Shown here: positions 1 through 64,000 of the stretch, one piece after another
Numbering within the stretch: position 1 is the first letter of the stretch
Layout: the number at the start of each line of letters is the position of its first letter
Source of the DNA: Candidatus Daviesbacteria bacterium
Lineage (GTDB): Bacteria; Patescibacteriota; Microgenomatia; Daviesbacterales; UBA10151
Assembly (NCBI GenBank): GCA_016186955.1
Contig: JACPKP010000009.1
Coordinates: 161,595 to 225,594, forward strand
Direction: 5' to 3'
Length of the DNA stretch: 64,000 nucleotides
The notes under the pieces: generated by a model
What the model saw: only the letters and a program-made list of their open reading frames with translations
What the model was told of the DNA's origin: nothing
Database searches by the model: none
Made by a program: the position numbers and the translations under genes

Positions 1-83
1 AAAAAATCCGGACCAGGGAAGTCCTTCAGCTGATTGGCGTCCTGGGGATTATAGTTGCAACTGCAGCAATCCCTTCATTGCCC

Positions 84-548
84 ATGGCTTTGGGTGCTGT
101 GGTAAAAGTCTGGAAAAACGTTAATAGAAAAGATTTAGGAAAGATTATTAAAAGACTGGAAAAACAAGAGATGATTTCAATCAGAGAAAATGGAGAACAG
201 ATCACTATTGAAATCACCGATAGGGGCAAAAGACGTCTTCTGGAGTATGACTTTGAAAATATTCAATTGAAGTCCCAGAAAAGAGATGGGAAATGGAGAT
301 TAGTAATTTTTGATATCCCGGAAGATAAGAAAAGCGCGCGGGAGATCTTCAGAAAAAAACTTCTTCAGTTGGGTTTAATAAGATTGCAGGATAGCGTTTT
401 TGTTAGTGCATTTCCCTGTAAAAAGGAGGTTGATTTCCTGTGCCATTATTTGGGAATATCGGATTTTATTACTCTTTTATCTATTGATAGAATTGAAAGA
501 GGGGAAGAACTTATTTTTAAAAGATTTACCTTTGGAGACAATCAATAG
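84..548 (+). CDS. winged-helix DNA-binding protein with Cas2-like/PaaX-like C-terminal region; reading frame is open to window start, so the gene may begin upstream
   Basis: ORF 78-548 (TTG at 78, ATG at 84); in-frame with no stop back to position 3. N-terminal part looks like a wHTH (KIIKRLEKQEMISIRENGEQITIEITDRGKRRL). C-terminal 'WRLVIFDIPEDKK...REIFRKKLLQLGLIRLQDSVFV' resembles the Cas2/PaaX-C fold pattern. No CRISPR array adjacent. Confidence 0.35.
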   Translation: MALGAVVKVWKNVNRKDLGKIIKRLEKQEMISIRENGEQITIEITDRGKRRLLEYDFENIQLKSQKRDGKWRLVIFDIPEDKKSAREIFRKKLLQLGLIRLQDSVFVSAFPCKKEVDFLCHYLGISDFITLLSIDRIERGEELIFKRFTFGDNQ

Positions 549-657
549 CTATAGCAATTCATTGTACCCATTAATCAGCATAGACGAGGATATTGTATGA
601 GGATGATAGTTGTGCATGTTGGTTTGCCAGATTGACTGTAACTTTTTTGTAGCAGGT

Positions 658-1323
658 TCATTTTAAAGCTACAGCATGTTGGTTGGCATATCTGGGGTCT
701 GATTCTAAAGCAATTGCCTTAGCAAATAAGGGATGGTTTTTGGGATTTTGTTTGGGTAAGGTATTTAATTCCTGTTTCAGTTTGCCGACGCTGATTTGTT
801 CTTTTTCCTCAAGGAGGTTAATAAACTGAGCCTCTAAACTATCTGGTCCGTCTGAAAGCCAAATGTTTTTAGCTGTTTCTGCTGCAAACAACCCGAGACG
901 GAGATATTTTTGAATGGGTTTAGCGCTTAGATTAAGACACTCGTCTAAAAGCTCTGTAATTACATATTCCAGCCTTCCTCTGTACTCAAAATCAACCGGG
1001 TATTCAAATGACTCATACCGACTAAGGGTATTTTCATTGTTTTGTTTCATCCTCCCTAAACTGACATAGATATCTGCAAATAAGTTGTCGGGTGATCCAA
1101 CACTTTTGCCGTCGCTTCCGCCAAAACGGTTGGTATCGTAATACATTCCCCAAAAGGGCGCTGGCAGAAATTTGTAATTACGCTCTCCGCTAAAAACAGT
1201 GCGCACATATTTATTCAGTTGTTCCAGATCCATGTGGGTAATATCGTGAGCCATTGCAGCAGAGTCCCAGGTATCACCTGTGGGGTCTGTTTTCATTATC
1301 TCAGGTGTTAGTGTCATATGCAC
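658..1323 (-). CDS. hypothetical protein (221 aa), no recognisable motif
   Basis: Long ORF on minus strand, convergent with upstream + gene; no family recognised by eye. Confidence 0.45.
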   Translation of the reverse strand: MHMTLTPEIMKTDPTGDTWDSAAMAHDITHMDLEQLNKYVRTVFSGERNYKFLPAPFWGMYYDTNRFGGSDGKSVGSPDNLFADIYVSLGRMKQNNENTLSRYESFEYPVDFEYRGRLEYVITELLDECLNLSAKPIQKYLRLGLFAAETAKNIWLSDGPDSLEAQFINLLEEKEQISVGKLKQELNTLPKQNPKNHPLFAKAIALESDPRYANQHAVALK

Positions 1324-1385
1324 ACTATTATACTCATCAGTATTACCTTGTCAATACAGGATTTGATTATTCTTTCAAAAGAGGC

Positions 1386-2576
1386 TCATTCGTATCTTAA
1401 TGCCTGGATGGGGTCAAGGCGGGCGGCACGGATGGCAGGGGCGACCCCAAAAATTACTCCTACTATCATTGAAAATCCAAATGATAGCGCTACAGACCAG
1501 AAGGGGACTGTAGTTGTGATAAAATTTCCTGCGATAATAGAGAGTAAAAACCCTAAAATTATCCCGATTACCCCGCCTAAACAAGATAATGTTAAGGCTT
1601 CGATTAAGAACTGGTTTCTGATATCAATATTTCTTGCGCCAAGCGCTTTTCTCAAACCTATCTCCCTGGTTCTTTCTGTTACAGAGACAAGCATGATATT
1701 CATAATCCCTATCCCGCCTACGATTAGTGAAATAGCCGCAATTCCACCAAGGGCGATTGTCAGCACACCGGTGATTTGTGAGATAGTTGATAAGGTCTGT
1801 TCCTGGGTTTGTACAGTAAATTCATCCTCAGAGAGCTTCTTTTTTAAAATATTTTCAGTTTTTGACTGGATGGTTTTGACATCTTCAGATTTCATGGTGC
1901 TAATATAAATAGTGTTTAATTTGTCTATCCCAAATTGCCTTTGGGCGCTGGATAATGGAATAAAGACCGAATTATCCTGGTCAATCCCGAAAATTGAGCC
2001 TCTTTTATCAAACAGCCCGATGACCTCATATTTGCTTCCTGCAATATCAATTTTTTTCCCTTTTATACTTTGGCCCGGGAATAAAGTATTTTGTACGGAT
2101 ATCCCAATTACTGCTATTTTCCTGCCTGCACTATCTTCTGAAATACTAAAAAAACGCCCTTCCAACATCTTAATTGATATTAATTTTGGGTAATTAGCCT
2201 GTACCCCGAAAACTGAAGCGCCTTTGTCTGTTTTATTGGCGTATTTTAATGTGGAATTTCTTTGCACCACAGCAGAGACTTCAGCTTCTCCCGACAGTTT
2301 ATTTTTTAAGTTTGTTGCATCCTGAAGAGTCAGACGGTTAGCCTGGACGCCTCCGGGCGATCTGGCGCCGCCGATCCTTCCCGGAATTACAAATATTAAA
2401 TTTGACCCTAAACCCTGGATTTGGGATGTGATATAGCTTTTGAGCCCTGATACCAGTGAAATCAGAAGTATGACTGATGTTACACCAATGACTATGCCAA
2501 GGATGGTTAAAAAAGAACGCAGTCTGTTTGCCAATATTGTTGTAAAAGATAATTTGATAGTTTCGAAAAAATTCAT
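1386..2576 (-). CDS. ABC transporter permease, MacB/FtsX family
   Basis: 396 aa with N-terminal TM, large periplasmic domain and 3 C-terminal TMs (FtsX-like); typical MacB-type C-terminus; co-oriented with ATPase and HlyD genes. Confidence 0.8.
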   Translation of the reverse strand: MNFFETIKLSFTTILANRLRSFLTILGIVIGVTSVILLISLVSGLKSYITSQIQGLGSNLIFVIPGRIGGARSPGGVQANRLTLQDATNLKNKLSGEAEVSAVVQRNSTLKYANKTDKGASVFGVQANYPKLISIKMLEGRFFSISEDSAGRKIAVIGISVQNTLFPGQSIKGKKIDIAGSKYEVIGLFDKRGSIFGIDQDNSVFIPLSSAQRQFGIDKLNTIYISTMKSEDVKTIQSKTENILKKKLSEDEFTVQTQEQTLSTISQITGVLTIALGGIAAISLIVGGIGIMNIMLVSVTERTREIGLRKALGARNIDIRNQFLIEALTLSCLGGVIGIILGFLLSIIAGNFITTTVPFWSVALSFGFSMIVGVIFGVAPAIRAARLDPIQALRYE

Positions 2577-2682
2577 GTTAAATATTAAATCTCAAATGGC
2601 AAATCTACATCTAAAATTTTAAATCTTTTAAGATTTGATTTTTTCAATTGTAGTTTTGAATTTTGACATTTGAGTTTTGAGA

Positions 2683-3354
2683 TTATCTTACTATTTCCCC
2701 ATCTTTAATATGTATTATTTTTTTTGCATGTTTTGCGATATTATCTTCATGGGTAATCATAATAATTGTCTTACCTGTCTTATTCAATTTTTGAAAAAGT
2801 TCTACTATTTCACCTCCGCTTTTTGAGTCCAGGTTGCCGGTTGGTTCATCGGCTAAAATTATCTCAGGATTGGTGACTAATGCTCTGGCTATCGCAACCC
2901 GTTGCTGCTGTCCGCCTGAGAGTTGGTTGGGGTGGGAGTTTAGTTTTTCAGACAGTCCAACTTCAGCAATCATTTGTTGAGCTTTCTGTTCCCGTTCTTT
3001 TTTTGAAAATCCGCTGTATATAAGCGGTAAAGCAACATTTTGCAGAGTGCTTGTTCTCGGGAGTAGGTTAAAATTTTGGAAAACAAAACCGATTTTTTGA
3101 TTCCTTAGTTTGGCTAGGGTATCCTGATTTGAGTTTGTAGTATCTTGCCCTTCAAGATTATAGGAACCGGAAGTAGGCCTGTCTAAAAGCCCGATTATGT
3201 TTATAAGTGTTGATTTACCGGAACCTGATGCGCCGATTATTGCTAAAAATTCGCCTTTTTGGACTGATAAATTTATATTTTTTAAGGCCTGAAAACTAAC
3301 AGTTTCAGCTGCTTGATAAATCTTATTGACATTTATAAAGTGAATCAGGTTCAT
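2683..3354 (-). CDS. ABC transporter ATP-binding protein (MacB/LolD-type)
   Basis: Walker [13 protein letters not shown] signature [15 protein letters not shown], Walker [14 protein letters not shown]-loop ITHE. Confidence 0.9.
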
Positions 3355-4442
3355 CCACGTCTTGGGTTAAACACACCTCGGAATATCCTTAAAAACGGAT
3401 TTGATCCCTGGAAGTTATTTTTTGCCTGTGAGGGGTTTTCAACAACTTCCTCATTCTCATGTAAACCGCTTTTTATTTCAACTTCAATATCTGATTTTAC
3501 ACCGGTTACAACTTTGGTGGATCTGAAACCGTTTGGTGTTTTTATCAACACTATATTGTCATCCCTCAATGCATCCTGAGGGATGGTAAGTGCATGATTT
3601 TGTGCTGCAGTTGTTATGGCGGCCTGACCATTCAGCCCTGGAATGAATTTAATATTGGGGTTATCCAGTTTTATCCTGACGGTAATTGTGGTGGCATTTG
3701 AGGAGGAAGTTTTAGTTTGCGGGACTATCTCATCAACGGTGCCTTCAAAAATATCATCTTCGTAAGCATTCAAGGTGATTTGAGCATTTTGGTTTTGGGA
3801 AATTTTACTGATATCCGCTTCATCTACATCTGCATCAAAGAAAATTTCGGAATCATCAGATATATCAACAATAATATCCGATTGGGAAACGATTTGGCCC
3901 GGTACAAAATCGGTTTGGGTTACTAAACCGTTGATAGGAGAAAATATTTGTGCTTCCTGAATAGCCTGCTCAGCAGCTTTTAGGTTATCATAAGCATTAT
4001 CTCTGGCAGTTTGTGCTGCTACCCGGGTGTCTTTTTGGGCAAAAGTTTCATCACTGTCATGGTTTTTAACCTGGTCTTCTATATTTTTGGCTGTTGCATC
4101 TTTAGCAGTGTAGATATTTTGTGCCTGTCTTAAAGCTATGGAGAGCTCCTTGGTATCCAAGCCTGCAACCGGTTGCCCCGCACTTACCCTATCCCCCTGT
4201 TTAACATTGATATAGGCAAGCTTGCCGGATGACTTAAATTTTAAACGGGCGCTGTGTTTGCCGATTAAGGTCCCTGAAGCAGACACCTGGGATTTAATGT
4301 CAGCGGTTTTAACTTTTGTAAATTGGATCTGCGCCTGTTTTGGTTTCTGCACTGATGAATACCAGAAAATGGCAATAAAAACTACTAAGGGGATTACTAA
4401 AAGTTTTTTAGGCAGGTATTTCAAAATAGAGATAATTTTCAT
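3351..4442 (-). CDS. HlyD/MacA-like periplasmic adaptor (membrane fusion protein)
   Basis: N-terminal TM anchor, long coiled-coil-like middle region, beta-barrel-like C-terminus; 4-nt overlap with downstream ABC ATPase, giving a MacAB-like operon. Confidence 0.7.
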   Translation of the reverse strand: MKIISILKYLPKKLLVIPLVVFIAIFWYSSVQKPKQAQIQFTKVKTADIKSQVSASGTLIGKHSARLKFKSSGKLAYINVKQGDRVSAGQPVAGLDTKELSIALRQAQNIYTAKDATAKNIEDQVKNHDSDETFAQKDTRVAAQTARDNAYDNLKAAEQAIQEAQIFSPINGLVTQTDFVPGQIVSQSDIIVDISDDSEIFFDADVDEADISKISQNQNAQITLNAYEDDIFEGTVDEIVPQTKTSSSNATTITVRIKLDNPNIKFIPGLNGQAAITTAAQNHALTIPQDALRDDNIVLIKTPNGFRSTKVVTGVKSDIEVEIKSGLHENEEVVENPSQAKNNFQGSNPFLRIFRGVFNPRRG

Positions 4443-4481
4443 ATAATTACCAGCAGCTGCTAATTTTAATACTATAAGTAT

Positions 4482-4784
4482 ATGAAATCAACTTTGATGA
4501 TAAATACAACAAAACAGGGTGAAGTTGAAGTTTCGCTGAAAGAGACAAAATTAGTACTTTTTAGCAAGCAGCAACTCGGTTCTCAAACCTTACTTCCCCT
4601 TATTAAAAATGCGCTGAAAAAAGCAGGGATATCTTTACAAGATTTAACCGGGATTAGTGTGGCAACAGGCCCGGGTTCTTTTACCGGTATCAGGGTTGGG
4701 GTTTCAGTTGCCAATGCCTTAGGGTTTGCTTTAGGGATTCATGTTAATAGGAAAAAGATGGAGACAGAGTTATTATATGATTAA
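4482..4784 (+). CDS. tsaB: TsaB/YeaZ-like protein, N-terminal domain only (truncated or minimal)
   Basis: Contains GPGSFTGIRVGVSVANALG motif typical of TsaB/Kae1 family; only 100 aa versus ~200+ aa normally. Confidence 0.5.
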   Translation: MKSTLMINTTKQGEVEVSLKETKLVLFSKQQLGSQTLLPLIKNALKKAGISLQDLTGISVATGPGSFTGIRVGVSVANALGFALGIHVNRKKMETELLYD

Positions 4785-4799
4785 TGAGTTAATGGTAAA

Positions 4800-5099
4800 T
4801 TAAGAAGAAGCTGCATAAGCATCACCCGCTATTGCCCAGTCAATTGGTATTCCATCCAAACCTTTTTCCAGGGTACTTAACTGTCTTTGAGAAGGGTTTT
4901 TAGCTAAACCCATTTTTATGGTAAAAGTGACTTCATTATTATTCCTACGTATATGTACACCCATTGTTTTGATTTCAGGGTAGCCTATTATCCAATTTCT
5001 GATTTTATTTACAAAATTAAAGCACAATAGTTTGTCTTCATATTTTTCTTGGACTTCCCGAACTTCCTGTATTGTTTTCTTAGGTTCCAGTCTTTCCAC
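4800..5099 (-). CDS. hypothetical protein (99 aa)
   Basis: ORF only; no motif recognised. Confidence 0.3.
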   Translation of the reverse strand: MERLEPKKTIQEVREVQEKYEDKLLCFNFVNKIRNWIIGYPEIKTMGVHIRRNNNEVTFTIKMGLAKNPSQRQLSTLEKGLDGIPIDWAIAGDAYAASS

Positions 5100-5161
5100 A
5101 GTATTAAGTATACTTTAAAATTGGTTTTTGTCAAATCCTGAACTATTACATCAATTTGTAC

Positions 5162-5301
5162 TTATTCAGTTTTCTCCAGTAAATACGTCATTGCGATCAC
5201 GTTCAGTTTTATGAACGTGAGAAGCAATCTGATTAGATCGCCACGGTCCGGTGTACATCGGACCTCGCGATGACGTTTGTTTTGGTAAGGACTGAATAGT
5301 T
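5162..5301. repeat. ~140-nt highly structured palindromic intergenic element (candidate MITE-like repeat or structured ncRNA)
   Basis: Outer inverted repeat cttattcagt (5162-5171) / actgaatag (5292-5300). Inner inverted repeat acgtcattgcg (5185-5195) / cgcgatgacgt (5267-5277). Perfect 9-bp hairpin TCACGTTCA-gtttta-TGAACGTGA (5198-5221). Perfect 6-bp hairpin GGTCCG-gtgtacat-CGGACC (5246-5265). Core ~50 nt recurs at 17720-17765. Confidence 0.5.
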
Positions 5302-5367
5302 ACATCCATCTTCAATGATTTGTTAACAGATTTGCAATATTAATCCCATAGTGGTATAATTCTCTTC

Positions 5368-6126
5368 ATGAGTGAACAGGATAACAGACCTTATTGGGAA
5401 AAACCTGAATTTTTCAAAGCTAAAGCGAAAAAAGAAAAATGGGGTCAACTTGCATGGACTTTAGATGATTTTTTAGCTATAAGAGGTATTCCAACTGATG
5501 ATTTAAAAAATAACCCTTCAAAAACTGAAGATGAATTAATGACAGCTGAGGAAATTGCAAATTTTTTAAGAGAAAATCAGGATTTAATTAATGAATTTAC
5601 TACAATACAGGATAATGATTTTGTAAAAAGTGCTTTACTGGAACTTACACATGAGTTTGCTTCTGTTTTGAAATATTTGAAAGCAATAGGAAGACTCCCG
5701 GAAGAGTTTGACCCTGAACCAGAAAAGCAGATTAGTTTGGGAATGAAACTTTCTGATATAAATTTTGAGATCTTAAAAGAAATTGTTCAACTTTATGAGG
5801 AAGTTGTAGGTGGGGATTATGCAAAACGTTTTAGAAGCCATGATCCTGGAAAAGCAGTAAAATATGTTGTGGAGGGTCCCGGAGAATGGAGGTTTGGTTC
5901 CAGATTAATTGATTCAAACGGTAGGCAGGATGTAAATGGAAAGCTTTTTTTAAGACCTCATCTTGCCAGGGATGAAAACAGCAATCTATTAAACGCTATA
6001 AGAATTTACTTTGACCCAAATACTATTGAAGGAGAAGAGGCAGATAAATTAAGGAAAGAATTTCAATATGCAGTGAATAGATTCTTAATCAAAAAGGGAT
6101 TAGAAGTAGAGCTCCCAAGAAGGTGA
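5368..6126 (+). CDS. hypothetical acidic protein (252 aa)
   Basis: ORF with plausible start after divergent intergenic region; no family recognised. Confidence 0.5.
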   Translation: MSEQDNRPYWEKPEFFKAKAKKEKWGQLAWTLDDFLAIRGIPTDDLKNNPSKTEDELMTAEEIANFLRENQDLINEFTTIQDNDFVKSALLELTHEFASVLKYLKAIGRLPEEFDPEPEKQISLGMKLSDINFEILKEIVQLYEEVVGGDYAKRFRSHDPGKAVKYVVEGPGEWRFGSRLIDSNGRQDVNGKLFLRPHLARDENSNLLNAIRIYFDPNTIEGEEADKLRKEFQYAVNRFLIKKGLEVELPRR

Positions 6127-6198
6127 TATTATGTATGGGTCGGTTTCTTGTTTCTTGACCCTTACCTACTCACTGGATTGAAATGATATACTTTAGTT

Positions 6199-7113
6199 GT
6201 GAACTGGAAACATCTTTTTTTGCCCCATTCGCAGACTCATAAAAAAGCCCATCTTATTTCAGCCCCGGCTTTGGCTGTTTACATAGCTATTTTTATTGTG
6301 TTGCAGATGGGTTTGCATCTTGTCTCAACAGTAAAGCCGGGGATTTTGGGAATTGCCTCAAATATAAGCCAACAGGAGCTGATAAAGTTAACAAACGCCA
6401 AGAGAGAGGCCTTGGGTTTGCCGCCTGTAATTGAAGACCCCAGGCTTGATGCAGCAGCTTTGGCCAAAGCACAAAACATGTTTGCCGAAAATTATTGGGC
6501 GCATTATTCCCCTTCCGGTAAAGACCCCTGGGGTTTTATTTTAGGGGCAGGTTACAGGTTTACAAATGCCGGTGAAAACTTAGCCAGGAATTTTTATAAC
6601 TCAAATGAAGTGGTGGATGCATGGATGGCATCACCAACGCATAGAGATAATATAATAAATTCGAAATACAGAAATATCGGAATGGCGGTTTTAGAGGGTA
6701 CCTTAAACGGCCAGCCGACTGTTTTAGTTGTCCAGGAGTTTGGTACACCGGTTGAGGCTATAGCACAGATCCCCAAGCCGCAGGTCAACCAGCCAACAAG
6801 CGAACCAATTTTACTTGCTGAAGCCCCAAAAGAGTCTACCCCGGCTGGTGTTTTTTCAGCCTCACAAAATCAACCCACACCTTTGGTAGTTAACAAAAAA
6901 ATTGCAAGTGGTGTATTGGTTGACCCGTATCTGCTAACAAAAAATATCGGGTTGGGTTTGTTGTTTTTGGTCGGTATACTAATAATTACTGATTTTTTTG
7001 TGCTCAGAAAAAGAGCAGTGGCCAGAGTTTCCTCAAGCCATTTCCCCCATCTTGCATTTTTGGCAGTTTTGACAAGCACACTAATTAATTCAAATATAGG
7101 TTCAATACTATGA
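6199..7113 (+). CDS. membrane-anchored CAP/SCP (YkwD-like) domain protein
   Basis: N-terminal TM; motifs ENYWAHYSPSG, GENLARNF, VVDAWMASPTHRDNII, YRNIGMAV typical of CAP/SCP-PR1 domain; Pro/Thr-rich linker; C-terminal TM. Confidence 0.6.
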   Translation: MNWKHLFLPHSQTHKKAHLISAPALAVYIAIFIVLQMGLHLVSTVKPGILGIASNISQQELIKLTNAKREALGLPPVIEDPRLDAAALAKAQNMFAENYWAHYSPSGKDPWGFILGAGYRFTNAGENLARNFYNSNEVVDAWMASPTHRDNIINSKYRNIGMAVLEGTLNGQPTVLVVQEFGTPVEAIAQIPKPQVNQPTSEPILLAEAPKESTPAGVFSASQNQPTPLVVNKKIASGVLVDPYLLTKNIGLGLLFLVGILIITDFFVLRKRAVARVSSSHFPHLAFLAVLTSTLINSNIGSIL

Positions 7114-7373
7114 CCAAAAGTACAAGCAAAAAAATAAAAATGAATATTTTCTATCTTTTACTGCCTTTAAGTATTATTCTTATCGTGGCTAGTTTTATTT
7201 TCCGCCAGCATGCTAATATCCAGTTGGAACTTGCAATTTTGGCAATATTTATTTATATAAGTTTTGCACTTATCCATCACTTTTTTGATAAAAGCTTAAG
7301 TTTGGAAATCATTATAGATTATATTTTGATATCAATTTTAGCAACCGTAATTTTGCTAGGTGTGGTAATATAA
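7110..7373 (+). CDS. small hydrophobic membrane protein (87 aa)
   Basis: Two to three predicted TM helices; 4-nt overlap with upstream gene. Confidence 0.3.
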   Translation: MTKSTSKKIKMNIFYLLLPLSIILIVASFIFRQHANIQLELAILAIFIYISFALIHHFFDKSLSLEIIIDYILISILATVILLGVVI

Positions 7374-7385
7374 GTTGAAGTTAAT

Positions 7386-8102
7386 ATGAAAGGTGTCATT
7401 TTAGCAGGCGGGTTGGGGACCAGGCTTTATCCTCTAACTTATGTAACAAATAAACATCTTCTTCCGGTTTACGACAAACCGATGATTTTTTATCCTATAG
7501 ATACTCTTGTAAAAGCCGGTATTACAGAAATAATGGTTGTTGTGGGCGGGCCTCATGCCGGTCATTTTATTCAAATTCTTAGGAATGGGCGTGAATTGGG
7601 GTTAAAGCATCTTGAGTTTGCATACCAGGAAAAAGAAGGCGGCATTGCCGATGCACTGTCTTTGGCTGAAGATTTTCTTGACGGTGAAGATGCAACTGTG
7701 ATTTTGGGAGATAATACCACGGATGCGGATATATCAAAAGATGTGCAAGAATTTAGCGGCGGTGGAGTAATATTTTTGAAAGAGGTGCCGGACCCCCATC
7801 GTTTTGGTGTACCTACCTTTGACCCTAAAGACCATTCTAAGATTATGAAAATTACAGAAAAGCCGGTAAAACCGGACAGCGATTTTGCCGTGACCGGCCT
7901 TTATATATATGATAGCCGGGTTTTTAATTTTATAAAAGCAATTAAACCGTCAGCCAGGGGGGAGTTGGAAATTACGGACGTAAATAATTTTTATATCGAG
8001 AAGAAGCAGCTTAAATGGAGTATGTTAAATGGTTATTGGAGGGATGCAGGCACTTTTGATACCTTGCTTGAGGCGGGAAACTTTTGGGCTAAAAAAAGTT
8101 AG
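7386..8102 (+). CDS. rmlA: sugar-1-phosphate nucleotidyltransferase, short RmlA-like (glucose-1-phosphate thymidylyltransferase-like)
   Basis: MKGVILAGGLGTRLYPLT...NKHLLPVYDKPMI signature of NTP-sugar transferases; lies immediately upstream of rmlB/C/D. Confidence 0.6.
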   Translation: MKGVILAGGLGTRLYPLTYVTNKHLLPVYDKPMIFYPIDTLVKAGITEIMVVVGGPHAGHFIQILRNGRELGLKHLEFAYQEKEGGIADALSLAEDFLDGEDATVILGDNTTDADISKDVQEFSGGGVIFLKEVPDPHRFGVPTFDPKDHSKIMKITEKPVKPDSDFAVTGLYIYDSRVFNFIKAIKPSARGELEITDVNNFYIEKKQLKWSMLNGYWRDAGTFDTLLEAGNFWAKKS

Positions 8103-8143
8103 TGTGTCATCTTAAAGTTATGAAATTACTTGTAACAGGAGGC

Positions 8144-8177
8144 GCCGGTTTTAAAAGCGTAAGCTCGTAAAACCGGC
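8144..8177 (+). promoter_or_regulatory. perfect 10-bp stem hairpin in the rmlA-rmlB spacer; its right arm can alternatively pair with the rmlB codons 9-11
   Basis: GCCGGTTTTA (8144-8153) pairs with TAAAACCGGC (8168-8177), leaving a 14-nt loop. The left arm lies inside a 16-codon mini-ORF (8120-8170, MKLLVTGGAGFKSVSS) that mimics the rmlB N-terminus. The same GCCGGTTTT recurs at 8214-8222 inside the real rmlB. Confidence 0.4.
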
Positions 8178-8189
8178 AGAACAACTAAA

Positions 8190-9191
8190 ATGAAGGTGTT
8201 AATTACTGGAGGTGCCGGTTTTATAGGGTCAAATTTTATCAGGTACTGGTTGAAAAACTATCCAAAAGATTGGATTGTTAATTTAGATAAACTGACTTAT
8301 GCGGGACATATTGAAAGCTTAAAAGGCCTTCAGAGTAATCCAAACTATCAATTTATCAAAGGTGATATCTGTGATGAAAAAATAGTTGAAAAATCAATGA
8401 AAGGTGTGGATATTGTAGTTCACTTTGCCGCTGAAACCCATGTCGACAGGTCAATAATAGACCCGACTGTTTTTGTCAAAACCAATGTGTTGGGTACGAA
8501 TGTTTTATTGGACAGCGCTTTAAAAAACAAAGTTAAGAGGTTCCACCATATCTCAACTGATGAAGTATATGGCAGTTTGGGTTTGGATGATAGCCCATTT
8601 ACCGAAGAAACCAATTTTGCTCCCAGGTCTCCGTATGCTGCCTCAAAGAGTGGAGCAGAACAATTAGTCATTGCATATTTTATCACCTATGGACTGCCGG
8701 TAACTGTGACAAATTGTGCTGATAATTTCGGACCTTTCCATGACCCTGAAAAATTAATACCCAGATTTGTCACAAATTTACTGATGGGTAAAAAAGTACC
8801 ACTCATGGGCGAAGGTGAAAATATCAGGGAATGGTTATATGTAAAAGACCATTGCCGGGCAATTGATTTTGTTCTAAATAAAGGTACATTAGGTGAAAAA
8901 TACCTAATCTCTGGAACAGAGCTTACCAATATGGAGGTTACTAAAAAGATCCTTGCTCTTTTGGGAAAGGATAAATCTTGGATTGAGTTTGTGGAACATA
9001 GGTTAGGGCATGATTTTAGGTACGCTATAAATGATTCTAAATTAAGGGAGCTGGGGTGGATGCCACAGATGAATTTTGACAAAGGATTGGAACAAACAAT
9101 AGAATGGTACAAGAAAAATGGATGGTGGTGGAAACCATTAATAAATGGCAGACCAATTGTAGATAGGGTGGCTCAAAAATCATATGGATGA
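8190..9191 (+). CDS. rmlB: dTDP-glucose 4,6-dehydratase
   Basis: MKVLITGGAGFIGSNF Rossmann start; catalytic region ...ISTDEVYG... YAASKSGAE; 333 aa typical of RmlB. Confidence 0.85.
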   Translation: MKVLITGGAGFIGSNFIRYWLKNYPKDWIVNLDKLTYAGHIESLKGLQSNPNYQFIKGDICDEKIVEKSMKGVDIVVHFAAETHVDRSIIDPTVFVKTNVLGTNVLLDSALKNKVKRFHHISTDEVYGSLGLDDSPFTEETNFAPRSPYAASKSGAEQLVIAYFITYGLPVTVTNCADNFGPFHDPEKLIPRFVTNLLMGKKVPLMGEGENIREWLYVKDHCRAIDFVLNKGTLGEKYLISGTELTNMEVTKKILALLGKDKSWIEFVEHRLGHDFRYAINDSKLRELGWMPQMNFDKGLEQTIEWYKKNGWWWKPLINGRPIVDRVAQKSYG

Positions 9192-9720
9192 TAATTTTAT
9201 AAAAGAAACTGAGCTTAATGGGGTTTTTATAATTGCCAGGCCCACTTTTGAGGATGAGAGGGGGTTTTTTAGAGAAAGTTTTAGGAAAAGAGATTTAGAT
9301 AAAAGGTTAGGATATGAATTTAACCCGGTGCAGTCAAACCATTCCAGAAGTAAAAAAGGAGTCCTGCGGGGGATCCATGTTGCCCCATGGCATAAACTGG
9401 CGACTGTAATTTCTGGTGCAGTCCAGCAGGTGGTGGTGGATTTAAGGAAAAAGTCACCCACTTTTGGTCAGCATATCTCCATGTTAATAAACGAAGAAAA
9501 CAGGATCAGTTTGTGTATTCCAGCAGGATGCGGCAATGCATATCTGGTTTTGTCGGATGGGGTGGACTATACATATCTTACTACTGATTATTGGTCTGCC
9601 GGAAAAGAATTGGGAATAATTTATAATGACCCAAAATTAAATATTAAATGGGAGATAGATTCTCCAATACTTTCTGAAAAAGATTTGGAAAACCCTCCAG
9701 TATCAGAAATTTTTCCATGA
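9184..9720 (+). CDS. rmlC: dTDP-4-dehydrorhamnose 3,5-epimerase
   Basis: 178 aa cupin; conserved RGIHV and YxxxxxDY-type region; ATGA overlap with rmlB. Confidence 0.8.
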   Translation: MDDNFIKETELNGVFIIARPTFEDERGFFRESFRKRDLDKRLGYEFNPVQSNHSRSKKGVLRGIHVAPWHKLATVISGAVQQVVVDLRKKSPTFGQHISMLINEENRISLCIPAGCGNAYLVLSDGVDYTYLTTDYWSAGKELGIIYNDPKLNIKWEIDSPILSEKDLENPPVSEIFP

Positions 9721-10616
9721 AAAAAAAGATTTTAATATTTGGTGAGAACGGTTTAGTGGGTTCCAGATTTTCTGAGACTCATAACAGCACATTTGAAATT
9801 ATTGCACCAACTATGGAAGAGGTCAATATTTTGGATGAAGCCCAAATAAAACAATCTGTTGAAGAGAACAATCCTGATATCATCATAAACTTTGCAGCAT
9901 ACACAAATGTTGATGAGGCGGAAAAAGAAAAGGGTGATAAAAATGGGTTAATCTATAAATTAAACTCCCTAGCCCCAAAAACCCTAGCTGAAATTTGTAA
10001 AAAAAATAATAGATTTTTGGTCCATTTTTCAACAAGTTATGTATTCGACGGCACTCAAAAGGATAGGCCTTATAAAGAAGATGACCCGAAAAATCCGCTC
10101 GGGTGGTATGCTAAAACCAAACATTTTGCCGATGAGTTTATCGGGAGTAGCGGATGTGATTTTTTAATTATCAGGATTGAAATGCCTTACAGAAGCCATT
10201 ATCCCCAGAAAAAAGATTTGGCCAGGTTTTTTTTAGAACAATTACACATGGGTAAAGAAGTTGTGGCAGTGAAAAATCAGAAAATAACTCCGGGATTTAT
10301 AGATGATATTGCTCATGCTTTGGCGAAGATCATTATTGGAAAAACAAAAGGGATATTTCATCTTGGCTCAACGGATTTTACCACCCCGTATGATTTTGCC
10401 CGGCAAATAGCGCAGGAGTTTAATTTAGATAAAAAATTGATCAAAGAATGTTCTTTTGCAGAGTACCATAAAACCAGGATTGCACCAAGGTCCCAGTACA
10501 GCTGGTTGGATATAAATAAGTTCGTCAGCCAATTTGGTGATGGAATCCTTCATACAAACGCAGATAATATCAAGACTTTTAAAAAACAGATTGACACGTT
10601 TTTAAAATTAGCTTAA
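9717..10616 (+). CDS. rmlD: dTDP-4-dehydrorhamnose reductase
   Basis: MKKKILIFGENGLVGSRF; SDR fold ~300 aa; position after rmlC. Confidence 0.7.
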   Translation: MKKKILIFGENGLVGSRFSETHNSTFEIIAPTMEEVNILDEAQIKQSVEENNPDIIINFAAYTNVDEAEKEKGDKNGLIYKLNSLAPKTLAEICKKNNRFLVHFSTSYVFDGTQKDRPYKEDDPKNPLGWYAKTKHFADEFIGSSGCDFLIIRIEMPYRSHYPQKKDLARFFLEQLHMGKEVVAVKNQKITPGFIDDIAHALAKIIIGKTKGIFHLGSTDFTTPYDFARQIAQEFNLDKKLIKECSFAEYHKTRIAPRSQYSWLDINKFVSQFGDGILHTNADNIKTFKKQIDTFLKLA

Positions 10617-10628
10617 TATAACTACTTA

Positions 10629-11699
10629 ATGGTTAAGCAACATGATCTTACCGGTAAGAGTCAACTTTCTTTGAAAAAGAGGGCATTCATCACCGGGATA
10701 ACAGGACAAGACGGTTCATACTTGGCAGAGTTTTTGCTTGAAAAGGGTTATGAAGTTGGGGGATTCATCCGCAGCAGCAGTACAGGGCATTTAGGAAATG
10801 TTGACCATTTGCGGTCAGAGATACAGTTTTTTAGGGGAAGCTTAGATGATGAAAGGTCTATCGAAGCTGCTGTTTCAGAATTCAAGCCTGATGAAATTTA
10901 TAATTTGGGTGCGGAAGCATCGCCTGCAGATTCCTTCAAAAGAAGGGTTTATACCTCCGATATAAATGCTTTAGGCCCCTTGAGAATTTATGAATCTGCC
11001 TTAAGATTGAAGCGGTCAGGACGTAATGTTAAAGTATACCAGGCTTCAACTTCTGAATTATACGGAGCCCCTCCCGTTGCGCCCCAGGATGAAAATACTT
11101 TGATGAAACCCAATAACCCTTATGGCGCTGCGAAACTTTTGGCGCACCATAATGCCAGGATTTTGAGAGAGGGTAGCGAGAAGTTATTTGTAGTTTGCGG
11201 AATTTTATTTAACCATGAAAGTCCAAGGCGCGGTATGCAATACGTTACCAGAAAAGTTACAGTAGGAGTGGCTTGTATTGTTAATAAAGTTAAAAATCCT
11301 CCGCTGAACGAAGCCGGTAAACCGATTATCACTAAGGATTGGAAATTTGAAATGGGAGCCTTAAATACTAAAAGGGATTGGGGTTATGCTAAAGAATATA
11401 TTCAGGCCATGTGGTTGATGATGCAACAGGATGAGCCTGATGAGTTTGTGATAGCTACCGGTGAGACGCATAGTATCCAGGAGCTTTTAGAAGTTGCATT
11501 TAAGCATGTGGGTTTGGATTGGAGGGATCATGTTGTGCAAAATCCGGATTTTTTAAGACCGTTAGAAACAGGTCCCAGCCATGCCCCGCTTTGGGGGAAT
11601 CCTGCTAAGGCAAAAAAAGTTTTGGGATGGGAAGCAAAAGTGAAGTTTAAAGAGCTAATTGGTATCATGGTTGACAGCGATCTTGCGAAGTTCTCCTAA
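10629..11699 (+). CDS. gmd: GDP-mannose 4,6-dehydratase
   Basis: RAFITGITGQDGSYLAEFLLEKGYEV; ...ASTSELYG...; NPYGAAKLLAH; GILFNHESPRRG. These are hallmark GMD motifs. Confidence 0.85.
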   Translation: MVKQHDLTGKSQLSLKKRAFITGITGQDGSYLAEFLLEKGYEVGGFIRSSSTGHLGNVDHLRSEIQFFRGSLDDERSIEAAVSEFKPDEIYNLGAEASPADSFKRRVYTSDINALGPLRIYESALRLKRSGRNVKVYQASTSELYGAPPVAPQDENTLMKPNNPYGAAKLLAHHNARILREGSEKLFVVCGILFNHESPRRGMQYVTRKVTVGVACIVNKVKNPPLNEAGKPIITKDWKFEMGALNTKRDWGYAKEYIQAMWLMMQQDEPDEFVIATGETHSIQELLEVAFKHVGLDWRDHVVQNPDFLRPLETGPSHAPLWGNPAKAKKVLGWEAKVKFKELIGIMVDSDLAKFS

Positions 11700-11718
11700 A
11701 TTCACATACAATCAACCC

Positions 11719-12903
11719 ATGGCAAAAAAAATAGTAATTGTACTGCCTACCTATAATGAGAGAAATAGCCTTAAGAAATTCATTGATGAAGTTTTTGAGC
11801 AAGGAAGAAATCTACCCGGCTATAACATTGAAATTTTAATTTCTGACAGCAAATCCCCGGATGGTACAGGAGAACTTGCCGAAAGCTTGTCAAGAAAAGA
11901 CCCTAGGATTCATGTTATTAAGGTTGGGAGAGGTTTAGGTGTTGGCCTTATAGAAGGTCATAACTATTCCCTAAAAAAATTAAAGCCGGATATTATGGTC
12001 CAACTTGATGCAGATGGGCAGGTTCAGGCAGATGTTTTGCCAAGACTTATTAATACACTTGGAGAAGGTTATGATTTTGTATTCGGTTCAAGATTTGTTA
12101 AAGGGGGTAAAAATAAATTATCTTTTCAAAGGAGACTTTTTAGCGCAGGAGCTTCCCTTATCTGCAGACTAATAATGGGCCCTTTTAGTATCAAGGAATT
12201 TACCAATTCTGCAAGAGCTTTTACACCGGCTCTTTTTAAGAAAATTAACTTGGAAAGACTCCCATGGCGGGAACAGACATTTATTGTACAACCGGCCTTT
12301 TTAAATGAGGCCATTTTAGCAGGAGCAAAATATAAAGAGGTACCTTTGGTGTTTCGGAACAGGCATGAGGGTTATTCCAAAAACAAAGTTGTAAATTATA
12401 CTTATGATGTTATTACATACTCGCTTGATGCCAGGCTTCATAAATGGGGAATTGATTTTCCGCTTTTTTACTACTCAAGAAGGGCAAAAACAATAATAAA
12501 ATTTGCGATTGTGGGCTTTATCGGGGTAGCAGTAGATTTTATTTTTTATAATTTTTTTATCTCTTTTTTAGGGTTTAGGCCCGCTACAGCCAAGGGGTTT
12601 TCAACTGAAATAGCAATCCTAAACAATTTTTCTTTCAACAATATCTGGACTTTTAGGCATAGGAAAACAAAAAGCACTTTTTGGCAAAAATTGGGGATTT
12701 TTAACCTAGTCAGCCTTGGAGGGTTGGCGATAAGCGTTCTAATTATTAAATTTCTACACGTTGTTTATGGTGACGGGTTTGTTTTATTTTTAGGGATTAA
12801 AATAGCCTTTTATAACCTTTACTTTTTTGCAACACTACCGCCTGTTTTAATCTGGAATTTTACAGTAAACCATTTTATAACCTGGAAACACGAGCAAAAT
12901 TAG
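11719..12903 (+). CDS. GT2 polyprenol-phosphate sugar synthase (DPM1-like) fused to C-terminal GtrA-like 4-TM domain
   Basis: ATG at 11719 (MAKKIVIVLPTYNE...DSKSPDGT...QLDADGQ DXD). C-terminal 4 TM helices with GtrA-family character (IKFAIVGFIGVAVDF...NFTVNHFITW). Confidence 0.7.
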   Translation: MAKKIVIVLPTYNERNSLKKFIDEVFEQGRNLPGYNIEILISDSKSPDGTGELAESLSRKDPRIHVIKVGRGLGVGLIEGHNYSLKKLKPDIMVQLDADGQVQADVLPRLINTLGEGYDFVFGSRFVKGGKNKLSFQRRLFSAGASLICRLIMGPFSIKEFTNSARAFTPALFKKINLERLPWREQTFIVQPAFLNEAILAGAKYKEVPLVFRNRHEGYSKNKVVNYTYDVITYSLDARLHKWGIDFPLFYYSRRAKTIIKFAIVGFIGVAVDFIFYNFFISFLGFRPATAKGFSTEIAILNNFSFNNIWTFRHRKTKSTFWQKLGIFNLVSLGGLAISVLIIKFLHVVYGDGFVLFLGIKIAFYNLYFFATLPPVLIWNFTVNHFITWKHEQN

Positions 12904-12935
12904 ATGTTGGAGAGATAATTATTAGTAAAAAACAT

Positions 12936-15871
12936 ATGGATGGAGAACTGCCCCCATCATCAAGATTTAGTAGTTTGAAAAGAATGTTTGGTAAAGGAGA
13001 ACCTCCGCAACCACCCCCGGTTGAAAATGGTAGACAGATTGAAGGAGTAGCAACAGACCAAAAATTACTGCAATACTTTTATAGACTTAAAGGTGTTGAT
13101 GCCCATGCAATTGCAACGGATAGGTTTTTAGATAAATCCCGTGATGAATATAATGCAGCTTGGTTAACTCGAGAATTGGTGCAAAATTTTGTTGACCATA
13201 ACCCTCAACATCCTGGGACACTTAATGGTGTGAGATTTACTCAAGAACCCCTTCAAAATGGTGGCATGCGCGTTCGTATAGAAGGAGATTGGCCATTTAA
13301 GACCCTACAGGTGTTTTGAGTCCACATTCAGATAAACCAGAAGATATGAATACTGCTGGAGGAAATGGTATTGGACTGAAGCAAACTGCGATACGCTTTA
13401 TGAGAGATTTTGGCGTTCAAAGATTTGAAATTGATGGTGAAGGTTGGAGCACAAATTATCGTTTGGCTAAAGCAGAAGATGTAAATAGAGAATGGGAAAC
13501 AATACCAGGACAAGTACTTTTACATAAAGTTAAACATGATTGGCTTCTCGCAGATATAAATGAAGCTCCAAGAACAGGTAAAAATGCCTACATAATTGAG
13601 ACAAGCAATCCTGATGTGATGAAAGCACTTCAACAGCTCCCTACCCTTGGTGTATCTAGCGAAAATCCCTACCTACAAAATATGGATTATCAAAATAAAT
13701 TTGGAGCGATAAAGTGGTTGCCCAAAGGAGAGGGATTAGAACCAACAAGAGGTCGTTTATTCATAAACGGACAGGTTATGAACTATAAAGACAAAGGCTC
13801 TACTGCAGAAGATTATTGGGTAGGCCCTGAATCCGTCACAATTCAGCTTAACAATTTAAAGTATAAAATGAGTATTGATAGGCCTCCGGTAAATCCCCTT
13901 GAATTGGGTCGTTATATGGATGAGCTGGTTCAAGCTATGTCAAAAGATGAAATGATAGATCAATTAAGGCGCTCTGAACACCTGTGGGCTGGACACGTAG
14001 ATGCAGGATATGGAACAGATAGAGAAGGAGCTTTTGTAGTTGTTGAGAAATTAGCAAGAACACTTCCTTATAAAGGCTATGACCGCAGAGAATGGCAGCA
14101 GCATTTTGCTGGTAAAAATTACATAGCTTGGGATAGAGGTGTAAGTGAAAGTCAGGTTAGAGAGCTAGAGAAGCAGGGTTTTATTGTTTGTCCTGGTTAC
14201 ATGGAGCAGGTGGGTATGTCCAGTGCAAGCAGTAAATTGAGCACAGTAGAAGCTGCAAGCAATGAAGTTCCTCAAATTCCACAACATAAAAGAGAACAGT
14301 TTGCTCAAGAATATGGTATGGAAGTAGCCCGTGAGGAATTTTCAGATGTTAAAGACTCCTCAGAGTTCATAGGCTTAATAAGCAAAAAATTGTCTGGGGA
14401 AGTTATAGCCATAGAAGGCAATGAAGGAAATCCCAATATAATTCGTCTAATGCTAAGAGGAGATATACCAAAGGAGCTACTATTTCACATTTTACCAAGA
14501 CCAAAAAAAGATGACCAAAAGTTGGTATATTTATTGCGGGGAATGGCAGCTTATGGATTAGGAAATGGAATGTTTAAGAAAATCTTTACATCTCAGGGAG
14601 ATTTTGTAACAACTTTTGGACTTGACTACGATTTCTTAACAAAAGAAAGCACTCTACTTGCCCGCAATATCCCTCATAAAAGTGACAGAGGAGCATTTGT
14701 AGAACTTGAGCTAGAGGATAAATATTTACAGGAGTTTCAAGATGCATTCAGAAAAGCAACTGAGACAAGAGCTAGTGGACAATCAGAGGTTTTATCAGGT
14801 GGATTCTCAACCCCAACTGGAGAACTAACTGCATCTCCAGCTAAAGATAGTAGTAGACCTGCGATAGAGGTAGATATTAACAAAGCTATTGAAGTTCAAG
14901 CATGGACTGCCGAACAGGAACAACTCTATAAAGCAGTTATAAGAAAAAACCCTACCGAGTTATCAGACCAAGATAAACTTATTATCCAGCAAAGAGAACA
15001 GCTAAAACAAGCATTCGGTAGTGTTCCAGTGGCACAGCCAGCAGCTCCAGATATTGGAAGAAAAGGGAATGTTATCCAAAAAGAAGCAACAATGTCTGAA
15101 GCAGAAAAAGCAAGAGTCGCACAAATGGAATCCCAAATACCAGGCATTGTTGATGCTGTCAATAAATTAGATGGGTTAGTTCCTGAAGCCAAGCCAGCAG
15201 CGCCCGCAGGACAAAGTCCTATTGAAAAATATATGCAATGGAGGAAAACAGATCAGTTTTATGGTCAGTTGGGAGATAGTGCTGGATATCTTACCGGGAG
15301 ACATCTTGTTGAATTAGTACATGAACAAAATCAAGCAGAAATCTCATCTGTACAAGTAGTAAGAAATGAAACATCCCAAGATCAGATTTTGAGGACACTA
15401 AGAGGAAAATTAAAGAAGGTTGTTGACCGAATGAATCCATCCGAAGATAAGGTTGATGATTTTGAAATTGTCCTTGAGCCAACAGAGAAGCAACTGGCAC
15501 AACTTGGTTTATTAAGATTATATTCACAACTTACTTCAGGTGTTCCATTACCAAACGACCTTTTCATCTACGAAGGAACTGGTAGCAAAGGAATCAATTT
15601 AGGACAAAAGGCAATAGGTATGCACGAATCTCTTTTTACTGTGAAGTTTACTGAAGCAATGAGAACATTTACTCATGAAATAGCTCATAATTATCCTAAA
15701 GCCGAAGGCCATGGGAACATGTTTCGTCACGCAATGGAATCTTTGTTTGCGACAACAATTGATAGAGTCACAAATATTGCTAGAAAACTAGAGTCTGGTC
15801 AAACAGCAACACCAGAAGAGCGGATTATTTTAGATATGCAAACAGAATGGGATAATATCCTCGCTGCATAA
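12936..15871 (+). pseudogene. ~980-aa ORF with GHKL-ATPase-like motifs (N-terminal) and HExxH motif (C-terminal), interrupted by a frameshift at a T4 run (13314-13317)
   Basis: ORF 12936-13319 ends ...FKTLQVF*; ORF 13316-15871 continues in the -1 frame, which is open only from 13300, so one extra T fuses them. N-box-like ELVQNFVDHN sits ~40 aa before G1-like GGNGIGLKQ. HEIAHNYPKAEGHGNMFRH lies near the C-terminus; the middle is Pro/Ala/Gln-rich. Confidence 0.45.
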
Positions 15872-15882
15872 ATAAGTTATTT

Positions 15883-16482
15883 TTACTGAGATGTTTTGTA
15901 GGTAATAAAAGGAATAATTGCCAAGATGTTAATAACGCTGGCTAAAAGGAATAACGGTTTGAAACCATACTGGTTGGCGATAAAACCCCCTGCCATTGTT
16001 GAAAGCGCCATTAGGGCAAGATTGATGGAATCTGTAGCGCCCCATTCAACTGTTTCTTTGTGCCTGTCTAAATGTGTTGAGAAGAGTGAAAGTTTTGGCG
16101 GAGTGGCTATGCCAAATCCCCAGCCACAAATGATCCAGAAGATATAAAGCGGGAAGACAGTAGTTGTAAAGGCAAATCCGACATAGGAAATACTGACTAA
16201 AGAGATGCCTAAAATAACCAATGAGATTTTTTCACGGATGCCCAATTTTGACGAGAGTTTACTGGTTAAAAGTTCGGATATTATCCTTGCCACAAAATAG
16301 ACGCTGAATGTTGATGCGGCAACCTCGATATTTCCGCCGGAGATTTTATTGGTTGCAAAAATTGCAAAAATCGGTGTAAAAAGCGACCATGATGTCCAAA
16401 AAAAACTTTCAGAAATTATAAAACTTTTAACAAAAGGATTAACAGTGTTAAATAAATGACCATTTAAAATATCTTTAATCAT
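15883..16482 (-). CDS. 6-TM membrane protein (MFS-transporter-like half)
   Basis: 199 aa, ~6 predicted TM helices; no catalytic motif. Confidence 0.35.
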   Translation of the reverse strand: MIKDILNGHLFNTVNPFVKSFIISESFFWTSWSLFTPIFAIFATNKISGGNIEVAASTFSVYFVARIISELLTSKLSSKLGIREKISLVILGISLVSISYVGFAFTTTVFPLYIFWIICGWGFGIATPPKLSLFSTHLDRHKETVEWGATDSINLALMALSTMAGGFIANQYGFKPLFLLASVINILAIIPFITYKTSQ

Positions 16483-16487
16483 GTTTT

Positions 16488-17213
16488 CTATTCAGGGTTT
16501 TTAAGTGTTTTTACCATTGCAAGCATTCTTGTTGCTAGTTTTTCTTTTGAATCTGGAGATAAAAAATCTATTGCCGCCTTTTTAGAGATAATTTTTGTTT
16601 GTTGTTCTTGACCAAGCTTAACAAGAATGAGACCAAGCATATACGCCTCGCCCTTACTTTGACTAAATGTATATGCAGGAGTTTGAGTAAAATCATCGGA
16701 TGAAATCTGTTGATTAGATTCAGATTCTTGAATTTTTAATAATCTGTTTACATATCCAAACTCATCAAATAATTTTTTTATATCAGAAGGAGTAATAATA
16801 TCTTTAGGTTTTAAGCGGAGTTCTCCAATTTTTAAATCAATATTTCCTTCTAAAGCTTCTTCAATTTTTTCTACGACATCTGTTTCATTCCATTCAATTA
16901 AAATCCACTTTAATATTGCAGCTTGTCCAGATTGAAATCCAGCTAAGCGAGTAGCCCTTGGGGTGTTGTTTTTTATTCTAGAAGAAGCTTTCGTTAAATT
17001 GTAATATTGTTCAAGAAATTCATTATAATCATTTAAAGTTAATTGTTTGATTTGATTTGGTTGTATTTCTTGATCAAATAAAAGACCTCCTAAATTTCGT
17101 ATTGGATTTTCAGTCAGTAATCCCTCTTGTTGTAGTCGCTCTTTTTCTCGTCGAAAGATTTCCTCTGCTTGTCTTACAGCTTCTTCTTTTTCTGAATTGT
17201 TTTCATCAGCCAT
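16488..17213 (-). CDS. hypothetical protein (241 aa), N-terminal charged/coiled-coil-like
   Basis: ORF only; tight 5-nt spacing to the downstream minus-strand gene. Confidence 0.45.
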   Translation of the reverse strand: MADENNSEKEEAVRQAEEIFRREKERLQQEGLLTENPIRNLGGLLFDQEIQPNQIKQLTLNDYNEFLEQYYNLTKASSRIKNNTPRATRLAGFQSGQAAILKWILIEWNETDVVEKIEEALEGNIDLKIGELRLKPKDIITPSDIKKLFDEFGYVNRLLKIQESESNQQISSDDFTQTPAYTFSQSKGEAYMLGLILVKLGQEQQTKIISKKAAIDFLSPDSKEKLATRMLAMVKTLKNPE

Positions 17214-17222
17214 AAGGATATT

Positions 17223-18404
17223 CTAATTAAAAACTCCTAAATTTGGAATAGGGGCGACATTTTCTAAGATGAAGTTTTGGGCATAGAGATAAATCCCTAA
17301 AGCTACTATTACAAAAGCAATTTTAAATTCTTTGCTGGTTAAAATCCTCTCAAAAGCTATCAGTAAAAATGGGAAAATTGGTAATGTGTAGCGGCTGATA
17401 TCTCTATGCACAACCATAATTGAAGCGACTATATAAATGAGTACAAAAAATGCCATTGGGTACAATTTTTGTTTGAGTAAATAAATTCCTCCAAAAAAGC
17501 CAAGAATAAAAATATAGACTATATCTTCAAGCCAGATCTCGCCCACCCAAAATGCATGTTTATCAAAAACCTGAAAAGGAGGTAAGGTAAGGTGGATATT
17601 ATCACCTGAATGAAAATAAGCCCAAAAGTCGTGGTAAGAAATCCCAAACCAGTAAAAAACTGTAAAAAGGCCGAGAGGAATAAGAAGAAGAGGATAGTAA
17701 GGAAGCACTCTTTTGATATTAGATTGCCACGTCACGTTCAGTAAATGAACGTGACTCGCAATGACAGACCATAGGATATAAATACCTAATGCAATAAAAA
17801 GCAAAATACCCGGTGGTCTGGTAAGCTGGGCAAAAAGGCCTGACAATCCGGTAAGGTAGATCCATAGCCATTTCCGGGATTGTTCAAATTTCATAAAGCA
17901 ATAAATCGCGGTGATTATGAAAAATATAAACATAGGTTCTGAGGATCCGACACTATGCACAATCAGCCATCTGGCAGGTAAAACTAAAAACAAAAGAGTG
18001 AGCCAAAGCGGATGGCTTGATAGTTTGAAGTCTCTAACCAGAAAATAAAAGGCTTTGGCTGAAAATAAAGTAAAAATAAAAGGAATAAAAAGCATTGATT
18101 TTAAAAACCCCAAAAATTGTGCGGCGGCCAGTATGAAAATTGAATAGAGAGGAAAATGGGAGGCATAATAAGTGGCAGGCAATGATTGAGGTAAATTAGC
18201 AATTAAGTTTGGATTGTAGAAACTTTTGGCTATGATGACATATTCCAACCCGTCAAAATTCCTGTAGATTGTATTGAATCCGTTGCTAAAATCAAGGTTG
18301 AAAAAACTTTTTATTGCAAGTAAATGAGGTAACCATATGAGTAATGTAATAATAGTTACTGCTAAATCTATTATTAAAAAAACTTTAAATACTTCTTTGT
18401 TCAT
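17223..18404 (-). CDS. polytopic membrane protein (393 aa), possible GT-C-type glycosyltransferase or Wzy-like polymerase
   Basis: More than 10 TM helices; divergently oriented to the GT2/GT-C array; contains in-frame copy of the palindromic element (17720-17765, encoding VIASHVHLLNVTW). Confidence 0.5.
   Translation of the reverse strand: MNKEVFKVFLIIDLAVTIITLLIWLPHLLAIKSFFNLDFSNGFNTIYRNFDGLEYVIIAKSFYNPNLIANLPQSLPATYYASHFPLYSIFILAAAQFLGFLKSMLFIPFIFTLFSAKAFYFLVRDFKLSSHPLWLTLLFLVLPARWLIVHSVGSSEPMFIFFIITAIYCFMKFEQSRKWLWIYLTGLSGLFAQLTRPPGILLFIALGIYILWSVIASHVHLLNVTWQSNIKRVLPYYPLLLIPLGLFTVFYWFGISYHDFWAYFHSGDNIHLTLPPFQVFDKHAFWVGEIWLEDIVYIFILGFFGGIYLLKQKLYPMAFFVLIYIVASIMVVHRDISRYTLPIFPFLLIAFERILTSKEFKIAFVIVALGIYLYAQNFILENVAPIPNLGVFN
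17720..17765 (-). repeat. second copy (inverted orientation) of the ~50-nt palindromic core element, embedded in-frame in a CDS
   Basis: Reverse complement reads gtcattgcga-GTCACGTTCA-tttac-TGAACGTGAC-gtggcaatct. Copy 1 reads gtcattgcga-TCACGTTCA-gtttta-TGAACGTGA-gaagcaatct at 5188-5239. Shared flanks gtcattgcga and gcaatct plus the identical 9-bp stem. Confidence 0.5.
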
Positions 18405-18457
18405 ATCCGAAGAATCATCAAGATGACAGGGCTACATTTTGATGTTAGCATATTAGA

Positions 18458-19174
18458 ATGATTGTAAAAAGCCTTTCCGTATTTTTCCCGGCGTATAATG
18501 AAGGGGAAAATATTAAAAAAACTGTTCTAGATGTTAAAAAAGTCTTGGATGGGTTAAACCTTAAAGATTATGAAATTATAGTTGTAAATGATGGGTCAAA
18601 GGATAATACGGCAGAGGTAGTCACAAACCTTACAAAGCAGGATAAAAGGATCAGATTGGTTGGTCATAGTTCAAATAAAGGTTATGGTGACGCCTTAAAA
18701 ACAGGTTTTTCTTCATCAAAATACTCTTGGGTGGCATTTATGGATTCGGATGGGCAGTTTGATTTCTCAGAAATCACCAAATTTTTAGAAAAAGCCGACC
18801 AGGCCGACTTAATTTTAGGGTACAGGTTAACCAGGGCGGACACAATTTTGCGGAAAGTTTTTACATGGGGTTGGAAAACCTTGGCTGAGATTTTTTTAGG
18901 CCTGCAAGTCAGAGATTATTCATGCGGGTTTAAGATGATAAAAAGAGAGGTTTTTGATAGCATCCAGCCTTTGCATGCCAAGGAAAAAGTAACACAAATT
19001 GAAATGCTGGTAAAAGCCCAGCGGAAAGGATTCAAATTTGCTGAAGTTGGGGTGCATCATTATCCAAGAAAATTTGGCCTTGCTACAGGTGCAAATTTTT
19101 ATGTTGTCCTGAGAAGTTTTAGGGATTTTATGAAATTTTGGTTGGAGCTGAATTTTAATAAACAAAAAGCATGA
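18458..19174 (+). CDS. GT2 polyprenol-phosphate glycosyltransferase (DPM1/GtrB-like, soluble)
   Basis: FFPAYNEGENI...VNDGSKDNT...MDSDGQ DXD...CGFK motif set of the DPM1 family. Confidence 0.8.
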   Translation: MIVKSLSVFFPAYNEGENIKKTVLDVKKVLDGLNLKDYEIIVVNDGSKDNTAEVVTNLTKQDKRIRLVGHSSNKGYGDALKTGFSSSKYSWVAFMDSDGQFDFSEITKFLEKADQADLILGYRLTRADTILRKVFTWGWKTLAEIFLGLQVRDYSCGFKMIKREVFDSIQPLHAKEKVTQIEMLVKAQRKGFKFAEVGVHHYPRKFGLATGANFYVVLRSFRDFMKFWLELNFNKQKA

Positions 19175-20676
19175 AAAAAATTATTCGATGGGTTGGCAGC
19201 AATAAACAAGAGGCCTGCATATTCTTTATAATCCTTTTGGTCAGCGGATCTTTAAGATTTTACAAGATTGACCAATACATGTTTTTTCTGGGTGATGAAG
19301 GGAGGGATGCTTTAATAGTCAAAGAAATGCTTACAGAGCGCCATATCCCGCTTATTGGGCCACCTACCTCTATCGGAGATATGTATAACGGGCCACTATA
19401 CTATTACATGATGTCCGTACCAATGGCTATTTTTTGGCTTAACCCCGTTGCAGCAGCAGGTATGGTGGCTTTGGTTGGGACGCTTACAGTAGGATTAATT
19501 TATTATCTGGCGCGTGAATGGTTCGGGAAATCTGCAGCTGTAATTTCATCAGTCCTATATAGTTTATCGCCTGTAAATATCATCTATTCACATTCTTCGT
19601 GGAACCCAAACCCCGCACCCTTTTTTGCGCTGCTTGCAATAATTGGATTTTACCACATAAGAAAATATCAAGATTTTAGATGGTTACTTCTTTCGGGTTT
19701 GGCAGTTGCATTTGCCATCCAGATGCATTATTTATCCTTAATACTGTTACCCATTGCCGGAGCTTTATGGATTTATGAGTTAGCCAAAGCAAAAATAAAT
19801 AAAAAAAATTTGAAGAAATTCATTGTCTATACAATCCTTGCCGTGCTTCTGTTCGCAATACTCATGTCCCCCCCGGTTATATTTGATTTCCGGCATGGTT
19901 TTATGAATTTTCATGCTTTCTCAAAGTTCTTTTTTGGTGACAGGGAAACAACAGTCAACTTAAATATTTTCAATGCCCTAGGTAGGGTTTATCCTATTTA
20001 TACGCATAACCTTATTGAAAGATATATCAGTGGAGAAAATATTTTTACAAAAGGTTTTCTATCAATAGCCATCTTATTGCCTGTATTTTTTGCAGTTGGC
20101 AGAATATTTAAAAAGAAAATTTTAGAATGGCCAACACTTACCTTAGGAGTATGGCTGATCGGAGGTTTACTCGGATTATCTTTATACAAACAAACAATCT
20201 ATGATCATTATTTGGGATTTTTAAACCCGGCGCCATTTTTATTAATTGGCAGTTTAAGTAAAATATTGGCAGGAAAATATTTTAAATGGGGAATGATTAT
20301 TTTGGTAATAATTGTCAGTGCAATAAATATTGCCAGAAACCCGTTGTTTACCCCTCCCAATAATCAGCTTAAAAAGACGCAGGAGATTTCTAAAAATATT
20401 ATTGCTGAATCTGGGAATAAACCATTTAATTTTGCCCTGATTGCCGAACACAACTATGATGCTGCATACCAATATTACTTAGATTTATATGGGTATAAAC
20501 CCAAAAAAGTACCTTTTGAAATTACAGACCAGCTATTTGTTATTTGTGAAGATAAAATATGCAAACCCGTTGGTCATCCCAAATATGAAATAGCTGCTTT
20601 TGGTTGGAGTAAAATAGATTGGGAAAAAAATACAAATGGAGTTAAACTTTTTAAATTAAGCCATTTCCAGCTATGA
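19171..20676 (+). CDS. GT-C membrane glycosyltransferase, PMT/ArnT-like (GT39/GT83-type)
   Basis: LRFYKIDQYMFFLGDEGRDAL N-terminal motif; ~11 TM helices; C-terminal periplasmic domain; ATGA coupling to flanking GT2 genes. Confidence 0.75.
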   Translation: MKKIIRWVGSNKQEACIFFIILLVSGSLRFYKIDQYMFFLGDEGRDALIVKEMLTERHIPLIGPPTSIGDMYNGPLYYYMMSVPMAIFWLNPVAAAGMVALVGTLTVGLIYYLAREWFGKSAAVISSVLYSLSPVNIIYSHSSWNPNPAPFFALLAIIGFYHIRKYQDFRWLLLSGLAVAFAIQMHYLSLILLPIAGALWIYELAKAKINKKNLKKFIVYTILAVLLFAILMSPPVIFDFRHGFMNFHAFSKFFFGDRETTVNLNIFNALGRVYPIYTHNLIERYISGENIFTKGFLSIAILLPVFFAVGRIFKKKILEWPTLTLGVWLIGGLLGLSLYKQTIYDHYLGFLNPAPFLLIGSLSKILAGKYFKWGMIILVIIVSAINIARNPLFTPPNNQLKKTQEISKNIIAESGNKPFNFALIAEHNYDAAYQYYLDLYGYKPKKVPFEITDQLFVICEDKICKPVGHPKYEIAAFGWSKIDWEKNTNGVKLFKLSHFQL

Positions 20677-21422
20677 CACCAAAAGTATCTGTAATAGTAC
20701 CCTCATATAATGAAGCAGCTGATTTAAAAAGACAGGCGATTAATCAAATCGACGGATATCTGAAAATACAAAAATACCCGTATGAAGTGCTTATAGTAGA
20801 TGACGGGTCAACCAATAATACGGTTAGTGTAGTTGAAAAGGAGATAAAAAATAAAAAGAACTTTAAGCTGATTAAAAATCCACATGGGGGGAAGGCCATT
20901 ACGGTGATGATTGGGATGCTTGTGTCAAAAGGTGATATTGCACTGTTTACTGATATGGATCAGGCAACACCTATTTATGAAATTGAAAAATTACTGCCCA
21001 AATTTGACAGCGGTTTTGATATTGTAATCGGTTCAAGGCATGGCAGAAAAGGCGCATCGTTGAGCCGTAAACTTGCAGCATGGGGTTTTGCGTCACTTAG
21101 AAATATAATATTGAACCTGCCTTTATCGGATACACAGTGCGGATTTAAGTTATTTAACAGAAAATCTATCAATTTAATATTCCCTAAACTTTTAAATGAT
21201 TGGCAGGCCATGAAACAGGAGGGGGCAGCTGTCAACGCAGGGTTTGATGCTGAAGTTTTATTCATCGCCAAGAAGCAAAAATTAAAAATAGCAGAAGTAA
21301 ATGTTTTATGGCATCATGTCCAAAATGAGAAACAGGTGCAGATTATTAAGGATGGAATTGAAGCTATCAAAGATATGGTAAGGATTAGGTTAAGTGATGC
21401 TATGGGTAAATATGGAGGATGA
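20673..21422 (+). CDS. GT2 polyprenol-phosphate glycosyltransferase (DPM1-like)
   Basis: VSVIVPSYNEAADL...VDDGSTNNT...TDMDQ...QCGFK. Confidence 0.8.
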   Translation: MTPKVSVIVPSYNEAADLKRQAINQIDGYLKIQKYPYEVLIVDDGSTNNTVSVVEKEIKNKKNFKLIKNPHGGKAITVMIGMLVSKGDIALFTDMDQATPIYEIEKLLPKFDSGFDIVIGSRHGRKGASLSRKLAAWGFASLRNIILNLPLSDTQCGFKLFNRKSINLIFPKLLNDWQAMKQEGAAVNAGFDAEVLFIAKKQKLKIAEVNVLWHHVQNEKQVQIIKDGIEAIKDMVRIRLSDAMGKYGG

Positions 21423-22807
21423 AATTTTCAATTTTCAATTTTAAATTTTCAATTTTAAGTTATGATGTTTTGATTGTCGCGCTCCTCTGTCTGACTGTGC
21501 CGCTTTTTTTCTATAAACTGGGGCAGTCTTCACTGGTGTCATGGGATGAGGCATGGTACGCGGAGATCGCCGGGAATATTGTAAAAACCGGTGATTTTTT
21601 ACACCTTACTTTTAATGGCGGTTCCTATACAGATCACCCGCCTTTTGGTTTTTGGCTGATTGCCCTATCCTTTAAATTATTTGGCATAAATGAATTTTGG
21701 GCAAGGTTTGCCCCTGCCTTGATTGGTTTTTTGGGGGTTATTACTACTTATTTTTTAGGTCGGGAACTTTTTAGCAAAAGTGTGGGTTTTTTATCAGCTT
21801 TAGCATTAACTTCATCCCCCTGGTTTCTGTATAGATCAAGATCAGGAAACCTGGATTCTATATTAACAACATTTTTTATTTTAACTGTTTTATTCGCTTT
21901 GAAAGCCAGCAAAAATAAACATTTTTTAATGCCATTTTCCCTGAGCTTAGTTGCATTACTTCTGACAAAAACACTGGCGCCTTTAACCATTATCCCTGCG
22001 CTCATCATTATTTTTTGGAAAAATAAGCTAAAATTAAGAGACTTTAGAAATGCTCTGTTACTTATTTCCTCATTAATACTTGGATGGTTTTTCAGCCAAT
22101 ATTTTTATAAATCAGATTTTTTCAGTAGGTATTTTATGATTGGATTCCCCGGTGCGGAAGTAAAAACAGATTATTTGGATAACCTGAAACTTGCCAAGGA
22201 ATATTTACACAACGGGATAGGGAAGTGGTTTTGGCCGGGGATATTTGGGATTTTTGCAGGATTGTTTTTAAGGCAAAAAAGGTTTTATATCCTTTCAACT
22301 TTTTTCGTAATATTTATAACACCGTTCTTGTTTTCAAACAAAGGTCATATTTGGCACCTTATTCCGCTTCACCCTTTTATGATCCTTGCTTTTTTTGGTT
22401 TTTTTTATGTTGTTTTGGAAAAAATATGCAAGAAGAAAATAATTGTATCCCTGATAATTTTTGCAATCGGTTTATATTTCTCACTTTTACAAATGAGACA
22501 GATTTGGTATCAGTTTGTAGATATTCCTGCTTATGTTTCTGATGAAGCAATTTTATCAAGGGAAGCAGAAAAATATGCCCAGGATTTTTATATTGATGGT
22601 GGAGATTTCGGGCCCTCTGCAGTTTTTTATTCAGGTGGGAAACATGTCAGCAAAGTTTGGGAAGGGGGATTACCTGAGTTGTTTGAGACGCCAAAACCGT
22701 TTGTACTCATAACCCACCAGTGGAGATTGGATAAATACAAAATTGAAAAAAAAAGATATAAAGTGTTAAAATCCGACCGGGATAAAATTTTAGTTATAAA
22801 AATATGA
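21419..22807 (+). CDS. GT-C membrane glycosyltransferase, ArnT/PMT-like
   Basis: LVSWDEAWYAEIAGNIVKTGDFL...HPPFGFWLIALSFKLFG is the classic ArnT/PMT loop-1 motif (DE...). ATGA overlap with upstream GT2. 5' end contains heptanucleotide repeats. Confidence 0.8.
   Translation: MKFSIFNFKFSILSYDVLIVALLCLTVPLFFYKLGQSSLVSWDEAWYAEIAGNIVKTGDFLHLTFNGGSYTDHPPFGFWLIALSFKLFGINEFWARFAPALIGFLGVITTYFLGRELFSKSVGFLSALALTSSPWFLYRSRSGNLDSILTTFFILTVLFALKASKNKHFLMPFSLSLVALLLTKTLAPLTIIPALIIIFWKNKLKLRDFRNALLLISSLILGWFFSQYFYKSDFFSRYFMIGFPGAEVKTDYLDNLKLAKEYLHNGIGKWFWPGIFGIFAGLFLRQKRFYILSTFFVIFITPFLFSNKGHIWHLIPLHPFMILAFFGFFYVVLEKICKKKIIVSLIIFAIGLYFSLLQMRQIWYQFVDIPAYVSDEAILSREAEKYAQDFYIDGGDFGPSAVFYSGGKHVSKVWEGGLPELFETPKPFVLITHQWRLDKYKIEKKRYKVLKSDRDKILVIKI
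21423..21457 (+). repeat. 5 tandem copies of heptanucleotide AATTTTC/AATTTTA immediately after the start codon of GT-C gene
   Basis: aattttc aattttc aatttta aattttc aatttta at 21423-21457; encodes KFSIFNFKFSIL in frame; unit length 7 is not a multiple of 3. Confidence 0.9.
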
Positions 22808-23766
22808 TTAAAGAAGTTTTGGTTGCGGGAAACAGGGGGACATGCGGAGGGGTCAATATGGCATTGGAATCAGTCAACCAGGTTTTGGATATTGTTGACA
22901 GGAGGGAAACAGTTTATACAAACTGGGATATTGTCAACAATACACCGATTATGAAAAACCTTGGTGACCGGGGGCTGGTCTGTGTTAAAAATGATTGGGA
23001 TAAAGTGCCGGATGGGTCCATACTACTGTTCTCCGCCCATGGTGTACCGCCAAATTTCCATGAAATTGCCAGGGGAAAAAATTTAACTGTCATAGATGCT
23101 ACTTGCCAGCTCGTCAACAGGGTCCATTCCCTGGTAAAAAATGCAGTGGATCATGGCAAACATGTGGTGTATGTTGGGGTAAAAAACCACCCGGAAACTT
23201 TAGGGGTAATGGGTGAGGTAGACGGGCAGGATATTAGTTTGGTTGAGAATATGGCTGATATTGAAAACTTAAAAATACCCGGGAAAAGTGCAGTTGTTTA
23301 TTCACAGACTACACTCTCAACAGCAGAGATTAGACAAAAAATATTAAGGCTAAAAGAGAGGTTTCCCGATATTTGGATTCCCTCAAGATGGGATATTTGT
23401 TATGCAGCGGATAATAGACAGCAAGCGGTTGAAAAGTTGGTTAAACTAGTAGATCTTTTAATAATTGTCGGTTCAAAACACAGCCATAACAGCGAGGAGC
23501 TAAGAAGAATAGGGGAGATGGCAAAAATGCCTTCATTTCTGATTGATTCACCCCTGGAAATTGACAAAGGATGGTTTGGAGAAAATATCCAAAAAATTGG
23601 GCTTTCTTCAGGGGCATCTGTTTTGGAGTCAAACACAGAAAGTGTGTTGGACTGGTTCAGGGATAAAGATGTTTTGATAAAATATCTTCCGCAAGTTGTA
23701 TCTGAGAAAAGCATGATGTTTAAACTGCCCCAGGCAAGTATAAATCTACTAAAGGCAAGATATTAA
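22804..23766 (+). CDS. ispH: 4-hydroxy-3-methylbut-2-enyl diphosphate reductase (IspH/LytB)
   Basis: Three spaced Cys in conserved contexts: AGNRGTCGGVNMAL (N-terminal), SAHGV...DATCQLVNRVH (middle), DICYAADNRQQAV (C-terminal). Length 320 aa. Confidence 0.65.
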   Translation: MIKEVLVAGNRGTCGGVNMALESVNQVLDIVDRRETVYTNWDIVNNTPIMKNLGDRGLVCVKNDWDKVPDGSILLFSAHGVPPNFHEIARGKNLTVIDATCQLVNRVHSLVKNAVDHGKHVVYVGVKNHPETLGVMGEVDGQDISLVENMADIENLKIPGKSAVVYSQTTLSTAEIRQKILRLKERFPDIWIPSRWDICYAADNRQQAVEKLVKLVDLLIIVGSKHSHNSEELRRIGEMAKMPSFLIDSPLEIDKGWFGENIQKIGLSSGASVLESNTESVLDWFRDKDVLIKYLPQVVSEKSMMFKLPQASINLLKARY

Positions 23767-23776
23767 TTTGTGTTTT

Positions 23777-23801
23777 GGACAACGTACATATAAGATTGTC
23801 C
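23777..23801 (+). terminator. weak hairpin + T-run downstream of ispH
   Basis: GGACAA-13 nt-TTGTCC followed by taattatgttttttt; AT-rich 6-bp stem so weak. Confidence 0.2.
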
Positions 23802-23837
23802 TAATTATGTTTTTTTGATATTGTTGATACAGCTTTT

Positions 23838-25319
23838 ATGCAGTTTCTTCAAACCTATAAATTTTTTAGAAATTTGATTTTGTCTCTGGTGGCCTTAAGC
23901 GTAATAGGATTTTTCTTTTCTTACAAAATCTTAGAAATTCCAGGGGGTTTGACACCGGATGAAGCTTCTTTTGGGTATAATGCTGTGCTTTTAGCCGAAA
24001 CCTTACATGATCAAAATAAGAGATTTTTACCTTTTTTTGTATTATCTTCCGACGGAGTTGATTGGAGACAGCCTGTTACACAGTATTATTTAACAGCTAT
24101 TTTTAAAATTTTTGGGTCTTCGGTCTTTCTCCTTAGATTTAGCAGCGTAATTATTACCCTCATCAGCACTATCCTGGTTTTTTTCCTTGCTAAACTACTT
24201 TTAGGGAAATATGCAGCATTTTTGGCATCTTTCTTGTTTTTAACAACCCCATTAATAATGATTCAATCCCATATGGGACTTGATAATATTATGCCCATTC
24301 CTTTCGTACTTCTTTGGATGATTAGCCTCTTACAATTTCAAAAAAAACTGAATTTAAAATATCTACTTTTAGCTGGCGTCTTCTTGGGTATAGGATTTTA
24401 CAGTTATAAGGGTGCGCGGGCAATGGTACTTGTCTGGTTTCTTTTGACCGTTTTATATTTAAAATTTGCTTTTAATAATTCATTAAAAGATTTTTTAAAA
24501 AGAGTTGTCATATTTGTTTTTGGAATATTCCCTTTTTTTGCAATAGTTCCGATTTTGGAAATAAAATATGCAGGCGCTATTTTAGGGGGTACCCATCCTT
24601 CTTTTGACTCAGTGTATGCATTTTTATACCCCTATTTTTCCAGTTTTGATCCAACATTCTTATTCATTAAAGGCGATGATCTGCCCATTCATTCAACAGG
24701 AGTACATGGAATGATGCTTCTTGCATCATCCCCGCTATTTTTCATAGGTTGTTATCAAGCGATAAAGAAAAAAAATTTTTGGTTATTTATTTTAGCTGTT
24801 TTCTTTCTTGCACCGCTTCTTTACGGCTTAATTGGTTCAGTTCACCGCGCGAGTAGGCTAATGGCAATTGTTCCCTTATATGCATTACTGGCAACATTGG
24901 GAGGGGATTTTTTATGGAGGTCAAAAATTAAAAATTTTATAAAGGGTAAAATAATATTTCTTGTGATAATTATTTTGATATTTATAAATTATTTTGACTT
25001 TGTTAATTATTATTGGTTTACATATCCTAAATTTACTCACCAGAGTGAAAATACATTAAAAGTCTTCAAGGCCTATAGAGCTTTGGCTGAACAAGCCAAG
25101 TTGAAAGGACTCACACCGTATTTGGATACAGTAGTACAAGATGGTGACAGCGGGCTATTTTTCGAGGTGATTTATTTTGACCAGCCAATAGGTAGATGGA
25201 TGAGCAAAAAGGATGTGCTGCCAACAGGAAGCATTCTCCTTACTCCACGAAGAGAAATCCCAGGTTTAGAAAAAGCCAATATTGACATACCATTCCGCCA
25301 TTTACAAATTTACCAATAG
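23838..25319 (+). CDS. GT-C membrane glycosyltransferase, PMT/ArnT-like
   Basis: ...LTPDEASFGYNAVLLAETLHDQNKRFLPFF... motif and >10 TM helices. Confidence 0.75.
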   Translation: MQFLQTYKFFRNLILSLVALSVIGFFFSYKILEIPGGLTPDEASFGYNAVLLAETLHDQNKRFLPFFVLSSDGVDWRQPVTQYYLTAIFKIFGSSVFLLRFSSVIITLISTILVFFLAKLLLGKYAAFLASFLFLTTPLIMIQSHMGLDNIMPIPFVLLWMISLLQFQKKLNLKYLLLAGVFLGIGFYSYKGARAMVLVWFLLTVLYLKFAFNNSLKDFLKRVVIFVFGIFPFFAIVPILEIKYAGAILGGTHPSFDSVYAFLYPYFSSFDPTFLFIKGDDLPIHSTGVHGMMLLASSPLFFIGCYQAIKKKNFWLFILAVFFLAPLLYGLIGSVHRASRLMAIVPLYALLATLGGDFLWRSKIKNFIKGKIIFLVIIILIFINYFDFVNYYWFTYPKFTHQSENTLKVFKAYRALAEQAKLKGLTPYLDTVVQDGDSGLFFEVIYFDQPIGRWMSKKDVLPTGSILLTPRREIPGLEKANIDIPFRHLQIYQ

Positions 25320-25367
25320 CTTGTATGGTACGCCTTCCGAGTGATTTAGGTTGATACTTGGCTTATC

Positions 25368-26443
25368 TTGTGTTATACTTCAAACCCAATGAAGGAAGTT
25401 TTACTCGCATCAACCTTGCATGACCCAAAGGGCATATTTTTGGATGATTTGCCAAAGGCGGCTGAAGCAGTTTTGTCCAATTACAGCGCCTGGATAGTCA
25501 ATACAACTAGTACAACGGACCAAAAAGTTAATGAGGAACTTTTAAAAAGAGGAGTAAATTAACAGTTACTGATTTACGGATTGTTGATGATGTTGTAGAA
25601 AATGATCATTTAAATTTACTTACTAAAACTGCATCACTGGCTGAAAAATTAGACCTTAAAAAAATTCAGTATACCGATGGGGACAGGATAATTATGGCAG
25701 GTTATCACTATCCTGAGGATTTGGTGAAAATTTCCCAAACAGCGGCTTTAGTGCCAATTATAAGAGGTTACATGAACTTAAGGAGGAGCGATGTAGATTT
25801 TATGGCGCATCATCCCCCGCTTATACAAACAGAAAATATATTTTCATCTATTTATTCAGATGCGCTTGGTTTTAAAGTAGATGTCGGAAGTACGGCTCAT
25901 GCTTTTTCCTGGGATATATTAACAGGGATTATTGAGCAATCCCCAAAATTGGAGCCGGTGAGTTTTCCTCATCCCAAGTGGATGTTAATTGCACATAATT
26001 TAGGGGCGCAAATTAAGTCTATTGAAACCAATAATGTGTTGACTTTTGAAACACCGGCGCAGTTTAAAGATGAAGTTTTGGCAGCAATCCCGGAAAATTT
26101 GAAAGTATCAAAGGCTGATTTAAACCAAAATTATCCGTTACTGCAAGAATTATATATGTTAACACTTGGCCGGAATAATATGAGAAATCCAAAAGAGTGG
26201 GAATTAAGGTTCCGTACATTGGATCAGTATCTTAAGTTTTTACAAAATCATCTGGCAGAATTTGTATCTGACCCAATCCGTCAAAACCAGATTGACCAAA
26301 ACATTATGAATGCTTTACAAATCGCCCAATCCAAAAAGGTAAGGATACTGGAGGCAATCGCCCAAGGTGATTTAGCAAATGAGGAACTAAGTTATCTCGA
26401 TAAAACCCCGATTGTACAGTCGTGGGTAGATTCATCTGCCTGA
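25368..26443 (+). pseudogene. hypothetical protein gene split by a -1 frame change at T-TTA-AAA (25541-25547); 64-aa N-terminal ORF + 249-aa ORF
   Basis: The frame of ORF 25694-26443 is open upstream to 25535 with no start codon. It overlaps the end of ORF 25368-25562 exactly at the heptamer t tta aaa a (A5 run 25544-25548). Confidence 0.4.
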
Positions 26444-26477
26444 AGAAAGATAACCTGGGAGTTGATATAATGGGTGG

Positions 26478-28010
26478 GTGGGGATTTTTAAAAAATACCG
26501 CTTGGAAATTTTGCTTCTTTTGGGCATAGTTGTACTTTTTTTTGTTTTACGCCTTCCAAACCTGACTTTGCAGCCTATTTTTGCAGATGAGGCGATTTAT
26601 ATCAGATGGGCCCAGGTGATGAGGGCTGAACCTACATTGCGCTTTTTGCCATTGTCTGATGGCAAGACACCGCTTTTTATGTGGGTCATGATCCCCTTAC
26701 TTAAATTCTTCAACGATCCGCTTTTGGCAGGAAGGTTGTTATCGGGATTTGCAACTTTGGTTGGTGTAACAATTTTAGCTTGGAAATTTTTTGGTAAACG
26801 GGTAGCTCTGTGGTCGGCATTTTTTGTTGCAGTTACCCCATATATGGTTTTTTTTGACAGGATGGCATTGGTGGATTCTATGCTGGCAGCTTTTTCTGTC
26901 TGGGCGCTTTTTTTGGCGGTGACGCTTGTGCAAACTTACAGAACTGATATGGCTATGTTTTTAGGTTATGCAATAGGTGGGGGGATGCTTACTAAAACTC
27001 CGGGTTTATTTAATGTTTTAGTTGTCCCTGTAACGTTATTTCTTTTTGATTGGAAAAGCAGAAACAGGGAAAAGAGGCTTTTGAAGATATTAGGGCTTTG
27101 GGTTTTGGCATTTGCAGTTGCATTTTTAATTTATAATATTTTAAAACTGGGGCCTGAGTTCCAAAATTTAAATTCCAGAAACCAGGATTATATCCACTCC
27201 CCTGCTGATTTATTATTACGCCCTTGGGATCCGTTTTTGCCGCATGCTTCAAATGTTTTAGATTGGTTTTCGGCATTTTTGACACTGCCGACATTCCTCC
27301 TTGTAATTGTTGGAGGTATTTGGGCTCTGTTAAAAAAACAAAAATACGCTGTGACCGTTTTGTTTTGGAGTTTTGTACCGTTACTAGTCCAGATGGCGAT
27401 GCTTAAAACTTTTACTGCCAGGTACCTGCTTTTTACCATTCCCCCGCTGCTAATTTTGACAGCATGGTTTTTGGATGAGATTTTACTAAAAACGAAAAAA
27501 AGACTTATTTTAATGCTGGGATTGGTAGTTTTATTTTTAGCATTTTCTCTTAACTTCAGTGTATGGCTTCTAACTGATCCGCAAAAAGCTCCTTTACCGA
27601 CAGAAGAAAGAAGGGGATATCTGGAGGATTGGACAGCAGGATATGGTTTCCCGGAAATTGCTGAGTATTTAATTGACCAAACTAAAAATGGCTCAGTAGT
27701 TGTAGGGACTGAAGGATTTTTCGGGACACTTCCTGATGGATTACAAATTTATTTAGACAAACATTCCCACAGCGCACCAAAAGAAAACCGGATTTCAATT
27801 GTCCCTTCCAGGGCAACTGTTTCAGCAGAACTTCGGGTTGCAGCAGAGGACCATTTAACTTTTTTTGTTGCCAATAAATCCAGGTATGATAAACCACAGG
27901 AGAATTTGAGTTTAATTTGGGAGTTTCCTAAGCCTAAAGGGGACGGTTATCAGCAGGATGCAATACTTTTTTACCGGGTTTTTCCCCTGAAAGAGGATAA
28001 AAGTAAATGA
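26478..28010 (+). CDS. GT-C membrane glycosyltransferase, PMT/ArnT-like
   Basis: IFADEAIYIRWAQVM...GKTPLFMWVMIPLLKFF...LLSGFATLVGV pattern; polytopic. Confidence 0.75.
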   Translation: MGIFKKYRLEILLLLGIVVLFFVLRLPNLTLQPIFADEAIYIRWAQVMRAEPTLRFLPLSDGKTPLFMWVMIPLLKFFNDPLLAGRLLSGFATLVGVTILAWKFFGKRVALWSAFFVAVTPYMVFFDRMALVDSMLAAFSVWALFLAVTLVQTYRTDMAMFLGYAIGGGMLTKTPGLFNVLVVPVTLFLFDWKSRNREKRLLKILGLWVLAFAVAFLIYNILKLGPEFQNLNSRNQDYIHSPADLLLRPWDPFLPHASNVLDWFSAFLTLPTFLLVIVGGIWALLKKQKYAVTVLFWSFVPLLVQMAMLKTFTARYLLFTIPPLLILTAWFLDEILLKTKKRLILMLGLVVLFLAFSLNFSVWLLTDPQKAPLPTEERRGYLEDWTAGYGFPEIAEYLIDQTKNGSVVVGTEGFFGTLPDGLQIYLDKHSHSAPKENRISIVPSRATVSAELRVAAEDHLTFFVANKSRYDKPQENLSLIWEFPKPKGDGYQQDAILFYRVFPLKEDKSK

Positions 28011-29509
28011 GTGATTTGCACAAGACTGAACATTTTGACGAAACAGCAGAACTTTCACTGGAAGTGATAAAACAGCGGGCCGTAAAAGGCGTTTTGGCAT
28101 TGACAGGCAGGACTTTTTTCTTACAACTTGTTGCACTTTCGGCAACATTCGCCTTGACTGTTTTCCTTGACCCGAAAGAATATGGGGTTTTCTTTTTGGT
28201 TTCTGCAATTGTTAATATTTTTACCTATTTTTCAGACATTGGGTTTTCCGCGGCAGCTATCCAGAAAAAGGAGAAGCTCGATAATGATGAACTGACCACC
28301 ACATTTACCATACAGCAAGGATTGGTGATAGGTTTGGTGGTCATAATTTTTGCTGCCACCCCAATCATCAAAAATATTTATAATTTCTCCGATGAATCTG
28401 TTTATCTTTTGTGGGCTTTGTCCATTTCCCTAGTTTTTTCTTCTCTGAAAACTATACCGTCAGTCCTGCTAGAGAGAAGATTGGAATTTAATAAATTAAT
28501 AATCCCCCAGATAGTTGAGGTCATAGCTTTTTACGGTATAGCAGTTTTGTTGGCTTGGAAAGGTTTCGGGGTTGCCAGTTTTACTATTGCAGTTTTGGTA
28601 AGGTCAATTTTGGGTCTTTTTACCATCTATATAATCCAGCCCTGGATGCCAAAATACGGATTGTCTAAAAATGCTTTTAGAGGACTTATTAAATTCGGAC
28701 TTCCCTATCAGTTAAATATCTTTTTAGCAGTCTTGAAGGATGACGGAATGGTAGCAGTTTTGGGCTCTATCTTGGGACCCGGCGGAGTTGGGCTTTTGGG
28801 ATGGGCGCAAAAATGGGGGTTTGCCCCCTTAAGGTTTTTTATGGATCAGGTGATCAAAGTTACATTCCCGGCTTTTTCCAGATTACAGGATAACCCATTG
28901 GAGTTGTCGAAAGCAGTTTCAAGGTCGATATCTTTTATCAGTATTTTGGTGTTCCCCTCCCTTGTCGGCCTAATACTAACAGCCCCAATTTTGGTAAGGC
29001 TTATCCCCAAATATGGCAAATGGGAACCGGCTCTTTTTGCACTCTCGCTTATTTGTTTTAATGCTTTTTGGGCAGCAGTTACCACCCCATTAACAAATGT
29101 TTTAAATGCCATAGGAAAAATTGGGATCACTTTTAAATTAATGATTATGTGGACTGTTTTAACTTTAGTTTTTGTCCCCGGACTGGCCTTGTTGTATGGT
29201 TTGAATGGGGCAGTCCTGGGGTATTCAATAGTTGGTTTGAGCTCGGTTATTGCCATAATAATTGCAAACAAATTTATCAAAGTAAATTTTTATGAGAGTG
29301 TTTTTAAACCACTTTTTGCTTCTTTGGTAATGGGGGTAGTAATTTTTTTGACTCAAGTTTTTATGTATGAAAATGTTTTACTCATTGTTGTAATGATTTT
29401 ATTGGGATTGTTAACATATGTTACAACGCTTTTCATAATTGCCAAAGATACTTTGACAGAGGATGCAAAGAAAGTATTCACTATATTTAGATCAAAAAAA
29501 GTCATCTAA
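28007..29509 (+). CDS. Wzx-like polysaccharide flippase (MOP/polysaccharide biosynthesis protein family)
   Basis: 500 aa, ~14 TM helices, N-terminal amphipathic start typical of RfbX/Wzx. Confidence 0.65.
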   Translation: MSDLHKTEHFDETAELSLEVIKQRAVKGVLALTGRTFFLQLVALSATFALTVFLDPKEYGVFFLVSAIVNIFTYFSDIGFSAAAIQKKEKLDNDELTTTFTIQQGLVIGLVVIIFAATPIIKNIYNFSDESVYLLWALSISLVFSSLKTIPSVLLERRLEFNKLIIPQIVEVIAFYGIAVLLAWKGFGVASFTIAVLVRSILGLFTIYIIQPWMPKYGLSKNAFRGLIKFGLPYQLNIFLAVLKDDGMVAVLGSILGPGGVGLLGWAQKWGFAPLRFFMDQVIKVTFPAFSRLQDNPLELSKAVSRSISFISILVFPSLVGLILTAPILVRLIPKYGKWEPALFALSLICFNAFWAAVTTPLTNVLNAIGKIGITFKLMIMWTVLTLVFVPGLALLYGLNGAVLGYSIVGLSSVIAIIIANKFIKVNFYESVFKPLFASLVMGVVIFLTQVFMYENVLLIVVMILLGLLTYVTTLFIIAKDTLTEDAKKVFTIFRSKKVI

Positions 29510-29510
29510 C

Positions 29511-32500
29511 ATGACCAGAAAAATTTCATCTTTTATTTTTTTGTGTTTGCTGGTCCTTATTTTTGTAAACCCCCAACCTATAAAGGCAGAAAGTATCAAG
29601 CAAATAACAATTGTTAACCCCATCAGAGGTAATGATTTTTGGGGTTACAAACATCAATTTTTAGATACACCGAAAAAACAATATGAACTGATTGAAAAAA
29701 ACAATTTACCAGCAACATGGCTGGTGCGTTATGATGCCTTAAAAAATGAGGAAACAGACACATTCTTAAAATCTTTAAATAATAAGCAGGAGATTGGATT
29801 ATTTTTGGAAGTTACGCCAACTTTGGCAAAAGATGCGGGGGTCAAATACAACCAAAGCGAAAATTGGCACTATGCAAAATCGGTTTTTCTCATCGGATAT
29901 TCTCCGGAAGACAGAAAAAAATTAATTGACAGGGCAGTTAAATCCTACAGAGAAATTTTTAGCACGAATCCAAAATCAGTTGGCGCTTGGTGGATTGATG
30001 CTTATTCCCTCAATTATCTGCATGATAAATATGGTGTGGAGGCCAATCTTGACGTTGCTGACCAGTATTCTACAGACCAATACCAGGTTTGGGGGCAATA
30101 TTTTTCAACGCCTTTCTATCCTGCAAAAGTTAACGCTTTAATGCCTGCTTCAAGCAAGGAACAAAAAATAGGAGTTGTAACTATACAATGGGCAACAAGG
30201 GATCCTTTCAATTCCTACGGCAATGGCGCAGATGAGAGTACCTACAGTGTCCAGGCAAATGATTATTTGATTCACAAATTAGGTACTGGTTATTTTGAAA
30301 AACTGATTAACATTTATCCGCAAACTACAGTGGGGTTGGAAAACGACTTTTCTTGGGATAAGTACGGGGAGGAGTACCAAAAACAAATTGAAATTTTGGT
30401 AAAACAGCAAAAAATGGGATTGTTACAGGTAAAAACAATGTCTGAGTTTAGTAAATATTACAAAAATATTTATCCGAATATTTCGCCTGATGTTTTAATC
30501 CAGGCAGATGATCCTTTAGGAGGTGGATGGAAAGTAGTCTGGTTTTTTACACCTAAATACCGTGTAGGCTGGTTTTACGGCCCTTACGGTTCTGCGATAA
30601 GAGACCTGAGGCAGTTCAGTGACAGTGTTGAAGAGAGCTGTTTTAAAACATCATGTGACCAGCTAAATCTGGCTTTTACCCAAAACCAGGCTATAGATGA
30701 TGTTAATTTTTCAACCAGATGGTTGATAGACGAGGGTAAAATAAGCAATGTCCGGGTTGAAAGCATTGGTAATAGTGTTCAAATAAGTTATCAAAACCAG
30801 GCAGGGACTATCAGAAAAATAAAATTTTTACCAAATGATATTGAAGTAGACGGTAAAATTCAAACAATCTCGGTTGCCATACTAGCTAGTGTCCAAGATA
30901 CTGAAGGAGAGACCAAAATCAAGGAGAATATTGAAACGAGGTTTGATTTAGGAAAAAATCTTCCTTCAATTTTTGTAAGCCTAATAAAATTTTTATTGCT
31001 GACTGTATTATTTTTTTTAATTCCCGGATGGATACTTGGCAGGAATTTATTGTTATCTATCCCCATCGGTTGGTCGGTTTTTACACTGGCAGCTTTTTTT
31101 GCAGGCAGTTTGCATGATGATAGGGTGTTGTGGATAATCCCAATTTTAAGTTTGCCGGCCCTTTACAAATGGGGTTTGCCTAAAATCCCCAAAAGAAATA
31201 TCACCAAGGAGAACTTAATTGTAATGGCAGTTTGTGGATTGGGTTCAATCTCTTGGCTGCTGACCTCTGTTAAAAATGGTTTGGAGTACAGTTTTGGTTT
31301 AGGTTTCTGGGGGCCTAACGGCCATGATGGAATTTGGCACCTGTCTTTAATTTCAGAACTCCAAAAAAATTTTCCTCCTCAAAACCCTGTTTTTGCAGGG
31401 GAAAGACTTAATAACTATCATTATTTTTTTGATTTATTATTGGCAAAATCAGCAAATCTTTTATCGATTGATCCTCAGGAATTGTTATTCAGGCTTTTTC
31501 CCCTTTTTGTTTCTATTCTCGCAGGCTTATTAATGTTTCATACAACAAAAAAACTTTTTAAACACTTAAATGAAAAACTCGTCTTTAAAACAGCTATTTT
31601 GGCTACACTTTTTCTGTATTTTGGAGGCAGTTTCGGTTGGGTAGTATCTTTTTTTAAAAACGGCGGTTTTGGCGGAGAGTCAATTTTTTGGGCGCAACAG
31701 GCGATATCAACTCTGCTAAATCCTCCTTTTGCAATATCCATTGTAATTTTTTTGGCAGGGTTATATTTATTCACTGAGTTGAAAGAACAAAAAAACCATC
31801 CTCTTTTTTTAATAATTTCATTAACTTTACTTTGGGGCAGTCTAATAGAATTTAAAGCTTATGCAGGAATTTTAGTTTTGGGTGGATTAGGCTTTTTAAC
31901 GGTGGAGAGCGTAATATTTAAAAAGGATTTTTATCTGCTTAAAATTTTTATTCCCATTCTTGTGTTATCCCTTATAGTATTTTTGCCAAACAATTTAGGC
32001 AGTTCTTCCCTTTTGGTAATTAGCCCTTTCTGGCTGGTTCAATCTATGATTGATTTTCAAGACAGGTTGGGATGGGAAAGGTTTAGTTTGATCCTTCACT
32101 CGGAAGTTTTTTATAAAATAGTAGCCGGAAACCTAATAGGCCTTGTGATTTTTTTGACCGGAAATCTCGGGACGAGGATCATAGGTTTTGCCAGTTTTAA
32201 GGAAATTTTTAACCAGAAACTTCTTTTTTATATGGCTGTTTTGGGGCTTATTCTTCCTTTGATATTTGTCCAAAAGGGTAATAATTGGAATATCATTCAG
32301 TTTTTTTATTACACAATTTTTATCCTGAATTTTTATGCAGCTATAACTATTGTAAAAATCTGGCGCAGGTTAGGTAGTAAAAAAGGAGGGATTTTGGTGG
32401 TATTGATAGTGTTTTTAACCATTCCCACATCTATAAATGCACTGGACCAATATTTACCGCCAAGACCTCCTGCCAGGTTATCTGCAGCGGAAAAAGAAGC

Positions 32501-32879
32501 CTTAGACTTTTTAAAAAATGAACCGGAAGGTATAGTTTTAACCCTGCCTTATGATGATAAATTGAGAAAAAAATACTCCGAACCGGTACCGCTTGCAGCT
32601 TATACATCAACAGCATATGTTGCGGCATTTTCAAACCATTCTACGTTTCTGGAAGATACTATAAATTTAGAAATATTAGGAGTTGATTATAAAGGGAGAT
32701 TAAACCTGGAAAGGGATTTTATAAATATAAAGGAGCAGGATAAAGAGATTTTAAGGCAGAATAATATTTCGTATGTTTATGTTTTAAAAGCGCAAAATTT
32801 TAATGAAGATGAAGGGGTAATGGGTATCAAAAAAATCTTTGAAAATGAGGAGGTAAAGTTATTTAAAGTTATAAAATGA
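29511..32879 (+). CDS. 1123-aa membrane protein: signal peptide + ~480-aa extracytoplasmic domain + ~500-aa polytopic domain + C-terminal soluble domain; function unknown
   Basis: ATG at 29511 (MTRKISSFIFLCLLVLIFVNPQPIKA signal-like); dense TM region from roughly aa 500-1000. Confidence 0.6.
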   Translation: MTRKISSFIFLCLLVLIFVNPQPIKAESIKQITIVNPIRGNDFWGYKHQFLDTPKKQYELIEKNNLPATWLVRYDALKNEETDTFLKSLNNKQEIGLFLEVTPTLAKDAGVKYNQSENWHYAKSVFLIGYSPEDRKKLIDRAVKSYREIFSTNPKSVGAWWIDAYSLNYLHDKYGVEANLDVADQYSTDQYQVWGQYFSTPFYPAKVNALMPASSKEQKIGVVTIQWATRDPFNSYGNGADESTYSVQANDYLIHKLGTGYFEKLINIYPQTTVGLENDFSWDKYGEEYQKQIEILVKQQKMGLLQVKTMSEFSKYYKNIYPNISPDVLIQADDPLGGGWKVVWFFTPKYRVGWFYGPYGSAIRDLRQFSDSVEESCFKTSCDQLNLAFTQNQAIDDVNFSTRWLIDEGKISNVRVESIGNSVQISYQNQAGTIRKIKFLPNDIEVDGKIQTISVAILASVQDTEGETKIKENIETRFDLGKNLPSIFVSLIKFLLLTVLFFLIPGWILGRNLLLSIPIGWSVFTLAAFFAGSLHDDRVLWIIPILSLPALYKWGLPKIPKRNITKENLIVMAVCGLGSISWLLTSVKNGLEYSFGLGFWGPNGHDGIWHLSLISELQKNFPPQNPVFAGERLNNYHYFFDLLLAKSANLLSIDPQELLFRLFPLFVSILAGLLMFHTTKKLFKHLNEKLVFKTAILATLFLYFGGSFGWVVSFFKNGGFGGESIFWAQQAISTLLNPPFAISIVIFLAGLYLFTELKEQKNHPLFLIISLTLLWGSLIEFKAYAGILVLGGLGFLTVESVIFKKDFYLLKIFIPILVLSLIVFLPNNLGSSSLLVISPFWLVQSMIDFQDRLGWERFSLILHSEVFYKIVAGNLIGLVIFLTGNLGTRIIGFASFKEIFNQKLLFYMAVLGLILPLIFVQKGNNWNIIQFFYYTIFILNFYAAITIVKIWRRLGSKKGGILVVLIVFLTIPTSINALDQYLPPRPPARLSAAEKEALDFLKNEPEGIVLTLPYDDKLRKKYSEPVPLAAYTSTAYVAAFSNHSTFLEDTINLEILGVDYKGRLNLERDFINIKEQDKEILRQNNISYVYVLKAQNFNEDEGVMGIKKIFENEEVKLFKVIK

Positions 32880-32982
32880 TTAAAAAGATAAAACTTAACA
32901 GGAAATTTTTATTCTTGAACCAAAATACCGCGCAGCTTGCTGCGGGGATGAATGGTTCACAGAAGAACTTTCCCGAAGGGAT

Positions 32983-33004
32983 ACTCCGCAGTTTACTGCG
33001 GAGT
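32983..33004 (+). terminator. 9-bp GC-rich hairpin downstream of the 1138-aa gene
   Basis: ACTCCGCAG-ttta-CTGCGGAGT. A related CGCAG-cttg-CTGCG hairpin lies at 32931-32944. Downstream T content is modest, so this is not a canonical strong terminator. Confidence 0.35.
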
Positions 33005-33308
33005 AGTTCATTTGTTGTATCAATAATGCGTGGGAGTAGGAAGTTAGTTATTTTTGACCAATATGCTTGAGCGGTACCTGTTTGCCGGCGTTACTTCAGG
33101 TTTGTTCGTTACAATTTATTATCCACATTTATTTAAGTTTTGGGTAGTATTAAGCCTGATTTTTTGGGTAAATATGTACCGGGATTTTAAGTTCCCGCCC
33201 AATATAGGTTTTTTCAATGAGATATTAATTTGGAATGGAAGTATTGCTTTGCGGATTTTATCCTTAATCAATATTATTTTTTTTGTTAAGATAAGCTATA
33301 GTTTTTTG

Positions 33309-33318
33309 GGGGGGGGGA
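33309..33318. repeat. G10 homopolymer tract ~65 nt upstream of GT2 gene start (33383)
   Basis: ttttttGGGGGGGGGGagaatcc, a 10-G run in a low-GC genome; TATAGT -10-like hexamer lies ~7 nt upstream. Confidence 0.9.
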
Positions 33319-33382
33319 GAATCCGCAACTTGATACCGGGTTGGAACCATATTAAGATTAACTTAAAGAGGAAGACTGATAT

Positions 33383-34285
33383 ATGAATGGAAAAATCTCG
33401 GTAGTTATCAATACACTAAATGATCAAAGCAATATAGGGCGTGCGATAAATTCTGTGGCTTGGGCGGATGAAATTCTGATTTGTGATATGCACTCAGATG
33501 ATGACTGCGCGGTGATTGCCAAAAAAATGGGTGCAAAAATTATCCTTCATAAAAGGTTAAGGTTTGTTGAGCCGGCCAGGAATTTTGCCGTTTCCCATGC
33601 CTTAAATGAATGGATACTGATACTTGATCCTGATGAGGAGATACCTGCCGGTTTAGCGGCTAAATTGCAAGAATTAGCAAAAGATCCGGGAGTTACAACA
33701 AATCTGGAAATACCAAGGAAAAATATTATTTTTGGTAAATGGATGAAAGCCTCAATGTGGTGGCCTGATTACAATATCAGATTTTTTAAAAAAGGTTCTG
33801 TTTCTTGGAGTGACAGGATACACCGTCCCCCTAAAACAGCAGGTCAGGGGGTAAGGTTTCCGGATGAAGAAAGATGGGCTATAATTCATCACCACTACAG
33901 CAGTATTTCCCAGTTTTTAAACAGGATGGACCGTTACACCGGGATACAGGCCGAAGAGTTGATCAAGGATGGGTATGATTTTAAATGGATCGATTTAATT
34001 AACAAACCTGTAAGTGAATTCTTAGGCAGGTTTTTTGCAAACAAGGGATATGAAGACGGTTTGCATGGTTTAGCGCTTAGTGGCCTGCAAAGTTTTTCAT
34101 TTTTAATAGTTTATCTTAAAACCTGGGAGATGAGAGAATTTACAAAACAAGATCCAGGTTTTGATGAGGTTAAAGCCGTCTTTAAAGAGGCGGGGAAGGA
34201 AATTAGTTACTGGTTAAAATATGGTAACCTCTCCAAAAACCCTCTTAAATCTTTTATTGAACGGGCTAAAAACAAGCTAATTTAA
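33383..34285 (+). CDS. GT2-family glycosyltransferase (GT-A, DxD DPDEE)
   Basis: ISVVINTLNDQSNI...ICDMHSDDD...ILDPDEE; paralog of 35141-35944; RBS AGAGGAAG 9 nt upstream. Confidence 0.6.
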   Translation: MNGKISVVINTLNDQSNIGRAINSVAWADEILICDMHSDDDCAVIAKKMGAKIILHKRLRFVEPARNFAVSHALNEWILILDPDEEIPAGLAAKLQELAKDPGVTTNLEIPRKNIIFGKWMKASMWWPDYNIRFFKKGSVSWSDRIHRPPKTAGQGVRFPDEERWAIIHHHYSSISQFLNRMDRYTGIQAEELIKDGYDFKWIDLINKPVSEFLGRFFANKGYEDGLHGLALSGLQSFSFLIVYLKTWEMREFTKQDPGFDEVKAVFKEAGKEISYWLKYGNLSKNPLKSFIERAKNKLI

Positions 34286-35144
34286 TGAAAAAAGTTGCGG
34301 TTGTGATTTTAAATTTTAAGGTCAAAGAGCATGTTTTAAAATGTATAGATTCTGTTAAGAAATCAACCTATAGAAATATCAAAATAATCCTTGTTGATAA
34401 TAATTCAGGGGATGGGATAGAAGATGAAATTAAACAAAACGGAAACCTTGAATTTATCCAGACCAAAGATAACTTAGGATATACAGGAGGGAATAATATT
34501 GGTATTAAAAGAGCGCTTGAAGAGAAATCAGACCTTATCTTTCTTTTAAATCCGGATACAATTTTAAGCGAGAGAGCGATAGAAATTTTAGTAGGTAATA
34601 TGATTATTGAAGATGTGGGTATAGCCGGCCCAAAAATATATTTTTTCCCAACAGGGGAAACGAAAAAATATGGTATGCAGGAGGGATATTTGAAAGGGCT
34701 AATGTAATCGGTAAACACCGGGGAGTAGATGAAATAGATCAAGGTCAATATGACAAAGAAGAAGAAACAGATTTTGTCAGCGGAGCAGCAATAATGGTTA
34801 AAAAGGAAGTTTTTGATAAAATTGGTTTTCTGGATGAAAAATATTTTTTATATTATGAAGATAGTGATTTTTGTTTCAGGGCAAAAAAGGCAGGATTTAA
34901 AATTATGTATGCACCTAAGGCGATAGTTTACCATGAAAATGCCAAGTCAACCGGGTTAGGATCTTCCCTGCAGGATTATTTTATCACCCGCAACAGGCTG
35001 CTTTTTGCCTCAAAGTTTTTGCCATTTAGGACAAAGTTTGCACTTTTCCGGGAGGCTTTAAGGCATCTGGGAAACCCCATAAGAAGGCTTGCTTTTTTTG
35101 ATTTTTTGACAGGAAATTTTGGGAAAGGAAATTTTTTAAAATGA
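34285..35144 (+). pseudogene. GT2 rhamnosyltransferase-like (WbbL-type) gene split by a frameshift in an A6 run (34663-34668)
   Basis: ORFs 34285-34707 and 34794-35144. The +1 frame across 34650-34800 reads IWYAGGIFERANVIGKHRGVDEIDQGQYDKEEETDFVSGAAIMVKKEVF. That matches intact paralog 38250-39032 (…FDEKYFLYYED…). An A7 run would restore one ORF. Confidence 0.6.
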
Positions 35145-35944
35145 TCAGTGTTGTTGTTGTAACAAAAGATGAAGAAAATATGATTAAGGCTTGTTTGGAA
35201 TCTTTAAAATGGGCTGCTGAGATTATTGTTTATGATAACGGTTCCACAGATAAAACTTTGGAAATTGCAAAAAAATACACCAATAAAATATACAAATATG
35301 AAGGGCAAAATTATGCTGAGTTAAGAAATAAGGCGATGGAGAAAACATTAGGAGATTGGGTTTTGTATGTTGATGCAGATGAGAGAGTGTTGCAGCCCCT
35401 AAAAGAAGAGATTATTGATTTAACGGTAAATTCCGATAAATCCGCATTTGCCATCCCGCGGAGGAATATAATTTTCGGTTGTGAAAAAAAATACGGTCCT
35501 TTTTGGCCGGATTGGATAATACGTTTATATAAAAAAAATGAATTTAAAGGTTGGGTTGGCAAAATTCATGAACACGGTACCTTCAGGGGTAAATTAGGTT
35601 ACACAAAAAATCCTTTTATCCATTTAACACACAGAGGTGTTGACCAAATTGTGACCAAAAGCCTGAACTGGTCAAATTTTGATGCAAAATTAAGGTTGGA
35701 AGCAAACCACCCTAAAATGTCCGGGTTGAGATTTTTAAGGATCTTTGCAACGGAACTTTTTTATCAGGGTATTATAAGAAGAGGATTTTTTTCGGGTACA
35801 GTCGGGATTATGGACTCGCTGTTGCAGGTATTCAGTTTGTTTATTACCTATATTAGGTTATGGGAACTTCAGCAGCTAAAACCACTAAACCAAACCTATG
35901 ATGAAATTGACATAAAACTGATGGAAAATAATTTTAAATACTGA
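35141..35944 (+). CDS. GT2-family glycosyltransferase (paralog of 33383-34285)
   Basis: ISVVVVTKDEENMI...VYDNGSTDKT...YVDADER DxD. Confidence 0.6.
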   Translation: MISVVVVTKDEENMIKACLESLKWAAEIIVYDNGSTDKTLEIAKKYTNKIYKYEGQNYAELRNKAMEKTLGDWVLYVDADERVLQPLKEEIIDLTVNSDKSAFAIPRRNIIFGCEKKYGPFWPDWIIRLYKKNEFKGWVGKIHEHGTFRGKLGYTKNPFIHLTHRGVDQIVTKSLNWSNFDAKLRLEANHPKMSGLRFLRIFATELFYQGIIRRGFFSGTVGIMDSLLQVFSLFITYIRLWELQQLKPLNQTYDEIDIKLMENNFKY

Positions 35945-35946
35945 AA

Positions 35947-37029
35947 ATGAAAATTGCAATTTACAGCCCCTATCTTGATACTGCAGGCGGGGGGGAAAAA
36001 TATATCCTGACAGTGGCAGAGACCCTTTCTGAAAAAGCAAGGGTAGATATCCTATTGGACAAACACTTACAACTTGTTGGACCAGATTCGATAATTGAAA
36101 AAAATAAAATCTTACACAACATTGATTTTTCCGGAATAAATTTTATTAATGCGCCAATAGGTTCCTTATGGTCGTTTTTTGAAAGGATATTCTTTTTTAA
36201 AAAATATGACTTCTTATTTTATTTGACTGATGGCAGTATATTTTTTTCTACAGCAAAAAAAAATGTTATCCATTTCCAAGTTCCATTCGAGAACACAAAA
36301 GCTTTGGGGTTTTGGGGGGGTTTTAAATTAAAATCCTGGGATTTGGCAGTTTACAACTCTTATTTTACTAAAGAGCTTGTTGAGCACACTTGGCCAATCA
36401 AGGGTAAAGTTATATACCCGCCGGTCAACACAGAATTGTTTAAAACTTTGAAGAAAAAAAAGCAGATTGTTTCTGTAGGAAGATTTTTTGGGTTTGACAA
36501 AGGGAAAAAACAACTGCTGTTAATAAATATTTTTAAACAATTGGTGAAGGATAAAAAAATTACTGGATGGAGCCTGCATTTGGCCGGTGGAGCGCAAGAG
36601 AGTGATAAAAAATATATTGACCAGTTAAAAAGCAATGCTAAAGGATTTGAGATTTATTTTTATCCCAATATTCCGCTAGGTAAGCTTGTAAAATTATACG
36701 GAGAATCCCAAATCTACTGGCATGCAGCGGGTTTTGGTGAACAAGACCCGAAAAGGTTTGAGCATTTCGGCATCACTACTGTTGAGGCGATGGCCTCAGG
36801 CTGTGTCCCAATCGTAATAAACCTAGGAGGTCAAAAAGAGATAGTAGAAAACGGTCAATCTGGTTTTTTGTGGGATAATCCGGCAGAATTGAAAACCGTG
36901 ACATTAAAAGTAATCAAAGACAGTCAGCTTATGTTAAAGTTGTCAAAAGCAGCCCAGCAAAAATCCAAAACTTTTGCAAAGGAAAAATTTGATGAGCAAA
37001 TCAACAGCCTAGTATATGGAAATTCTTAA
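35947..37029 (+). CDS. GT4-family glycosyltransferase (GT-B)
   Basis: C-terminal EHFGITTVEAMASGCVPIV... E-x7-E-type GT4 motif; contains G7 tracts at 35989-35995 and 36314-36320. Confidence 0.8.
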   Translation: MKIAIYSPYLDTAGGGEKYILTVAETLSEKARVDILLDKHLQLVGPDSIIEKNKILHNIDFSGINFINAPIGSLWSFFERIFFFKKYDFLFYLTDGSIFFSTAKKNVIHFQVPFENTKALGFWGGFKLKSWDLAVYNSYFTKELVEHTWPIKGKVIYPPVNTELFKTLKKKKQIVSVGRFFGFDKGKKQLLLINIFKQLVKDKKITGWSLHLAGGAQESDKKYIDQLKSNAKGFEIYFYPNIPLGKLVKLYGESQIYWHAAGFGEQDPKRFEHFGITTVEAMASGCVPIVINLGGQKEIVENGQSGFLWDNPAELKTVTLKVIKDSQLMLKLSKAAQQKSKTFAKEKFDEQINSLVYGNS

Positions 37030-38260
37030 AAAATATAAGTGGATATTATTTTTGGGGTTAATTATTAGACTGGTAGTTGCATCATTTACTTTCCACCCCG
37101 ATGTTAGAAATAACAGCATTGTTTCTACAATAATTTTGAGAGAGCACAACTTAAATCCATACGATTTTGCAGATAATTTAAAAAACGATGACCCCCGGAA
37201 AAAAATTTATTCCAATGAAAAAGCTGATGATTTGCCCCTGGTTTACTGGATAAATATTCCGGTACAGTTTATAGTAAGGCCTTTAGTTGATGGAAATATA
37301 GAATATCAGTATCTTTCTCAAATAGAAAATATTTTTGGCAACCCCGCTCTATTTATTTATCTACTTATTATAAAAATACAGTTTATTTTATTTGATATTT
37401 TACTCGGGGTACTCTTAATTTTCCTTGTTGAGGATGCTTTAAAGAAAAAAATTTTATTTTTTTGGATGTTTAACCCGGTAACTATTTGGGCAACCGCAGC
37501 AATAGGGCAGTTCGATGTTATCCCAACATTCTTTTTAGTTCTATCTTTTTATTTCTTAGAACGGAAAAAAATACAATGGGCTTCTCTTTCATTAGGTTTG
37601 GCAGCAGCAATCAAAAGCTTTTCTTTTTTAATCTTCCCTTTCTTGGTTTTTCTGGCTAATTCTTGGAGAGAAAGGATTAAACTTACTTTAATTTTTCTAA
37701 TTCCGTGGATTTTTTCAGTTAGTCCTTATCTTGGTTCTTCCGGCTTCCGTCACAATGCTTTATTGGCGCCCCAACTTTCTAAAATTCTTTATTCCAAAAT
37801 TGCTTTATCGGGTGGTGAGGGTATTTTGATAGTACCGGCAATTTTGATAATTTTATATTTGGTCTATCTTCGCCAAAAAAGAGGCGCAGCTGATTTTATG
37901 AAGTTTTCTTTGAGCGCCCTTCTTTTAGTATTGGCATTTACCCATTTTCATATCCAATGGTTTCTTTGGGTAACGCCTTTTTTGGCAATTTTGTTAATAG
38001 AGGACTCGGGAAATTATCTAAAATGGAGTATCGGACTTTTAGGTTTTTCTTTGCTCTTAATGTTATTTTTATTTGAACCGTCACTTCAAATAAAGTTATT
38101 TGCCCCTATTTTACCCCTTCTAAGTAATGGCACAGGGCTGGCTGAAGTTTTAGGCCCGGATAGGGCAAATTCTTTAAGGGATATGGCAGCTACTATATTC
38201 GGAGGAGCTTCAATATTTTTAGTTTTTCACCAAATTTCACCAAAAATAAATGAAAAATAA
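37016..38260 (+). CDS. polytopic membrane protein (414 aa), possible GT-C/DUF2029-like glycosyltransferase or Wzy-like polymerase
   Basis: More than 10 TM helices; no soluble catalytic domain; embedded in GT operon. Confidence 0.45.
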   Translation: MEILKKYKWILFLGLIIRLVVASFTFHPDVRNNSIVSTIILREHNLNPYDFADNLKNDDPRKKIYSNEKADDLPLVYWINIPVQFIVRPLVDGNIEYQYLSQIENIFGNPALFIYLLIIKIQFILFDILLGVLLIFLVEDALKKKILFFWMFNPVTIWATAAIGQFDVIPTFFLVLSFYFLERKKIQWASLSLGLAAAIKSFSFLIFPFLVFLANSWRERIKLTLIFLIPWIFSVSPYLGSSGFRHNALLAPQLSKILYSKIALSGGEGILIVPAILIILYLVYLRQKRGAADFMKFSLSALLLVLAFTHFHIQWFLWVTPFLAILLIEDSGNYLKWSIGLLGFSLLLMLFLFEPSLQIKLFAPILPLLSNGTGLAEVLGPDRANSLRDMAATIFGGASIFLVFHQISPKINEK

Positions 38261-39032
38261 ATCACTTTCGGTAATTGTTGTCTCCTACAACAGTGAACAA
38301 TTTATAGAAAAATGTATAGCATCGGTTTTAAAATACTTACCTGATAATAGTGAGTTAATAGTCTTAGATAATAATTCTGTCGACAAAACAGTTGATATAT
38401 CAAAAAAGTTTTTACCGAAGATTAAATTAATCAGTATTGATAAAAACTTAGGGTTTGCCAAAGGCAATAACAAAGCTGCGAATGAAGCCTTGGGAGATTA
38501 TTTATTTTTTTTAAATCCCGATACATGGATTAGTAAACCTATTATGGAAGAATTAATTGAATTTTATGAGGCCGAAGATGCAGGCATTGTGGCGCCTAAA
38601 CTGATTATGCCAAACGGTCATACCCAATCTTCAGTAAAAAATTTACCGACTGTTTGGGGTGCGTTTAAAGAATTTATTTTAGGGGTTCAAAATTCTTATG
38701 GAGAGTTTGTGCCAAAAACTGAAAAACCTATTGCTGTACAAGTTGTTTATGGTGCGGCTTTATTAATTTCAAAAAAGTTATTTGACCAAATAGGTGGTTT
38801 TGATGAGAAATATTTTCTTTACTATGAAGATGTCGATCTATGCAGGAAGGTATTAAATAAAGACAAAAAGATCTACTATTATCCTGCAGCAGCAGTTAAC
38901 CATATTGTAGGTGGGACAAAATCAAGTCAGGATAAATATAGGTTAAACTTCAAATCTGCGATTTTATATCACGGTTATTTTAAATTCCTAATTCTGCAAA
39001 TCATTTTCCGATTGCGCACCCTGCTTAAGTAA
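38250..39032 (+). CDS. GT2 rhamnosyltransferase-like glycosyltransferase (WbbL-type)
   Basis: LSVIVVSYNSEQFI...LDNNSVDKT...GIVAPKL...YGAALLISKKLFDQIGGFDEKYFLYYEDVDLCRK. Confidence 0.75.
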   Translation: MKNKSLSVIVVSYNSEQFIEKCIASVLKYLPDNSELIVLDNNSVDKTVDISKKFLPKIKLISIDKNLGFAKGNNKAANEALGDYLFFLNPDTWISKPIMEELIEFYEAEDAGIVAPKLIMPNGHTQSSVKNLPTVWGAFKEFILGVQNSYGEFVPKTEKPIAVQVVYGAALLISKKLFDQIGGFDEKYFLYYEDVDLCRKVLNKDKKIYYYPAAAVNHIVGGTKSSQDKYRLNFKSAILYHGYFKFLILQIIFRLRTLLK

Positions 39033-39061
39033 TGTAGAATTTCAAAGGAATTTAATAAAAC

Positions 39062-40021
39062 ATGAAAAGTATTGGACTTTCTGTTGTGGTACCTTTTTTC
39101 AACGAAAATAGAAATCTGGAAAAGTTCCATAGAGAACTAACTTCTGTTTTAATCAAGATACCAATAGGTAGTGAAATAATTTATGTAGATGACGGCAGTA
39201 CTGATGAATCGGTAGCTACCTTAAAATCCCTTTTTCGTTCATCAAAAAAGACCAAAATTGAGACTAAACTTATTTTACTCAGACGAAACTTTGGTCAAAC
39301 TGCCGCTACCTCTGCCGGTATAGATCAATCAAAAGGAGAATTAGTATCTTTTATGGATGCGGATTTACAAAACGATCCCGAAGACTTGTTAAAATTTTTC
39401 CATGAAATTAATAAGGGTTTTGATGCTGTATTTGGTTGGAGAAAATGCAGAGAGGATTATTTCTTGCGTAATTTTGTTTCTAAGGTAGCAAATTTTATAA
39501 TACGAAAAATCTTTAATATTCCACTTCATGATGTTGGTTGTTCATTGAAAATAATTAAAAGGGAATTGCTAAATGACGTGCATCTTTATGGTGAATCGCA
39601 CAGGATAATGCCTGCTTTAGTTTACTGGAAAGGAGTCAAAATAAAAGAACTAACTGTCAGTCACAGAAAAAGAATTTATGAAAAATCAAAATATGGTTAT
39701 TCAAGAATTTTAAAATTAGTAATTGATTTAATTACCATTAAGTTTCTGAATTCGTATGGTACAAAACCGGCGTATGTATTTGGCACTCTTGGTATATGTA
39801 GTAATTTATTAGGAGTTGTTGCATTGATACTTACTCTGTATAAAAAAATATTCCTGGGTGTTTATGTCCATAAAAACCCATTGTTTTTGATTGCTATATT
39901 TTTTATATTGCTTGGTGTACAGTTCATTTTAATGGGGCTTTTGGCGGAACTGCTTGTCAGAATTTATTTTGAATCTCAAAGAAAAACAACCTATGAGATT
40001 AAAGATGCCCGGTTATACTAA
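39062..40021 (+). CDS. GtrB/ArnC-like membrane-anchored GT2 polyprenol-phosphate glycosyltransferase
   Basis: DPM1-like catalytic domain (VVVPFFNE...DDGSTDES...MDADLQND) plus two C-terminal TM helices, as in GtrB/ArnC. Confidence 0.8.
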   Translation: MKSIGLSVVVPFFNENRNLEKFHRELTSVLIKIPIGSEIIYVDDGSTDESVATLKSLFRSSKKTKIETKLILLRRNFGQTAATSAGIDQSKGELVSFMDADLQNDPEDLLKFFHEINKGFDAVFGWRKCREDYFLRNFVSKVANFIIRKIFNIPLHDVGCSLKIIKRELLNDVHLYGESHRIMPALVYWKGVKIKELTVSHRKRIYEKSKYGYSRILKLVIDLITIKFLNSYGTKPAYVFGTLGICSNLLGVVALILTLYKKIFLGVYVHKNPLFLIAIFFILLGVQFILMGLLAELLVRIYFESQRKTTYEIKDARLY

Positions 40022-41886
40022 TGTGTGGAATATCAGGGTTTGTGAATTTTTCTTCCCAGCCAAAAAGAGATATTTTTAAAAAAAGCCTTGACCGGATCTT
40101 CCATAGGGGCCCGGATTCATCGGGTATATATATTGACAAAAATGTAGCCTTAGGAGTAAGGCGACTTAGCATAATTGATCTTTCAACAGGCAACCAGCCA
40201 ATCAGCAATGAGAATAATACGGTAACAGTTGTTTTTAACGGGGAGATCTATAACTTCCAAAACTTGCGGGAAATATTAATTGCAGAAAATCACAAATTTA
40301 AGACCCAATCAGATACCGAGACGTTGGTGCATTTATATGAGAAATACGGGGAAAACATGACAAAATATTTAAACGGCATGTTTGCTTTTGCAATTTGGGA
40401 TAAATTAAACCAAAAATTATTTATGGCAAGGGATCCTGCCGGTGTTAAACCGCTGTATTTTTGGCAAAAAGAGGATAAATTGATTTTTGGATCCGAGCTA
40501 AAAACTATTTTGGGCAATCCATTAGTCAAAAGAGAGATTGATATAAAAAGCTTATCTTTATACACATATTTTGGTTATGTTCCCACAGAGAGATCAATCT
40601 TTACAAATATACATAAATTATTACCCGGTCATTCAATTACCTTTTCAAAGAGAGGTTTTAAGATGCGCCAATATTTTAAACTATCAAAAAAGAAAGATAT
40701 AGAAAATATTAACTTGGATAATTTATTTGCCGATGCAATAAAGTTACAATCTGTTGCAGATGTACCACTGGGAGTTTTTTTAAGCGGTGGCTTAGACTCA
40801 AGTTTAGTTACTTATTATTTGAGGAGAACCAATACAAAAGTTAAAACTTTCTCAATAGCATTTGATGAAAGAAGTTTTGACGAAGGTGGTTTAGCTTCAG
40901 AAGTAGCGGGTATTTTAGAAACCAAACACAGAAGCGATATTTTTTCTTATAAGGATATGATTTCGCTTTTTCCTAAGATAACGGAAAAATTAGACGAGCC
41001 TTTAGCCGACCCCTCCCTTTTTCCTACGTTTAAAGTATGTAAGTTTGCCAGAAAATATGTAAAAGTTGTTTTAAGCGGTGACGGTGGAGATGAACTATTT
41101 GGTGGATATCCCACATACCAGGGACATATACTTGCCAAGAAAACTTCTTTGGTACCTTCATTTTTAACCTCAAGTTTAAGCAGGTTGCTTAGTGTGTTAC
41201 CCAGATCCTTCGAAAATTACCCAAATGTTGAAATACTGGGCAGTTTTTTGAATGGGTTGCATAAACCGGAATTTGAAAGGCAACTATTTTGGATGAGTTT
41301 ATTTTCACAACATCCAGATAAATACCGTTTTCTTTTCAAAAATCCTTTTTTAGAGAAAGAATTGTTCAATTTTATGGGTACAGGTAAACATCATCAGGAT
41401 TGGGATGAAATAAGAAAAATGAAGGTTGATATAACCCGCAAAATGCAGCTTGTTGATTTTAATACATATTTAACGGATGACCTATTAACAAAGGTTGATA
41501 GGGCATCAATGTTTAATTCTTTAGAGGTTAGGGTTCCTTTTTTGGATCCTGAAATTATCAATTTTGCATTTTTCACTAGCCAAAACCATGTTGATTTTTT
41601 CAAAACTAAAAAAATTATAAGAAAACTATTAAAAAATAAATTGCCGGAAACAGTGATCAAAAGAAAAAAGAAAGGATTTGGTGTGCCAATCTCCAGATGG
41701 ATAGCGCATGATCTAAAAGAATTTACACAAGGTTTGCTGCAAAATAAAAAATTAGAGACCTATTTTAGCAGGGGAGAGATTTCAAAGTTATGGGTTAACC
41801 ATCAAAACCGAAAAGAAGATAATGGAAAAATAATTTGGATGTTGGTTATGTTTAGTGGGTGGTTAAATAATTGGGGTAAAGAGTGA
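40021..41886 (+). CDS. asnB: asparagine synthetase (glutamine-hydrolysing) family amidotransferase
   Basis: MCGISGF N-terminal nucleophile Cys2; SGGLDSS PP-loop; 621 aa. Confidence 0.85.
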   Translation: MCGISGFVNFSSQPKRDIFKKSLDRIFHRGPDSSGIYIDKNVALGVRRLSIIDLSTGNQPISNENNTVTVVFNGEIYNFQNLREILIAENHKFKTQSDTETLVHLYEKYGENMTKYLNGMFAFAIWDKLNQKLFMARDPAGVKPLYFWQKEDKLIFGSELKTILGNPLVKREIDIKSLSLYTYFGYVPTERSIFTNIHKLLPGHSITFSKRGFKMRQYFKLSKKKDIENINLDNLFADAIKLQSVADVPLGVFLSGGLDSSLVTYYLRRTNTKVKTFSIAFDERSFDEGGLASEVAGILETKHRSDIFSYKDMISLFPKITEKLDEPLADPSLFPTFKVCKFARKYVKVVLSGDGGDELFGGYPTYQGHILAKKTSLVPSFLTSSLSRLLSVLPRSFENYPNVEILGSFLNGLHKPEFERQLFWMSLFSQHPDKYRFLFKNPFLEKELFNFMGTGKHHQDWDEIRKMKVDITRKMQLVDFNTYLTDDLLTKVDRASMFNSLEVRVPFLDPEIINFAFFTSQNHVDFFKTKKIIRKLLKNKLPETVIKRKKKGFGVPISRWIAHDLKEFTQGLLQNKKLETYFSRGEISKLWVNHQNRKEDNGKIIWMLVMFSGWLNNWGKE

Positions 41887-41901
41887 TATACTCATTTTAA
41901 G

Positions 41902-43593
41902 TTGAAAAAAATTTACTGGATACTTTTTATTTTAATATTTTCTCTGAGTGTCTTTTTGAGGGTATGGCAGCTGAATAAGGCGCCTGTTGAGCTTTTTGGT
42001 GACGAGATAGATGTTGGTTTACAGGCATATTCTATTTCAAAAACAGGCAAGGATTATTTCGGTAATACGTTACCTATCATGTTTCATTCATTTAGCGAAT
42101 ACAGGCTACCCTTTTTTATATATTCTGCAGTTCCATTTATAAACATATTTGGTTTGAATGAATGGGGTGTGAGGCTAACAGGAGTGTTTTGGGGACTTTT
42201 AGGTATCATCGGAATTTTTCTTCTGGCAAAAGATATTTTCAATTTCAGAATAAGTATAATAGCATTTTTTTTATTAGCTATTACCCCATGGCATCTTCAG
42301 TATTCAAGGCAGGCAGGCATTGAATCCGGCATGTTACTTACCTTTATTATTTTTGCAGTCTGGTTTTTTATAAAAGGGCTTAAAAAATATACGTGGTTAT
42401 TAATATCGGTTCTGCTTTTTTCTTTGTCAATCTATGTTTATGCAACGGCCCTAATATTTGTAGTAATTTTGAGTATTTGCCTTTTAACTCTTTTTTGGAA
42501 AGATATTAAAAAACAGGGGGTTATGAAAATAACACTTCTGGTAATTTTATGTTTTGTAATATTAATTCCGTATACAAATTTATACTCTAGCGGTAAGGCC
42601 GGACAAAGATTTTCTACGATTTCAATTTTTGGCGATAAAGATATTAATGATGAGATATTTTCAAGAAGAAACCAGGAAGCAGTCCCTTTTTCGTCGATAT
42701 TCCATAACCGTTTTTTAACTTTTGGCCAGGAAATTGGAAAAAATTATTTGCGCTCTTTTTCGACAGAATTTTTATTTGTTAACGGTGACCCCAATCTTCG
42801 GCAATCAGTCGGAGGAGTGGGTGAGTTTTTTATTTTTGAACTGATTTTAATACTTTTGGGGTTTTATGTGTTTTTTAAGAAAGGTTATAAAAAAGAAGCC
42901 AAGATACTGCTTTTCTGGTTGTTGATTGCCCCTATACCTTCAAGCCTGACAAAAGATGGTGGTTATCATGCCTCAAGGCTGATGTTGATGTTAGCCCCCC
43001 TGGTTTTATTTGCAGCTTTGGGCTTAAATTATCTGACTGAACAGGTTGGTAACATCAAGAAAATACTGCTGATTTTGATCACTGGCTTAGCTGTTTTGAA
43101 TATAACAATTTATCTGCATAGATATTATACAGAATGGCCGAAGGATAGTTTCAGATTTTGGCAAGGCGGGTATAAGGAAGCGATAAGCTATATTAAAACT
43201 GAAGATTTAAAATATTCAAGAATTTATTTTAATAATACGTATGAACCTGCCCTACCAAGGTTTATGTTTTGGTATGCCTATGATCCTATAAAATTCCAGA
43301 AAGTATTTTATGGATCGGTTGCAGAAAAAGATATTGTGCCAGGATTTAATGGTTTTAAATTAGAAGATAAGTATTATTTTGGTATTCTCAATAATCTAAT
43401 TGAGGATAAGGGGTTTGCCCAGTTGATGAAAGATAAAGAGCTATATTTGGTGTCAGTAAGGGATGAGGTTGGCTCGGCTGATTGGGAATCTTCACCGCCG
43501 GTTCATTTAAATATATTAAAAAAAATATATAATCCGGTAAACAGAAAACCAATTCTTTTTGTTGTTACAAAAAAGGATGTCAAAAATGACTAA
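41902..43593 (+). CDS. GT-C membrane glycosyltransferase, PMT/ArnT-like
   Basis: LRVWQLNKAPVELFGDEIDVGLQAYSISKTGKDYFGN motif; polytopic plus C-terminal soluble domain. Confidence 0.75.
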   Translation: MKKIYWILFILIFSLSVFLRVWQLNKAPVELFGDEIDVGLQAYSISKTGKDYFGNTLPIMFHSFSEYRLPFFIYSAVPFINIFGLNEWGVRLTGVFWGLLGIIGIFLLAKDIFNFRISIIAFFLLAITPWHLQYSRQAGIESGMLLTFIIFAVWFFIKGLKKYTWLLISVLLFSLSIYVYATALIFVVILSICLLTLFWKDIKKQGVMKITLLVILCFVILIPYTNLYSSGKAGQRFSTISIFGDKDINDEIFSRRNQEAVPFSSIFHNRFLTFGQEIGKNYLRSFSTEFLFVNGDPNLRQSVGGVGEFFIFELILILLGFYVFFKKGYKKEAKILLFWLLIAPIPSSLTKDGGYHASRLMLMLAPLVLFAALGLNYLTEQVGNIKKILLILITGLAVLNITIYLHRYYTEWPKDSFRFWQGGYKEAISYIKTEDLKYSRIYFNNTYEPALPRFMFWYAYDPIKFQKVFYGSVAEKDIVPGFNGFKLEDKYYFGILNNLIEDKGFAQLMKDKELYLVSVRDEVGSADWESSPPVHLNILKKIYNPVNRKPILFVVTKKDVKND

Positions 43594-44281
43594 ACTTACC
43601 TCCTTGTCAATATTTTTTCCTGCTTTTAATGAAGAAAAAAATATACCAATTGTAATAGCGCAGGTTTTATCCGTGGCGCCGAATATAAGTAAAAAATTTG
43701 AAATCATCATTATAAACGACGGATCAGTGGATGGTACAAAAGAAGTAGTAGAGAGAACTACCAGAAAAAATAAAAATGTAAGACTGGTAAACCATAAAAA
43801 AAACTTAGGGTATGGGGCTGCTTTAAAGTCGGGTTTTTATAACAGTAAATATGACTATATTACCTATATGGACTCAGACGGTCAATTTAATTTTTCCCAA
43901 ATTGAAAAATTAATTTCCAAAATTGGCAAAACGGATATAGTTGTCGGATTTAGAATTAAAAGAGCGGATAGATTGATACGGGTTTTAAACGGAAAGCTTT
44001 GGAATTTAATGGTCAGTCTTTTACTGGGGATTAATTTAAAAGATATCGATTGTGGGTTTAAGTTGGTTAAAAAAGAGGTTATTGAAAAAATCCCAAGATT
44101 GGAATCAAATGGCGCAACTATTTCAGCTGAACTTTTAGTTAAAGCGAAAAAAATGGGGTTTAAAATAGAACAGGTTGGTCTTGTCCATGAGCCCCGAAGA
44201 TTCGGCAATGCTACAGGAGGCAATCCGCTGCATATTTTCAGGGCATTTTATGACCTTTTTAAGTTATTACCTAAACTATGA
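43586..44281 (+). CDS. GT2 polyprenol-phosphate glycosyltransferase (DPM1-like)
   Basis: SIFFPAFNEEKNI...INDGSVDGT...MDSDGQ...DCGFK; ATG 43586 overlaps upstream stop; alternative ATG 43577. Confidence 0.8.
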   Translation: MTKLTSLSIFFPAFNEEKNIPIVIAQVLSVAPNISKKFEIIIINDGSVDGTKEVVERTTRKNKNVRLVNHKKNLGYGAALKSGFYNSKYDYITYMDSDGQFNFSQIEKLISKIGKTDIVVGFRIKRADRLIRVLNGKLWNLMVSLLLGINLKDIDCGFKLVKKEVIEKIPRLESNGATISAELLVKAKKMGFKIEQVGLVHEPRRFGNATGGNPLHIFRAFYDLFKLLPKL

Positions 44282-45951
44282 AAATGCTACTTGCAGGAAT
44301 AATTGCATTAGGGTTTTTATTAAGAGTTATTTGGCTTGACCAGTTTCCGGTGGGTTTTACAGGTGATGAAGCACAGCAGGGATACAGCGCTTACTCTATT
44401 TTAAAAACAGGCAGGGATGAATGGGGGCAATTTTTGACACTCTTCCCAAGAGGTTTTGGCGATTATAAACCGCCACTTTACACATACCTTTCTATTCCTT
44501 CAGTTGCAATTTTTGGTCTTAATGACTTTGCCGTCAGATTCCTCACTGCATTACTTGGGACTTTGACAATACTTATAGCTTATTTTTTAGGAAAAGAATT
44601 ATTTAGTAGAAATGTAGGTATTTGGTCTGCACTGCTTTTGGCTATTTCTCCTTGGGGCATACAATTATCCAGAACCGCTTTTGAGGGAGGTATAGGGATA
44701 CCAATATTTGGTTTAGGTTTATTATTTTATCTGCGGAGTAAAAGACCTGACCGCCGCAGACCTAAAAGAAACCAACTTTTCTTAATTCTATCATTTCTAA
44801 TCTTCGGATTTAATCTTTATTCCTATCATTCATGGAGACTGTTTACGATAATATTTTTACCGGTAATTATAATAAATGAATATCTAGAAAACAAAAAATG
44901 GAAAACACTGCTTCTCCCGGTTTTAATATTTTCCTTATTTCTTTTACCATTAGTTTCTAATTCAGCAACGGTTTTAAAAAGATCGAGTGATGTAAGTATA
45001 TTTTCAGAAAAAAACATAAAAAATTATTTCGTTAATAAAGGCACTTCGGATTTACCGGAAAATATAGCGAGAATATTTGACAACAAAATAATATTTATAA
45101 CAGACCAATTTTTAACTAATTACCTGTCTTATTTTTCGCCGACATTTTTTTTCACCGGCTCCCGGCCGGATAATTCATACCTTAATTTTCCCGGCACACC
45201 TTTGATGTATTTTGTGGAAATAATATTTGTAGGCGTTGGCATCTTAGGCTTGATGAAAAATAAAGAGAAAAATGCAAAATTAATTTATACATGCCTTATT
45301 TTCGCCCCGATCCCAGCTGCATTAACTGATGGTTTTAATGCGCAGAGAGCCACTACATTTTTACCCCTGATGACAATTATATCTGCATATGGACTAAACT
45401 CAATTATCTCGAATACAGGTATTAAATTGTTTAAAAAATATCAAAGTTTAATACAACTTATTCCCATTTTTGTCCTTCTCGGTAGTACAACTCTATTTCT
45501 TTATAACTATGTCTATAAATTGCCCAAGCACCCCGCTAATAATTTACGGTATGGATATAGGGAAGCTTTTTTGAAAGCAATTAGTTTGGAGGATCAATTT
45601 GATTCTATTGTATTTTCAAAAGAATTTTCAATGCCGCAAATATTTATTGCCTTTTATAAAAGAACAGATCCTTGGTATTTTCAAAGTTCATCACAAGATT
45701 GGTTAAGGTATGAACAAGCAAAGAAAACTTACGTAGATCAATTGGAGAGCTACAATCTGGGAAAATATGAAATAAAGGATATAAATTGGGAAAAAGAACT
45801 TAAAAGCGGTAAACATGAATTGCTGGTGAGTTCTTATAGTAATTTTCCCGAGAAAGTTAAACCGGTTTTAGATATTAAATCTCCCAAAGGTGTTATTATT
45901 TATAGATTGGTTTCAACGAGTGAAAATCAACCTGTGGAAGTGCAGAAATGA
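44278..45951 (+). CDS. GT-C membrane glycosyltransferase, PMT/ArnT-like
   Basis: LRVIWLDQFPVGFTGDEAQQGYSAYSILKTGRDEWGQ motif. Confidence 0.75.
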   Translation: MKMLLAGIIALGFLLRVIWLDQFPVGFTGDEAQQGYSAYSILKTGRDEWGQFLTLFPRGFGDYKPPLYTYLSIPSVAIFGLNDFAVRFLTALLGTLTILIAYFLGKELFSRNVGIWSALLLAISPWGIQLSRTAFEGGIGIPIFGLGLLFYLRSKRPDRRRPKRNQLFLILSFLIFGFNLYSYHSWRLFTIIFLPVIIINEYLENKKWKTLLLPVLIFSLFLLPLVSNSATVLKRSSDVSIFSEKNIKNYFVNKGTSDLPENIARIFDNKIIFITDQFLTNYLSYFSPTFFFTGSRPDNSYLNFPGTPLMYFVEIIFVGVGILGLMKNKEKNAKLIYTCLIFAPIPAALTDGFNAQRATTFLPLMTIISAYGLNSIISNTGIKLFKKYQSLIQLIPIFVLLGSTTLFLYNYVYKLPKHPANNLRYGYREAFLKAISLEDQFDSIVFSKEFSMPQIFIAFYKRTDPWYFQSSSQDWLRYEQAKKTYVDQLESYNLGKYEIKDINWEKELKSGKHELLVSSYSNFPEKVKPVLDIKSPKGVIIYRLVSTSENQPVEVQK

Positions 45952-48398
45952 AACAAATAAAACTATCAGTTATTATTCCCGCCTATAACGAAGCAGAAAA
46001 TTTTAAAAGGGGGGTGCTAGAGGAGGTTAATAAATTCTTAAAAAAACAGAAATATTTATGGGAAGTAGTACTGGTGAACGATGGTTCTACAGATGCAACC
46101 TTTAAGTTATTAAAAACCTTCTCAACGAAAAATCCTGGATTTAGGGTTTTGGATATACCCCATGGGGGTAAGGTGGCAGCTGTTTCAGCGGGAATAAAAG
46201 ATGCAAAAGGAGAGATAGTTTTATTTACTGATTTTGACCAATCAACCCCGATTAGTGAGGTAGAAAAAGTTTTACGCGAGTTCAAAAGAGGGGTTGATGT
46301 AGTGGTTGGAGAGAGGCCGAGTAAAGATGTCAACAGGTCTTTCTTCCAGATGATAAGGAGTAAAGCTTTTAATTTAGCTGTTCAGGCAGTTGCTTTACCT
46401 GGTATTAAAGATACGCAATGTGGTTTTAAAGCATTCAAAAGTGAAATCGGCAAAAAATTGTTTAACGAGCTTAAAGTGACACACCGCACCCAAAAAGGCG
46501 GGTACATGGGAGCTTTTGATGTAGAAATTTTATTTTTAGCAAGGAAATATGGATATAAAATTATCTCGATACCGGTTTCCTGGAAATATTTTAAATCAGG
46601 CAGGTTGTCATCTTTAGAACCTCTTAAAATGCTCAGGGATGTTTTTTCCGTTTGGTTGTTCGGTTTGAGTGGTCAATACCAGATCCCACAAAGCGGTGCT
46701 GAGCAAACAGGCGGGTTTAGATACCATTTTGTTGCAATTGTTATTTTGCTTATTTTAACCATCCCGGCTGTGGTTGGTGTCATTAAACCCGGGTATTTTA
46801 GGATGCATGATGATTTGCAGGCTATGAGGCAGCTTGTTATGGATAAATGCTTTAATGATTTACAAATCCCCTGCCGTTGGTCGGAGGATTTGGGCTATGG
46901 GTATGGCTATCCCCTTTTTAATTTTTATCCCCCGCTTCCATACTATTTTGGGCAGGTCATACACTGGAGCGGTTTTTCTTTTACGAATACCTTTAAAGTT
47001 TTAGTTGTCCTCAACTTTATTGTTACCGGTCTGGCAATGTATCTTTTGGCCCAGGAATTTTGGGGAAGGTGGGGGGGGCTTATTTCAGCTTTATTTTATG
47101 TTTATGCCCCTTACCATGCTGTTGATGTTTATGTCAGGGCAGCGATAAATGAAGCTTGGGCGCTGGCCTGGTTTCCTATTATATTTTGGTCTTTATACAA
47201 ATTGATTACCACCAAAAAATGGTTTTATGTCCCAATACTTGCACTATCAAGCGCTTTTTTAATGTTATCACATAACCCGATGCTGATGATTTTTGTGCCA
47301 TTTGCAATAATTTGGGCAATTTATTGGTTAGTGGTGACAAGAGAATTTAGGGTTGTTCTTAAATTGGTTGTTGGGGGAATTTGGGCCTTAGGGTTGGCTG
47401 CTTTTTTTACCCTACCGGTTATATTTGAACAAAAATATGCCCATTTGGAGACACTTGTTAGCGGATACTTTAATTATTTAGCGCATTTTGCAACAGTCAA
47501 TGAATTATTTATTTCAATAAATTGGGGATATGGTGATTCCAGGTTTGGGCCCATTGACGATATGAGCTTTGCGGTAGGACATCTGCATTGGATATTATCA
47601 TTGTTGACGCTTTCAGTTGCGTTGTTGCTTATCAGAAAAAAATTAAGGATTTCTTTAATGATTATTTTAGTTTTTTTTACGACACTTTTTTTTACATTCT
47701 TGGCACATGAAAAGTCTTCATTTATTTGGAGTGCAATAAAAAGCTTGGAATTCCTGCAGTTTCCTTGGAGATTTTTAACCCTGTCAGTCTTCGGGACCTC
47801 TTTTTTAGCAGGCAGCATTGTGTTGTTTGATCAAAAATTTTTCATCAAAACCAGACCCTTTTTTATTATCTTGGCAATTGCCGGTGTAATCTATTTAAAC
47901 AAGAATTATTTTTACTTCAAAGATTATTGGCCTTGGGTTACAGATCAGGTAAAGTTTTCCGGTGAGTTATGGAGGCTTCAGATCACCTCCGGTATTTTTG
48001 ATTACCTGCCAATTTGGGCGCCGCTTCCTCCTGCTAAGCCTCCAAATGGAGATGCTGAAGTTCCTGAAGGAATAGGAGAGGCAAGACTCTTATTTAAAAA
48101 CAGTATTAGGCAGGAATATACAGTCAGAATGCAGGAAAGCGGGGTTTTGCGTCTGAATACATTTTATTTTCCGGGTTGGAAATATTTTGTAGATGGGGTA
48201 GAGGTAAATGTTGACCCATATGAAGATAAGGAGTTGGGCAGGCCCCGCATTAAACTGGCCCCCGGAAACTATAAAGTTAGCGCTAAATTTACTAATACGC
48301 CAGTAAGAGTAATCGGGGACACTTTTTCACTGATATCTTGGCTTGCGTTAATTGTTTTAGTAGGATACAAACCATTACGAAGATTAAAAAATGTTTAA
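45948..48398 (+). CDS. fusion protein: N-terminal DPM1-like GT2 + C-terminal YfhO-like polytopic GT-C domain
   Basis: aa 1-~240 LSVIIPAYNEAEN...VNDGSTDAT...TDFDQ...QCGFK. C-terminal ~570 aa polytopic with FRMHDDLQAMRQLVMDKCFNDLQIPCRW, homologous to standalone 60479-62158. Contains G8 tract 47071-47078. Confidence 0.65.
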   Translation: MKQIKLSVIIPAYNEAENFKRGVLEEVNKFLKKQKYLWEVVLVNDGSTDATFKLLKTFSTKNPGFRVLDIPHGGKVAAVSAGIKDAKGEIVLFTDFDQSTPISEVEKVLREFKRGVDVVVGERPSKDVNRSFFQMIRSKAFNLAVQAVALPGIKDTQCGFKAFKSEIGKKLFNELKVTHRTQKGGYMGAFDVEILFLARKYGYKIISIPVSWKYFKSGRLSSLEPLKMLRDVFSVWLFGLSGQYQIPQSGAEQTGGFRYHFVAIVILLILTIPAVVGVIKPGYFRMHDDLQAMRQLVMDKCFNDLQIPCRWSEDLGYGYGYPLFNFYPPLPYYFGQVIHWSGFSFTNTFKVLVVLNFIVTGLAMYLLAQEFWGRWGGLISALFYVYAPYHAVDVYVRAAINEAWALAWFPIIFWSLYKLITTKKWFYVPILALSSAFLMLSHNPMLMIFVPFAIIWAIYWLVVTREFRVVLKLVVGGIWALGLAAFFTLPVIFEQKYAHLETLVSGYFNYLAHFATVNELFISINWGYGDSRFGPIDDMSFAVGHLHWILSLLTLSVALLLIRKKLRISLMIILVFFTTLFFTFLAHEKSSFIWSAIKSLEFLQFPWRFLTLSVFGTSFLAGSIVLFDQKFFIKTRPFFIILAIAGVIYLNKNYFYFKDYWPWVTDQVKFSGELWRLQITSGIFDYLPIWAPLPPAKPPNGDAEVPEGIGEARLLFKNSIRQEYTVRMQESGVLRLNTFYFPGWKYFVDGVEVNVDPYEDKELGRPRIKLAPGNYKVSAKFTNTPVRVIGDTFSLISWLALIVLVGYKPLRRLKNV

Positions 48399-49551
48399 TC
48401 TGCTAAAAAAACCATACATAATTTTTCTTTCTATATTTTCTGTTTACATTCTGTTTTTAGCTCTTGTCACCAGAGTTATTTTTATCTATCATTTGAGCGC
48501 TCAGAACTTATTGCTCTTAGGGCTTTTAGGTATAGATTTTTCTTTACCCTTTTGGGGGATATACCTTTTTGCAATAGGAAGTTTTTTAGTATTCAGCCTA
48601 ATCTCTTTTAAACTTTTTCCCCGCCCATACAGTTACTATCCGTTGCTAATTTATGCAATTACACCTTGGTTTCATTACCTGACTGTCGCCAGATCCGTTT
48701 ACATATATTTACTTTTTTTAACATTGATCTCTTTTTTCGGATTGATACTTATAAAACAAAAAAAGGAAAAGTTAGGTTTGGCCTTATTTTTAGCAGGAAG
48801 TTCACTTTCAATTTACAGCTTTATAACGCCCCTTTTTATGTACGCAATACTGCTTTGTATCTTGAAGATAACAAAGCTACTTAGGCCGCAAATTACCAAG
48901 GTAATGGTAATAACTTTTATTGTAACTATTATTCCTTTAGGAGCTTTAATTAGGTTCCGCCCGCAAGCTTTTGAAAATATGTATCAAAATGAAGTAACAA
49001 TTTTCTCAAACCCCGGGTTACTTTCCGACAGTAACCGCCTCCAGGGGGACTCTAAAGCCATGGGTTTTTCATATTTAGCTAAGTTATCCGAGAATAAGTA
49101 TTTTTATGTTGGGAAATATTCATTAATGAAGCTTTTATATCAATTTACACCATCAACTTATTTTACACCTGAGGAAAAATTATTAAACTTTTCGTTTACT
49201 CCTCCGCTTTTTTTGGGTTTTTTAATCCCGTTTATTTATGGATTTTATAAAATCATTTATGAAAAAAATTTGAGAAAGTACCTCTTAATTTTGCCGGTTC
49301 TTGTTCTGCCATCGTTTTTATCGCAAAAAATTGTTAATTTAAACCATCTTGTAATAATCGGACCGGCAATAATTTTATTTTCAGGTTATGGATTAACACT
49401 TCTTTCAAAAAGAAAGATACTACTTTTAATGACAATAGTAATAGTTTTAACCCAAATTTTATTTACAACTCTGGATATAGTCCAAAGAGAGGATATCCGT
49501 TACCATAAAAATTTTGGAGTAAATATTTTAAATGATTTGGGAAGACAATGA
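48391..49551 (+). CDS. polytopic membrane protein (386 aa), unknown function
   Basis: ~9 TM helices; coupled by overlaps to flanking GT genes. Confidence 0.45.
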   Translation: MFNLLKKPYIIFLSIFSVYILFLALVTRVIFIYHLSAQNLLLLGLLGIDFSLPFWGIYLFAIGSFLVFSLISFKLFPRPYSYYPLLIYAITPWFHYLTVARSVYIYLLFLTLISFFGLILIKQKKEKLGLALFLAGSSLSIYSFITPLFMYAILLCILKITKLLRPQITKVMVITFIVTIIPLGALIRFRPQAFENMYQNEVTIFSNPGLLSDSNRLQGDSKAMGFSYLAKLSENKYFYVGKYSLMKLLYQFTPSTYFTPEEKLLNFSFTPPLFLGFLIPFIYGFYKIIYEKNLRKYLLILPVLVLPSFLSQKIVNLNHLVIIGPAIILFSGYGLTLLSKRKILLLMTIVIVLTQILFTTLDIVQREDIRYHKNFGVNILNDLGRQ

Positions 49552-51233
49552 ACAGTAAAAAATCAACCCTGATTATCTTATTCTTGTTGACCTTATTGGG
49601 TGGCTTACTAAGGTTTTATAAATTAACAGAAAATCCGGTAAGTTTAAACCCTGATGAAGTTTCCTTTGCGTATAGCGCTTACTCGGTACTGAAAACCGGA
49701 AAGGATGAGTATGGAAAATTTTTACCTATAACTTTTAAGTCAGTGGGAGATTATAAAAATCCCGTACCGGTTTATTCACTAGTTTTATCTGAAGCGGTGT
49801 TTGGACTGAATGATTTTGGTGAAAGGTTTCCGTTTGCTTTTTTTGGTACATTGGCTATACCGGTTTTGTTTTTTCTGGCTTTTCAGTTGACAAAAAATAA
49901 AAATATTGCATTTTTGGCAGCAGGAATGCTGGTTATTTCACCATGGCATGTTTTTTACAGCCGTTATGGTAATGACCCGCCAATGGGGATGGTTGTAGCC
50001 AGTTTAGGGTTGCTGTTTTTTTTGAAGATGATTGAGAAACGGGGTATCTACACTATCCTTGCAGCCTTCTTTCTGGTTTTATCGATGTATTCATACTATT
50101 CTGAGAGGGTTTTTATTCCCCTACTTTTCCTGCTGCTTATTACTCTTTTCTTTGGTAATTTGAAGAAACACTTGAAAAGCACGATTGTTTTTCTTACTGC
50201 ATCTGCAATTTTTGTCAGCCTGTTGGTGTTGAGAAGCTTTTTTGGGCCGGATTTGGCAAGAGGGAATATGGTTTTTATAGCTAAGGATGTTGATTACCTG
50301 AGGTATATTGCACTGGATCATGTCAGTCCGGGCTTAAATTTAGGCGGTATCCACATTGAAGAAACCTTCGCCCTGCTGACACTTGTGGTAGGACGTTATT
50401 TAAATTACCTTCAGCCTGATTTTTTATTTTTTACAGGGCTTAATATGACACATGAAGGAAGTTTGGGGCTTGGAGTATTATACTTATTTGACCTTCCGCT
50501 GTTGATTTTGGGTATATTGGAACTTATAAAAGGTAAATTTCCAAATAGGGGGTTAAATACGAAGTACCAAGTCCCGCTTATTTTCGGTTGGATAGCGCTT
50601 TCCTTTATACCCGCAGCCTTGACTAATAACGAACACAATGCCGGAAGGACAATTCAGGCTTTGCCGATGGTACTGTTAATAAGCGCCATAGGGTTTACTA
50701 AATTTATAGAATTTATCAGAAAAATGAAGCAGGTTTATATTAAAACAGCTGCCGTTTTATTTTGCGGATTGTTTGTCCTGATCAGTTTAATACACGCATT
50801 GATTACATATTCGGTACATTTTCCTGTAGATAGAAGTGAGTTTTCCATGAAAGGAAACAAGGAAGCGGTGGAATATATTCTGGCCAACAAAGAAAAATAC
50901 CAGGAAGTAGTCTTTGACCCTTTCAGGGGAGTTGATGCACCGGCTATATACAGTCTGCCGGGGTATTATATTTTGTTTTATGCAAAGTATGATCCGGCGC
51001 TGTACCAGAAGGAATTGATAGAGAATGAGAAAAAAGGGATTTCAGGTTTTGGCCAGTACAGGATAAGAAAAATTTACTGGCCCAATGACAGGTATGCTAA
51101 AGATACACTTTTTGTGGGCAGCCCCTGGAGCCTGCCGCTAAAAGACATAAAAGAGGAAGAAATTTTAAAAAGAATATATTTAAGCAACGGCCAACTGGCA
51201 CTGCTGGTTGTTAACCCCAAGCCTCCAAAATGA
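49548..51233 (+). CDS. GT-C membrane glycosyltransferase, PMT/ArnT-like
   Basis: LRFYKLTENPVSLNPDEVSFAYSAYSVLKTGKDEYGK motif. Confidence 0.75.
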   Translation: MNSKKSTLIILFLLTLLGGLLRFYKLTENPVSLNPDEVSFAYSAYSVLKTGKDEYGKFLPITFKSVGDYKNPVPVYSLVLSEAVFGLNDFGERFPFAFFGTLAIPVLFFLAFQLTKNKNIAFLAAGMLVISPWHVFYSRYGNDPPMGMVVASLGLLFFLKMIEKRGIYTILAAFFLVLSMYSYYSERVFIPLLFLLLITLFFGNLKKHLKSTIVFLTASAIFVSLLVLRSFFGPDLARGNMVFIAKDVDYLRYIALDHVSPGLNLGGIHIEETFALLTLVVGRYLNYLQPDFLFFTGLNMTHEGSLGLGVLYLFDLPLLILGILELIKGKFPNRGLNTKYQVPLIFGWIALSFIPAALTNNEHNAGRTIQALPMVLLISAIGFTKFIEFIRKMKQVYIKTAAVLFCGLFVLISLIHALITYSVHFPVDRSEFSMKGNKEAVEYILANKEKYQEVVFDPFRGVDAPAIYSLPGYYILFYAKYDPALYQKELIENEKKGISGFGQYRIRKIYWPNDRYAKDTLFVGSPWSLPLKDIKEEEILKRIYLSNGQLALLVVNPKPPK

Positions 51234-51258
51234 TCAGTGTTGGCAATAGTTAGAAATA

Positions 51259-52602
51259 TTGCATATAATATTGTATTCTGCCCCACAAAATATGATAAAT
51301 AGGGAATATTTAATTCAAAAACTTCTGCAGGTTAAAACAGCGGAAGAAAGAATACGGGATATTAGACCAATGCCTAAAAGTGCAATTATTTTAGGCGGAG
51401 GTGGAATTACCGCCAAAACTTATGGTCCAAAATTTGCAAAAGCAGACCTTCCAATTGTTGCGTTGCTGGATACAAAAACAAAAGATCAGGCAGTATCACT
51501 TGAGGTGTTGGATCAGGTGGATTATTATCAAATTCCCCAAAATTATAATATTTGTGATATTGAAAAAATTATCCATAATTATTCTGATTCAGCTTTGATT
51601 GTAATGACTCCTCAACAGACTCATACTAGCATACTGGAAAAACTGGCTCCCTTACTTGATAAAAGGCAAATACCTGTTTGGATTGATAAACCATTAGCAA
51701 TGTCAGTAGATGAAGTTGTTAGAATTAGTAAACTAATCGATAGATTTCCCAATTTAGCGCACCTTTTAGTTTCAGGAGGGTTTACTTTGGACAAAGCCAC
51801 TCCCGAACTTACATTACTTGAAGGAAGTCAAAAAGATTTTTTGGGGAAATTAAAAAATGTCCAGTTTCTTTTTATGGAAGGAAGCAGGCAATTTAGAGAG
51901 GTGATAGGGAGTTATGGGAGGCCTCATCTGGCTTTTTATCCCGGGGGAGGAATGTTGGGGGATTTATTGGAACATCTAACAGATAAATTAATCAGAATGA
52001 ATATTATTGATTTAAAGTCTGAATTTTTATCAGTTTATCTTGGATATACTCCCATGGGAGAAGCAAATACTTCGATTCCATGGCAAGTACCAGAAAAGAA
52101 AGGATTAGCTGAAACAGAAGCAGAGCTGGTGATTTATGGAAAAGATAAATTACCAATATTTTTAAATTTTGGCAAAAGGGGAGCACAGTTTCTGGGTGAT
52201 ATCAGAAGGTCAAAATTAGTTTTTGAGAATGCGGTTTTGGAAACTGATTATTCTGATTCTGGTAATGATTACACCTCATTTTTTTCAGTTACTACAAAAG
52301 ATTTCAAGACTACAACCGAGCTTAGTAAAGATCCTTACATATTAATGTTGGAGCGTTATAAAAAGCTTTGGTCTGGAGGAATCAATGGTCAGGGTGGAAT
52401 TTATGCACAACTTGTTAATGCAGTGATGATAGATGATATTTATAAAATCTGGAAAGGGGAAAAACCGTTGATTTTTCAACAATCTCCAAAATCAAAAGCA
52501 TTTCGGGATATATCAAATTACAAAAATTCAGATGAGTATTTTTTTAGACAACAAAGAGATTGGGAAGCGTTTCTAAGACTCCACCAGAGTATTATTTTAT
52601 GA
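51259..52602 (+). CDS. divergent Gfo/Idh/MocA-like NAD(P)-dependent oxidoreductase (IDKP in place of EKP motif)
   Basis: SAIILGGGGITAKTYGPKF Rossmann-like; LIVMTPQQTHTSIL...PVWIDKPLAMSVDEV matches MocA-family topology; paralog of 55312-56739. Confidence 0.5.
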   Translation: MHIILYSAPQNMINREYLIQKLLQVKTAEERIRDIRPMPKSAIILGGGGITAKTYGPKFAKADLPIVALLDTKTKDQAVSLEVLDQVDYYQIPQNYNICDIEKIIHNYSDSALIVMTPQQTHTSILEKLAPLLDKRQIPVWIDKPLAMSVDEVVRISKLIDRFPNLAHLLVSGGFTLDKATPELTLLEGSQKDFLGKLKNVQFLFMEGSRQFREVIGSYGRPHLAFYPGGGMLGDLLEHLTDKLIRMNIIDLKSEFLSVYLGYTPMGEANTSIPWQVPEKKGLAETEAELVIYGKDKLPIFLNFGKRGAQFLGDIRRSKLVFENAVLETDYSDSGNDYTSFFSVTTKDFKTTTELSKDPYILMLERYKKLWSGGINGQGGIYAQLVNAVMIDDIYKIWKGEKPLIFQQSPKSKAFRDISNYKNSDEYFFRQQRDWEAFLRLHQSIIL

Positions 52603-53294
52603 GAGAAGTTCATCGGTATGGGGTGGTTATTCCTTACAGCCTCAATATCAGGACAGATTCACTGCATTTGGGAGAAGAAAGACTAACTTTTTACTCCGCT
52701 TTTGTATTAAATGCTGTTATAGAATCTTTAAAGCATGGATTGATCAATCAGTGTATTTTTTTTGATGACCCTTCATTTGGGAGTTTTAAAAAATCAACCG
52801 GAGAATTAATGCTCGAAAGTTTATTAAGGACAAAAATTGCCAGCAATAAGGCAATTTTGATGTCCGGTAATTCAAATAATACTGTATCTCAAATAAAGGT
52901 TTTAGGAAAATTTCAAGAGGACTTTAATTTACAATCAGAAAAGTTTTTAATAATTGCCTGGGGATTCCATATAAAAAGGATTAAAAACTACATTAACAGT
53001 TTTAAGGTTAATGCAGATATAGTTAGTGCAGAATCCTTGCACAAGATTTATAGATGTAATTTTAATGAAGCGTATCTACAGAAAATATTGCCAGTTAAAA
53101 TTAGCCAACGAGAAAAAATCTCCGAACTCATATCAAGAATTGACAAACAAGGTCAATTCTTGCTTTTTCTGAAATTATTTACAGGACCAATGGTTACTGA
53201 TATCTACAAAGATGATTCTGGAAAACTACAAGACTTAATTACCCCAGGTAATAAAAGATTAAAGCAAGTTCAGGGTATACAAAAAAGATTTTAG
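52599..53294 (+). CDS. DUF218 (YdcF/ElyC/SanA-like) domain protein
   Basis: ATG 52599 overlaps upstream stop (ATGA); FLIIAWGFHIKRIKNY resembles DUF218 VTsxxHxxRA motif; weak. Confidence 0.35.
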   Translation: MREVHRYGVVIPYSLNIRTDSLHLGEERLTFYSAFVLNAVIESLKHGLINQCIFFDDPSFGSFKKSTGELMLESLLRTKIASNKAILMSGNSNNTVSQIKVLGKFQEDFNLQSEKFLIIAWGFHIKRIKNYINSFKVNADIVSAESLHKIYRCNFNEAYLQKILPVKISQREKISELISRIDKQGQFLLFLKLFTGPMVTDIYKDDSGKLQDLITPGNKRLKQVQGIQKRF

Positions 53295-53340
53295 TTAGTA
53301 GATTTTTTTATGGATATGTTATATTTGTATTGAATTTTAT

Positions 53341-54267
53341 ATGACAGAAGTTAAAGAATCTAAAAATTACCGTCCCAAAGTATCAGTGGTTGTTTTGGGT
53401 AGAGGTGTGGGTATACATGATAAAAAGTTGAGTTTAAGATATGGCGCTGGTAGTGAACAGGATAGACAATCGATATTGGAAGAAATCAAAAATAGTAAAG
53501 GAAGACAAATTAAGCCAACAAGGCTGATTGAAACTGCAGTTTTAAAAACACCGGAAAAGGGTATCTTTGGGCCAGAAGAACACCCAATATTTAATAAAGA
53601 GGCTGATCCTAATGCAATAGACTCCAGATATGCTGGGGCAAATGCCAATGTGATTGCTGCGGTTGATGTTGTGGGCGGGATTATCGATGAAAATAAAAAA
53701 GAATTAGTCGGGGTTTTATGGGCAGCCGGCCGGACACCGGATATGTTGTCATATGCTCCTGAAGGTTTAACACAGGGAGAAGTCCTGGCTAGAAAATTCA
53801 TCAATCATGTAGGAATAAAAGTCATGGGAAAAAATATTCAGATGGTTTTTGAGCCGGAAAATGTTAATACGTGGGATGACCTGATCTGTTCTTTAAAGTG
53901 GGCGGAAGCCCAAAATAGCGATGAAATAATAATAGTAACAGTAAAACCCCATATGAAACGCTCGAAAGATATGGCGGAAGAAGTACTAGGGGAGATGCGT
54001 GCAGAAGGTTTGAAGATTCCTAAAATGGATTATGTAATATCCGAAGAGAGGTTGATTCAACGCAACCCAAGGTATTTATCTTTAGTGGAAAAAGCCAGGG
54101 ATAGTTTGGCTTATCATGCTACCTCAGCCAGAGAACATTCAGGTATGGTGCAAAGAAAGATTGGGACTTATAGGTCACAATGGCAGGATGGCGGTAATAA
54201 AATCAGGGAATATTCAAAACTTGTATTAGTTATGACTCCTGAAGAAGTGCAGTTGAGGGCGATGTAA
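53341..54267 (+). CDS. DUF218 (YdcF/ElyC/SanA-like) domain protein
   Basis: EIIIVTVKPHMKRSKDMAEE matches DUF218 core motif; 308 aa. Confidence 0.35.
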   Translation: MTEVKESKNYRPKVSVVVLGRGVGIHDKKLSLRYGAGSEQDRQSILEEIKNSKGRQIKPTRLIETAVLKTPEKGIFGPEEHPIFNKEADPNAIDSRYAGANANVIAAVDVVGGIIDENKKELVGVLWAAGRTPDMLSYAPEGLTQGEVLARKFINHVGIKVMGKNIQMVFEPENVNTWDDLICSLKWAEAQNSDEIIIVTVKPHMKRSKDMAEEVLGEMRAEGLKIPKMDYVISEERLIQRNPRYLSLVEKARDSLAYHATSAREHSGMVQRKIGTYRSQWQDGGNKIREYSKLVLVMTPEEVQLRAM

Positions 54268-54280
54268 AATTTACATAAGA

Positions 54281-54309
54281 TTGACTTTTTGAGGGGTTTA
54301 ATTTAGTAT
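54281..54309 (+). promoter_or_regulatory. candidate sigma70-like promoter upstream of hddA-like kinase
   Basis: TTGACT (54281-54286), 17-nt spacer, TAGTAT (54304-54309), ~18 nt before ATG 54327. Confidence 0.3.
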
Positions 54310-54326
54310 CCAAAGCATCCAACCAG

Positions 54327-55304
54327 ATGATTATAACCCAGACCCCTTTAAGAATTAGTTTTGTGGGCGGAGGGACGGATCTGCCTGATTTTTATACAAA
54401 CTATGGCGGGGCTGTCATATCAACTGCAATCAATAAATATGTTTTTGTGATTGTTAAGGAAAGGTTTGATGATAAAATTTACTTAAACTGGATGAAAAAG
54501 GAAATTGTTGAAAGTGTTGACCAGATAGAGCATGAGCTAATCAGGGAAGCTATGAAAAAAACTCAAGTTTTAAAGGGGGTGGAGATCACAACCTTATCCG
54601 ATATACCTGCCGAGGGGTCAGGGTTGGGATCATCTTCCAGTATTACAGTGGGTTTGCTGCAGGCGATGTATTTGTATAAAGGGATGCCGGTTGATCCCGA
54701 GAGGTTGGCCAAAGAGGCATCGGAGATCGAAATTGATATTTTGGGAAAGCCGATCGGTAAACAGGACCAATATATAGCAAGCTACGGAGGTTTGAGACAT
54801 TTTACATTCCACCAGAATAATAATGTTTCCATTACCCAACCCAAGATTGAACAAGCGTTAATTGACAAACTTGGGGCAAATTTGTTACTTTTTTTTACAG
54901 GAAAGACCAGAAAATCTTCAGAGGTACTGACAGAACAAAAGCAGAAAATAGTTGATACGGCGGCAATTTTGAGGCAGATGAGGGATCAAAGCTATGAAGT
55001 GTTAAGCGCCTTAGAAAATGGTAATATTGATTTTCTAGGGGAAGCCTTAGACAGGGGTTGGGAATTGAAAAAACAGTTGGCAGGGAGGATTAGCAGTCCT
55101 GAGATAGACAATATGTACAAGTTAGCCAAAAAAGCAGGGGCGCTTGGCGGGAAGATTGCCGGCGCAGGAGGCGGGGGGTTTATGCTTTTATATGTGCCTT
55201 TAGAGGCACAAAATAATGTGCGCAAGGCGCTATCAGAATACAGGGAGATGCATTTTGGGTTTGAGAAAGACGGCAGCAAGTCAATTTTTAATATCAGAAG
55301 GTAA
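54327..55304 (+). CDS. hddA: GHMP-family sugar kinase, HddA-like (D-glycero-alpha-D-manno-heptose 7-phosphate kinase-like)
   Basis: PLRISFVGGGTDLPDFY N-terminus and PAEGSGLGSSSS GHMP motif II; 325 aa. Confidence 0.65.
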   Translation: MIITQTPLRISFVGGGTDLPDFYTNYGGAVISTAINKYVFVIVKERFDDKIYLNWMKKEIVESVDQIEHELIREAMKKTQVLKGVEITTLSDIPAEGSGLGSSSSITVGLLQAMYLYKGMPVDPERLAKEASEIEIDILGKPIGKQDQYIASYGGLRHFTFHQNNNVSITQPKIEQALIDKLGANLLLFFTGKTRKSSEVLTEQKQKIVDTAAILRQMRDQSYEVLSALENGNIDFLGEALDRGWELKKQLAGRISSPEIDNMYKLAKKAGALGGKIAGAGGGGFMLLYVPLEAQNNVRKALSEYREMHFGFEKDGSKSIFNIRR

Positions 55305-55311
55305 GAACTAT

Positions 55312-56739
55312 ATGAATACAGAAGCAGATACTAAAGGTTTTATCAGTCGAGCAAGTGTTGTCCAGAGTCTACAAACTCTTAAGCAACTAGAATTAAATCC
55401 CAGAGAAGTTACAAAAGCTCCCAAAAGTATTATTTTAATAGGAGGCGCTGGAGTTACAGCTCAAAGATATGCAGAGAGAATATCCAAAGCTGATTTAGTT
55501 GTAGAGGCAGTTGCAGATCTAAAACCTGCAGATCAAGTAGAGTTGCGTGGCCCGTTAGCTGGAGCTGAATACTTACAACTTACAGCTAACTACTCATCTA
55601 AGGATATCGAAAAACTGACAAAAAAGTATCCTGATGCTGCCTTGGTAGCAATGACTCCTCAGGATACACATACTGAAATTTTGCTGAAGCTAGCTGGTTT
55701 AATAGAAAGAGACAGTATACCAACTTGGATTGATAAACCACTAGCTATGAGCACAGCAGAATCAATAAAAGTTTTGAGGTTATTAATAACCCATCCTAGA
55801 CTGGCTCATTTAGTTGTTTCTGGCGGTTATACAATAGATAAAGCTACACCGGAGCTTATTTTTTATGGAGTCTTTGACCCTAATTACCCTTTTTCAGACC
55901 GGATAAAACCACTAGATTCTCAAACCCCTGATTTTCTAGAAGCTTACGGTAATACTGAAAGAAATAGACAAAAAATGGGCAGTCTCAAAAATGTCAAATT
56001 TTTGTTTGTTGAGGGACGACCAGCTACACGGGAAATAATTGGATGGGTTGGAAGGGCTCATCTGGCAGTTTTCCCCGGAGGCGGTATAACCGGAGACTTA
56101 CTTGAGCACCCTACAGATAAGTTATTTAAGATGGGTATATTAGATATTGATACAAAACTGCTTTCAGTTTACTTAGGTTATACTAGCCCTGGTACAGCTA
56201 ATACCTCAATACCCTGGGAAAAACCAGAAGGGAGAGGCCTAGCAGATATTGAAGGAGAAATTATAATGCAGAATAGAGATGGTGTACCCATTTTGCTCTC
56301 TTATGGTAAAAGAGGCCCTGAATTTTTAGGTGATATCCGTAGATCAAAGCTAACATTTGAACATGGAATTATTGAAACCCAATATAAAACCACCGATCAA
56401 GGTAGAGAGTTTAACCAATTTACTGTCTTTAATGCTGATGGGTCTCGTCATAACTACCTTCTTGACGGAGATTCATATGCAATGATGCTAGAAAGATACA
56501 AACTTTTGTGGAGCGGGCAGTTAACAGGCCAATCAACGTTATATAGTCAACTTTGTAATGCATTTTTTATTGAAGATATTTTCCGTTTATGGGATCAGCA
56601 AAATCCCTGCCTGTTTGAATGTTCGCCTAAAGCAGACAAATTTAGATCTAATAGAAATAAAGAGCTAACTCAGCATGATTTGGAAAAAACGGAACAAGAC
56701 TGGCAAGCTCTTCTAAATTTACATCCCGAATTGAAATAA
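55312..56739 (+). CDS. divergent Gfo/Idh/MocA-like oxidoreductase (paralog of 51259-52602)
   Basis: ATG 55312 after RBS-like agaagg; IILIGGAGVTAQRY...LVAMTPQDTHTEIL...PTWIDKPLAMSTAES...FPGGGITGDLLEHPTDKL shared with paralog. Confidence 0.5.
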   Translation: MNTEADTKGFISRASVVQSLQTLKQLELNPREVTKAPKSIILIGGAGVTAQRYAERISKADLVVEAVADLKPADQVELRGPLAGAEYLQLTANYSSKDIEKLTKKYPDAALVAMTPQDTHTEILLKLAGLIERDSIPTWIDKPLAMSTAESIKVLRLLITHPRLAHLVVSGGYTIDKATPELIFYGVFDPNYPFSDRIKPLDSQTPDFLEAYGNTERNRQKMGSLKNVKFLFVEGRPATREIIGWVGRAHLAVFPGGGITGDLLEHPTDKLFKMGILDIDTKLLSVYLGYTSPGTANTSIPWEKPEGRGLADIEGEIIMQNRDGVPILLSYGKRGPEFLGDIRRSKLTFEHGIIETQYKTTDQGREFNQFTVFNADGSRHNYLLDGDSYAMMLERYKLLWSGQLTGQSTLYSQLCNAFFIEDIFRLWDQQNPCLFECSPKADKFRSNRNKELTQHDLEKTEQDWQALLNLHPELK

Positions 56740-56762
56740 CTCAATATGATGAATAAGTTAAA

Positions 56763-57449
56763 ATGATTAATGTAAAAAATATTGCTCGAAACTATTTGAA
56801 TGATCTTAAAGATTCTTTAGGAAAAATTAAACTAGCAGATGTTCAAAAACTAGCAGATGTCTTATTAGAAGCTTACAAAAACGATAAAACCGTCTATATT
56901 TTAGGAAATGGCGGTGCAGCTTCAACCGCTTCTCATATGGCTTGTGATTTAGGGAAAGGGACTTTAAAAAATGTTTATAACCCCAGGGAGAAACGATTGA
57001 GGGTAGTATCGTTATCAGATAATGTTGCAACAATGACCGCTTTTGCTAATGACCTGTCGTTTGATGATATGTTTTTGCAACAACTTCATAATTTAGTACA
57101 AGAAGGGGATGTGGTGATAGGCATATCAGGGTCGGGTAATACACCAAATATTATCAAAGCATTAATGTATGCCAAAAACGAAGGAGCCAAAACAATAGGT
57201 CTTTTAGGGTATCACACCGGAGGTAAGGCAAAAGAGTTTGTTGATTTTGGTATCACAGTCCAAAGCAGCAGCTATGGAATTATTGAAGATGTCCATCTGG
57301 CGCTCAACCACCTGCTTACAAGCTGTCTTGCTTATATGAAAGAGCATATAGATAATGGTACGGATCCGGAAAAAGCTGTGGGTAAAAAAATTAATAAATC
57401 CCCAAAAGGGCAGGTTGCAGAATGGACGGAAAGGTCTGCCAGAAGATAA
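56763..57449 (+). CDS. gmhA: SIS-domain phosphoheptose isomerase (GmhA-like) with C-terminal extension
   Basis: VYILGNGGAASTASHMACDLGKG and GISGSGNTPNI SIS motifs. Confidence 0.7.
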   Translation: MINVKNIARNYLNDLKDSLGKIKLADVQKLADVLLEAYKNDKTVYILGNGGAASTASHMACDLGKGTLKNVYNPREKRLRVVSLSDNVATMTAFANDLSFDDMFLQQLHNLVQEGDVVIGISGSGNTPNIIKALMYAKNEGAKTIGLLGYHTGGKAKEFVDFGITVQSSSYGIIEDVHLALNHLLTSCLAYMKEHIDNGTDPEKAVGKKINKSPKGQVAEWTERSARR

Positions 57450-57458
57450 TATTAACCT

Positions 57459-58022
57459 TTAATACTCGGCTTCTATAAACTCAAAAACTATATGTATGAT
57501 TAAAGCATGCAGTTCCTGAATTCTGGCAGTTTTATCAGAATTAATAGATAAAGACTTATCCGCGATCTCCTTAGCCTTACTTTTTGTATTGCCGGTAAAA
57601 ATCCAGGTTTTTATTCCCAATGTTTTTGCAGTTTCCAAAGCCTTAATTACGTTGGGTGAATTTCCGGAGGTAGATATCCCGACTGCCAAATCCCTTCTGT
57701 AAGCGAATGCTTCAACTTCTCTTGAAAAAATCTCTTCGAACCCAAAGTCGTTGCTGATGCCCGTAATGTTTGAAAAGTTTGTACCAAGAGCAAGCGCCGG
57801 CAGCGGTTTTCTGCGTTTTACAAACCGGCCCACAAACTCTTCTGCCCAATGAGAGGCCTGCGTCGCAGAACCCCCGTTACCGAAAAACAGAATTTTTCCC
57901 CCCCTTTTTAACACCTGCAAAAAATCAGTTTTTAGTTCATCTATCTCTTGGAGATTTATATCCAGAACAACTTTGATATGCTCCAGAAGAATAGATTGGA
58001 TATAATTTTTATCTATCATCAA
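57459..58022 (-). CDS. gmhA: SIS-domain phosphoheptose isomerase (GmhA paralog); the only minus-strand gene in the 18.4-64 kb block
   Basis: ILFFGNGGSATQASHWAEEFVGRF and GISTSGNSPNVI. Confidence 0.7.
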   Translation of the reverse strand: MMIDKNYIQSILLEHIKVVLDINLQEIDELKTDFLQVLKRGGKILFFGNGGSATQASHWAEEFVGRFVKRRKPLPALALGTNFSNITGISNDFGFEEIFSREVEAFAYRRDLAVGISTSGNSPNVIKALETAKTLGIKTWIFTGNTKSKAKEIADKSLSINSDKTARIQELHALIIHIVFEFIEAEY

Positions 58023-58096
58023 TGGAGGTTCTTAGGTGATTATACACAAAACATATTGGTTTCCAAGATATTAAATTTTTGATAGAATAATCGACA

Positions 58097-58822
58097 ATGA
58101 AAGCATTAATTCTCGCAGCAGGACTTGGCGCCAGGTTGCGGCCTTTAACAGATAAAATTCCCAAGGTTATGGTGGATATTGGTGGTAAACCGCTACTTTG
58201 GTATCATGTCCAACTACTTAAAAAACATGGGATAAAAGACATCTGGATCAATCTGCATTGGCGTCCTGAAGTCATAAAAAGCTATTTTGGTAATGGTTCT
58301 AAGTTTGGTATAAAAATTAAATATTCTTTTGAAAAAAAACTTTTGGGTACATCCGGCGCTCTTAAAAACCCTGATAGCAATGTTGAAAAAGAATTAAGAA
58401 AGGCGCCTTTTTTGGTTTTTTATGGGGATAATTTAACAAATATTAATATTAGTAAAATGATAAGTTTTCACAAAATAAGAAAATCTTTCTTAACAGTAGC
58501 CCCTTATATTTATGAAAAGGCTTGGAAGAAAGGAGTTATTGAAATAGATACCAAACAACAGATCTTGCAATTTGTTGAAAAACCACTAAAAGGCGCTACT
58601 AAATCTAAACTGGTTAATTCAGGAGTATATATTTGTTCAAATAAAGTTTTTAATTTTGTCCCTGATGATTTTTCTGATTTTGGTTTTGATATCTTCCCGA
58701 AGCTTTTAGCAGCAAAAATGCCCCTTTACACCTTTAGTCCGGATTATTATTTTCAAGATATAGGAACTTTTGAGGGATTAAGGAAAGCAAAAAAGGATTT
58801 AAAAAAAATAGATTTATGGTAA
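58097..58822 (+). CDS. hddC: sugar-1-phosphate nucleotidyltransferase, HddC-like (D-glycero-D-manno-heptose 1-phosphate guanylyltransferase-like)
   Basis: MKALILAAGLGARLRPLTDKIPKVMV NTP-transferase start; 241 aa; adjacent to gmhB/gmhA/hddA. Confidence 0.6.
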   Translation: MKALILAAGLGARLRPLTDKIPKVMVDIGGKPLLWYHVQLLKKHGIKDIWINLHWRPEVIKSYFGNGSKFGIKIKYSFEKKLLGTSGALKNPDSNVEKELRKAPFLVFYGDNLTNINISKMISFHKIRKSFLTVAPYIYEKAWKKGVIEIDTKQQILQFVEKPLKGATKSKLVNSGVYICSNKVFNFVPDDFSDFGFDIFPKLLAAKMPLYTFSPDYYFQDIGTFEGLRKAKKDLKKIDLW

Positions 58823-59325
58823 AATCCCGTAAAGTGGAAAAAAAAGCCCTTTTTTTGGACAGGGATGGGGTGATTAATAAAAAACCTCCTGAACATGATT
58901 ATGTTAAATCCTGGGATGAATTTGAGTTGTTGCCGGATGTTATATCTGCAGTTTTACTGGCAAGAGACAAAGGATATTTTGTGATAGTAATTTCAAACCA
59001 GAGAGGAATTTCAAGAAAATTAATGAGAACAGAAGTTGTTGATGGTATACATAAAAACTTAAACGAAATACTAAAAAGAAATGGTACATATATTGATGCA
59101 TTTTACTTATGCCCTCATGACATTCCTGATAACTGCGAATGCAGAAAACCCAAACCTGGCTTGATTATGAAGGCTGCTTTAGATTTTGATATTGATCTTG
59201 GGAAGTCATTTTATATCGGAGACTCCCAAACTGATTATCAAGCAGGGGTTGCAGCTGGTGTTCGTACGGCGCTGATAGAAACAAACGGTTCTTTGCTGCA
59301 TGCCGTAAAAGGAATCTTAAATTAA
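58816..59325 (+). CDS. gmhB: D,D-heptose 1,7-bisphosphate phosphatase (HAD family, GmhB-like)
   Basis: ALFLDRDGVIN motif I; CPHDIPDNCECRKPKPG zinc-binding loop typical of GmhB; GDSQTD motif. Confidence 0.75.
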   Translation: MVKSRKVEKKALFLDRDGVINKKPPEHDYVKSWDEFELLPDVISAVLLARDKGYFVIVISNQRGISRKLMRTEVVDGIHKNLNEILKRNGTYIDAFYLCPHDIPDNCECRKPKPGLIMKAALDFDIDLGKSFYIGDSQTDYQAGVAAGVRTALIETNGSLLHAVKGILN

Positions 59326-60443
59326 TGAAAGGTAAAGTTTTGGTCATTGGAGGCGCTGGTTTTATCGGGTCGCATACTGCAGACGAACTTTTTAAAAGGG
59401 GATATAAAATCAGGATTTTGGATAATCTTTCTCCCAAAACCCACTTTGGCAGATGGCCCAAGTATTTAAGCCCTAAATTTGAAAAAATTAAAGGGAATGT
59501 GAAAGATAGGAAAATCCTGGAAAAATCCCTGGAAGGTGTAGATTTTGTAATCCATTTGGCAGCCATCATGGATTTAATGCCGGATTATTCAGTTTTCTTT
59601 GATACTAATGTTACTTCAACCGCTTTGCTTTATGAAATCATTGTTGCCAAAAAACTACCCATTAAAAAAATAGTTGTGGCATCATCTCAATTTGTTTATG
59701 GGGAGGGCAGATGGAGATGCAAAAAACACGGGGAAATCTTTCCAAAACAAAGAGTTAACGAGAGCTTAACTCAAAAAAGATGGGACCCTGTTTGCCCGTT
59801 GGGTGGAGAAAAAATCAAACCGTTGTTGTTGGAAGAAACCCATCAGGATCCGCCTAACCAGTATGCCATATCAAAATACACACAAGAGTTAATTGCCCTC
59901 AAATTGGGGCGTCTCAATAGTATTCCTTCAGTAGCTATGCGCTACTCAATTGTCCATGGCCCCAGGCAGTCTTTAAAAAATGCTTACTCCGGGGCTTTGA
60001 GGATTTTTACTCTTCAGCTTTTAAACAACAAGCCTTTATCAATCTATGAAGACGGGTTATCTCAACGGGATTATGTTTCGGTTTATGATGTGGCCCGGGC
60101 TAATGCAGATGTTTTAGAAAATCCCAGGGCGGACTTCGAAAATTTTAATGTAGGGTCCGGTAAAGCCTATACAGTTTTAGAACTTGCCCATATGGTGGCT
60201 CAAACTTTGGGGAAAGATTGGGGTTTTAAACCCACAGGGGAGTTTAGGGTGGGAGATATCAGGCATGCAGTTTCTTCTATTGCCAAACTTGAGAAGTTAG
60301 GGTGGAAAGTCAGAGATAAAGAAGAAGAGATTGTCAAAGAGTATGTAAATTGGGTCAAAGAACAAAAACTGGACCAAGATTATTTAAGTTTAGCTGAAGC
60401 GCAGATGAAAGCTTTGGGAGTGGTCAAAAAAGCTGCGCTGTAG
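59325..60443 (+). CDS. NAD-dependent nucleotide-sugar epimerase/dehydratase (extended SDR)
   Basis: MKGKVLVIGGAGFIGSHTADEL; YAISKYTQE catalytic YxxxK; 372 aa with an insertion (...CKKHGEIFPKQRV...). Confidence 0.7.
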   Translation: MKGKVLVIGGAGFIGSHTADELFKRGYKIRILDNLSPKTHFGRWPKYLSPKFEKIKGNVKDRKILEKSLEGVDFVIHLAAIMDLMPDYSVFFDTNVTSTALLYEIIVAKKLPIKKIVVASSQFVYGEGRWRCKKHGEIFPKQRVNESLTQKRWDPVCPLGGEKIKPLLLEETHQDPPNQYAISKYTQELIALKLGRLNSIPSVAMRYSIVHGPRQSLKNAYSGALRIFTLQLLNNKPLSIYEDGLSQRDYVSVYDVARANADVLENPRADFENFNVGSGKAYTVLELAHMVAQTLGKDWGFKPTGEFRVGDIRHAVSSIAKLEKLGWKVRDKEEEIVKEYVNWVKEQKLDQDYLSLAEAQMKALGVVKKAAL

Positions 60444-60478
60444 TTGTTTTAGCCTCAGTAAACTGGTACGATAGATTC

Positions 60479-62158
60479 ATGGGGTATCCTTTATGGTTTA
60501 AAAAACATGCTACAATTCCACTTCTTTTGTTGCTTTTAATTTTACTCGTCCCGACTTTTTGGAGATTGATTCGGCCCGGGATTTTCTCCATGCATGATTT
60601 CCATGTCTTTAGGCTGTATGAATATGATAAATGTGTTGCAGATCTGCAGATCCCCTGCAGATGGGCGCCTGATAGCGCTTATGAATATGGTGAACCGATG
60701 TTTAATTTTTATGCGCAGTTACCCTATGCTTTTGGTGAGTTTTTTAGGTTCTTGGGATTTTCTGTATTGGATTCAATAAAAGCCCTTTTTATCTCATCCC
60801 TGGTTTTGTCTGCTACAGCGATGTTTTTACTTGCCAAACAATTTTGGGGGAATAACTTGTCAGCGCTTATCTCCGCCCTGATTTATGTGTATGCGCCATA
60901 TCGGGCAGTTGATGTATGGGTTAGGGGAGCCTTACCGGAAGCTCTGGCATTTATTTTTTTCCCGTTGATAACCTATTTTTTTAATGATTATGTTTTCAAC
61001 AAAAATACCAGATCGCTATTTTTATTTGGCGTATCTTTAGCAGGATTAATTTTGACGCATAACCTTTCTGTTTTGATGTTTCTTGTTTTCTTTTCTTTTT
61101 GGGCGATTTATTTTTTTACGAAATACAAGGCTTGGAATTTATTGCCAAAATTTATACTTTTGGGGATATTGGTTTTTGGGTTAACAGCATTTTATACACT
61201 GCCGGTGGCTTTTGAAAGTAAATTAATAACACTCACAGAAACCACAAAAGGATATTATGATTTTAATCTTCATTTTGTAACCTTGAAACAGCTTTTAATC
61301 TCCAGGTATTGGGGTTATGGGGCCTCACAATGGGGGGAAGATGACAGGTTGAGCTTGTCGGTTGGCCAAATTCAATGGATTTTACCGGTTATAATTGCTG
61401 TTCTGGTTCTTATCAAAAAAAGGCAAAGACAATATCTTAGTTTTTTCTTTCTTTTAGGGCTTGGCTGGTTTATGCTGCTACTTACCCACAACAAGTCGGT
61501 CTTAATTTGGGATCTGGTTAAACCATTAAGTTTTGTCCAATTCCCATGGAGGTTTTTAGGGTCTGCAGTTTTTCTTTTCGCTTTTGCATCAGGAGCAATG
61601 TTTACATTATTTAAAAAAAGCTACCTTAATAAACTCCTTTTTTTGGTTGTTACAACATTGCTTATCAGCTTGAATACATCTTTTTTCTTTGAGGATTTAT
61701 GGTTTAAATTCGACGATAGAGAATTTTTCAGCGGTAAAAATTATGAGCAACAGGTTACCTCGGCAATACATGATTTTTGGCCAAAAACCGGCAGTAAAAT
61801 CCCCGCAAATTTTGCCCCCAAGGCAGGATTTTTCCTTGAAGGCATGGGCAGTGCAAAATTAATTGAAAAAAGGAGTAATAAACAAATTTATACTGTTGAT
61901 TCAAACCAAAATAGTGTGGTTCAATTCCCCCTGGTATATTTTCCCGGATGGGAAGGATTTTCGGATAATAAAAAAATTAACCTTAGCCCAAGCGGGGAAT
62001 ACGGTTTAGTTACTGTAAATACCAAACCTGCCGACAAAATTATAAATTTAAAATTTGTAGATACCCCGATTAGGGTGATAGGGAATTTTGTTTCAGCAGT
62101 ATCAGTGGGGGCGCTTGTTATATTCCTAATCTTTTTTAAACGCAAAAAAATTATATGA
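60479..62158 (+). CDS. YfhO-like polytopic GT-C membrane glycosyltransferase (standalone homolog of the C-terminal domain of 45948-48398)
   Basis: IFSMHDFHVFRLYEYDKCVADLQIPCRWAPDSAYEYGEPMFNFYAQLPY aligns with the fusion protein; ~13 TM helices plus C-terminal beta-rich domain. Confidence 0.6.
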   Translation: MGYPLWFKKHATIPLLLLLLILLVPTFWRLIRPGIFSMHDFHVFRLYEYDKCVADLQIPCRWAPDSAYEYGEPMFNFYAQLPYAFGEFFRFLGFSVLDSIKALFISSLVLSATAMFLLAKQFWGNNLSALISALIYVYAPYRAVDVWVRGALPEALAFIFFPLITYFFNDYVFNKNTRSLFLFGVSLAGLILTHNLSVLMFLVFFSFWAIYFFTKYKAWNLLPKFILLGILVFGLTAFYTLPVAFESKLITLTETTKGYYDFNLHFVTLKQLLISRYWGYGASQWGEDDRLSLSVGQIQWILPVIIAVLVLIKKRQRQYLSFFFLLGLGWFMLLLTHNKSVLIWDLVKPLSFVQFPWRFLGSAVFLFAFASGAMFTLFKKSYLNKLLFLVVTTLLISLNTSFFFEDLWFKFDDREFFSGKNYEQQVTSAIHDFWPKTGSKIPANFAPKAGFFLEGMGSAKLIEKRSNKQIYTVDSNQNSVVQFPLVYFPGWEGFSDNKKINLSPSGEYGLVTVNTKPADKIINLKFVDTPIRVIGNFVSAVSVGALVIFLIFFKRKKII

Positions 62159-63768
62159 AAAAATTGATTATATTTTTTTTAATTCTTGTATTGGCAGCTT
62201 TCTTAAGGTTTTATAAACTTAATGAATATCCGCCAAGTTTGAATTGGGATGAAGTAAGCATTGGATATAATGCGTATTCTATTTTAAAAACAGGCCGGGA
62301 TGAATGGGGACAGATATTGCCGCTTTCCTTTAGGGCATATGGGGATTATAAACTTCCCGGGTATATTTATCTGGATACAGTTTTTATCAGAAGCTTTGGA
62401 TTAAATGCATGGGGTGTCAGATTACCTTCGGCGGTCTTGGGGCTGGGGATTGTTGTGTTTATCTTTTTAACCGTTAAAAAATTAATAAATACTAATCTGG
62501 CGCTTTGGGCAATGTTTACCGCTGCAGTAACCCCCTGGCTTATTATCCTGTCAAGGATTGCACTGGAAGCAAACCTGGCGCTTTTTTTTACAACAGGCTC
62601 AATTTATTTTTTAATTTTAGGATTCAAAAGAAAATATTTTCTTCTTGCCTCTTCCTTTTTTTTAGGTTTATCACTTTTTTCTTATAACTCTTCAAGAGTG
62701 GTTGTGATCCCATTGGTGATAACAGCAGCGGTATTGTTCTGGAAAAAAATTAACAACATAAAAGTTGCACTATTTGCTCTGGGTATATTGGCAATTTTTT
62801 TTATCACAGCTTTTCCGCTGGCTTTACTTCAGGATTCTTCTGCACGGTATAAGTGGACTACTATATTGGATCAAGGTGCAGTTTTGAGAATCAATGAGTT
62901 ACGGGGGTCCGCTGCCCTGCCGCCTGTTTTAGATAAACTGATTTACAACAAAATTACTTATTTTATACCCCAGTCCTTGGGGAACTATTTTTCACATTTT
63001 AATCCCAACTTCTTATTTTTTAACGGGGGATCCAATTACCAATATTCTGTTCCCGGTTCCGGTCTTTTCCACTTAAGTTTATTGCCCTTTTTAATATTAG
63101 GGATATATCAGATTTTCCGGAAAAAAGAAAATTGGCAATTTTTTATCTTAGGATGGTTAATTATTGCCTTGGTTCCTGCTGCAATTACCAGGGATGCCCC
63201 CCATGCCCTTCGTGCGCTGCTGATGATCCCGCCTTTTTTAATTATTTCTGTACTCGGGGTGGGTTTTGTTACGAGTCATTTTAAACCTACTTACGTAAAA
63301 GCGCTGCTTGCAATTTTTACCATTGCGTTAGTCTTTCAGTCTGTACAGTTCTGGAAAAATTATACAGGGGATTATGTAAAAAATTATTCCTGGTCATGGC
63401 AATATGGTTACAGAGAGGCTGTTGACTTCGTCAACAAAGAAGCTAATCAATATGATCGGATTTACTTCACAAAAAAGTATGGGGAACCGCATGAATTTGT
63501 ATTGTTCTACCTTAAAATTGACCCCCAATTTTTTAGAGGCAGCGCTGTGCCGGTAAGATATAAAAAATCAGATTGGTACTGGGTGGATAGTTTTGATAAA
63601 TTTGAATTTATTAACGATTGGGAGATTAAAGGAAACGTAAAGTGTGAAACGAAAAGCGAAAAATGTTTAATGGTGACAAGTCCTGGGAATTATCCGGAAG
63701 GGTGGAAGTTTATTAAAAAAATTGATTTCCTTGATGGGAAACCTGCATTTGATATAGTAGAAATATGA
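62155..63768 (+). CDS. GT-C membrane glycosyltransferase, PMT/ArnT-like
   Basis: LRFYKLNEYPPSLNWDEVSIGYNAYSILKTGRDEWGQ motif. Confidence 0.75.
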   Translation: MKKLIIFFLILVLAAFLRFYKLNEYPPSLNWDEVSIGYNAYSILKTGRDEWGQILPLSFRAYGDYKLPGYIYLDTVFIRSFGLNAWGVRLPSAVLGLGIVVFIFLTVKKLINTNLALWAMFTAAVTPWLIILSRIALEANLALFFTTGSIYFLILGFKRKYFLLASSFFLGLSLFSYNSSRVVVIPLVITAAVLFWKKINNIKVALFALGILAIFFITAFPLALLQDSSARYKWTTILDQGAVLRINELRGSAALPPVLDKLIYNKITYFIPQSLGNYFSHFNPNFLFFNGGSNYQYSVPGSGLFHLSLLPFLILGIYQIFRKKENWQFFILGWLIIALVPAAITRDAPHALRALLMIPPFLIISVLGVGFVTSHFKPTYVKALLAIFTIALVFQSVQFWKNYTGDYVKNYSWSWQYGYREAVDFVNKEANQYDRIYFTKKYGEPHEFVLFYLKIDPQFFRGSAVPVRYKKSDWYWVDSFDKFEFINDWEIKGNVKCETKSEKCLMVTSPGNYPEGWKFIKKIDFLDGKPAFDIVEI

Positions 63769-64000
63769 TAAAAAAATTTCAAATTTCAAATTTCAAATTT
63801 CAAATTTTCTTGGTGGTTATAATTATTCTTGCGGCATCACTTCGCCTTTGGAACATAGCGTTAAACCCACCTGGGCTTACATGGGATGAGGCGGCAATTG
63901 GGTATAACGCTTATTCTTTGCTCAAAACCGGTAGGGATGAATATGGGCAGATCTTACCGCTAAATTTTAAATCTTTTGGTGATTATAAACCCGGAGTTTA
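63765..64000 (+). CDS. GT-C membrane glycosyltransferase, PMT/ArnT-like (5' partial, runs off window)
   Basis: ATG 63765 overlaps upstream stop (ATGA); ...LRLWNIALNPPGLTWDEAAIGYNAYSLLKTGRDEYGQ motif. Confidence 0.7.
   Translation, partial: MIKKFQISNFKFQIFLVVIIILAASLRLWNIALNPPGLTWDEAAIGYNAYSLLKTGRDEYGQILPLNFKSFGDYKPGV
63774..63809 (+). repeat. 4 tandem copies of heptanucleotide AAATTTC (+1 variant AAATTTTC) immediately after start codon of a GT-C gene
   Basis: aaatttc x4 then aaattttc at 63774-63809; encodes KFQISNFKFQIF in frame. Confidence 0.9.

Follow-up and report, generated by a model that had tools for sequence, protein, structure and literature searches.

Introduction

The steps by which bacteria make nucleotide-activated heptose are taken here from a published account (PMC10680097). 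In Campylobacter jejuni, GDP-heptose is tailored further by the C4-dehydrogenase Cj1427, a C4,6-dehydratase, C3/C5-epimerases and C4-reductases, and the term Gfo has 0 occurrences in this review of the C. jejuni heptose enzymes (PMC10680097). Sugar oxidoreductases of the Gfo/Idh/MocA superfamily, which we use for comparison, include the UDP-sugar 3-dehydrogenases WlbA/WbpB and GnnA, the dTDP-sugar 3-ketoreductase KijD10 and the glucose-6-phosphate 3-dehydrogenase NtdC. The C. jejuni heptose-tailoring enzymes belong to other superfamilies, being SDR and cupin proteins. To our knowledge, no characterised Gfo/Idh/MocA member acts on heptose, and our literature search found no such enzyme. Here we describe a heptose cassette whose rare oxidoreductases of this superfamily probably alter the heptose in a manner so far undescribed.

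Results

Layout of the locus

The window is the whole 64,000-nucleotide stretch of DNA analysed, from Candidatus Daviesbacteria (Microgenomates, Patescibacteria), and the cassette (51259-60443) lies within a large surface-glycosylation island. All ten open reading frames of the cassette were confirmed (10/10), and better ATG starts at 51292 (MocA A), 52599 (DUF218-like a), 55312 (MocA B) and 58019 (SIS2) match the public gene calls. The features are as follows.

43559..51233, + strand: upstream flank with ArnC/DPM1-like small GT2, GT-C (PMT_2), GT2-GT-C fusion (816 aa), membrane protein and further GT-C
51240..51269, + strand: promoter-like site just 5' of MocA A, TTGGCA-18 nt-TATAAT, 11/12, a consensus match only
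51292..52602, + strand: MocA-like A, 436 aa, divergent NAD-type Gfo/Idh/MocA oxidoreductase (Pfam GFO_IDH_MocA 29.7 bits, cut-off 24)
52599..53294, + strand: small soluble ORFan, weakly DUF218-like (a) (DUF218 18.1 bits, E 0.0027, cut-off 27.6)
53341..54267, + strand: 308-aa soluble protein, weakly DUF218-like (b) (DUF218 26.4 bits, cut-off 27.6)
54327..55304, + strand: HddA/WcbL-type GHMP kinase, putative heptose-7-phosphate anomeric kinase (GHMP_kinases_N and _C domains)
55312..56739, + strand: MocA-like B, 475 aa, divergent NAD-type Gfo/Idh/MocA oxidoreductase (Pfam 21.7 bits, cut-off 24)
56763..57449, + strand: 'long' SIS isomerase, GmhA variant, 228 aa (SIS_2 71.8 bits; gmhA 108 bits, cut-off 209)
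57459..58019, - strand: canonical GmhA-like sedoheptulose-7-phosphate isomerase, 186 aa (gmhA TIGR00441 174.5 bits, cut-off 209; H/E/Q/H ligands)
58066-58039, - strand: promoter-like site (consensus match) upstream of the canonical GmhA-like gene
58097..58822, + strand: sugar-1-phosphate nucleotidyltransferase (NTP_transferase 149 bits)
58816..59325, + strand: GmhB-type HAD-IIIA heptose-1,7-bisphosphate 7-phosphatase (PRK08942 152.9 bits vs 178; HAD-SF-IIIA 111.9 vs 44.6)
59325..60443, + strand: extended SDR, epimerase type (Epimerase 121.8 bits in two stretches)
60479..63768, + strand: downstream flank with membrane protein and PMT_2 GT-C

The cassette may be divided into two modules: the HddA-like GHMP kinase, the long GmhA and a rare NAD-dependent Gfo/Idh/MocA enzyme would form module 1, and the nucleotidyltransferase, the GmhB-type phosphatase and the epimerase-type SDR module 2. 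Beyond these, the window has the canonical GmhA, a second, anciently diverged MocA-like gene and two small soluble proteins that are unrelated. As initially annotated, the GmhA-like pair is convergent, with ends at 57449 and 57459. Both DUF218-like genes lie downstream of MocA A and share no similarity with each other by BLASTP; therefore the duplicated MocA/DUF218 set proposed in the initial annotation does not exist, and the layout is an insertion of three genes (MocA A and the two small proteins, unrelated to each other) in front of a kinase-MocA-SIS block that is conserved.

The MocA-like proteins are genuine but divergent Gfo/Idh/MocA enzymes

Both MocA-like proteins are genuine Gfo/Idh/MocA enzymes by their fold and by the motifs GxGxxA, (D/E)KP and GGGxxxDxxxH. 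The Pfam profile put forward as a check recovered A above its cut-off and left B below it; B is backed by its fold and motifs. The AF2 model of B (pLDDT 82, pTM 0.86) matched KijD10, DgpA, GFOR and GnnA in Foldseek with a probability of 1.0, and the targets were mixed, with nucleotide-sugar, inositol, glucoside and biliverdin reductases all at TM ~0.65-0.7 (target-normalised) and 13% identity. GxGxxA, K142, D262 and H266 are invariant in 15/15 family members, and the invariant motifs of B comprise GxGxxA, D69, TPQxTH, K142 of (D/E)KP and GGGxxxD262xxxH266. The acidic D69 at the end of beta-2 suggests NAD as the cofactor. The IDKP once regarded as an unusual replacement of EKP is an ordinary D/E variant, DKP being found in 10/15 members and EKP in 5/15.

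MocA A (MBI2596217.1, publicly named 'Gfo/Idh/MocA family oxidoreductase') lacks a ~29-residue insertion present in most family members and carries all family-invariant residues in the alignment. A and B matched in BLASTP at 1e-145 with 45% identity (47% over aligned columns), and A occupied an old, separate branch of the family tree. The two are old paralogs that did not arise by recent duplication; the divergence ascribed to the pair stands, as does its paralogy, and the idea of a duplicated set of partner genes does not.

Kinase, isomerases and module 2

The kinase scored 184.9 bits against NCBIfam HddA (E 2.7e-54, cut-off 600). Its best solved relatives are the heptose kinases 3k85, 4usk/4usm (WcbL) and 4n3o at 1e-44 to 1e-49, and the next family, fucokinase (1e-16), is ~30 orders of magnitude behind. 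MocA B starts 7 nt 3' of the kinase stop. The solved relatives of the long SIS protein are led by GmhA structures (~1e-22), and its ligand set is H58/D62/E175/H183, against H/E/Q/H in canonical GmhA (ligand roles from PMC5387315). The alignment sets the MocA-neighbouring SIS proteins apart as a subfamily of their own, in which zinc/catalytic ligands are changed (E to D, Q to E) and 5 residues are inserted. The two GmhA-like genes are thus non-equivalent, one being canonical and the other a member of this variant subfamily, which accompanies the MocA-like gene.

The phosphatase contains the zinc loop CPHxxxxxxCECRKP, and its best PDB matches are the heptose bisphosphate phosphatases 4pnh (7e-29), 3l8h and 3l8e; an adjacent GmhB-type gene is present in the window, L001 and L002 (other loci compared are given as L numbers). 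For each of four proteins (kinase, two isomerases, phosphatase), the best characterised relatives belong to the heptose pathway, and the margins are wide.

The best NCBIfam matches of the nucleotidyltransferase all scored below cut-off (mannose-1-P guanylyltransferase 135 bits, archaeal GlmU 123, MurU 115, HddC 112), and its best PDB match was 8x7s (1e-34), with GDP-mannose pyrophosphorylases and HddC (6jq8) near 1e-24 to 1e-25. It did not group with HddC over hexose-1-phosphate enzymes in either NCBIfam or PDB, which counts against the heptose reading; a GDP-linked product is likely.

The SDR carries SSxxxYG and YxxxK, lacks the TDE dehydratase motif and has a conserved ~40-residue insertion with Cys/His/Cys. 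GalE (118 bits) and heptose 6-epimerase (95 bits) both scored below cut-off, and the best PDB matches (6wjb, 6dnt, 4zrm) are 4-epimerase-annotated or epimerase/dehydratase-family entries. Orthologs 74% (L001) and 67% (L014) identical occupy the same position. In L014, module 2 is present without module 1, which speaks for the two-module build. Orthologs of the nucleotidyltransferase and the SDR occur there without visible heptose genes, a point against the heptose reading; so is the shortfall of every heptose gene from its NCBIfam equivalog cut-off.

These results bear out the HddA-like kinase and GmhB of the initial annotation at the family level, together with its extended SDR, which is of the epimerase type. 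The complete GDP-heptose pathway claimed there is retained as four core steps at the family level and loses the words 'GDP' and 'complete'; likewise, the supposed GDP-making HddC-like enzyme keeps its nucleotidyltransferase family and not its HddC grouping or GDP specificity.

The DUF218-like proteins

Two DUF218-like proteins had been proposed, and both fell below the Pfam gathering score. Protein a, whose start codon shares an ATGA with the stop codon of MocA A, is an ORFan that found only itself in 5.8 billion clusters. Protein b belongs to a family of 8 proteins, 7 of which show weak DUF218 matches; its AF2 model (pLDDT 77) had no Foldseek match in PDB at E<=1e-3, and thus no solved DUF218 relative. 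An ortholog of b lies directly upstream of an SDR ortholog in another organism.

A rare family found in part beside heptose genes

The MocA-like family is extremely rare, with about 17 proteins in a search of 5.8 billion clusters and one locus in 185,579 species genomes. Among 1.84 billion representatives, six clusters matched at E<1e-30, and the next match came only at 2e-11. An HddA-like kinase directly adjoins the MocA-like gene in 3/6 family clades, and in most of these cases the long GmhA variant adjoins as well. This adjacency covers four contexts on three family branches (window B/L001, window A, L002/L003). The order varies (window and L001, kinase-MocA-SIS; L002 and L003, MocA-kinase-SIS; gaps 7-46 nt), and the neighbourhood is kept. 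The interleaving of heptose and MocA-like genes noticed at the outset recurs, with kinase and SIS neighbours, in independent metagenomic contigs. A canonical GmhA was not found within 21 kb in L001, though the triad is present.

Other neighbourhoods count against a heptose role. No heptose genes were found near three of the six clades (P0010/12/13; P0014; L007 and L009, both on short contigs), and L020 has an aldo-keto reductase and an IMPase-like gene in their place; IMPase-like neighbours recur in L002. The MocA-like gene stands alone in L004, adjoins a sugar transporter in L009, and has PIN toxins, thymidylate kinase or aspartokinase as neighbours in L017-L019. In L010/L016, SIS and kinase genes belong to one operon-like cluster with the MocA-like gene, the kinase ~6 kb away from it; the MocA-like gene there occupies the distal end of a block for nucleotide-sugar tailoring (4,6-dehydratase, TPP-dependent E1 subunits, aminotransferase, two SDRs), which also speaks against our reading. 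Aminotransferases, some of DegT type, accompany the family in L002 and L010/L016.

Flanking glycosylation machinery

GT-C enzymes do neighbour the cassette, as initially described, with PMT_2 GT-C genes on both flanks. The C-terminal half of the 816-aa fusion has a homolog in the downstream membrane protein; by eye, the translations share the motif DLQIPCRW...FNFY. The best matches of the small GT2 genes are ArnC, PgfS, dolichyl-phosphate hexose transferase and PpgS. The window also contains a dTDP-rhamnose operon and, 40 kb from the cassette, a Gmd-like dehydratase (10629-11699). Among the window ORFs scanned against Pfam, which covered all but several smaller ones, there was no aminotransferase or other obvious keto-sugar partner, a further point against our reading.

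Discussion

We propose, at about even confidence, an NDP-heptose cassette in which a new Gfo/Idh/MocA subfamily oxidises or epimerises the heptose and the product passes to the flanking GT2/GT-C machinery. At the family level, the SIS enzyme would convert sedoheptulose-7-P to heptose-7-P, the kinase would form heptose-1,7-bisP, GmhB would release heptose-1-P, and the nucleotidyltransferase would yield NDP-heptose, probably GDP-linked; the sugar supplied would be D-glycero-manno-heptose. The Lys/Asp/His triad of the MocA-like enzyme, with NAD, may then oxidise a secondary hydroxyl to give a keto-heptose, which would be re-reduced (net epimerisation) or, in relatives with an aminotransferase, aminated. 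Superfamily precedent suggests C3 as the position by analogy, with C4 or C6 also possible. Action at the sugar-phosphate stage is slightly favoured because the MocA-like gene is tightly joined to those of the kinase and isomerase and not to that of the nucleotidyltransferase. From the gene context, the polyprenyl-phosphate GT2 and GT-C would place the product on a cell-surface polymer or protein. A modified heptose as the product is a reasonable inference.

The version of the initial annotation, in which the nucleotide sugar is the substrate of the MocA-like pair (a C3 dehydrogenase or ketoreductase, as with WlbA/WbpB, GnnA or KijD10) and the SDR and DUF218-like proteins finish the tailoring before transfer, seems to us rather unlikely. 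KijD10 (3rc1) and GnnA (7bvj) are among the structural neighbours, aminotransferases occur in L002 and L010, and the place of the MocA-like gene at the end of a block typical of NDP-sugar tailoring in L010/L016 favours action on an NDP-sugar. In four contexts, however, the gene lies inside a kinase-isomerase block and not beside a nucleotidyltransferase, Foldseek gave these enzymes no preference over inositol, glucoside and biliverdin reductases, and neither DUF218 membership nor GDP is established. A general sugar, polyol or cyclitol dehydrogenase, unrelated to heptose and merely common in the glycan and sugar clusters of these bacteria, would leave the cassette making unmodified NDP-heptose. 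The non-heptose contexts (L004, L009, L017-L019, L020), the IMPase-like neighbours and the inositol dehydrogenases among the structural matches fit such an enzyme, but we consider it improbable: the HddA-like kinase adjoins in four contexts on three branches despite the changed order, the L010/L016 kinase is still in the same cluster, and a dedicated SIS subfamily co-occurs.

It is also conceivable, at very low probability, that the kinase-long SIS-MocA triad handles another ketose phosphate in place of sedoheptulose-7-P and that the opposite-strand canonical GmhA is the sole true heptose gene. The altered ligands and low gmhA score of the long SIS, the missed equivalog cut-offs and the L001 triad without canonical GmhA point that way, whereas heptose kinases lead the characterised relatives of the kinase by ~30 orders of magnitude, GmhA structures are still best for the long SIS (1e-22), and a GmhB-type phosphatase accompanies the triad in the window, L001 and L002.

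Our preferred heptose-modifying reading can be set beside several known systems. The DUF218/YdcF-SanA-ElyC proteins resemble both small window proteins through a partial, weak profile match (~38-104 of 133 positions), and this likeness extends to triad neighbours in L002 and L003, the L003 protein being above cut-off (28.3 bits). That group has a thematic tie to envelope glycan and polyprenyl-phosphate metabolism; the window proteins, in contrast, have no obvious hydrophobic N-terminal segment in translations inspected by eye. We know of no biochemical function for DUF218.

Like multi-component transmembrane glycosylation systems (ArnC/ArnT, GtrABC, CsbB/YfhO), the window pairs a small GT2 with a PMT_2-type GT-C in several places. 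We know of no precedent for heptose as a lipid-phosphate-linked donor for GT-C. The GT2-GT-C fusion next to the cassette resembles systems of polyprenyl-phosphate GT2, flippase and GT-C, a concept reviewed in PMC8035078; the proposed link to heptose here comes from gene context.

Like WlbA/WbpB, GnnA, KijD10 and NtdC, the MocA-like proteins have the two-domain fold and its dinucleotide motif, and they keep the lysine of (D/E)KP as well as the D-x3-H pair; their genes likewise occur in clusters for sugar modification, in some cases beside a DegT-type aminotransferase gene. They differ from the known enzymes in low identity (~13%; TM ~0.5 query-normalised, 0.65-0.7 target-normalised) and in ~100 additional residues (a helix at the N-terminus, an insertion within the chain and a helical extension at the C-terminus), and an isolated profile search places ordinary members more than 20 orders of magnitude away.

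As in the known S-layer glycan and capsule pathways, a SIS isomerase, a GHMP anomeric kinase, a HAD-IIIA 7-phosphatase and a small nucleotidyltransferase lie in one cluster, and the glycan of A. thermoaerophilus, which combines rhamnose and heptose, may be compared with the dTDP-rhamnose operon of the window. Unlike those pathways, the window has two non-equivalent isomerases, one with altered ligands, sub-equivalog scores, a candidate-phylum host, and GT-C flanks instead of capsule or S-layer glycan export genes. In 51259-60443 there is neither a cupin epimerase nor a 4,6-dehydratase. The logic proposed is nevertheless that of C. jejuni, where a ring hydroxyl of the activated heptose is oxidised and epimerisation or reduction then leads to other stereoisomers (PMC10680097).

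Genes of the cassette

Gene starts were set from public gene calls and sequence context. All ORFs that the initial annotation had placed in the cassette region were present, and the ten encoded proteins were identical to GenBank MBI2596217-MBI2596227 (locus tags HYW46_058xx), encoded on a 291-kb contig of a Candidatus Daviesbacteria bacterium MAG (Microgenomates group, Patescibacteria), where they carry the generic names 'hypothetical protein', 'SIS domain-containing protein', 'GHMP kinase', and 'Gfo/Idh/MocA family oxidoreductase'. The gene order is as follows.

51292-52602, plus strand: MocA A, a Gfo/Idh/MocA-like protein; start ATG at 51292, with a promoter-like site (11/12 match) ahead at 51240-51269
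52599-53294, plus strand: small DUF218-like protein a; start at 52599, its ATG overlapping the stop codon of MocA A as ATGA
53341-54267: small DUF218-like protein b
54327-55304, plus strand: GHMP kinase of the HddA/WcbL type
55312-56739, plus strand: MocA B, a paralog of MocA A; start at 55312, 7 nt past the kinase stop
56763-57449, plus strand: SIS1, a 'long' variant of GmhA
57459-58019, minus strand: SIS2, canonical GmhA-like; start at 58019
58097-58822: nucleotidyltransferase
58816-59325: GmhB-type phosphatase
59325-60443: SDR protein

An Rfam scan and a tRNA scan of the whole window were both empty.

A heptose-activation cassette

Consistent with its initial annotation, the kinase showed both the N- and C-terminal GHMP domains in Pfam. 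Its best NCBIfam match was HddA (185 bits, 2.7e-54; cut-off, 600), with mevalonate kinase as the runner-up (1e-29). In a PDB search, the best four relatives, 3k85, 4usm/4usk (WcbL), and 4n3o (C. jejuni), carry annotations as heptose kinases or putative sugar kinases and fall in the HddA/WcbL group (1e-44 to 1e-49), compared with 1e-16 for fucokinase. These matches place the protein in the HddA-type family of GHMP heptose-7-phosphate anomeric kinases, with predicted activity and anomer. The GHMP-family HddA contrasts with the PfkB-type HldE/HldA of the ADP pathway, and the GHMP kinase points to the alpha-anomer route.

The phosphatase matched PRK08942 with 152.9 bits (cut-off, 178) and HAD-IIIA with 111.9 bits (cut-off, 44.6), and its best PDB matches were solved heptose-1,7-bisphosphate phosphatases (7e-29). 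It harbors the Cys/His zinc loop (CxH...CxC motif) and is, at the family level, a GmhB-type member of the HAD-IIIA phosphatases. For both SIS proteins, the best match was GmhA.

Judging from its profile matches, the nucleotidyltransferase is the weak point of the heptose assignment. HddC is the GTP-specific heptose-1-phosphate nucleotidyltransferase, and its model scored 112 bits (cut-off, 300), behind mannose-1-phosphate guanylyltransferase (135), archaeal GlmU (123), and MurU (115), none of them near the cut-off. The best PDB match was annotated as UDP-glucose pyrophosphorylase; a literature search under PDB code 8X7S returned nothing relevant. The complete GDP-heptose pathway that had been proposed for this region is therefore retained in part: a heptose-activation cassette is supported at the family level by the GmhA, HddA, and GmhB relatives, whereas GDP as the activating nucleotide is plausible only, because the nucleotidyltransferase matches are ambiguous and no cassette gene reached an NCBIfam equivalog cut-off.

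The two isomerases differ in their ligand sets

SIS2 scored 174.5 bits against gmhA and SIS1 108 bits (cut-off for both, 209), suggesting that GmhA membership holds at the family level and not at the equivalog level. In GmhA, the residues H/E/Q/H are the zinc ligands, with Glu as the catalytic base and the last His as the catalytic acid (PMC5387315). SIS2 retains this canonical set, whereas SIS1 has H58/D62/E175/H183 (H/D/E/H). In the alignment, SIS1 also carries a five-residue insertion after the Asp, SGSG replacing STSG, and a C-terminal tail. The same long-SIS signature was found in the SIS genes adjoining MocA-like genes in three other loci (L001, L002, and L003), whereas the SIS of a further locus, L010, is canonical and its MocA-like gene lies 6 kb off. 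The alignment thus indicates that SIS1 and SIS2 are not equivalent.

A rare Gfo/Idh/MocA subfamily

The MocA-like assignment was borne out by profile, motif, and fold. MocA A scored 29.7 bits against the Rossmann domain model PF01408 (cut-off, 24) and MocA B 21.7 bits, just below it; the Pfam models of C-terminal domains matched neither protein. Among the 15 aligned family members, the GxGxxA dinucleotide motif is invariant, TPQxTH is kept in all, and Asp D69 at the end of beta-2 is near-invariant, the last suggesting NAD rather than NADP. K142 of (D/E)KPL and GGGxxxD262xxxH266 are invariant (15/15), the latter having the spacing of the catalytic Asp/His of the superfamily. Several basic residues of the substrate domain, among them R240, R248, K333, R334, and R343, are invariant as well. 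The IDKP motif had been singled out as unusual in place of EKP; this did not hold, since DKP occurs in ten members and EKP in five. An AlphaFold model of MocA B (pLDDT 82, pTM 0.86) matched KijD10, DgpA, glucose-fructose oxidoreductase, GnnA, inositol dehydrogenases, and others with a Foldseek probability of 1.0 over ~400 columns, at only ~13% identity and a target-normalized TM of 0.65-0.7. From sequence and model together, MocA A and MocA B are true members of the Gfo/Idh/MocA enzymes. A non-enzymatic, Gal80-like role was considered and ruled out by the invariance of the catalytic Lys/Asp/His.

No closer functional grouping emerged. NCBIfam gave nothing for MocA A or MocA B, and the closest outgroup proteins had next to no matches there. 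A family profile run against the sequences of solved structures matched generic family members over their Rossmann half only (best E, 0.003), with no functional lead. MocA A and MocA B did not group specifically with the WlbA/GnnA/NtdC-type 3-dehydrogenases of nucleotide sugars or sugar phosphates, which had no NCBIfam match here and were ranked no higher than unrelated family members in the structure search. Neither was a partner aminotransferase found among the window ORFs scanned against Pfam; aminotransferases are present near MocA-like relatives in L002 and L010.

The family is extremely rare, with 17 proteins among 5.8 billion clusters. Six representative clusters were found at E<1e-30 among 1.84 billion, the next match being at 2e-11, and genome searches gave one short locus among 185,579 species genomes, with five more loci coming from JGI metagenomes. 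The sole species-genome match (L005, 601-1952) lies on a 2.5-kb contig labelled 'uncultured Gammaproteobacteria', where the MocA-like gene is broken into two ORFs, probably by a frameshift or an error of assembly; the contig has probably been mis-binned and is too short for use.

MocA A and MocA B share 47% identity over aligned columns, as expected of the diverged paralogs described initially. MocA B groups with the family member P0002 (70% identity), and MocA A forms a long separate branch that lacks a ~29-residue family insertion. A recent tandem duplication was ruled out, since MocA A is no closer to MocA B (47%) than to members of other clades (up to 53% identity) and has no such insertion. 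The long branch and the missing insertion argue instead for an old paralogy or acquisition. The reading of a duplicated gene set is best dropped or softened.

Neighborhoods of the MocA-like genes elsewhere

The MocA-like genes of other contigs lie in the following contexts.

L001: synteny with the window, where GT-C genes precede the kinase, MocA, long SIS, nucleotidyltransferase, GmhB, and insertion-bearing SDR (74% identity) and further GT-C genes follow; MocA A, proteins a and b, and the canonical GmhA are absent, with a NUDIX gene in that place
L002: GmhB-like HAD, two SDRs, nucleotidyltransferase, IMPase-like gene, MocA, kinase, long SIS, weak DUF218-like gene
L003: MocA, kinase, long SIS, DUF218 protein (28.3 bits, passing the Pfam cut-off), then glycosyltransferases
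L010/L016: SIS, kinase, 4,6-dehydratase, two TPP-dependent E1 subunits, aminotransferase, two SDRs, MocA
L004: MocA-like gene alone
L017-L019: MocA-like gene beside PIN toxins and aspartokinase
L020: MocA-like gene downstream of genes for an aldo-keto reductase and an IMPase-like protein
L007, L009: MocA-like genes on short contigs

The settings of L004, L007, L009, and L017-L020 are unrelated or tell little. Linkage to heptose genes was found in three of the six clades of the family; it is strong and not universal. L010 (2171-10790) and L016 (3-8342) are Hainich groundwater contigs whose aminotransferase is of the DegT type, and their layout suggests a branched-chain or amino deoxy-heptose. 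The IMPase/FBPase-family genes lie directly upstream of the MocA-like gene in L002 (9154-9960) and one gene further upstream in L020 (1389-2174); their products are 29% identical and could be sugar bisphosphate phosphatases acting, for example, on sedoheptulose-1,7-bisphosphate or heptose-1,7-bisphosphate.

The small proteins and the SDR

The two small proteins after MocA A had been described as DUF218-like, an element of the initial annotation that should be dropped or softened: both scored under the gathering cut-off of Pfam PF02698 (18.1 bits for a and 26.4 bits for b; cut-off, 27.6), and NCBIfam gave nothing for either. BLASTP between a and b, and of both against the DUF218-like neighbors in L002, L003, and L020, revealed no convincing similarity, so these proteins cannot be treated as one family. 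Protein a had no homolog besides itself. The family of b comprises eight proteins, seven of which gave weak, sub-threshold DUF218 matches. In an AF2 model of b (pLDDT 77, pTM 0.82), the core is of the alpha/beta type with a parallel sheet; Foldseek found nothing in the PDB at E<=1e-3, and no YdcF entry was among the top 50.

In two further loci, L014 and L015, an ortholog of b is flanked by a small HAD gene and an SDR ortholog (67% identity), with a nucleotidyltransferase ortholog (50% identity) nearby; no kinase, SIS, or MocA was visible in these 12 kb. This context suggests that the cassette is modular, with the nucleotidyltransferase, SDR, and protein b as one unit and the kinase, long SIS, and MocA as another, and that heptose specificity may not extend to the nucleotidyltransferase and SDR.

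The SDR carries GGAGFIGS, ASSQFVYG, and YAISK, that is, the epimerase-type SSxxxYG and YxxxK, and the dehydratase TDE motif is absent from its sequence. Among family models, GalE (118 bits) and heptose 6-epimerase (95 bits) matched best without reaching their cut-offs, and its best PDB matches were entries annotated as 4-epimerase or epimerase/dehydratase-family; it is an extended, epimerase-type SDR (GalE/HldD type). An insertion of ~40 residues (residues ~128-169; W-x-C-x2-H...W-x-P-V-C-P, with Cys/His/Cys) is conserved in the orthologs of two other organisms (L001 and L014), and none of the best-matching solved relatives covers it in one stretch.

The surrounding glycosylation island

The whole window is a glycosylation island. 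It contains a complete dTDP-L-rhamnose operon followed by a gene for a Gmd-like GDP-mannose 4,6-dehydratase (311 bits; cut-off, 415), together spanning 7386-11699.

7386-8102: rmlA
8190-9191: rmlB-like
9184-9720: rmlC
9717-10616: rmlD

Gmd homologs (DmhA) dehydrate GDP-heptose too, and by this precedent the Gmd-like enzyme could supply a branch toward 6-deoxy-heptose.

At least ten PMT_2/PMT-type GT-C genes lie in the 64 kb (17223-28010, 41902-51233, 60479-63768). Several are preceded by a GT2 gene of ~240 aa (pairs 18458/19171, 20673/21419, and 43559/44278), and the best matches of these small GT2 proteins are polyprenyl-phosphate sugar synthases (ArnC, PgfS, dolichyl-phosphate hexose transferase, PpgS). 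An 816-aa GT2-GT-C fusion (45948-48398) is located immediately upstream of the cassette. A similar arrangement is seen in multi-component transmembrane glycosylation systems, a review of which is PMC8035078.

Among the GT-C genes is an IspH/LytB gene for isoprenoid precursor synthesis (22804-23766), which fits the demand for a polyprenyl-phosphate carrier. A glutamine-dependent asparagine synthase homolog within the glycosyltransferase block (40021-41886) may serve as an amidotransferase for a sugar acid or glycan. Two large ORFs, 13316-15871 (851 aa) and 29463-32879 (1138 aa), had no Pfam match and are candidates for surface proteins or acceptors of glycans. A MacB-type ABC exporter with ATPase and HlyD-like adaptor, plus a CAP-domain protein (cysteine-rich secretory protein family), are encoded at 1386-4442 (minus strand) and 6199-7113.

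A possible route to a modified heptose

At the family level, an SIS protein would convert sedoheptulose-7-phosphate to heptose-7-phosphate, the kinase would form heptose-1,7-bisphosphate, the GmhB-type phosphatase would yield heptose-1-phosphate, and the nucleotidyltransferase would produce NDP-heptose. The MocA-like enzymes, with NAD, might oxidize a secondary hydroxyl to give a keto-heptose, or an epimer after re-reduction. Precedent in the Gfo/Idh/MocA superfamily is oxidation at C3 (WlbA, GnnA, NtdC, KijD10, DgpA), by analogy with which C3 would be the site, C4 and C6 being candidates too. As for the stage, the L010/L016 layout argues for the nucleotide sugar. Two features favor the sugar phosphate, to which we lean slightly: the MocA-like genes are tightly fused to the kinase and to an isomerase variant of their own, and the nucleotidyltransferase module is separable.

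We tentatively propose, at rather low probability, that the triad of kinase, long GmhA, and MocA constitutes an undescribed Gfo/Idh/MocA route that alters the stereochemistry or oxidation state of a heptose, by C3/C6 epimerization via a keto intermediate or by forming a keto-heptose for amination, maybe at the sugar-phosphate stage, and that the product passes via polyprenyl-phosphate to surface GT-C enzymes. This claim is purely computational and concerns a very small family. The modified-heptose cassette initially outlined is largely real as an observation, and its interpretation has partial support; its DUF218 element and 'duplicated set' are not sustained.

Heptoses are surface sugars and innate-immune signals, and their known tailoring enzymes come from few protein families. 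If linked to heptose, the Gfo/Idh/MocA subfamily and the altered-ligand GmhA variant would add a new enzyme type to heptose chemistry, the MocA-like enzyme being a new class of heptose-tailoring catalyst. To our knowledge, the Microgenomates are uncultured and their envelope glycans essentially unknown, and the proposal, if true, would give a first concrete handle on their cell-surface composition. The pathway assignment alone improves on the generic public annotation. Literature searches pairing heptose with MocA, DUF218, or Candidate Phyla Radiation did not turn up this association. The heptose cassette itself is of a known kind; what is new is its association with a very rare Gfo/Idh/MocA subfamily and with a GmhA variant that goes along with it. 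In C. jejuni, the tailoring of GDP-heptoses involves a C4-dehydrogenase and a dehydratase as well as epimerases, reductases, and mutases, and their inversion at C6 is unexplained (PMC10680097). That review never names Gfo/Idh/MocA. The triad, if our proposal is true, could bear on the C6 inversion of C. jejuni GDP-heptoses.

Follow-up and report, generated by a model that had tools for sequence, protein, structure and literature searches.

Two GT-C glycosyltransferase genes on the forward strand of a Daviesbacteria contig carry, directly behind their start codons, short arrays of AT-rich heptanucleotides, which on balance probably act as slippage-prone frameshift switches on surface glycosyltransferase paralogues. 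Both genes lie within the 64-kb stretch of DNA that was analysed as a whole (hereafter the window), and their arrays are simple-sequence repeats with the general formula (A2-3 T3-4 C)n. Replication slippage may have grown these arrays from the Lys-Phe codons (AAA TTT) of the N-terminal tails of PMT_2-type GT-C enzymes; window paralogues that begin with ATGAAAAAAATT or TTGAAAAAAATTT illustrate such a seed. In the present assembly both are in frame and read as a dispensable tail extension of about ten residues; in simulations, adding or removing one or two units ends translation after 3-43 codons, and a change of three units restores the frame. The arrays would thereby behave as switches of the contingency-locus type, each acting on a single member of a large battery of surface-glycan enzymes.

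The first array belongs to a gene whose ATG (63765-63767) overlaps the TGA (63766-63768) of the preceding open reading frame, yielding an ATGA overlap at 63765-63768. The upstream frame (62155-63768, 537 aa) encodes a GT-C paralogue that scores above the Pfam gathering threshold for PMT_2 (5.1e-10, 40.2 bits) and also matches PMT (4.4e-8). Array 1 extends over 63770-63809 and comprises a run of seven A (63770-63776), which precedes and overlaps the onset of the repeat, followed by four perfect AAATTTC units, one AAATTTT and a closing C. Its core at 63774-63807 was delineated by Tandem Repeats Finder as 4.9 copies of AAATTTC with period 7 and 100% matches. The array sets in 6 nt past the ATG and occupies codons 4-15, in frame with a PMT_2-type N-terminus, so that translation from 63765 reads MIKKFQISNFKFQIFLVVIIILAASLRLWN...WDEAAIGYNAYS. 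Sequence and repeat finder thus bear out the anatomy given by the sequence-only reading, namely a start coupled by ATGA, four perfect units and an in-frame peptide.

Since the gene is cut by the window end, solely its 5' part (63765-64000, 78 codons) is available, in which the repeat-encoded tail KKFQISNFKFQIF leads into the first membrane helix, followed by the WDEAAIGYNAYS loop. This fragment has no Pfam match of its own; its assignment to the GT-C enzymes follows from 52-63% identity to the N-termini of full-length PMT_2 proteins (paralogues in locus L128) and from the presence of PF02366/PF13231 in its homologues, the full-length relatives in L128 and L064 matching PMT_2. A WDE acidic motif, presumably catalytic as in the GT-C family at large, is located in the first extracytoplasmic loop (residues 39-41). 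Immediately 3' of the array, at 63810-63815, a TTG and a GTG follow in frame; it is possible but unsupported that they could serve as internal starts bypassing the repeat, and no Shine-Dalgarno motif is found upstream of them.

The second array (21423-21456) shares this arrangement, as had been proposed from the letters alone. Here, an ATGA overlap joins a GT2 gene (20673-21422) to a PMT_2 gene (21419-22807; PMT_2 2.8e-20, 73.6 bits; PMT 1e-9; STT3 4.6e-7), in which the array covers codons 2-13 and the WDE motif of the first extracytoplasmic loop lies at residues 42-44. The unit is AATTTTC, repeated 4.9 times with period 7 and 92% matches, two of the copies being AATTTTA variants. Both arrays encode K-F-x-I-x-N-F in the same phase. 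Within the window they are the sole arrays of at least three copies at periods of 5-10 nt, and a scan of periods 4-12 recovered one further array only, a weak one of period 4. Dinucleotide shuffles lead one to expect 0.11 occurrences of a three-unit pattern with at most three mismatches; composition shuffles produced no period-7 array.

Recurrence in the same setting, likewise suggested by the earlier reading, is corroborated by five further GT-C genes (L064, L127, L128, L129 and L130, the last possibly a strain variant of L127) which feature an (AAWTTTC)~4.5 array right behind a start codon that overlaps, as ATGA or GTGA, the end of a GT-C paralogue lying upstream. A decayed version of the 5' array was encountered in P0040. 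However, the arrays are not supported as a GT-C-specific or recombining module; they are ordinary bacterial heptanucleotide microsatellites and belong to a known, over-represented class of bacterial heptanucleotide repeats. Like other members of that class they consist of head-to-tail 7-nt units far beyond chance expectation, and period 7 dominates among short tandem repeats: the 120 fetched loci contain 132 further arrays of period 7, with period 8 accounting for 17 and period 6 for 5, a count biased by the choice of loci for carrying heptamers. The array occurs in more than 120 species, in housekeeping genes in frame, in prepilin leaders and in intergenic DNA.

The excess of heptanucleotide repeats in bacteria was noted by Mrazek 2007, a survey to which PMC4679880 and PMC4692102 refer. 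The long repeats of that survey, the cyanobacterial STRR, TAACTGA of Beggiatoaceae and GGGAATC of Xanthomonas resemble the present arrays in the dominance of period 7 and in their sporadic occurrence across phyla. The known families often reside just upstream of start codons or form inverted pairs, and their length differs between close relatives (PMC4679880, PMC4692102). In contrast to these families, whose descriptions are mainly of intergenic repeats, (A2-3T3-4C) is often translated in frame, even inside conserved proteins of Patescibacteria. The unit is free of stop codons on the sense strand, and the antisense strand is closed in all three frames. A search of one literature library for the encoded peptides and the DNA arrays yielded no bacterial report. 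Nor is the repeat accounted for by membership in the PMT_2/GT39/ArnT-like GT-C family, to which the array genes otherwise conform by their PMT_2/PMT matches, short basic tail, first helix and WDE loop motif.

What makes a switch conceivable is the consequence of slippage for the reading frame. Because the 7-nt unit is not a multiple of three, a change by one or two units truncates the enzyme: in simulations, -2, -1, +1 and +2 units left peptides of 36, 16, 43 and 23 aa at array 1 and of 3, 10, 10 and 17 aa at array 2, and gain or loss of three units kept the frame at both. Alleles of exactly this kind exist at an internal AAATTTC array of a GT-C gene from Amesbacteria, where stretches of DNA that are otherwise near-identical come with three different unit numbers, two of them breaking the frame and the common one leaving it intact. 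With n units (L131) the gene is split into 123 + 436 aa; with n+1 units (L137; both flanks present, 2 mismatches in 608 nt) the product measures 133 aa, precisely as simulated; with n+2 units an intact protein of 550 aa results, which is represented by 14 sequence variants including KKU64799.1. Moreover, 7-nt repeats split a second paralogue in L131 and one paralogue in L134, so that out-of-frame alleles are seen at internal GT-C arrays of L131, L137 and L134. Broken GT-C genes in L135 and L136 were excluded as apparent products of error-rich long-read assemblies. The intact Amesbacteria allele is dominant, and the broken ones might be no more than slightly harmful or neutral changes to paralogues that are redundant.

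Evidence from the window arrays themselves is indirect. Exact-protein look-ups around both arrays matched only Logan k=31 contigs, which derive from five runs (among them SRR12113424, SRR12113420, SRR12113384 and SRR12113430) and all end inside array 1 or 2; the protein encoded at 21419 is itself not on record by such look-up. In a de Bruijn simulation, the end of contig L001 at 63800 coincides with the branch point expected for a co-occurring allele one unit shorter, but is equally explained by a variant at C63801. The two contig ends at array 2 are not both explained by any one alternative allele, a three-unit gain coming no closer than 1 nt to an exact fit. Such breaks are suggestive of array length variation, not proof of it, as a single-base variant can also cause them. 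Alleles of array 1, sought in the JGI metagenomes by an exact match to both flanks with a variable gap (GAAATATGAT N25-55 CTTGGTGGTTATAATT), gave no match, hence the Daviesbacteria organism is absent from that collection. Hypermutability of the window arrays, which the first reading had considered, is plausible, its best support being the unit variation in Amesbacteria together with the k=31 contig ends inside both arrays.

Haemophilus, Neisseria and Campylobacter harbour contingency loci of comparable design. In their phase-variable glycosyltransferase genes, too, a non-triplet repeat is situated near the 5' end of the coding sequence for a surface-glycan enzyme (PMC2651432, PMC11130364), slipped copies are out of frame and give a shortened protein, and several paralogous or related enzymes each possess their own tract. 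The window arrays share with these loci the in-ORF position, a unit that is not a multiple of three and, by simulation, truncation upon unit change, and unit-number polymorphism (n, n+1, n+2) is found at the homologous GT-C gene of Amesbacteria. Unlike these loci, the window tracts are short (4.9 units each) instead of long and uninterrupted, their switching is predicted, and the repeat also resides in essential genes. Since array 2 is interrupted twice by variant units, its slippage is lowered. Furthermore, the bearer is a member of the Patescibacteria from groundwater, living freely or as an episymbiont, and not a host-restricted pathogen. The closest match in sequence is hmw1A of H. influenzae PittAA, in which a frameshift was attributed to the length of an in-ORF (AATTTTG)14 tract, while hmw promoters contain (TGAAAGA)13-38 (PMC2651432). 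AATTTTG is AT-rich and nearly identical to AATTTTC, but has a TGA in one frame, whereas AATTTTC is stop-free in all three sense frames; in addition, hmw tracts are three to eight times longer, and those in promoters modulate transcription and not the reading frame. Four to five units are few compared with the 8-38 of proven heptanucleotide switches in Haemophilus (PMC2651432), which weighs against a switch, as do the intact frames and the constant unit numbers considered below.

These latter observations are what a neutral passenger would leave behind, i.e. a product of slippage that is tolerated in an unconstrained N-terminal tail and stable on ecological time scales, never switches, and of which broken alleles elsewhere merely reflect decay of redundant paralogues. 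We regard this as possible but less probable than a switch. In GT-C genes, each of the seven independent 5' arrays preserves the reading frame. A search of the 120 reference loci for genes split at arrays of at least four units gave only spurious ORFs in GC-rich genomes, and no such array of Patescibacteria splits a gene there. Unit number is the same (four) in two Microcoleus species; two sources of the L128 gene also agree in it, as do 22 contigs that carry one pilin; array 2, with 92% matches, is already decaying. Arrays are furthermore in frame in LeuRS-, ArgRS-, MurD-, TrmD-, LepA-, TsaD-, UvrC- and RecJ-like genes, including those of Patescibacteria; in essential genes switching cannot be their purpose. 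Structural tolerance alone often gives rise to repeat enrichment near protein termini (Lin and Kussell, PMC3315296). On the other hand, a passive and stable repeat is difficult to reconcile with three unit numbers in near-identical Amesbacteria DNA, with several GT-C paralogues split at 7-nt repeats, and with contig breaks at both arrays in every run. It also fits poorly with the presence or absence of the array between proteins at least 90% identical, which indicates fast turnover. A frameshift switch is the reading that we prefer, with moderate confidence, for the GT-C genes.

Alternatively, the G-free, T-rich heptamers might act in cis on mRNA or DNA, for instance by offering an unstructured landing pad where translation re-initiates past the ATGA overlap, or by binding S1- or cold-shock-type proteins, one per heptamer. 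Placement lends this idea some appeal: in each of the six GT-C cases checked the array comes after an ATGA or GTGA overlap, and Bacteroidales and other phyla place arrays 3-40 nt upstream of start codons. Similarly placed TAACTGA heptamers of Beggiatoaceae prompted the S1/Csp proposal, and CspB binds T-rich heptamer repeats (PMC4679880). It is nevertheless unlikely, given that homologues with the same overlap function without arrays and that arrays deep in coding regions cannot serve initiation. Folding of the -20 to +45 regions (-4.8 and -6.1 kcal/mol) is ordinary, 47 starts of the window averaging -7.6 (sd 3.3), and removing three units does not increase predicted structure; an unstructured start region as a translation aid was ruled out on the same grounds. 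A literature match of AATTTTC to a CodY half-site was also dropped: CodY binds a palindrome in Firmicutes, and its site is not made of tandem copies.

It is less probable still that the peptide itself, KFQISNFKFQIF, is a signal, anchor or sorting tag required by the enzyme. Its phase, common to both window arrays, and its basic and hydrophobic character, resembling the n-region of a signal anchor, would accord with such a role. Nonetheless, all 120 homologues of the 21419 protein and 83 of the 84 N-terminal homologues of the 63765 gene are devoid of an array, the latter exhibiting plain MKK-type tails instead, and a GT-C protein at least 90% identical to the array-bearing one in L064 lacks it as well. 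As homologues without the repeat are also without the peptide, the latter is dispensable and no conserved signal or anchor, at variance with the original suggestion of a needed N-terminus. Judged from the translations, the repeat peptide is predicted only to add about ten residues to the short cytoplasmic tail that precedes the first membrane helix. In prepilins the array is part of the leader upstream of the G|F motif, the portion removed by prepilin peptidase, and the repeat peptide is also present in loop regions of cytoplasmic enzymes that are unrelated. Finally, a mobile or recombining cassette moved between paralogous GT-C genes through gene conversion or some site-specific system is highly improbable, although the sequence-only reading considered a possibly recombining module: related arrays do occur in two paralogues of one 64-kb window, and the paralogues that bear them differ between L128 and the window, but the units differ (AAATTTC and AATTTTC), the flanks are unrelated beyond the start codon, homologues mostly lack the array, an unsystematic look turned up neither inverted repeats nor recombinase genes nor conserved boundaries, and arrays are common outside GT-C genes, in every kind of context.

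Patescibacteria (CPR) are tiny and mostly episymbiotic bacteria that meet hosts and phages by way of their pili and surface glycans, and genes for GT-C glycosyltransferases are lined up in their genomes in long tandem batteries. In a wider and clearly tentative scenario, short AT-rich heptamers would be true contingency loci of this group, seeded from Lys-Phe codons in tails and loops, switching GT-C paralogues and perhaps modulating prepilins to generate a combinatorial surface for host attachment or phage escape; slippage specific to 7-nt units would at the same time write NFQFSIF or KFQISNF insertions into proteins across the radiation, essential ones included. In practical terms, heptamer tracts break short-k assemblies, split gene calls and put low-complexity peptides into conserved proteins, and consequently affect annotation and the assessment of genome completeness. 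The finding also adds a translated, stop-free member to the long-noted and unexplained excess of bacterial heptanucleotide repeats. If the tracts indeed switch single paralogues, these uncultivated bacteria would possess stochastic surface variation like that of mucosal pathogens.

Array 1 (AAATTTC; 63774-63807, plus strand; Tandem Repeats Finder: period 7, 4.9 copies, 100% matches) lies at the start of a membrane glycosyltransferase (GT-C) gene cut by the window end, the ATG of which (63765, plus strand) overlaps the TGA stop of a plus-strand ORF of 537 aa (62155-63768) with Pfam PMT_2 and PMT matches. The sequence comprises ATG ATA, seven A, four perfect AAATTTC units, AAATTTT and C, and its reading frame translates into MIKKFQISNFKFQIF, followed by a membrane helix and a WDEAAIGYNAYS loop. 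Array 2, (AATTTTC)x4.9 on the plus strand (21423-21456; Tandem Repeats Finder, 92% matches), directly follows the ATGA overlap between a GT2 glycosyltransferase gene and the PMT_2 gene 21419-22807. The sequence-only reading had described an ATGA-coupled start with four perfect AAATTTC units and an 8-nt variant, and a like arrangement at 21423-21457; sequence, ORF table and Tandem Repeats Finder bear out both. A window scan for periods 4-12 returned, besides these arrays, a single weak period-4 array. In a stricter three-copy test, periods 6-10 yielded arrays 1 and 2 only and period 5 four short arrays versus 1.45 expected, and no period-7 arrays occurred in shuffled window sequence. The source of the window is of the Microgenomates type of Patescibacteria, with Daviesbacteria-like best protein matches (59-77% identity), and at least nine PMT_2 GT-C paralogues are located within 19171-63998, several of them coupled via 4-nt start/stop overlaps and interspersed with GT2, polysaccharide flippase and nucleotide-sugar genes. 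On the minus strand, the spacer 2577-2690 between the minus-strand genes 2683-3354 and 1386-2576 consists of degenerate heptamers (CAAAAYT..., AGATTTN) in inverted orientation, which fold into a long imperfect hairpin (-18.3 kcal/mol, z = -3.2).

Alleles differing in unit number are present in Candidatus Amesbacteria, where a GT-C gene bears an internal AAATTTC array in a loop ahead of an ISPWHLHFSRG motif. On a 42.5-kb ENA contig (L131), n units break the gene into 123 + 436 aa. A contig from another sample that includes both flanks (L137) has n+1 units, with two mismatches and one 7-nt gap, and its product of 133 aa is that predicted by an earlier simulation. A third contig (L133) shows 100% identity for 1065 nt, after which it carries n+2 units; this allele encodes an intact 550-aa protein, represented by 14 sequence variants on many contigs, among them KKU64799.1 (Amesbacteria GW2011_GWA1_47_16). 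The intact allele is the commoner one in Amesbacteria. Furthermore, a second paralogue on L131 is broken at its own AAATTTC array, with the frame restorable by +1 or -2 units, and another GT-C gene (L134) is broken by a GGAAATT duplication. Hence, 7-nt slippage does generate frame-broken GT-C alleles in nature, even from tracts of ~3 units. The GT-C loop from the LLxKExF helix to the (I/A)xPWxxHFSRG motif constitutes a hot spot of 7-nt repeats in which three genes are split (hot-spot genes: L131 2377-4004 and 4001-5639, L134 2501-4106, L137).

The window loci are covered only by Logan contigs (k=31) from SRR12113424, -420, -384 and -430, in which whole alleles are absent. Every one of these contigs ends within array 1 or array 2: L001 terminates at 63800, L002 and L003 at 21451 and L004 at 21448, and L125 and L126 start at 21428. 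Since both arrays are too short to loop a k=31 graph, these ends imply a second sequence version in the samples. In simulations, an allele with one unit fewer yields the L001 end exactly, as does a variant at C63801, and for array 2 a gain of three units accounts exactly for the left end and, within 1 nt, for the right one. Taken together, contig ends and simulation are suggestive only.

Any unit-number variation here may be either mutational noise in redundant paralogues or a selected contingency mechanism. Several observations argue against a dedicated switch: tract length is small, with interruptions in array 2; independent 5' GT-C arrays are in frame in 7/7 cases, like arrays are tolerated in essential genes, and among Patescibacteria reference loci no gene was split by an array of at least four units. 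Given about 1/8 broken alleles, as in Amesbacteria, seven in-frame loci out of seven would be unsurprising. These facts limit rather than contradict the claim of a switch.

Arrays 1 and 2 are heptanucleotide microsatellites, a widespread and known class. A scan for (AAWTTTC)4 with one genome per species yielded at least 120 loci in many phyla, the matches listed including many Patescibacteria lineages, Bacteroidales, Nitrospirae, Acidobacteria, Planctomycetes and cyanobacteria; the array is not confined to GT-C genes. Among these matches, 104/121 arrays have exactly four units, the maximum being 14, and arrays inside ORFs always lie in sense orientation, consistent with a unit that is stop-free in all sense frames and whose complement meets a TGA within 21 nt whichever frame is read. 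Patescibacterial arrays are often in frame within conserved genes, encoding NFQFSIFNFQ or ISNFKFQISN; those with internal arrays, identified from recognisable motifs only, are LeuRS-, ArgRS-, MurD-, TrmD-, LepA-, TsaD-, UvrC-, RecJ-, KsgA-, GuaA-, RlmN- and Fmt-like (L032, L110, L067, L103, L098, L118, L058, L047, L044, L034, L070, L051). An array within an essential gene amounts to a frame-keeping jump of ~30 nt. In Bacteroidales and other groups, arrays mostly end 3-40 nt 5' of a start codon or are hairpin-paired with an inverted copy (L011, L015, L074, L104, L106, L112; L030, L106, L012, L099). The two paired copies lie a few tens of nt apart and form an AT-rich hairpin in otherwise GC-rich genomes (Thermoanaerobaculia).

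Across periods 4-12, the 120 fetched loci contain 132 further period-7 arrays versus 17 of period 8 and five of period 6, the remaining periods contributing 3, 2 and 1, a count biased by loci picked for carrying a heptamer. The period-7 units are diverse (AAATTGG, AAATCTC, AATTACC, some GC-rich). This dominance agrees with a published but little studied over-representation of bacterial heptanucleotide repeats (Mrazek 2007, as cited in PMC4679880 and PMC4692102), ascribed in one proposal, according to the same citing papers, to the DNA length held by the polymerase. Our literature search returned no bacterial report mentioning the AAWTTTC unit or its encoded peptides. Methyltransferase homologues of 50% identity from different Patescibacteria lineages (L010 4540-4567, L101 307-334) carry arrays of equal length at the same site, AAATTTC in one and AATTTTC in the other. 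A similar tail of ~40 nt, AAACAAT..TTAATTTC..AATTTTAAAATTAAAAA, comes after the array in Moranbacteria, Paceibacterota and Doudnabacteria (L062 4117-4190 and 7398-7470, L088, L092, L072), which hints at a longer conserved element.

The same layout does recur at GT-C starts elsewhere, in line with the recurrence that the sequence-only reading had proposed. A Paceibacterota PMT_2 protein (L064) begins MKFSIFNFQFSIQK..., and a JGI scan for at least 2.6 units with a GYNAY motif 85-115 nt downstream matched four loci: L127 (N-terminus MKKFQISNFKFQITK), its close kin L130, whose contig stops within the array, L128 (a PMT_2 protein, MKFSIFNFQFSINTEK) and L129 (GTG start, then NRKFQISNFKLQIN). In the four checked (L064, L127, L128, L129), an ATGA/GTGA overlap with a long upstream ORF and an in-frame array were found in 4/4 each. 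L128 comprises five GT-C paralogues in tandem, with the array on another paralogue than the one closest to the window gene. The genes upstream of L064 (minus strand, ATG 6277 of the reverse complement) and of L127 (8126) both end ...LVAYTL*, and both may represent the same junction, to judge from this likeness; one has AATTTTC x4, the other AAATTTC x4, and L132 2501 (at least 90% identical to L064) none. Three type IV pilin-like genes likewise carry the array in the leader, 5' of the G|F motif, for instance MKISNFKFQISNSHKG|FTFIEL: L069 (minus strand, start 552 of the reverse complement), L097 and L109, the first two of which match N_methyl. The suggested recombining module shared by paralogues gives way to widespread microsatellites that recur at GT-C starts because of a Lys-Phe seed and a tolerant N-terminal tail.

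Comparison of close relatives indicates that array turnover is fast. P0206 (locus L132), a GT-C protein at least 90% identical to L064, keeps the ATGA junction and lacks the array; the first ~25 codons are unalignable between flanks of ~85-90% identity. A pilin sharing at least 90% identity with L069 (P0214) bears a normal leader, MKNQRG. Existing arrays can nonetheless be stable: 22 contigs share an identical L069 leader, JGI and ENA assemblies agree in the L128 array, and two Microcoleus species (L059 1547-1574, L123 2139-2166) have four units each at the same locus, with ~5 differences in the upstream 40 nt and a downstream protein of 98% identity.

The array-encoded peptide itself is dispensable. 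Ordinary tails (e.g. MKKF...) of ~4-20 residues precede the first helix in 83/84 N-terminal homologues of the 63765 fragment, only P0040 (MKFSIFHSQFSIL...) showing a decayed array, and an array is absent from all 120 top homologues of the 21419 protein (identity 51-77%). Homologues thus lack both the repeat and its peptide, which is no conserved signal or anchor. Many homologues of the 21419 protein have a K-F-K-x-D motif at the position of array 2. Simulated in-frame loss of three units leaves MIKKFQIFLVV... (array 1) and MKFSILSYDVL... (array 2), which resemble normal family N-termini. Other window paralogues begin ATGAAAAAAATT or TTGAAAAAAATTT; therefore, these GT-C genes normally start with an A-run plus T-run that can seed the unit. 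Folding energies of -4.8 and -6.1 kcal/mol are ordinary for window starts (mean -7.6, sd 3.3, n=47) and lend no support to the view that the array serves only to hold the start region free of structure.

Arrays 1 and 2 constitute a translated, dispensable lengthening of the N-terminal tail that renders both genes frameshift-prone. By analogy with Amesbacteria, it appears somewhat more probable than not that this population contains alleles of differing unit number which switch these enzymes off and on.
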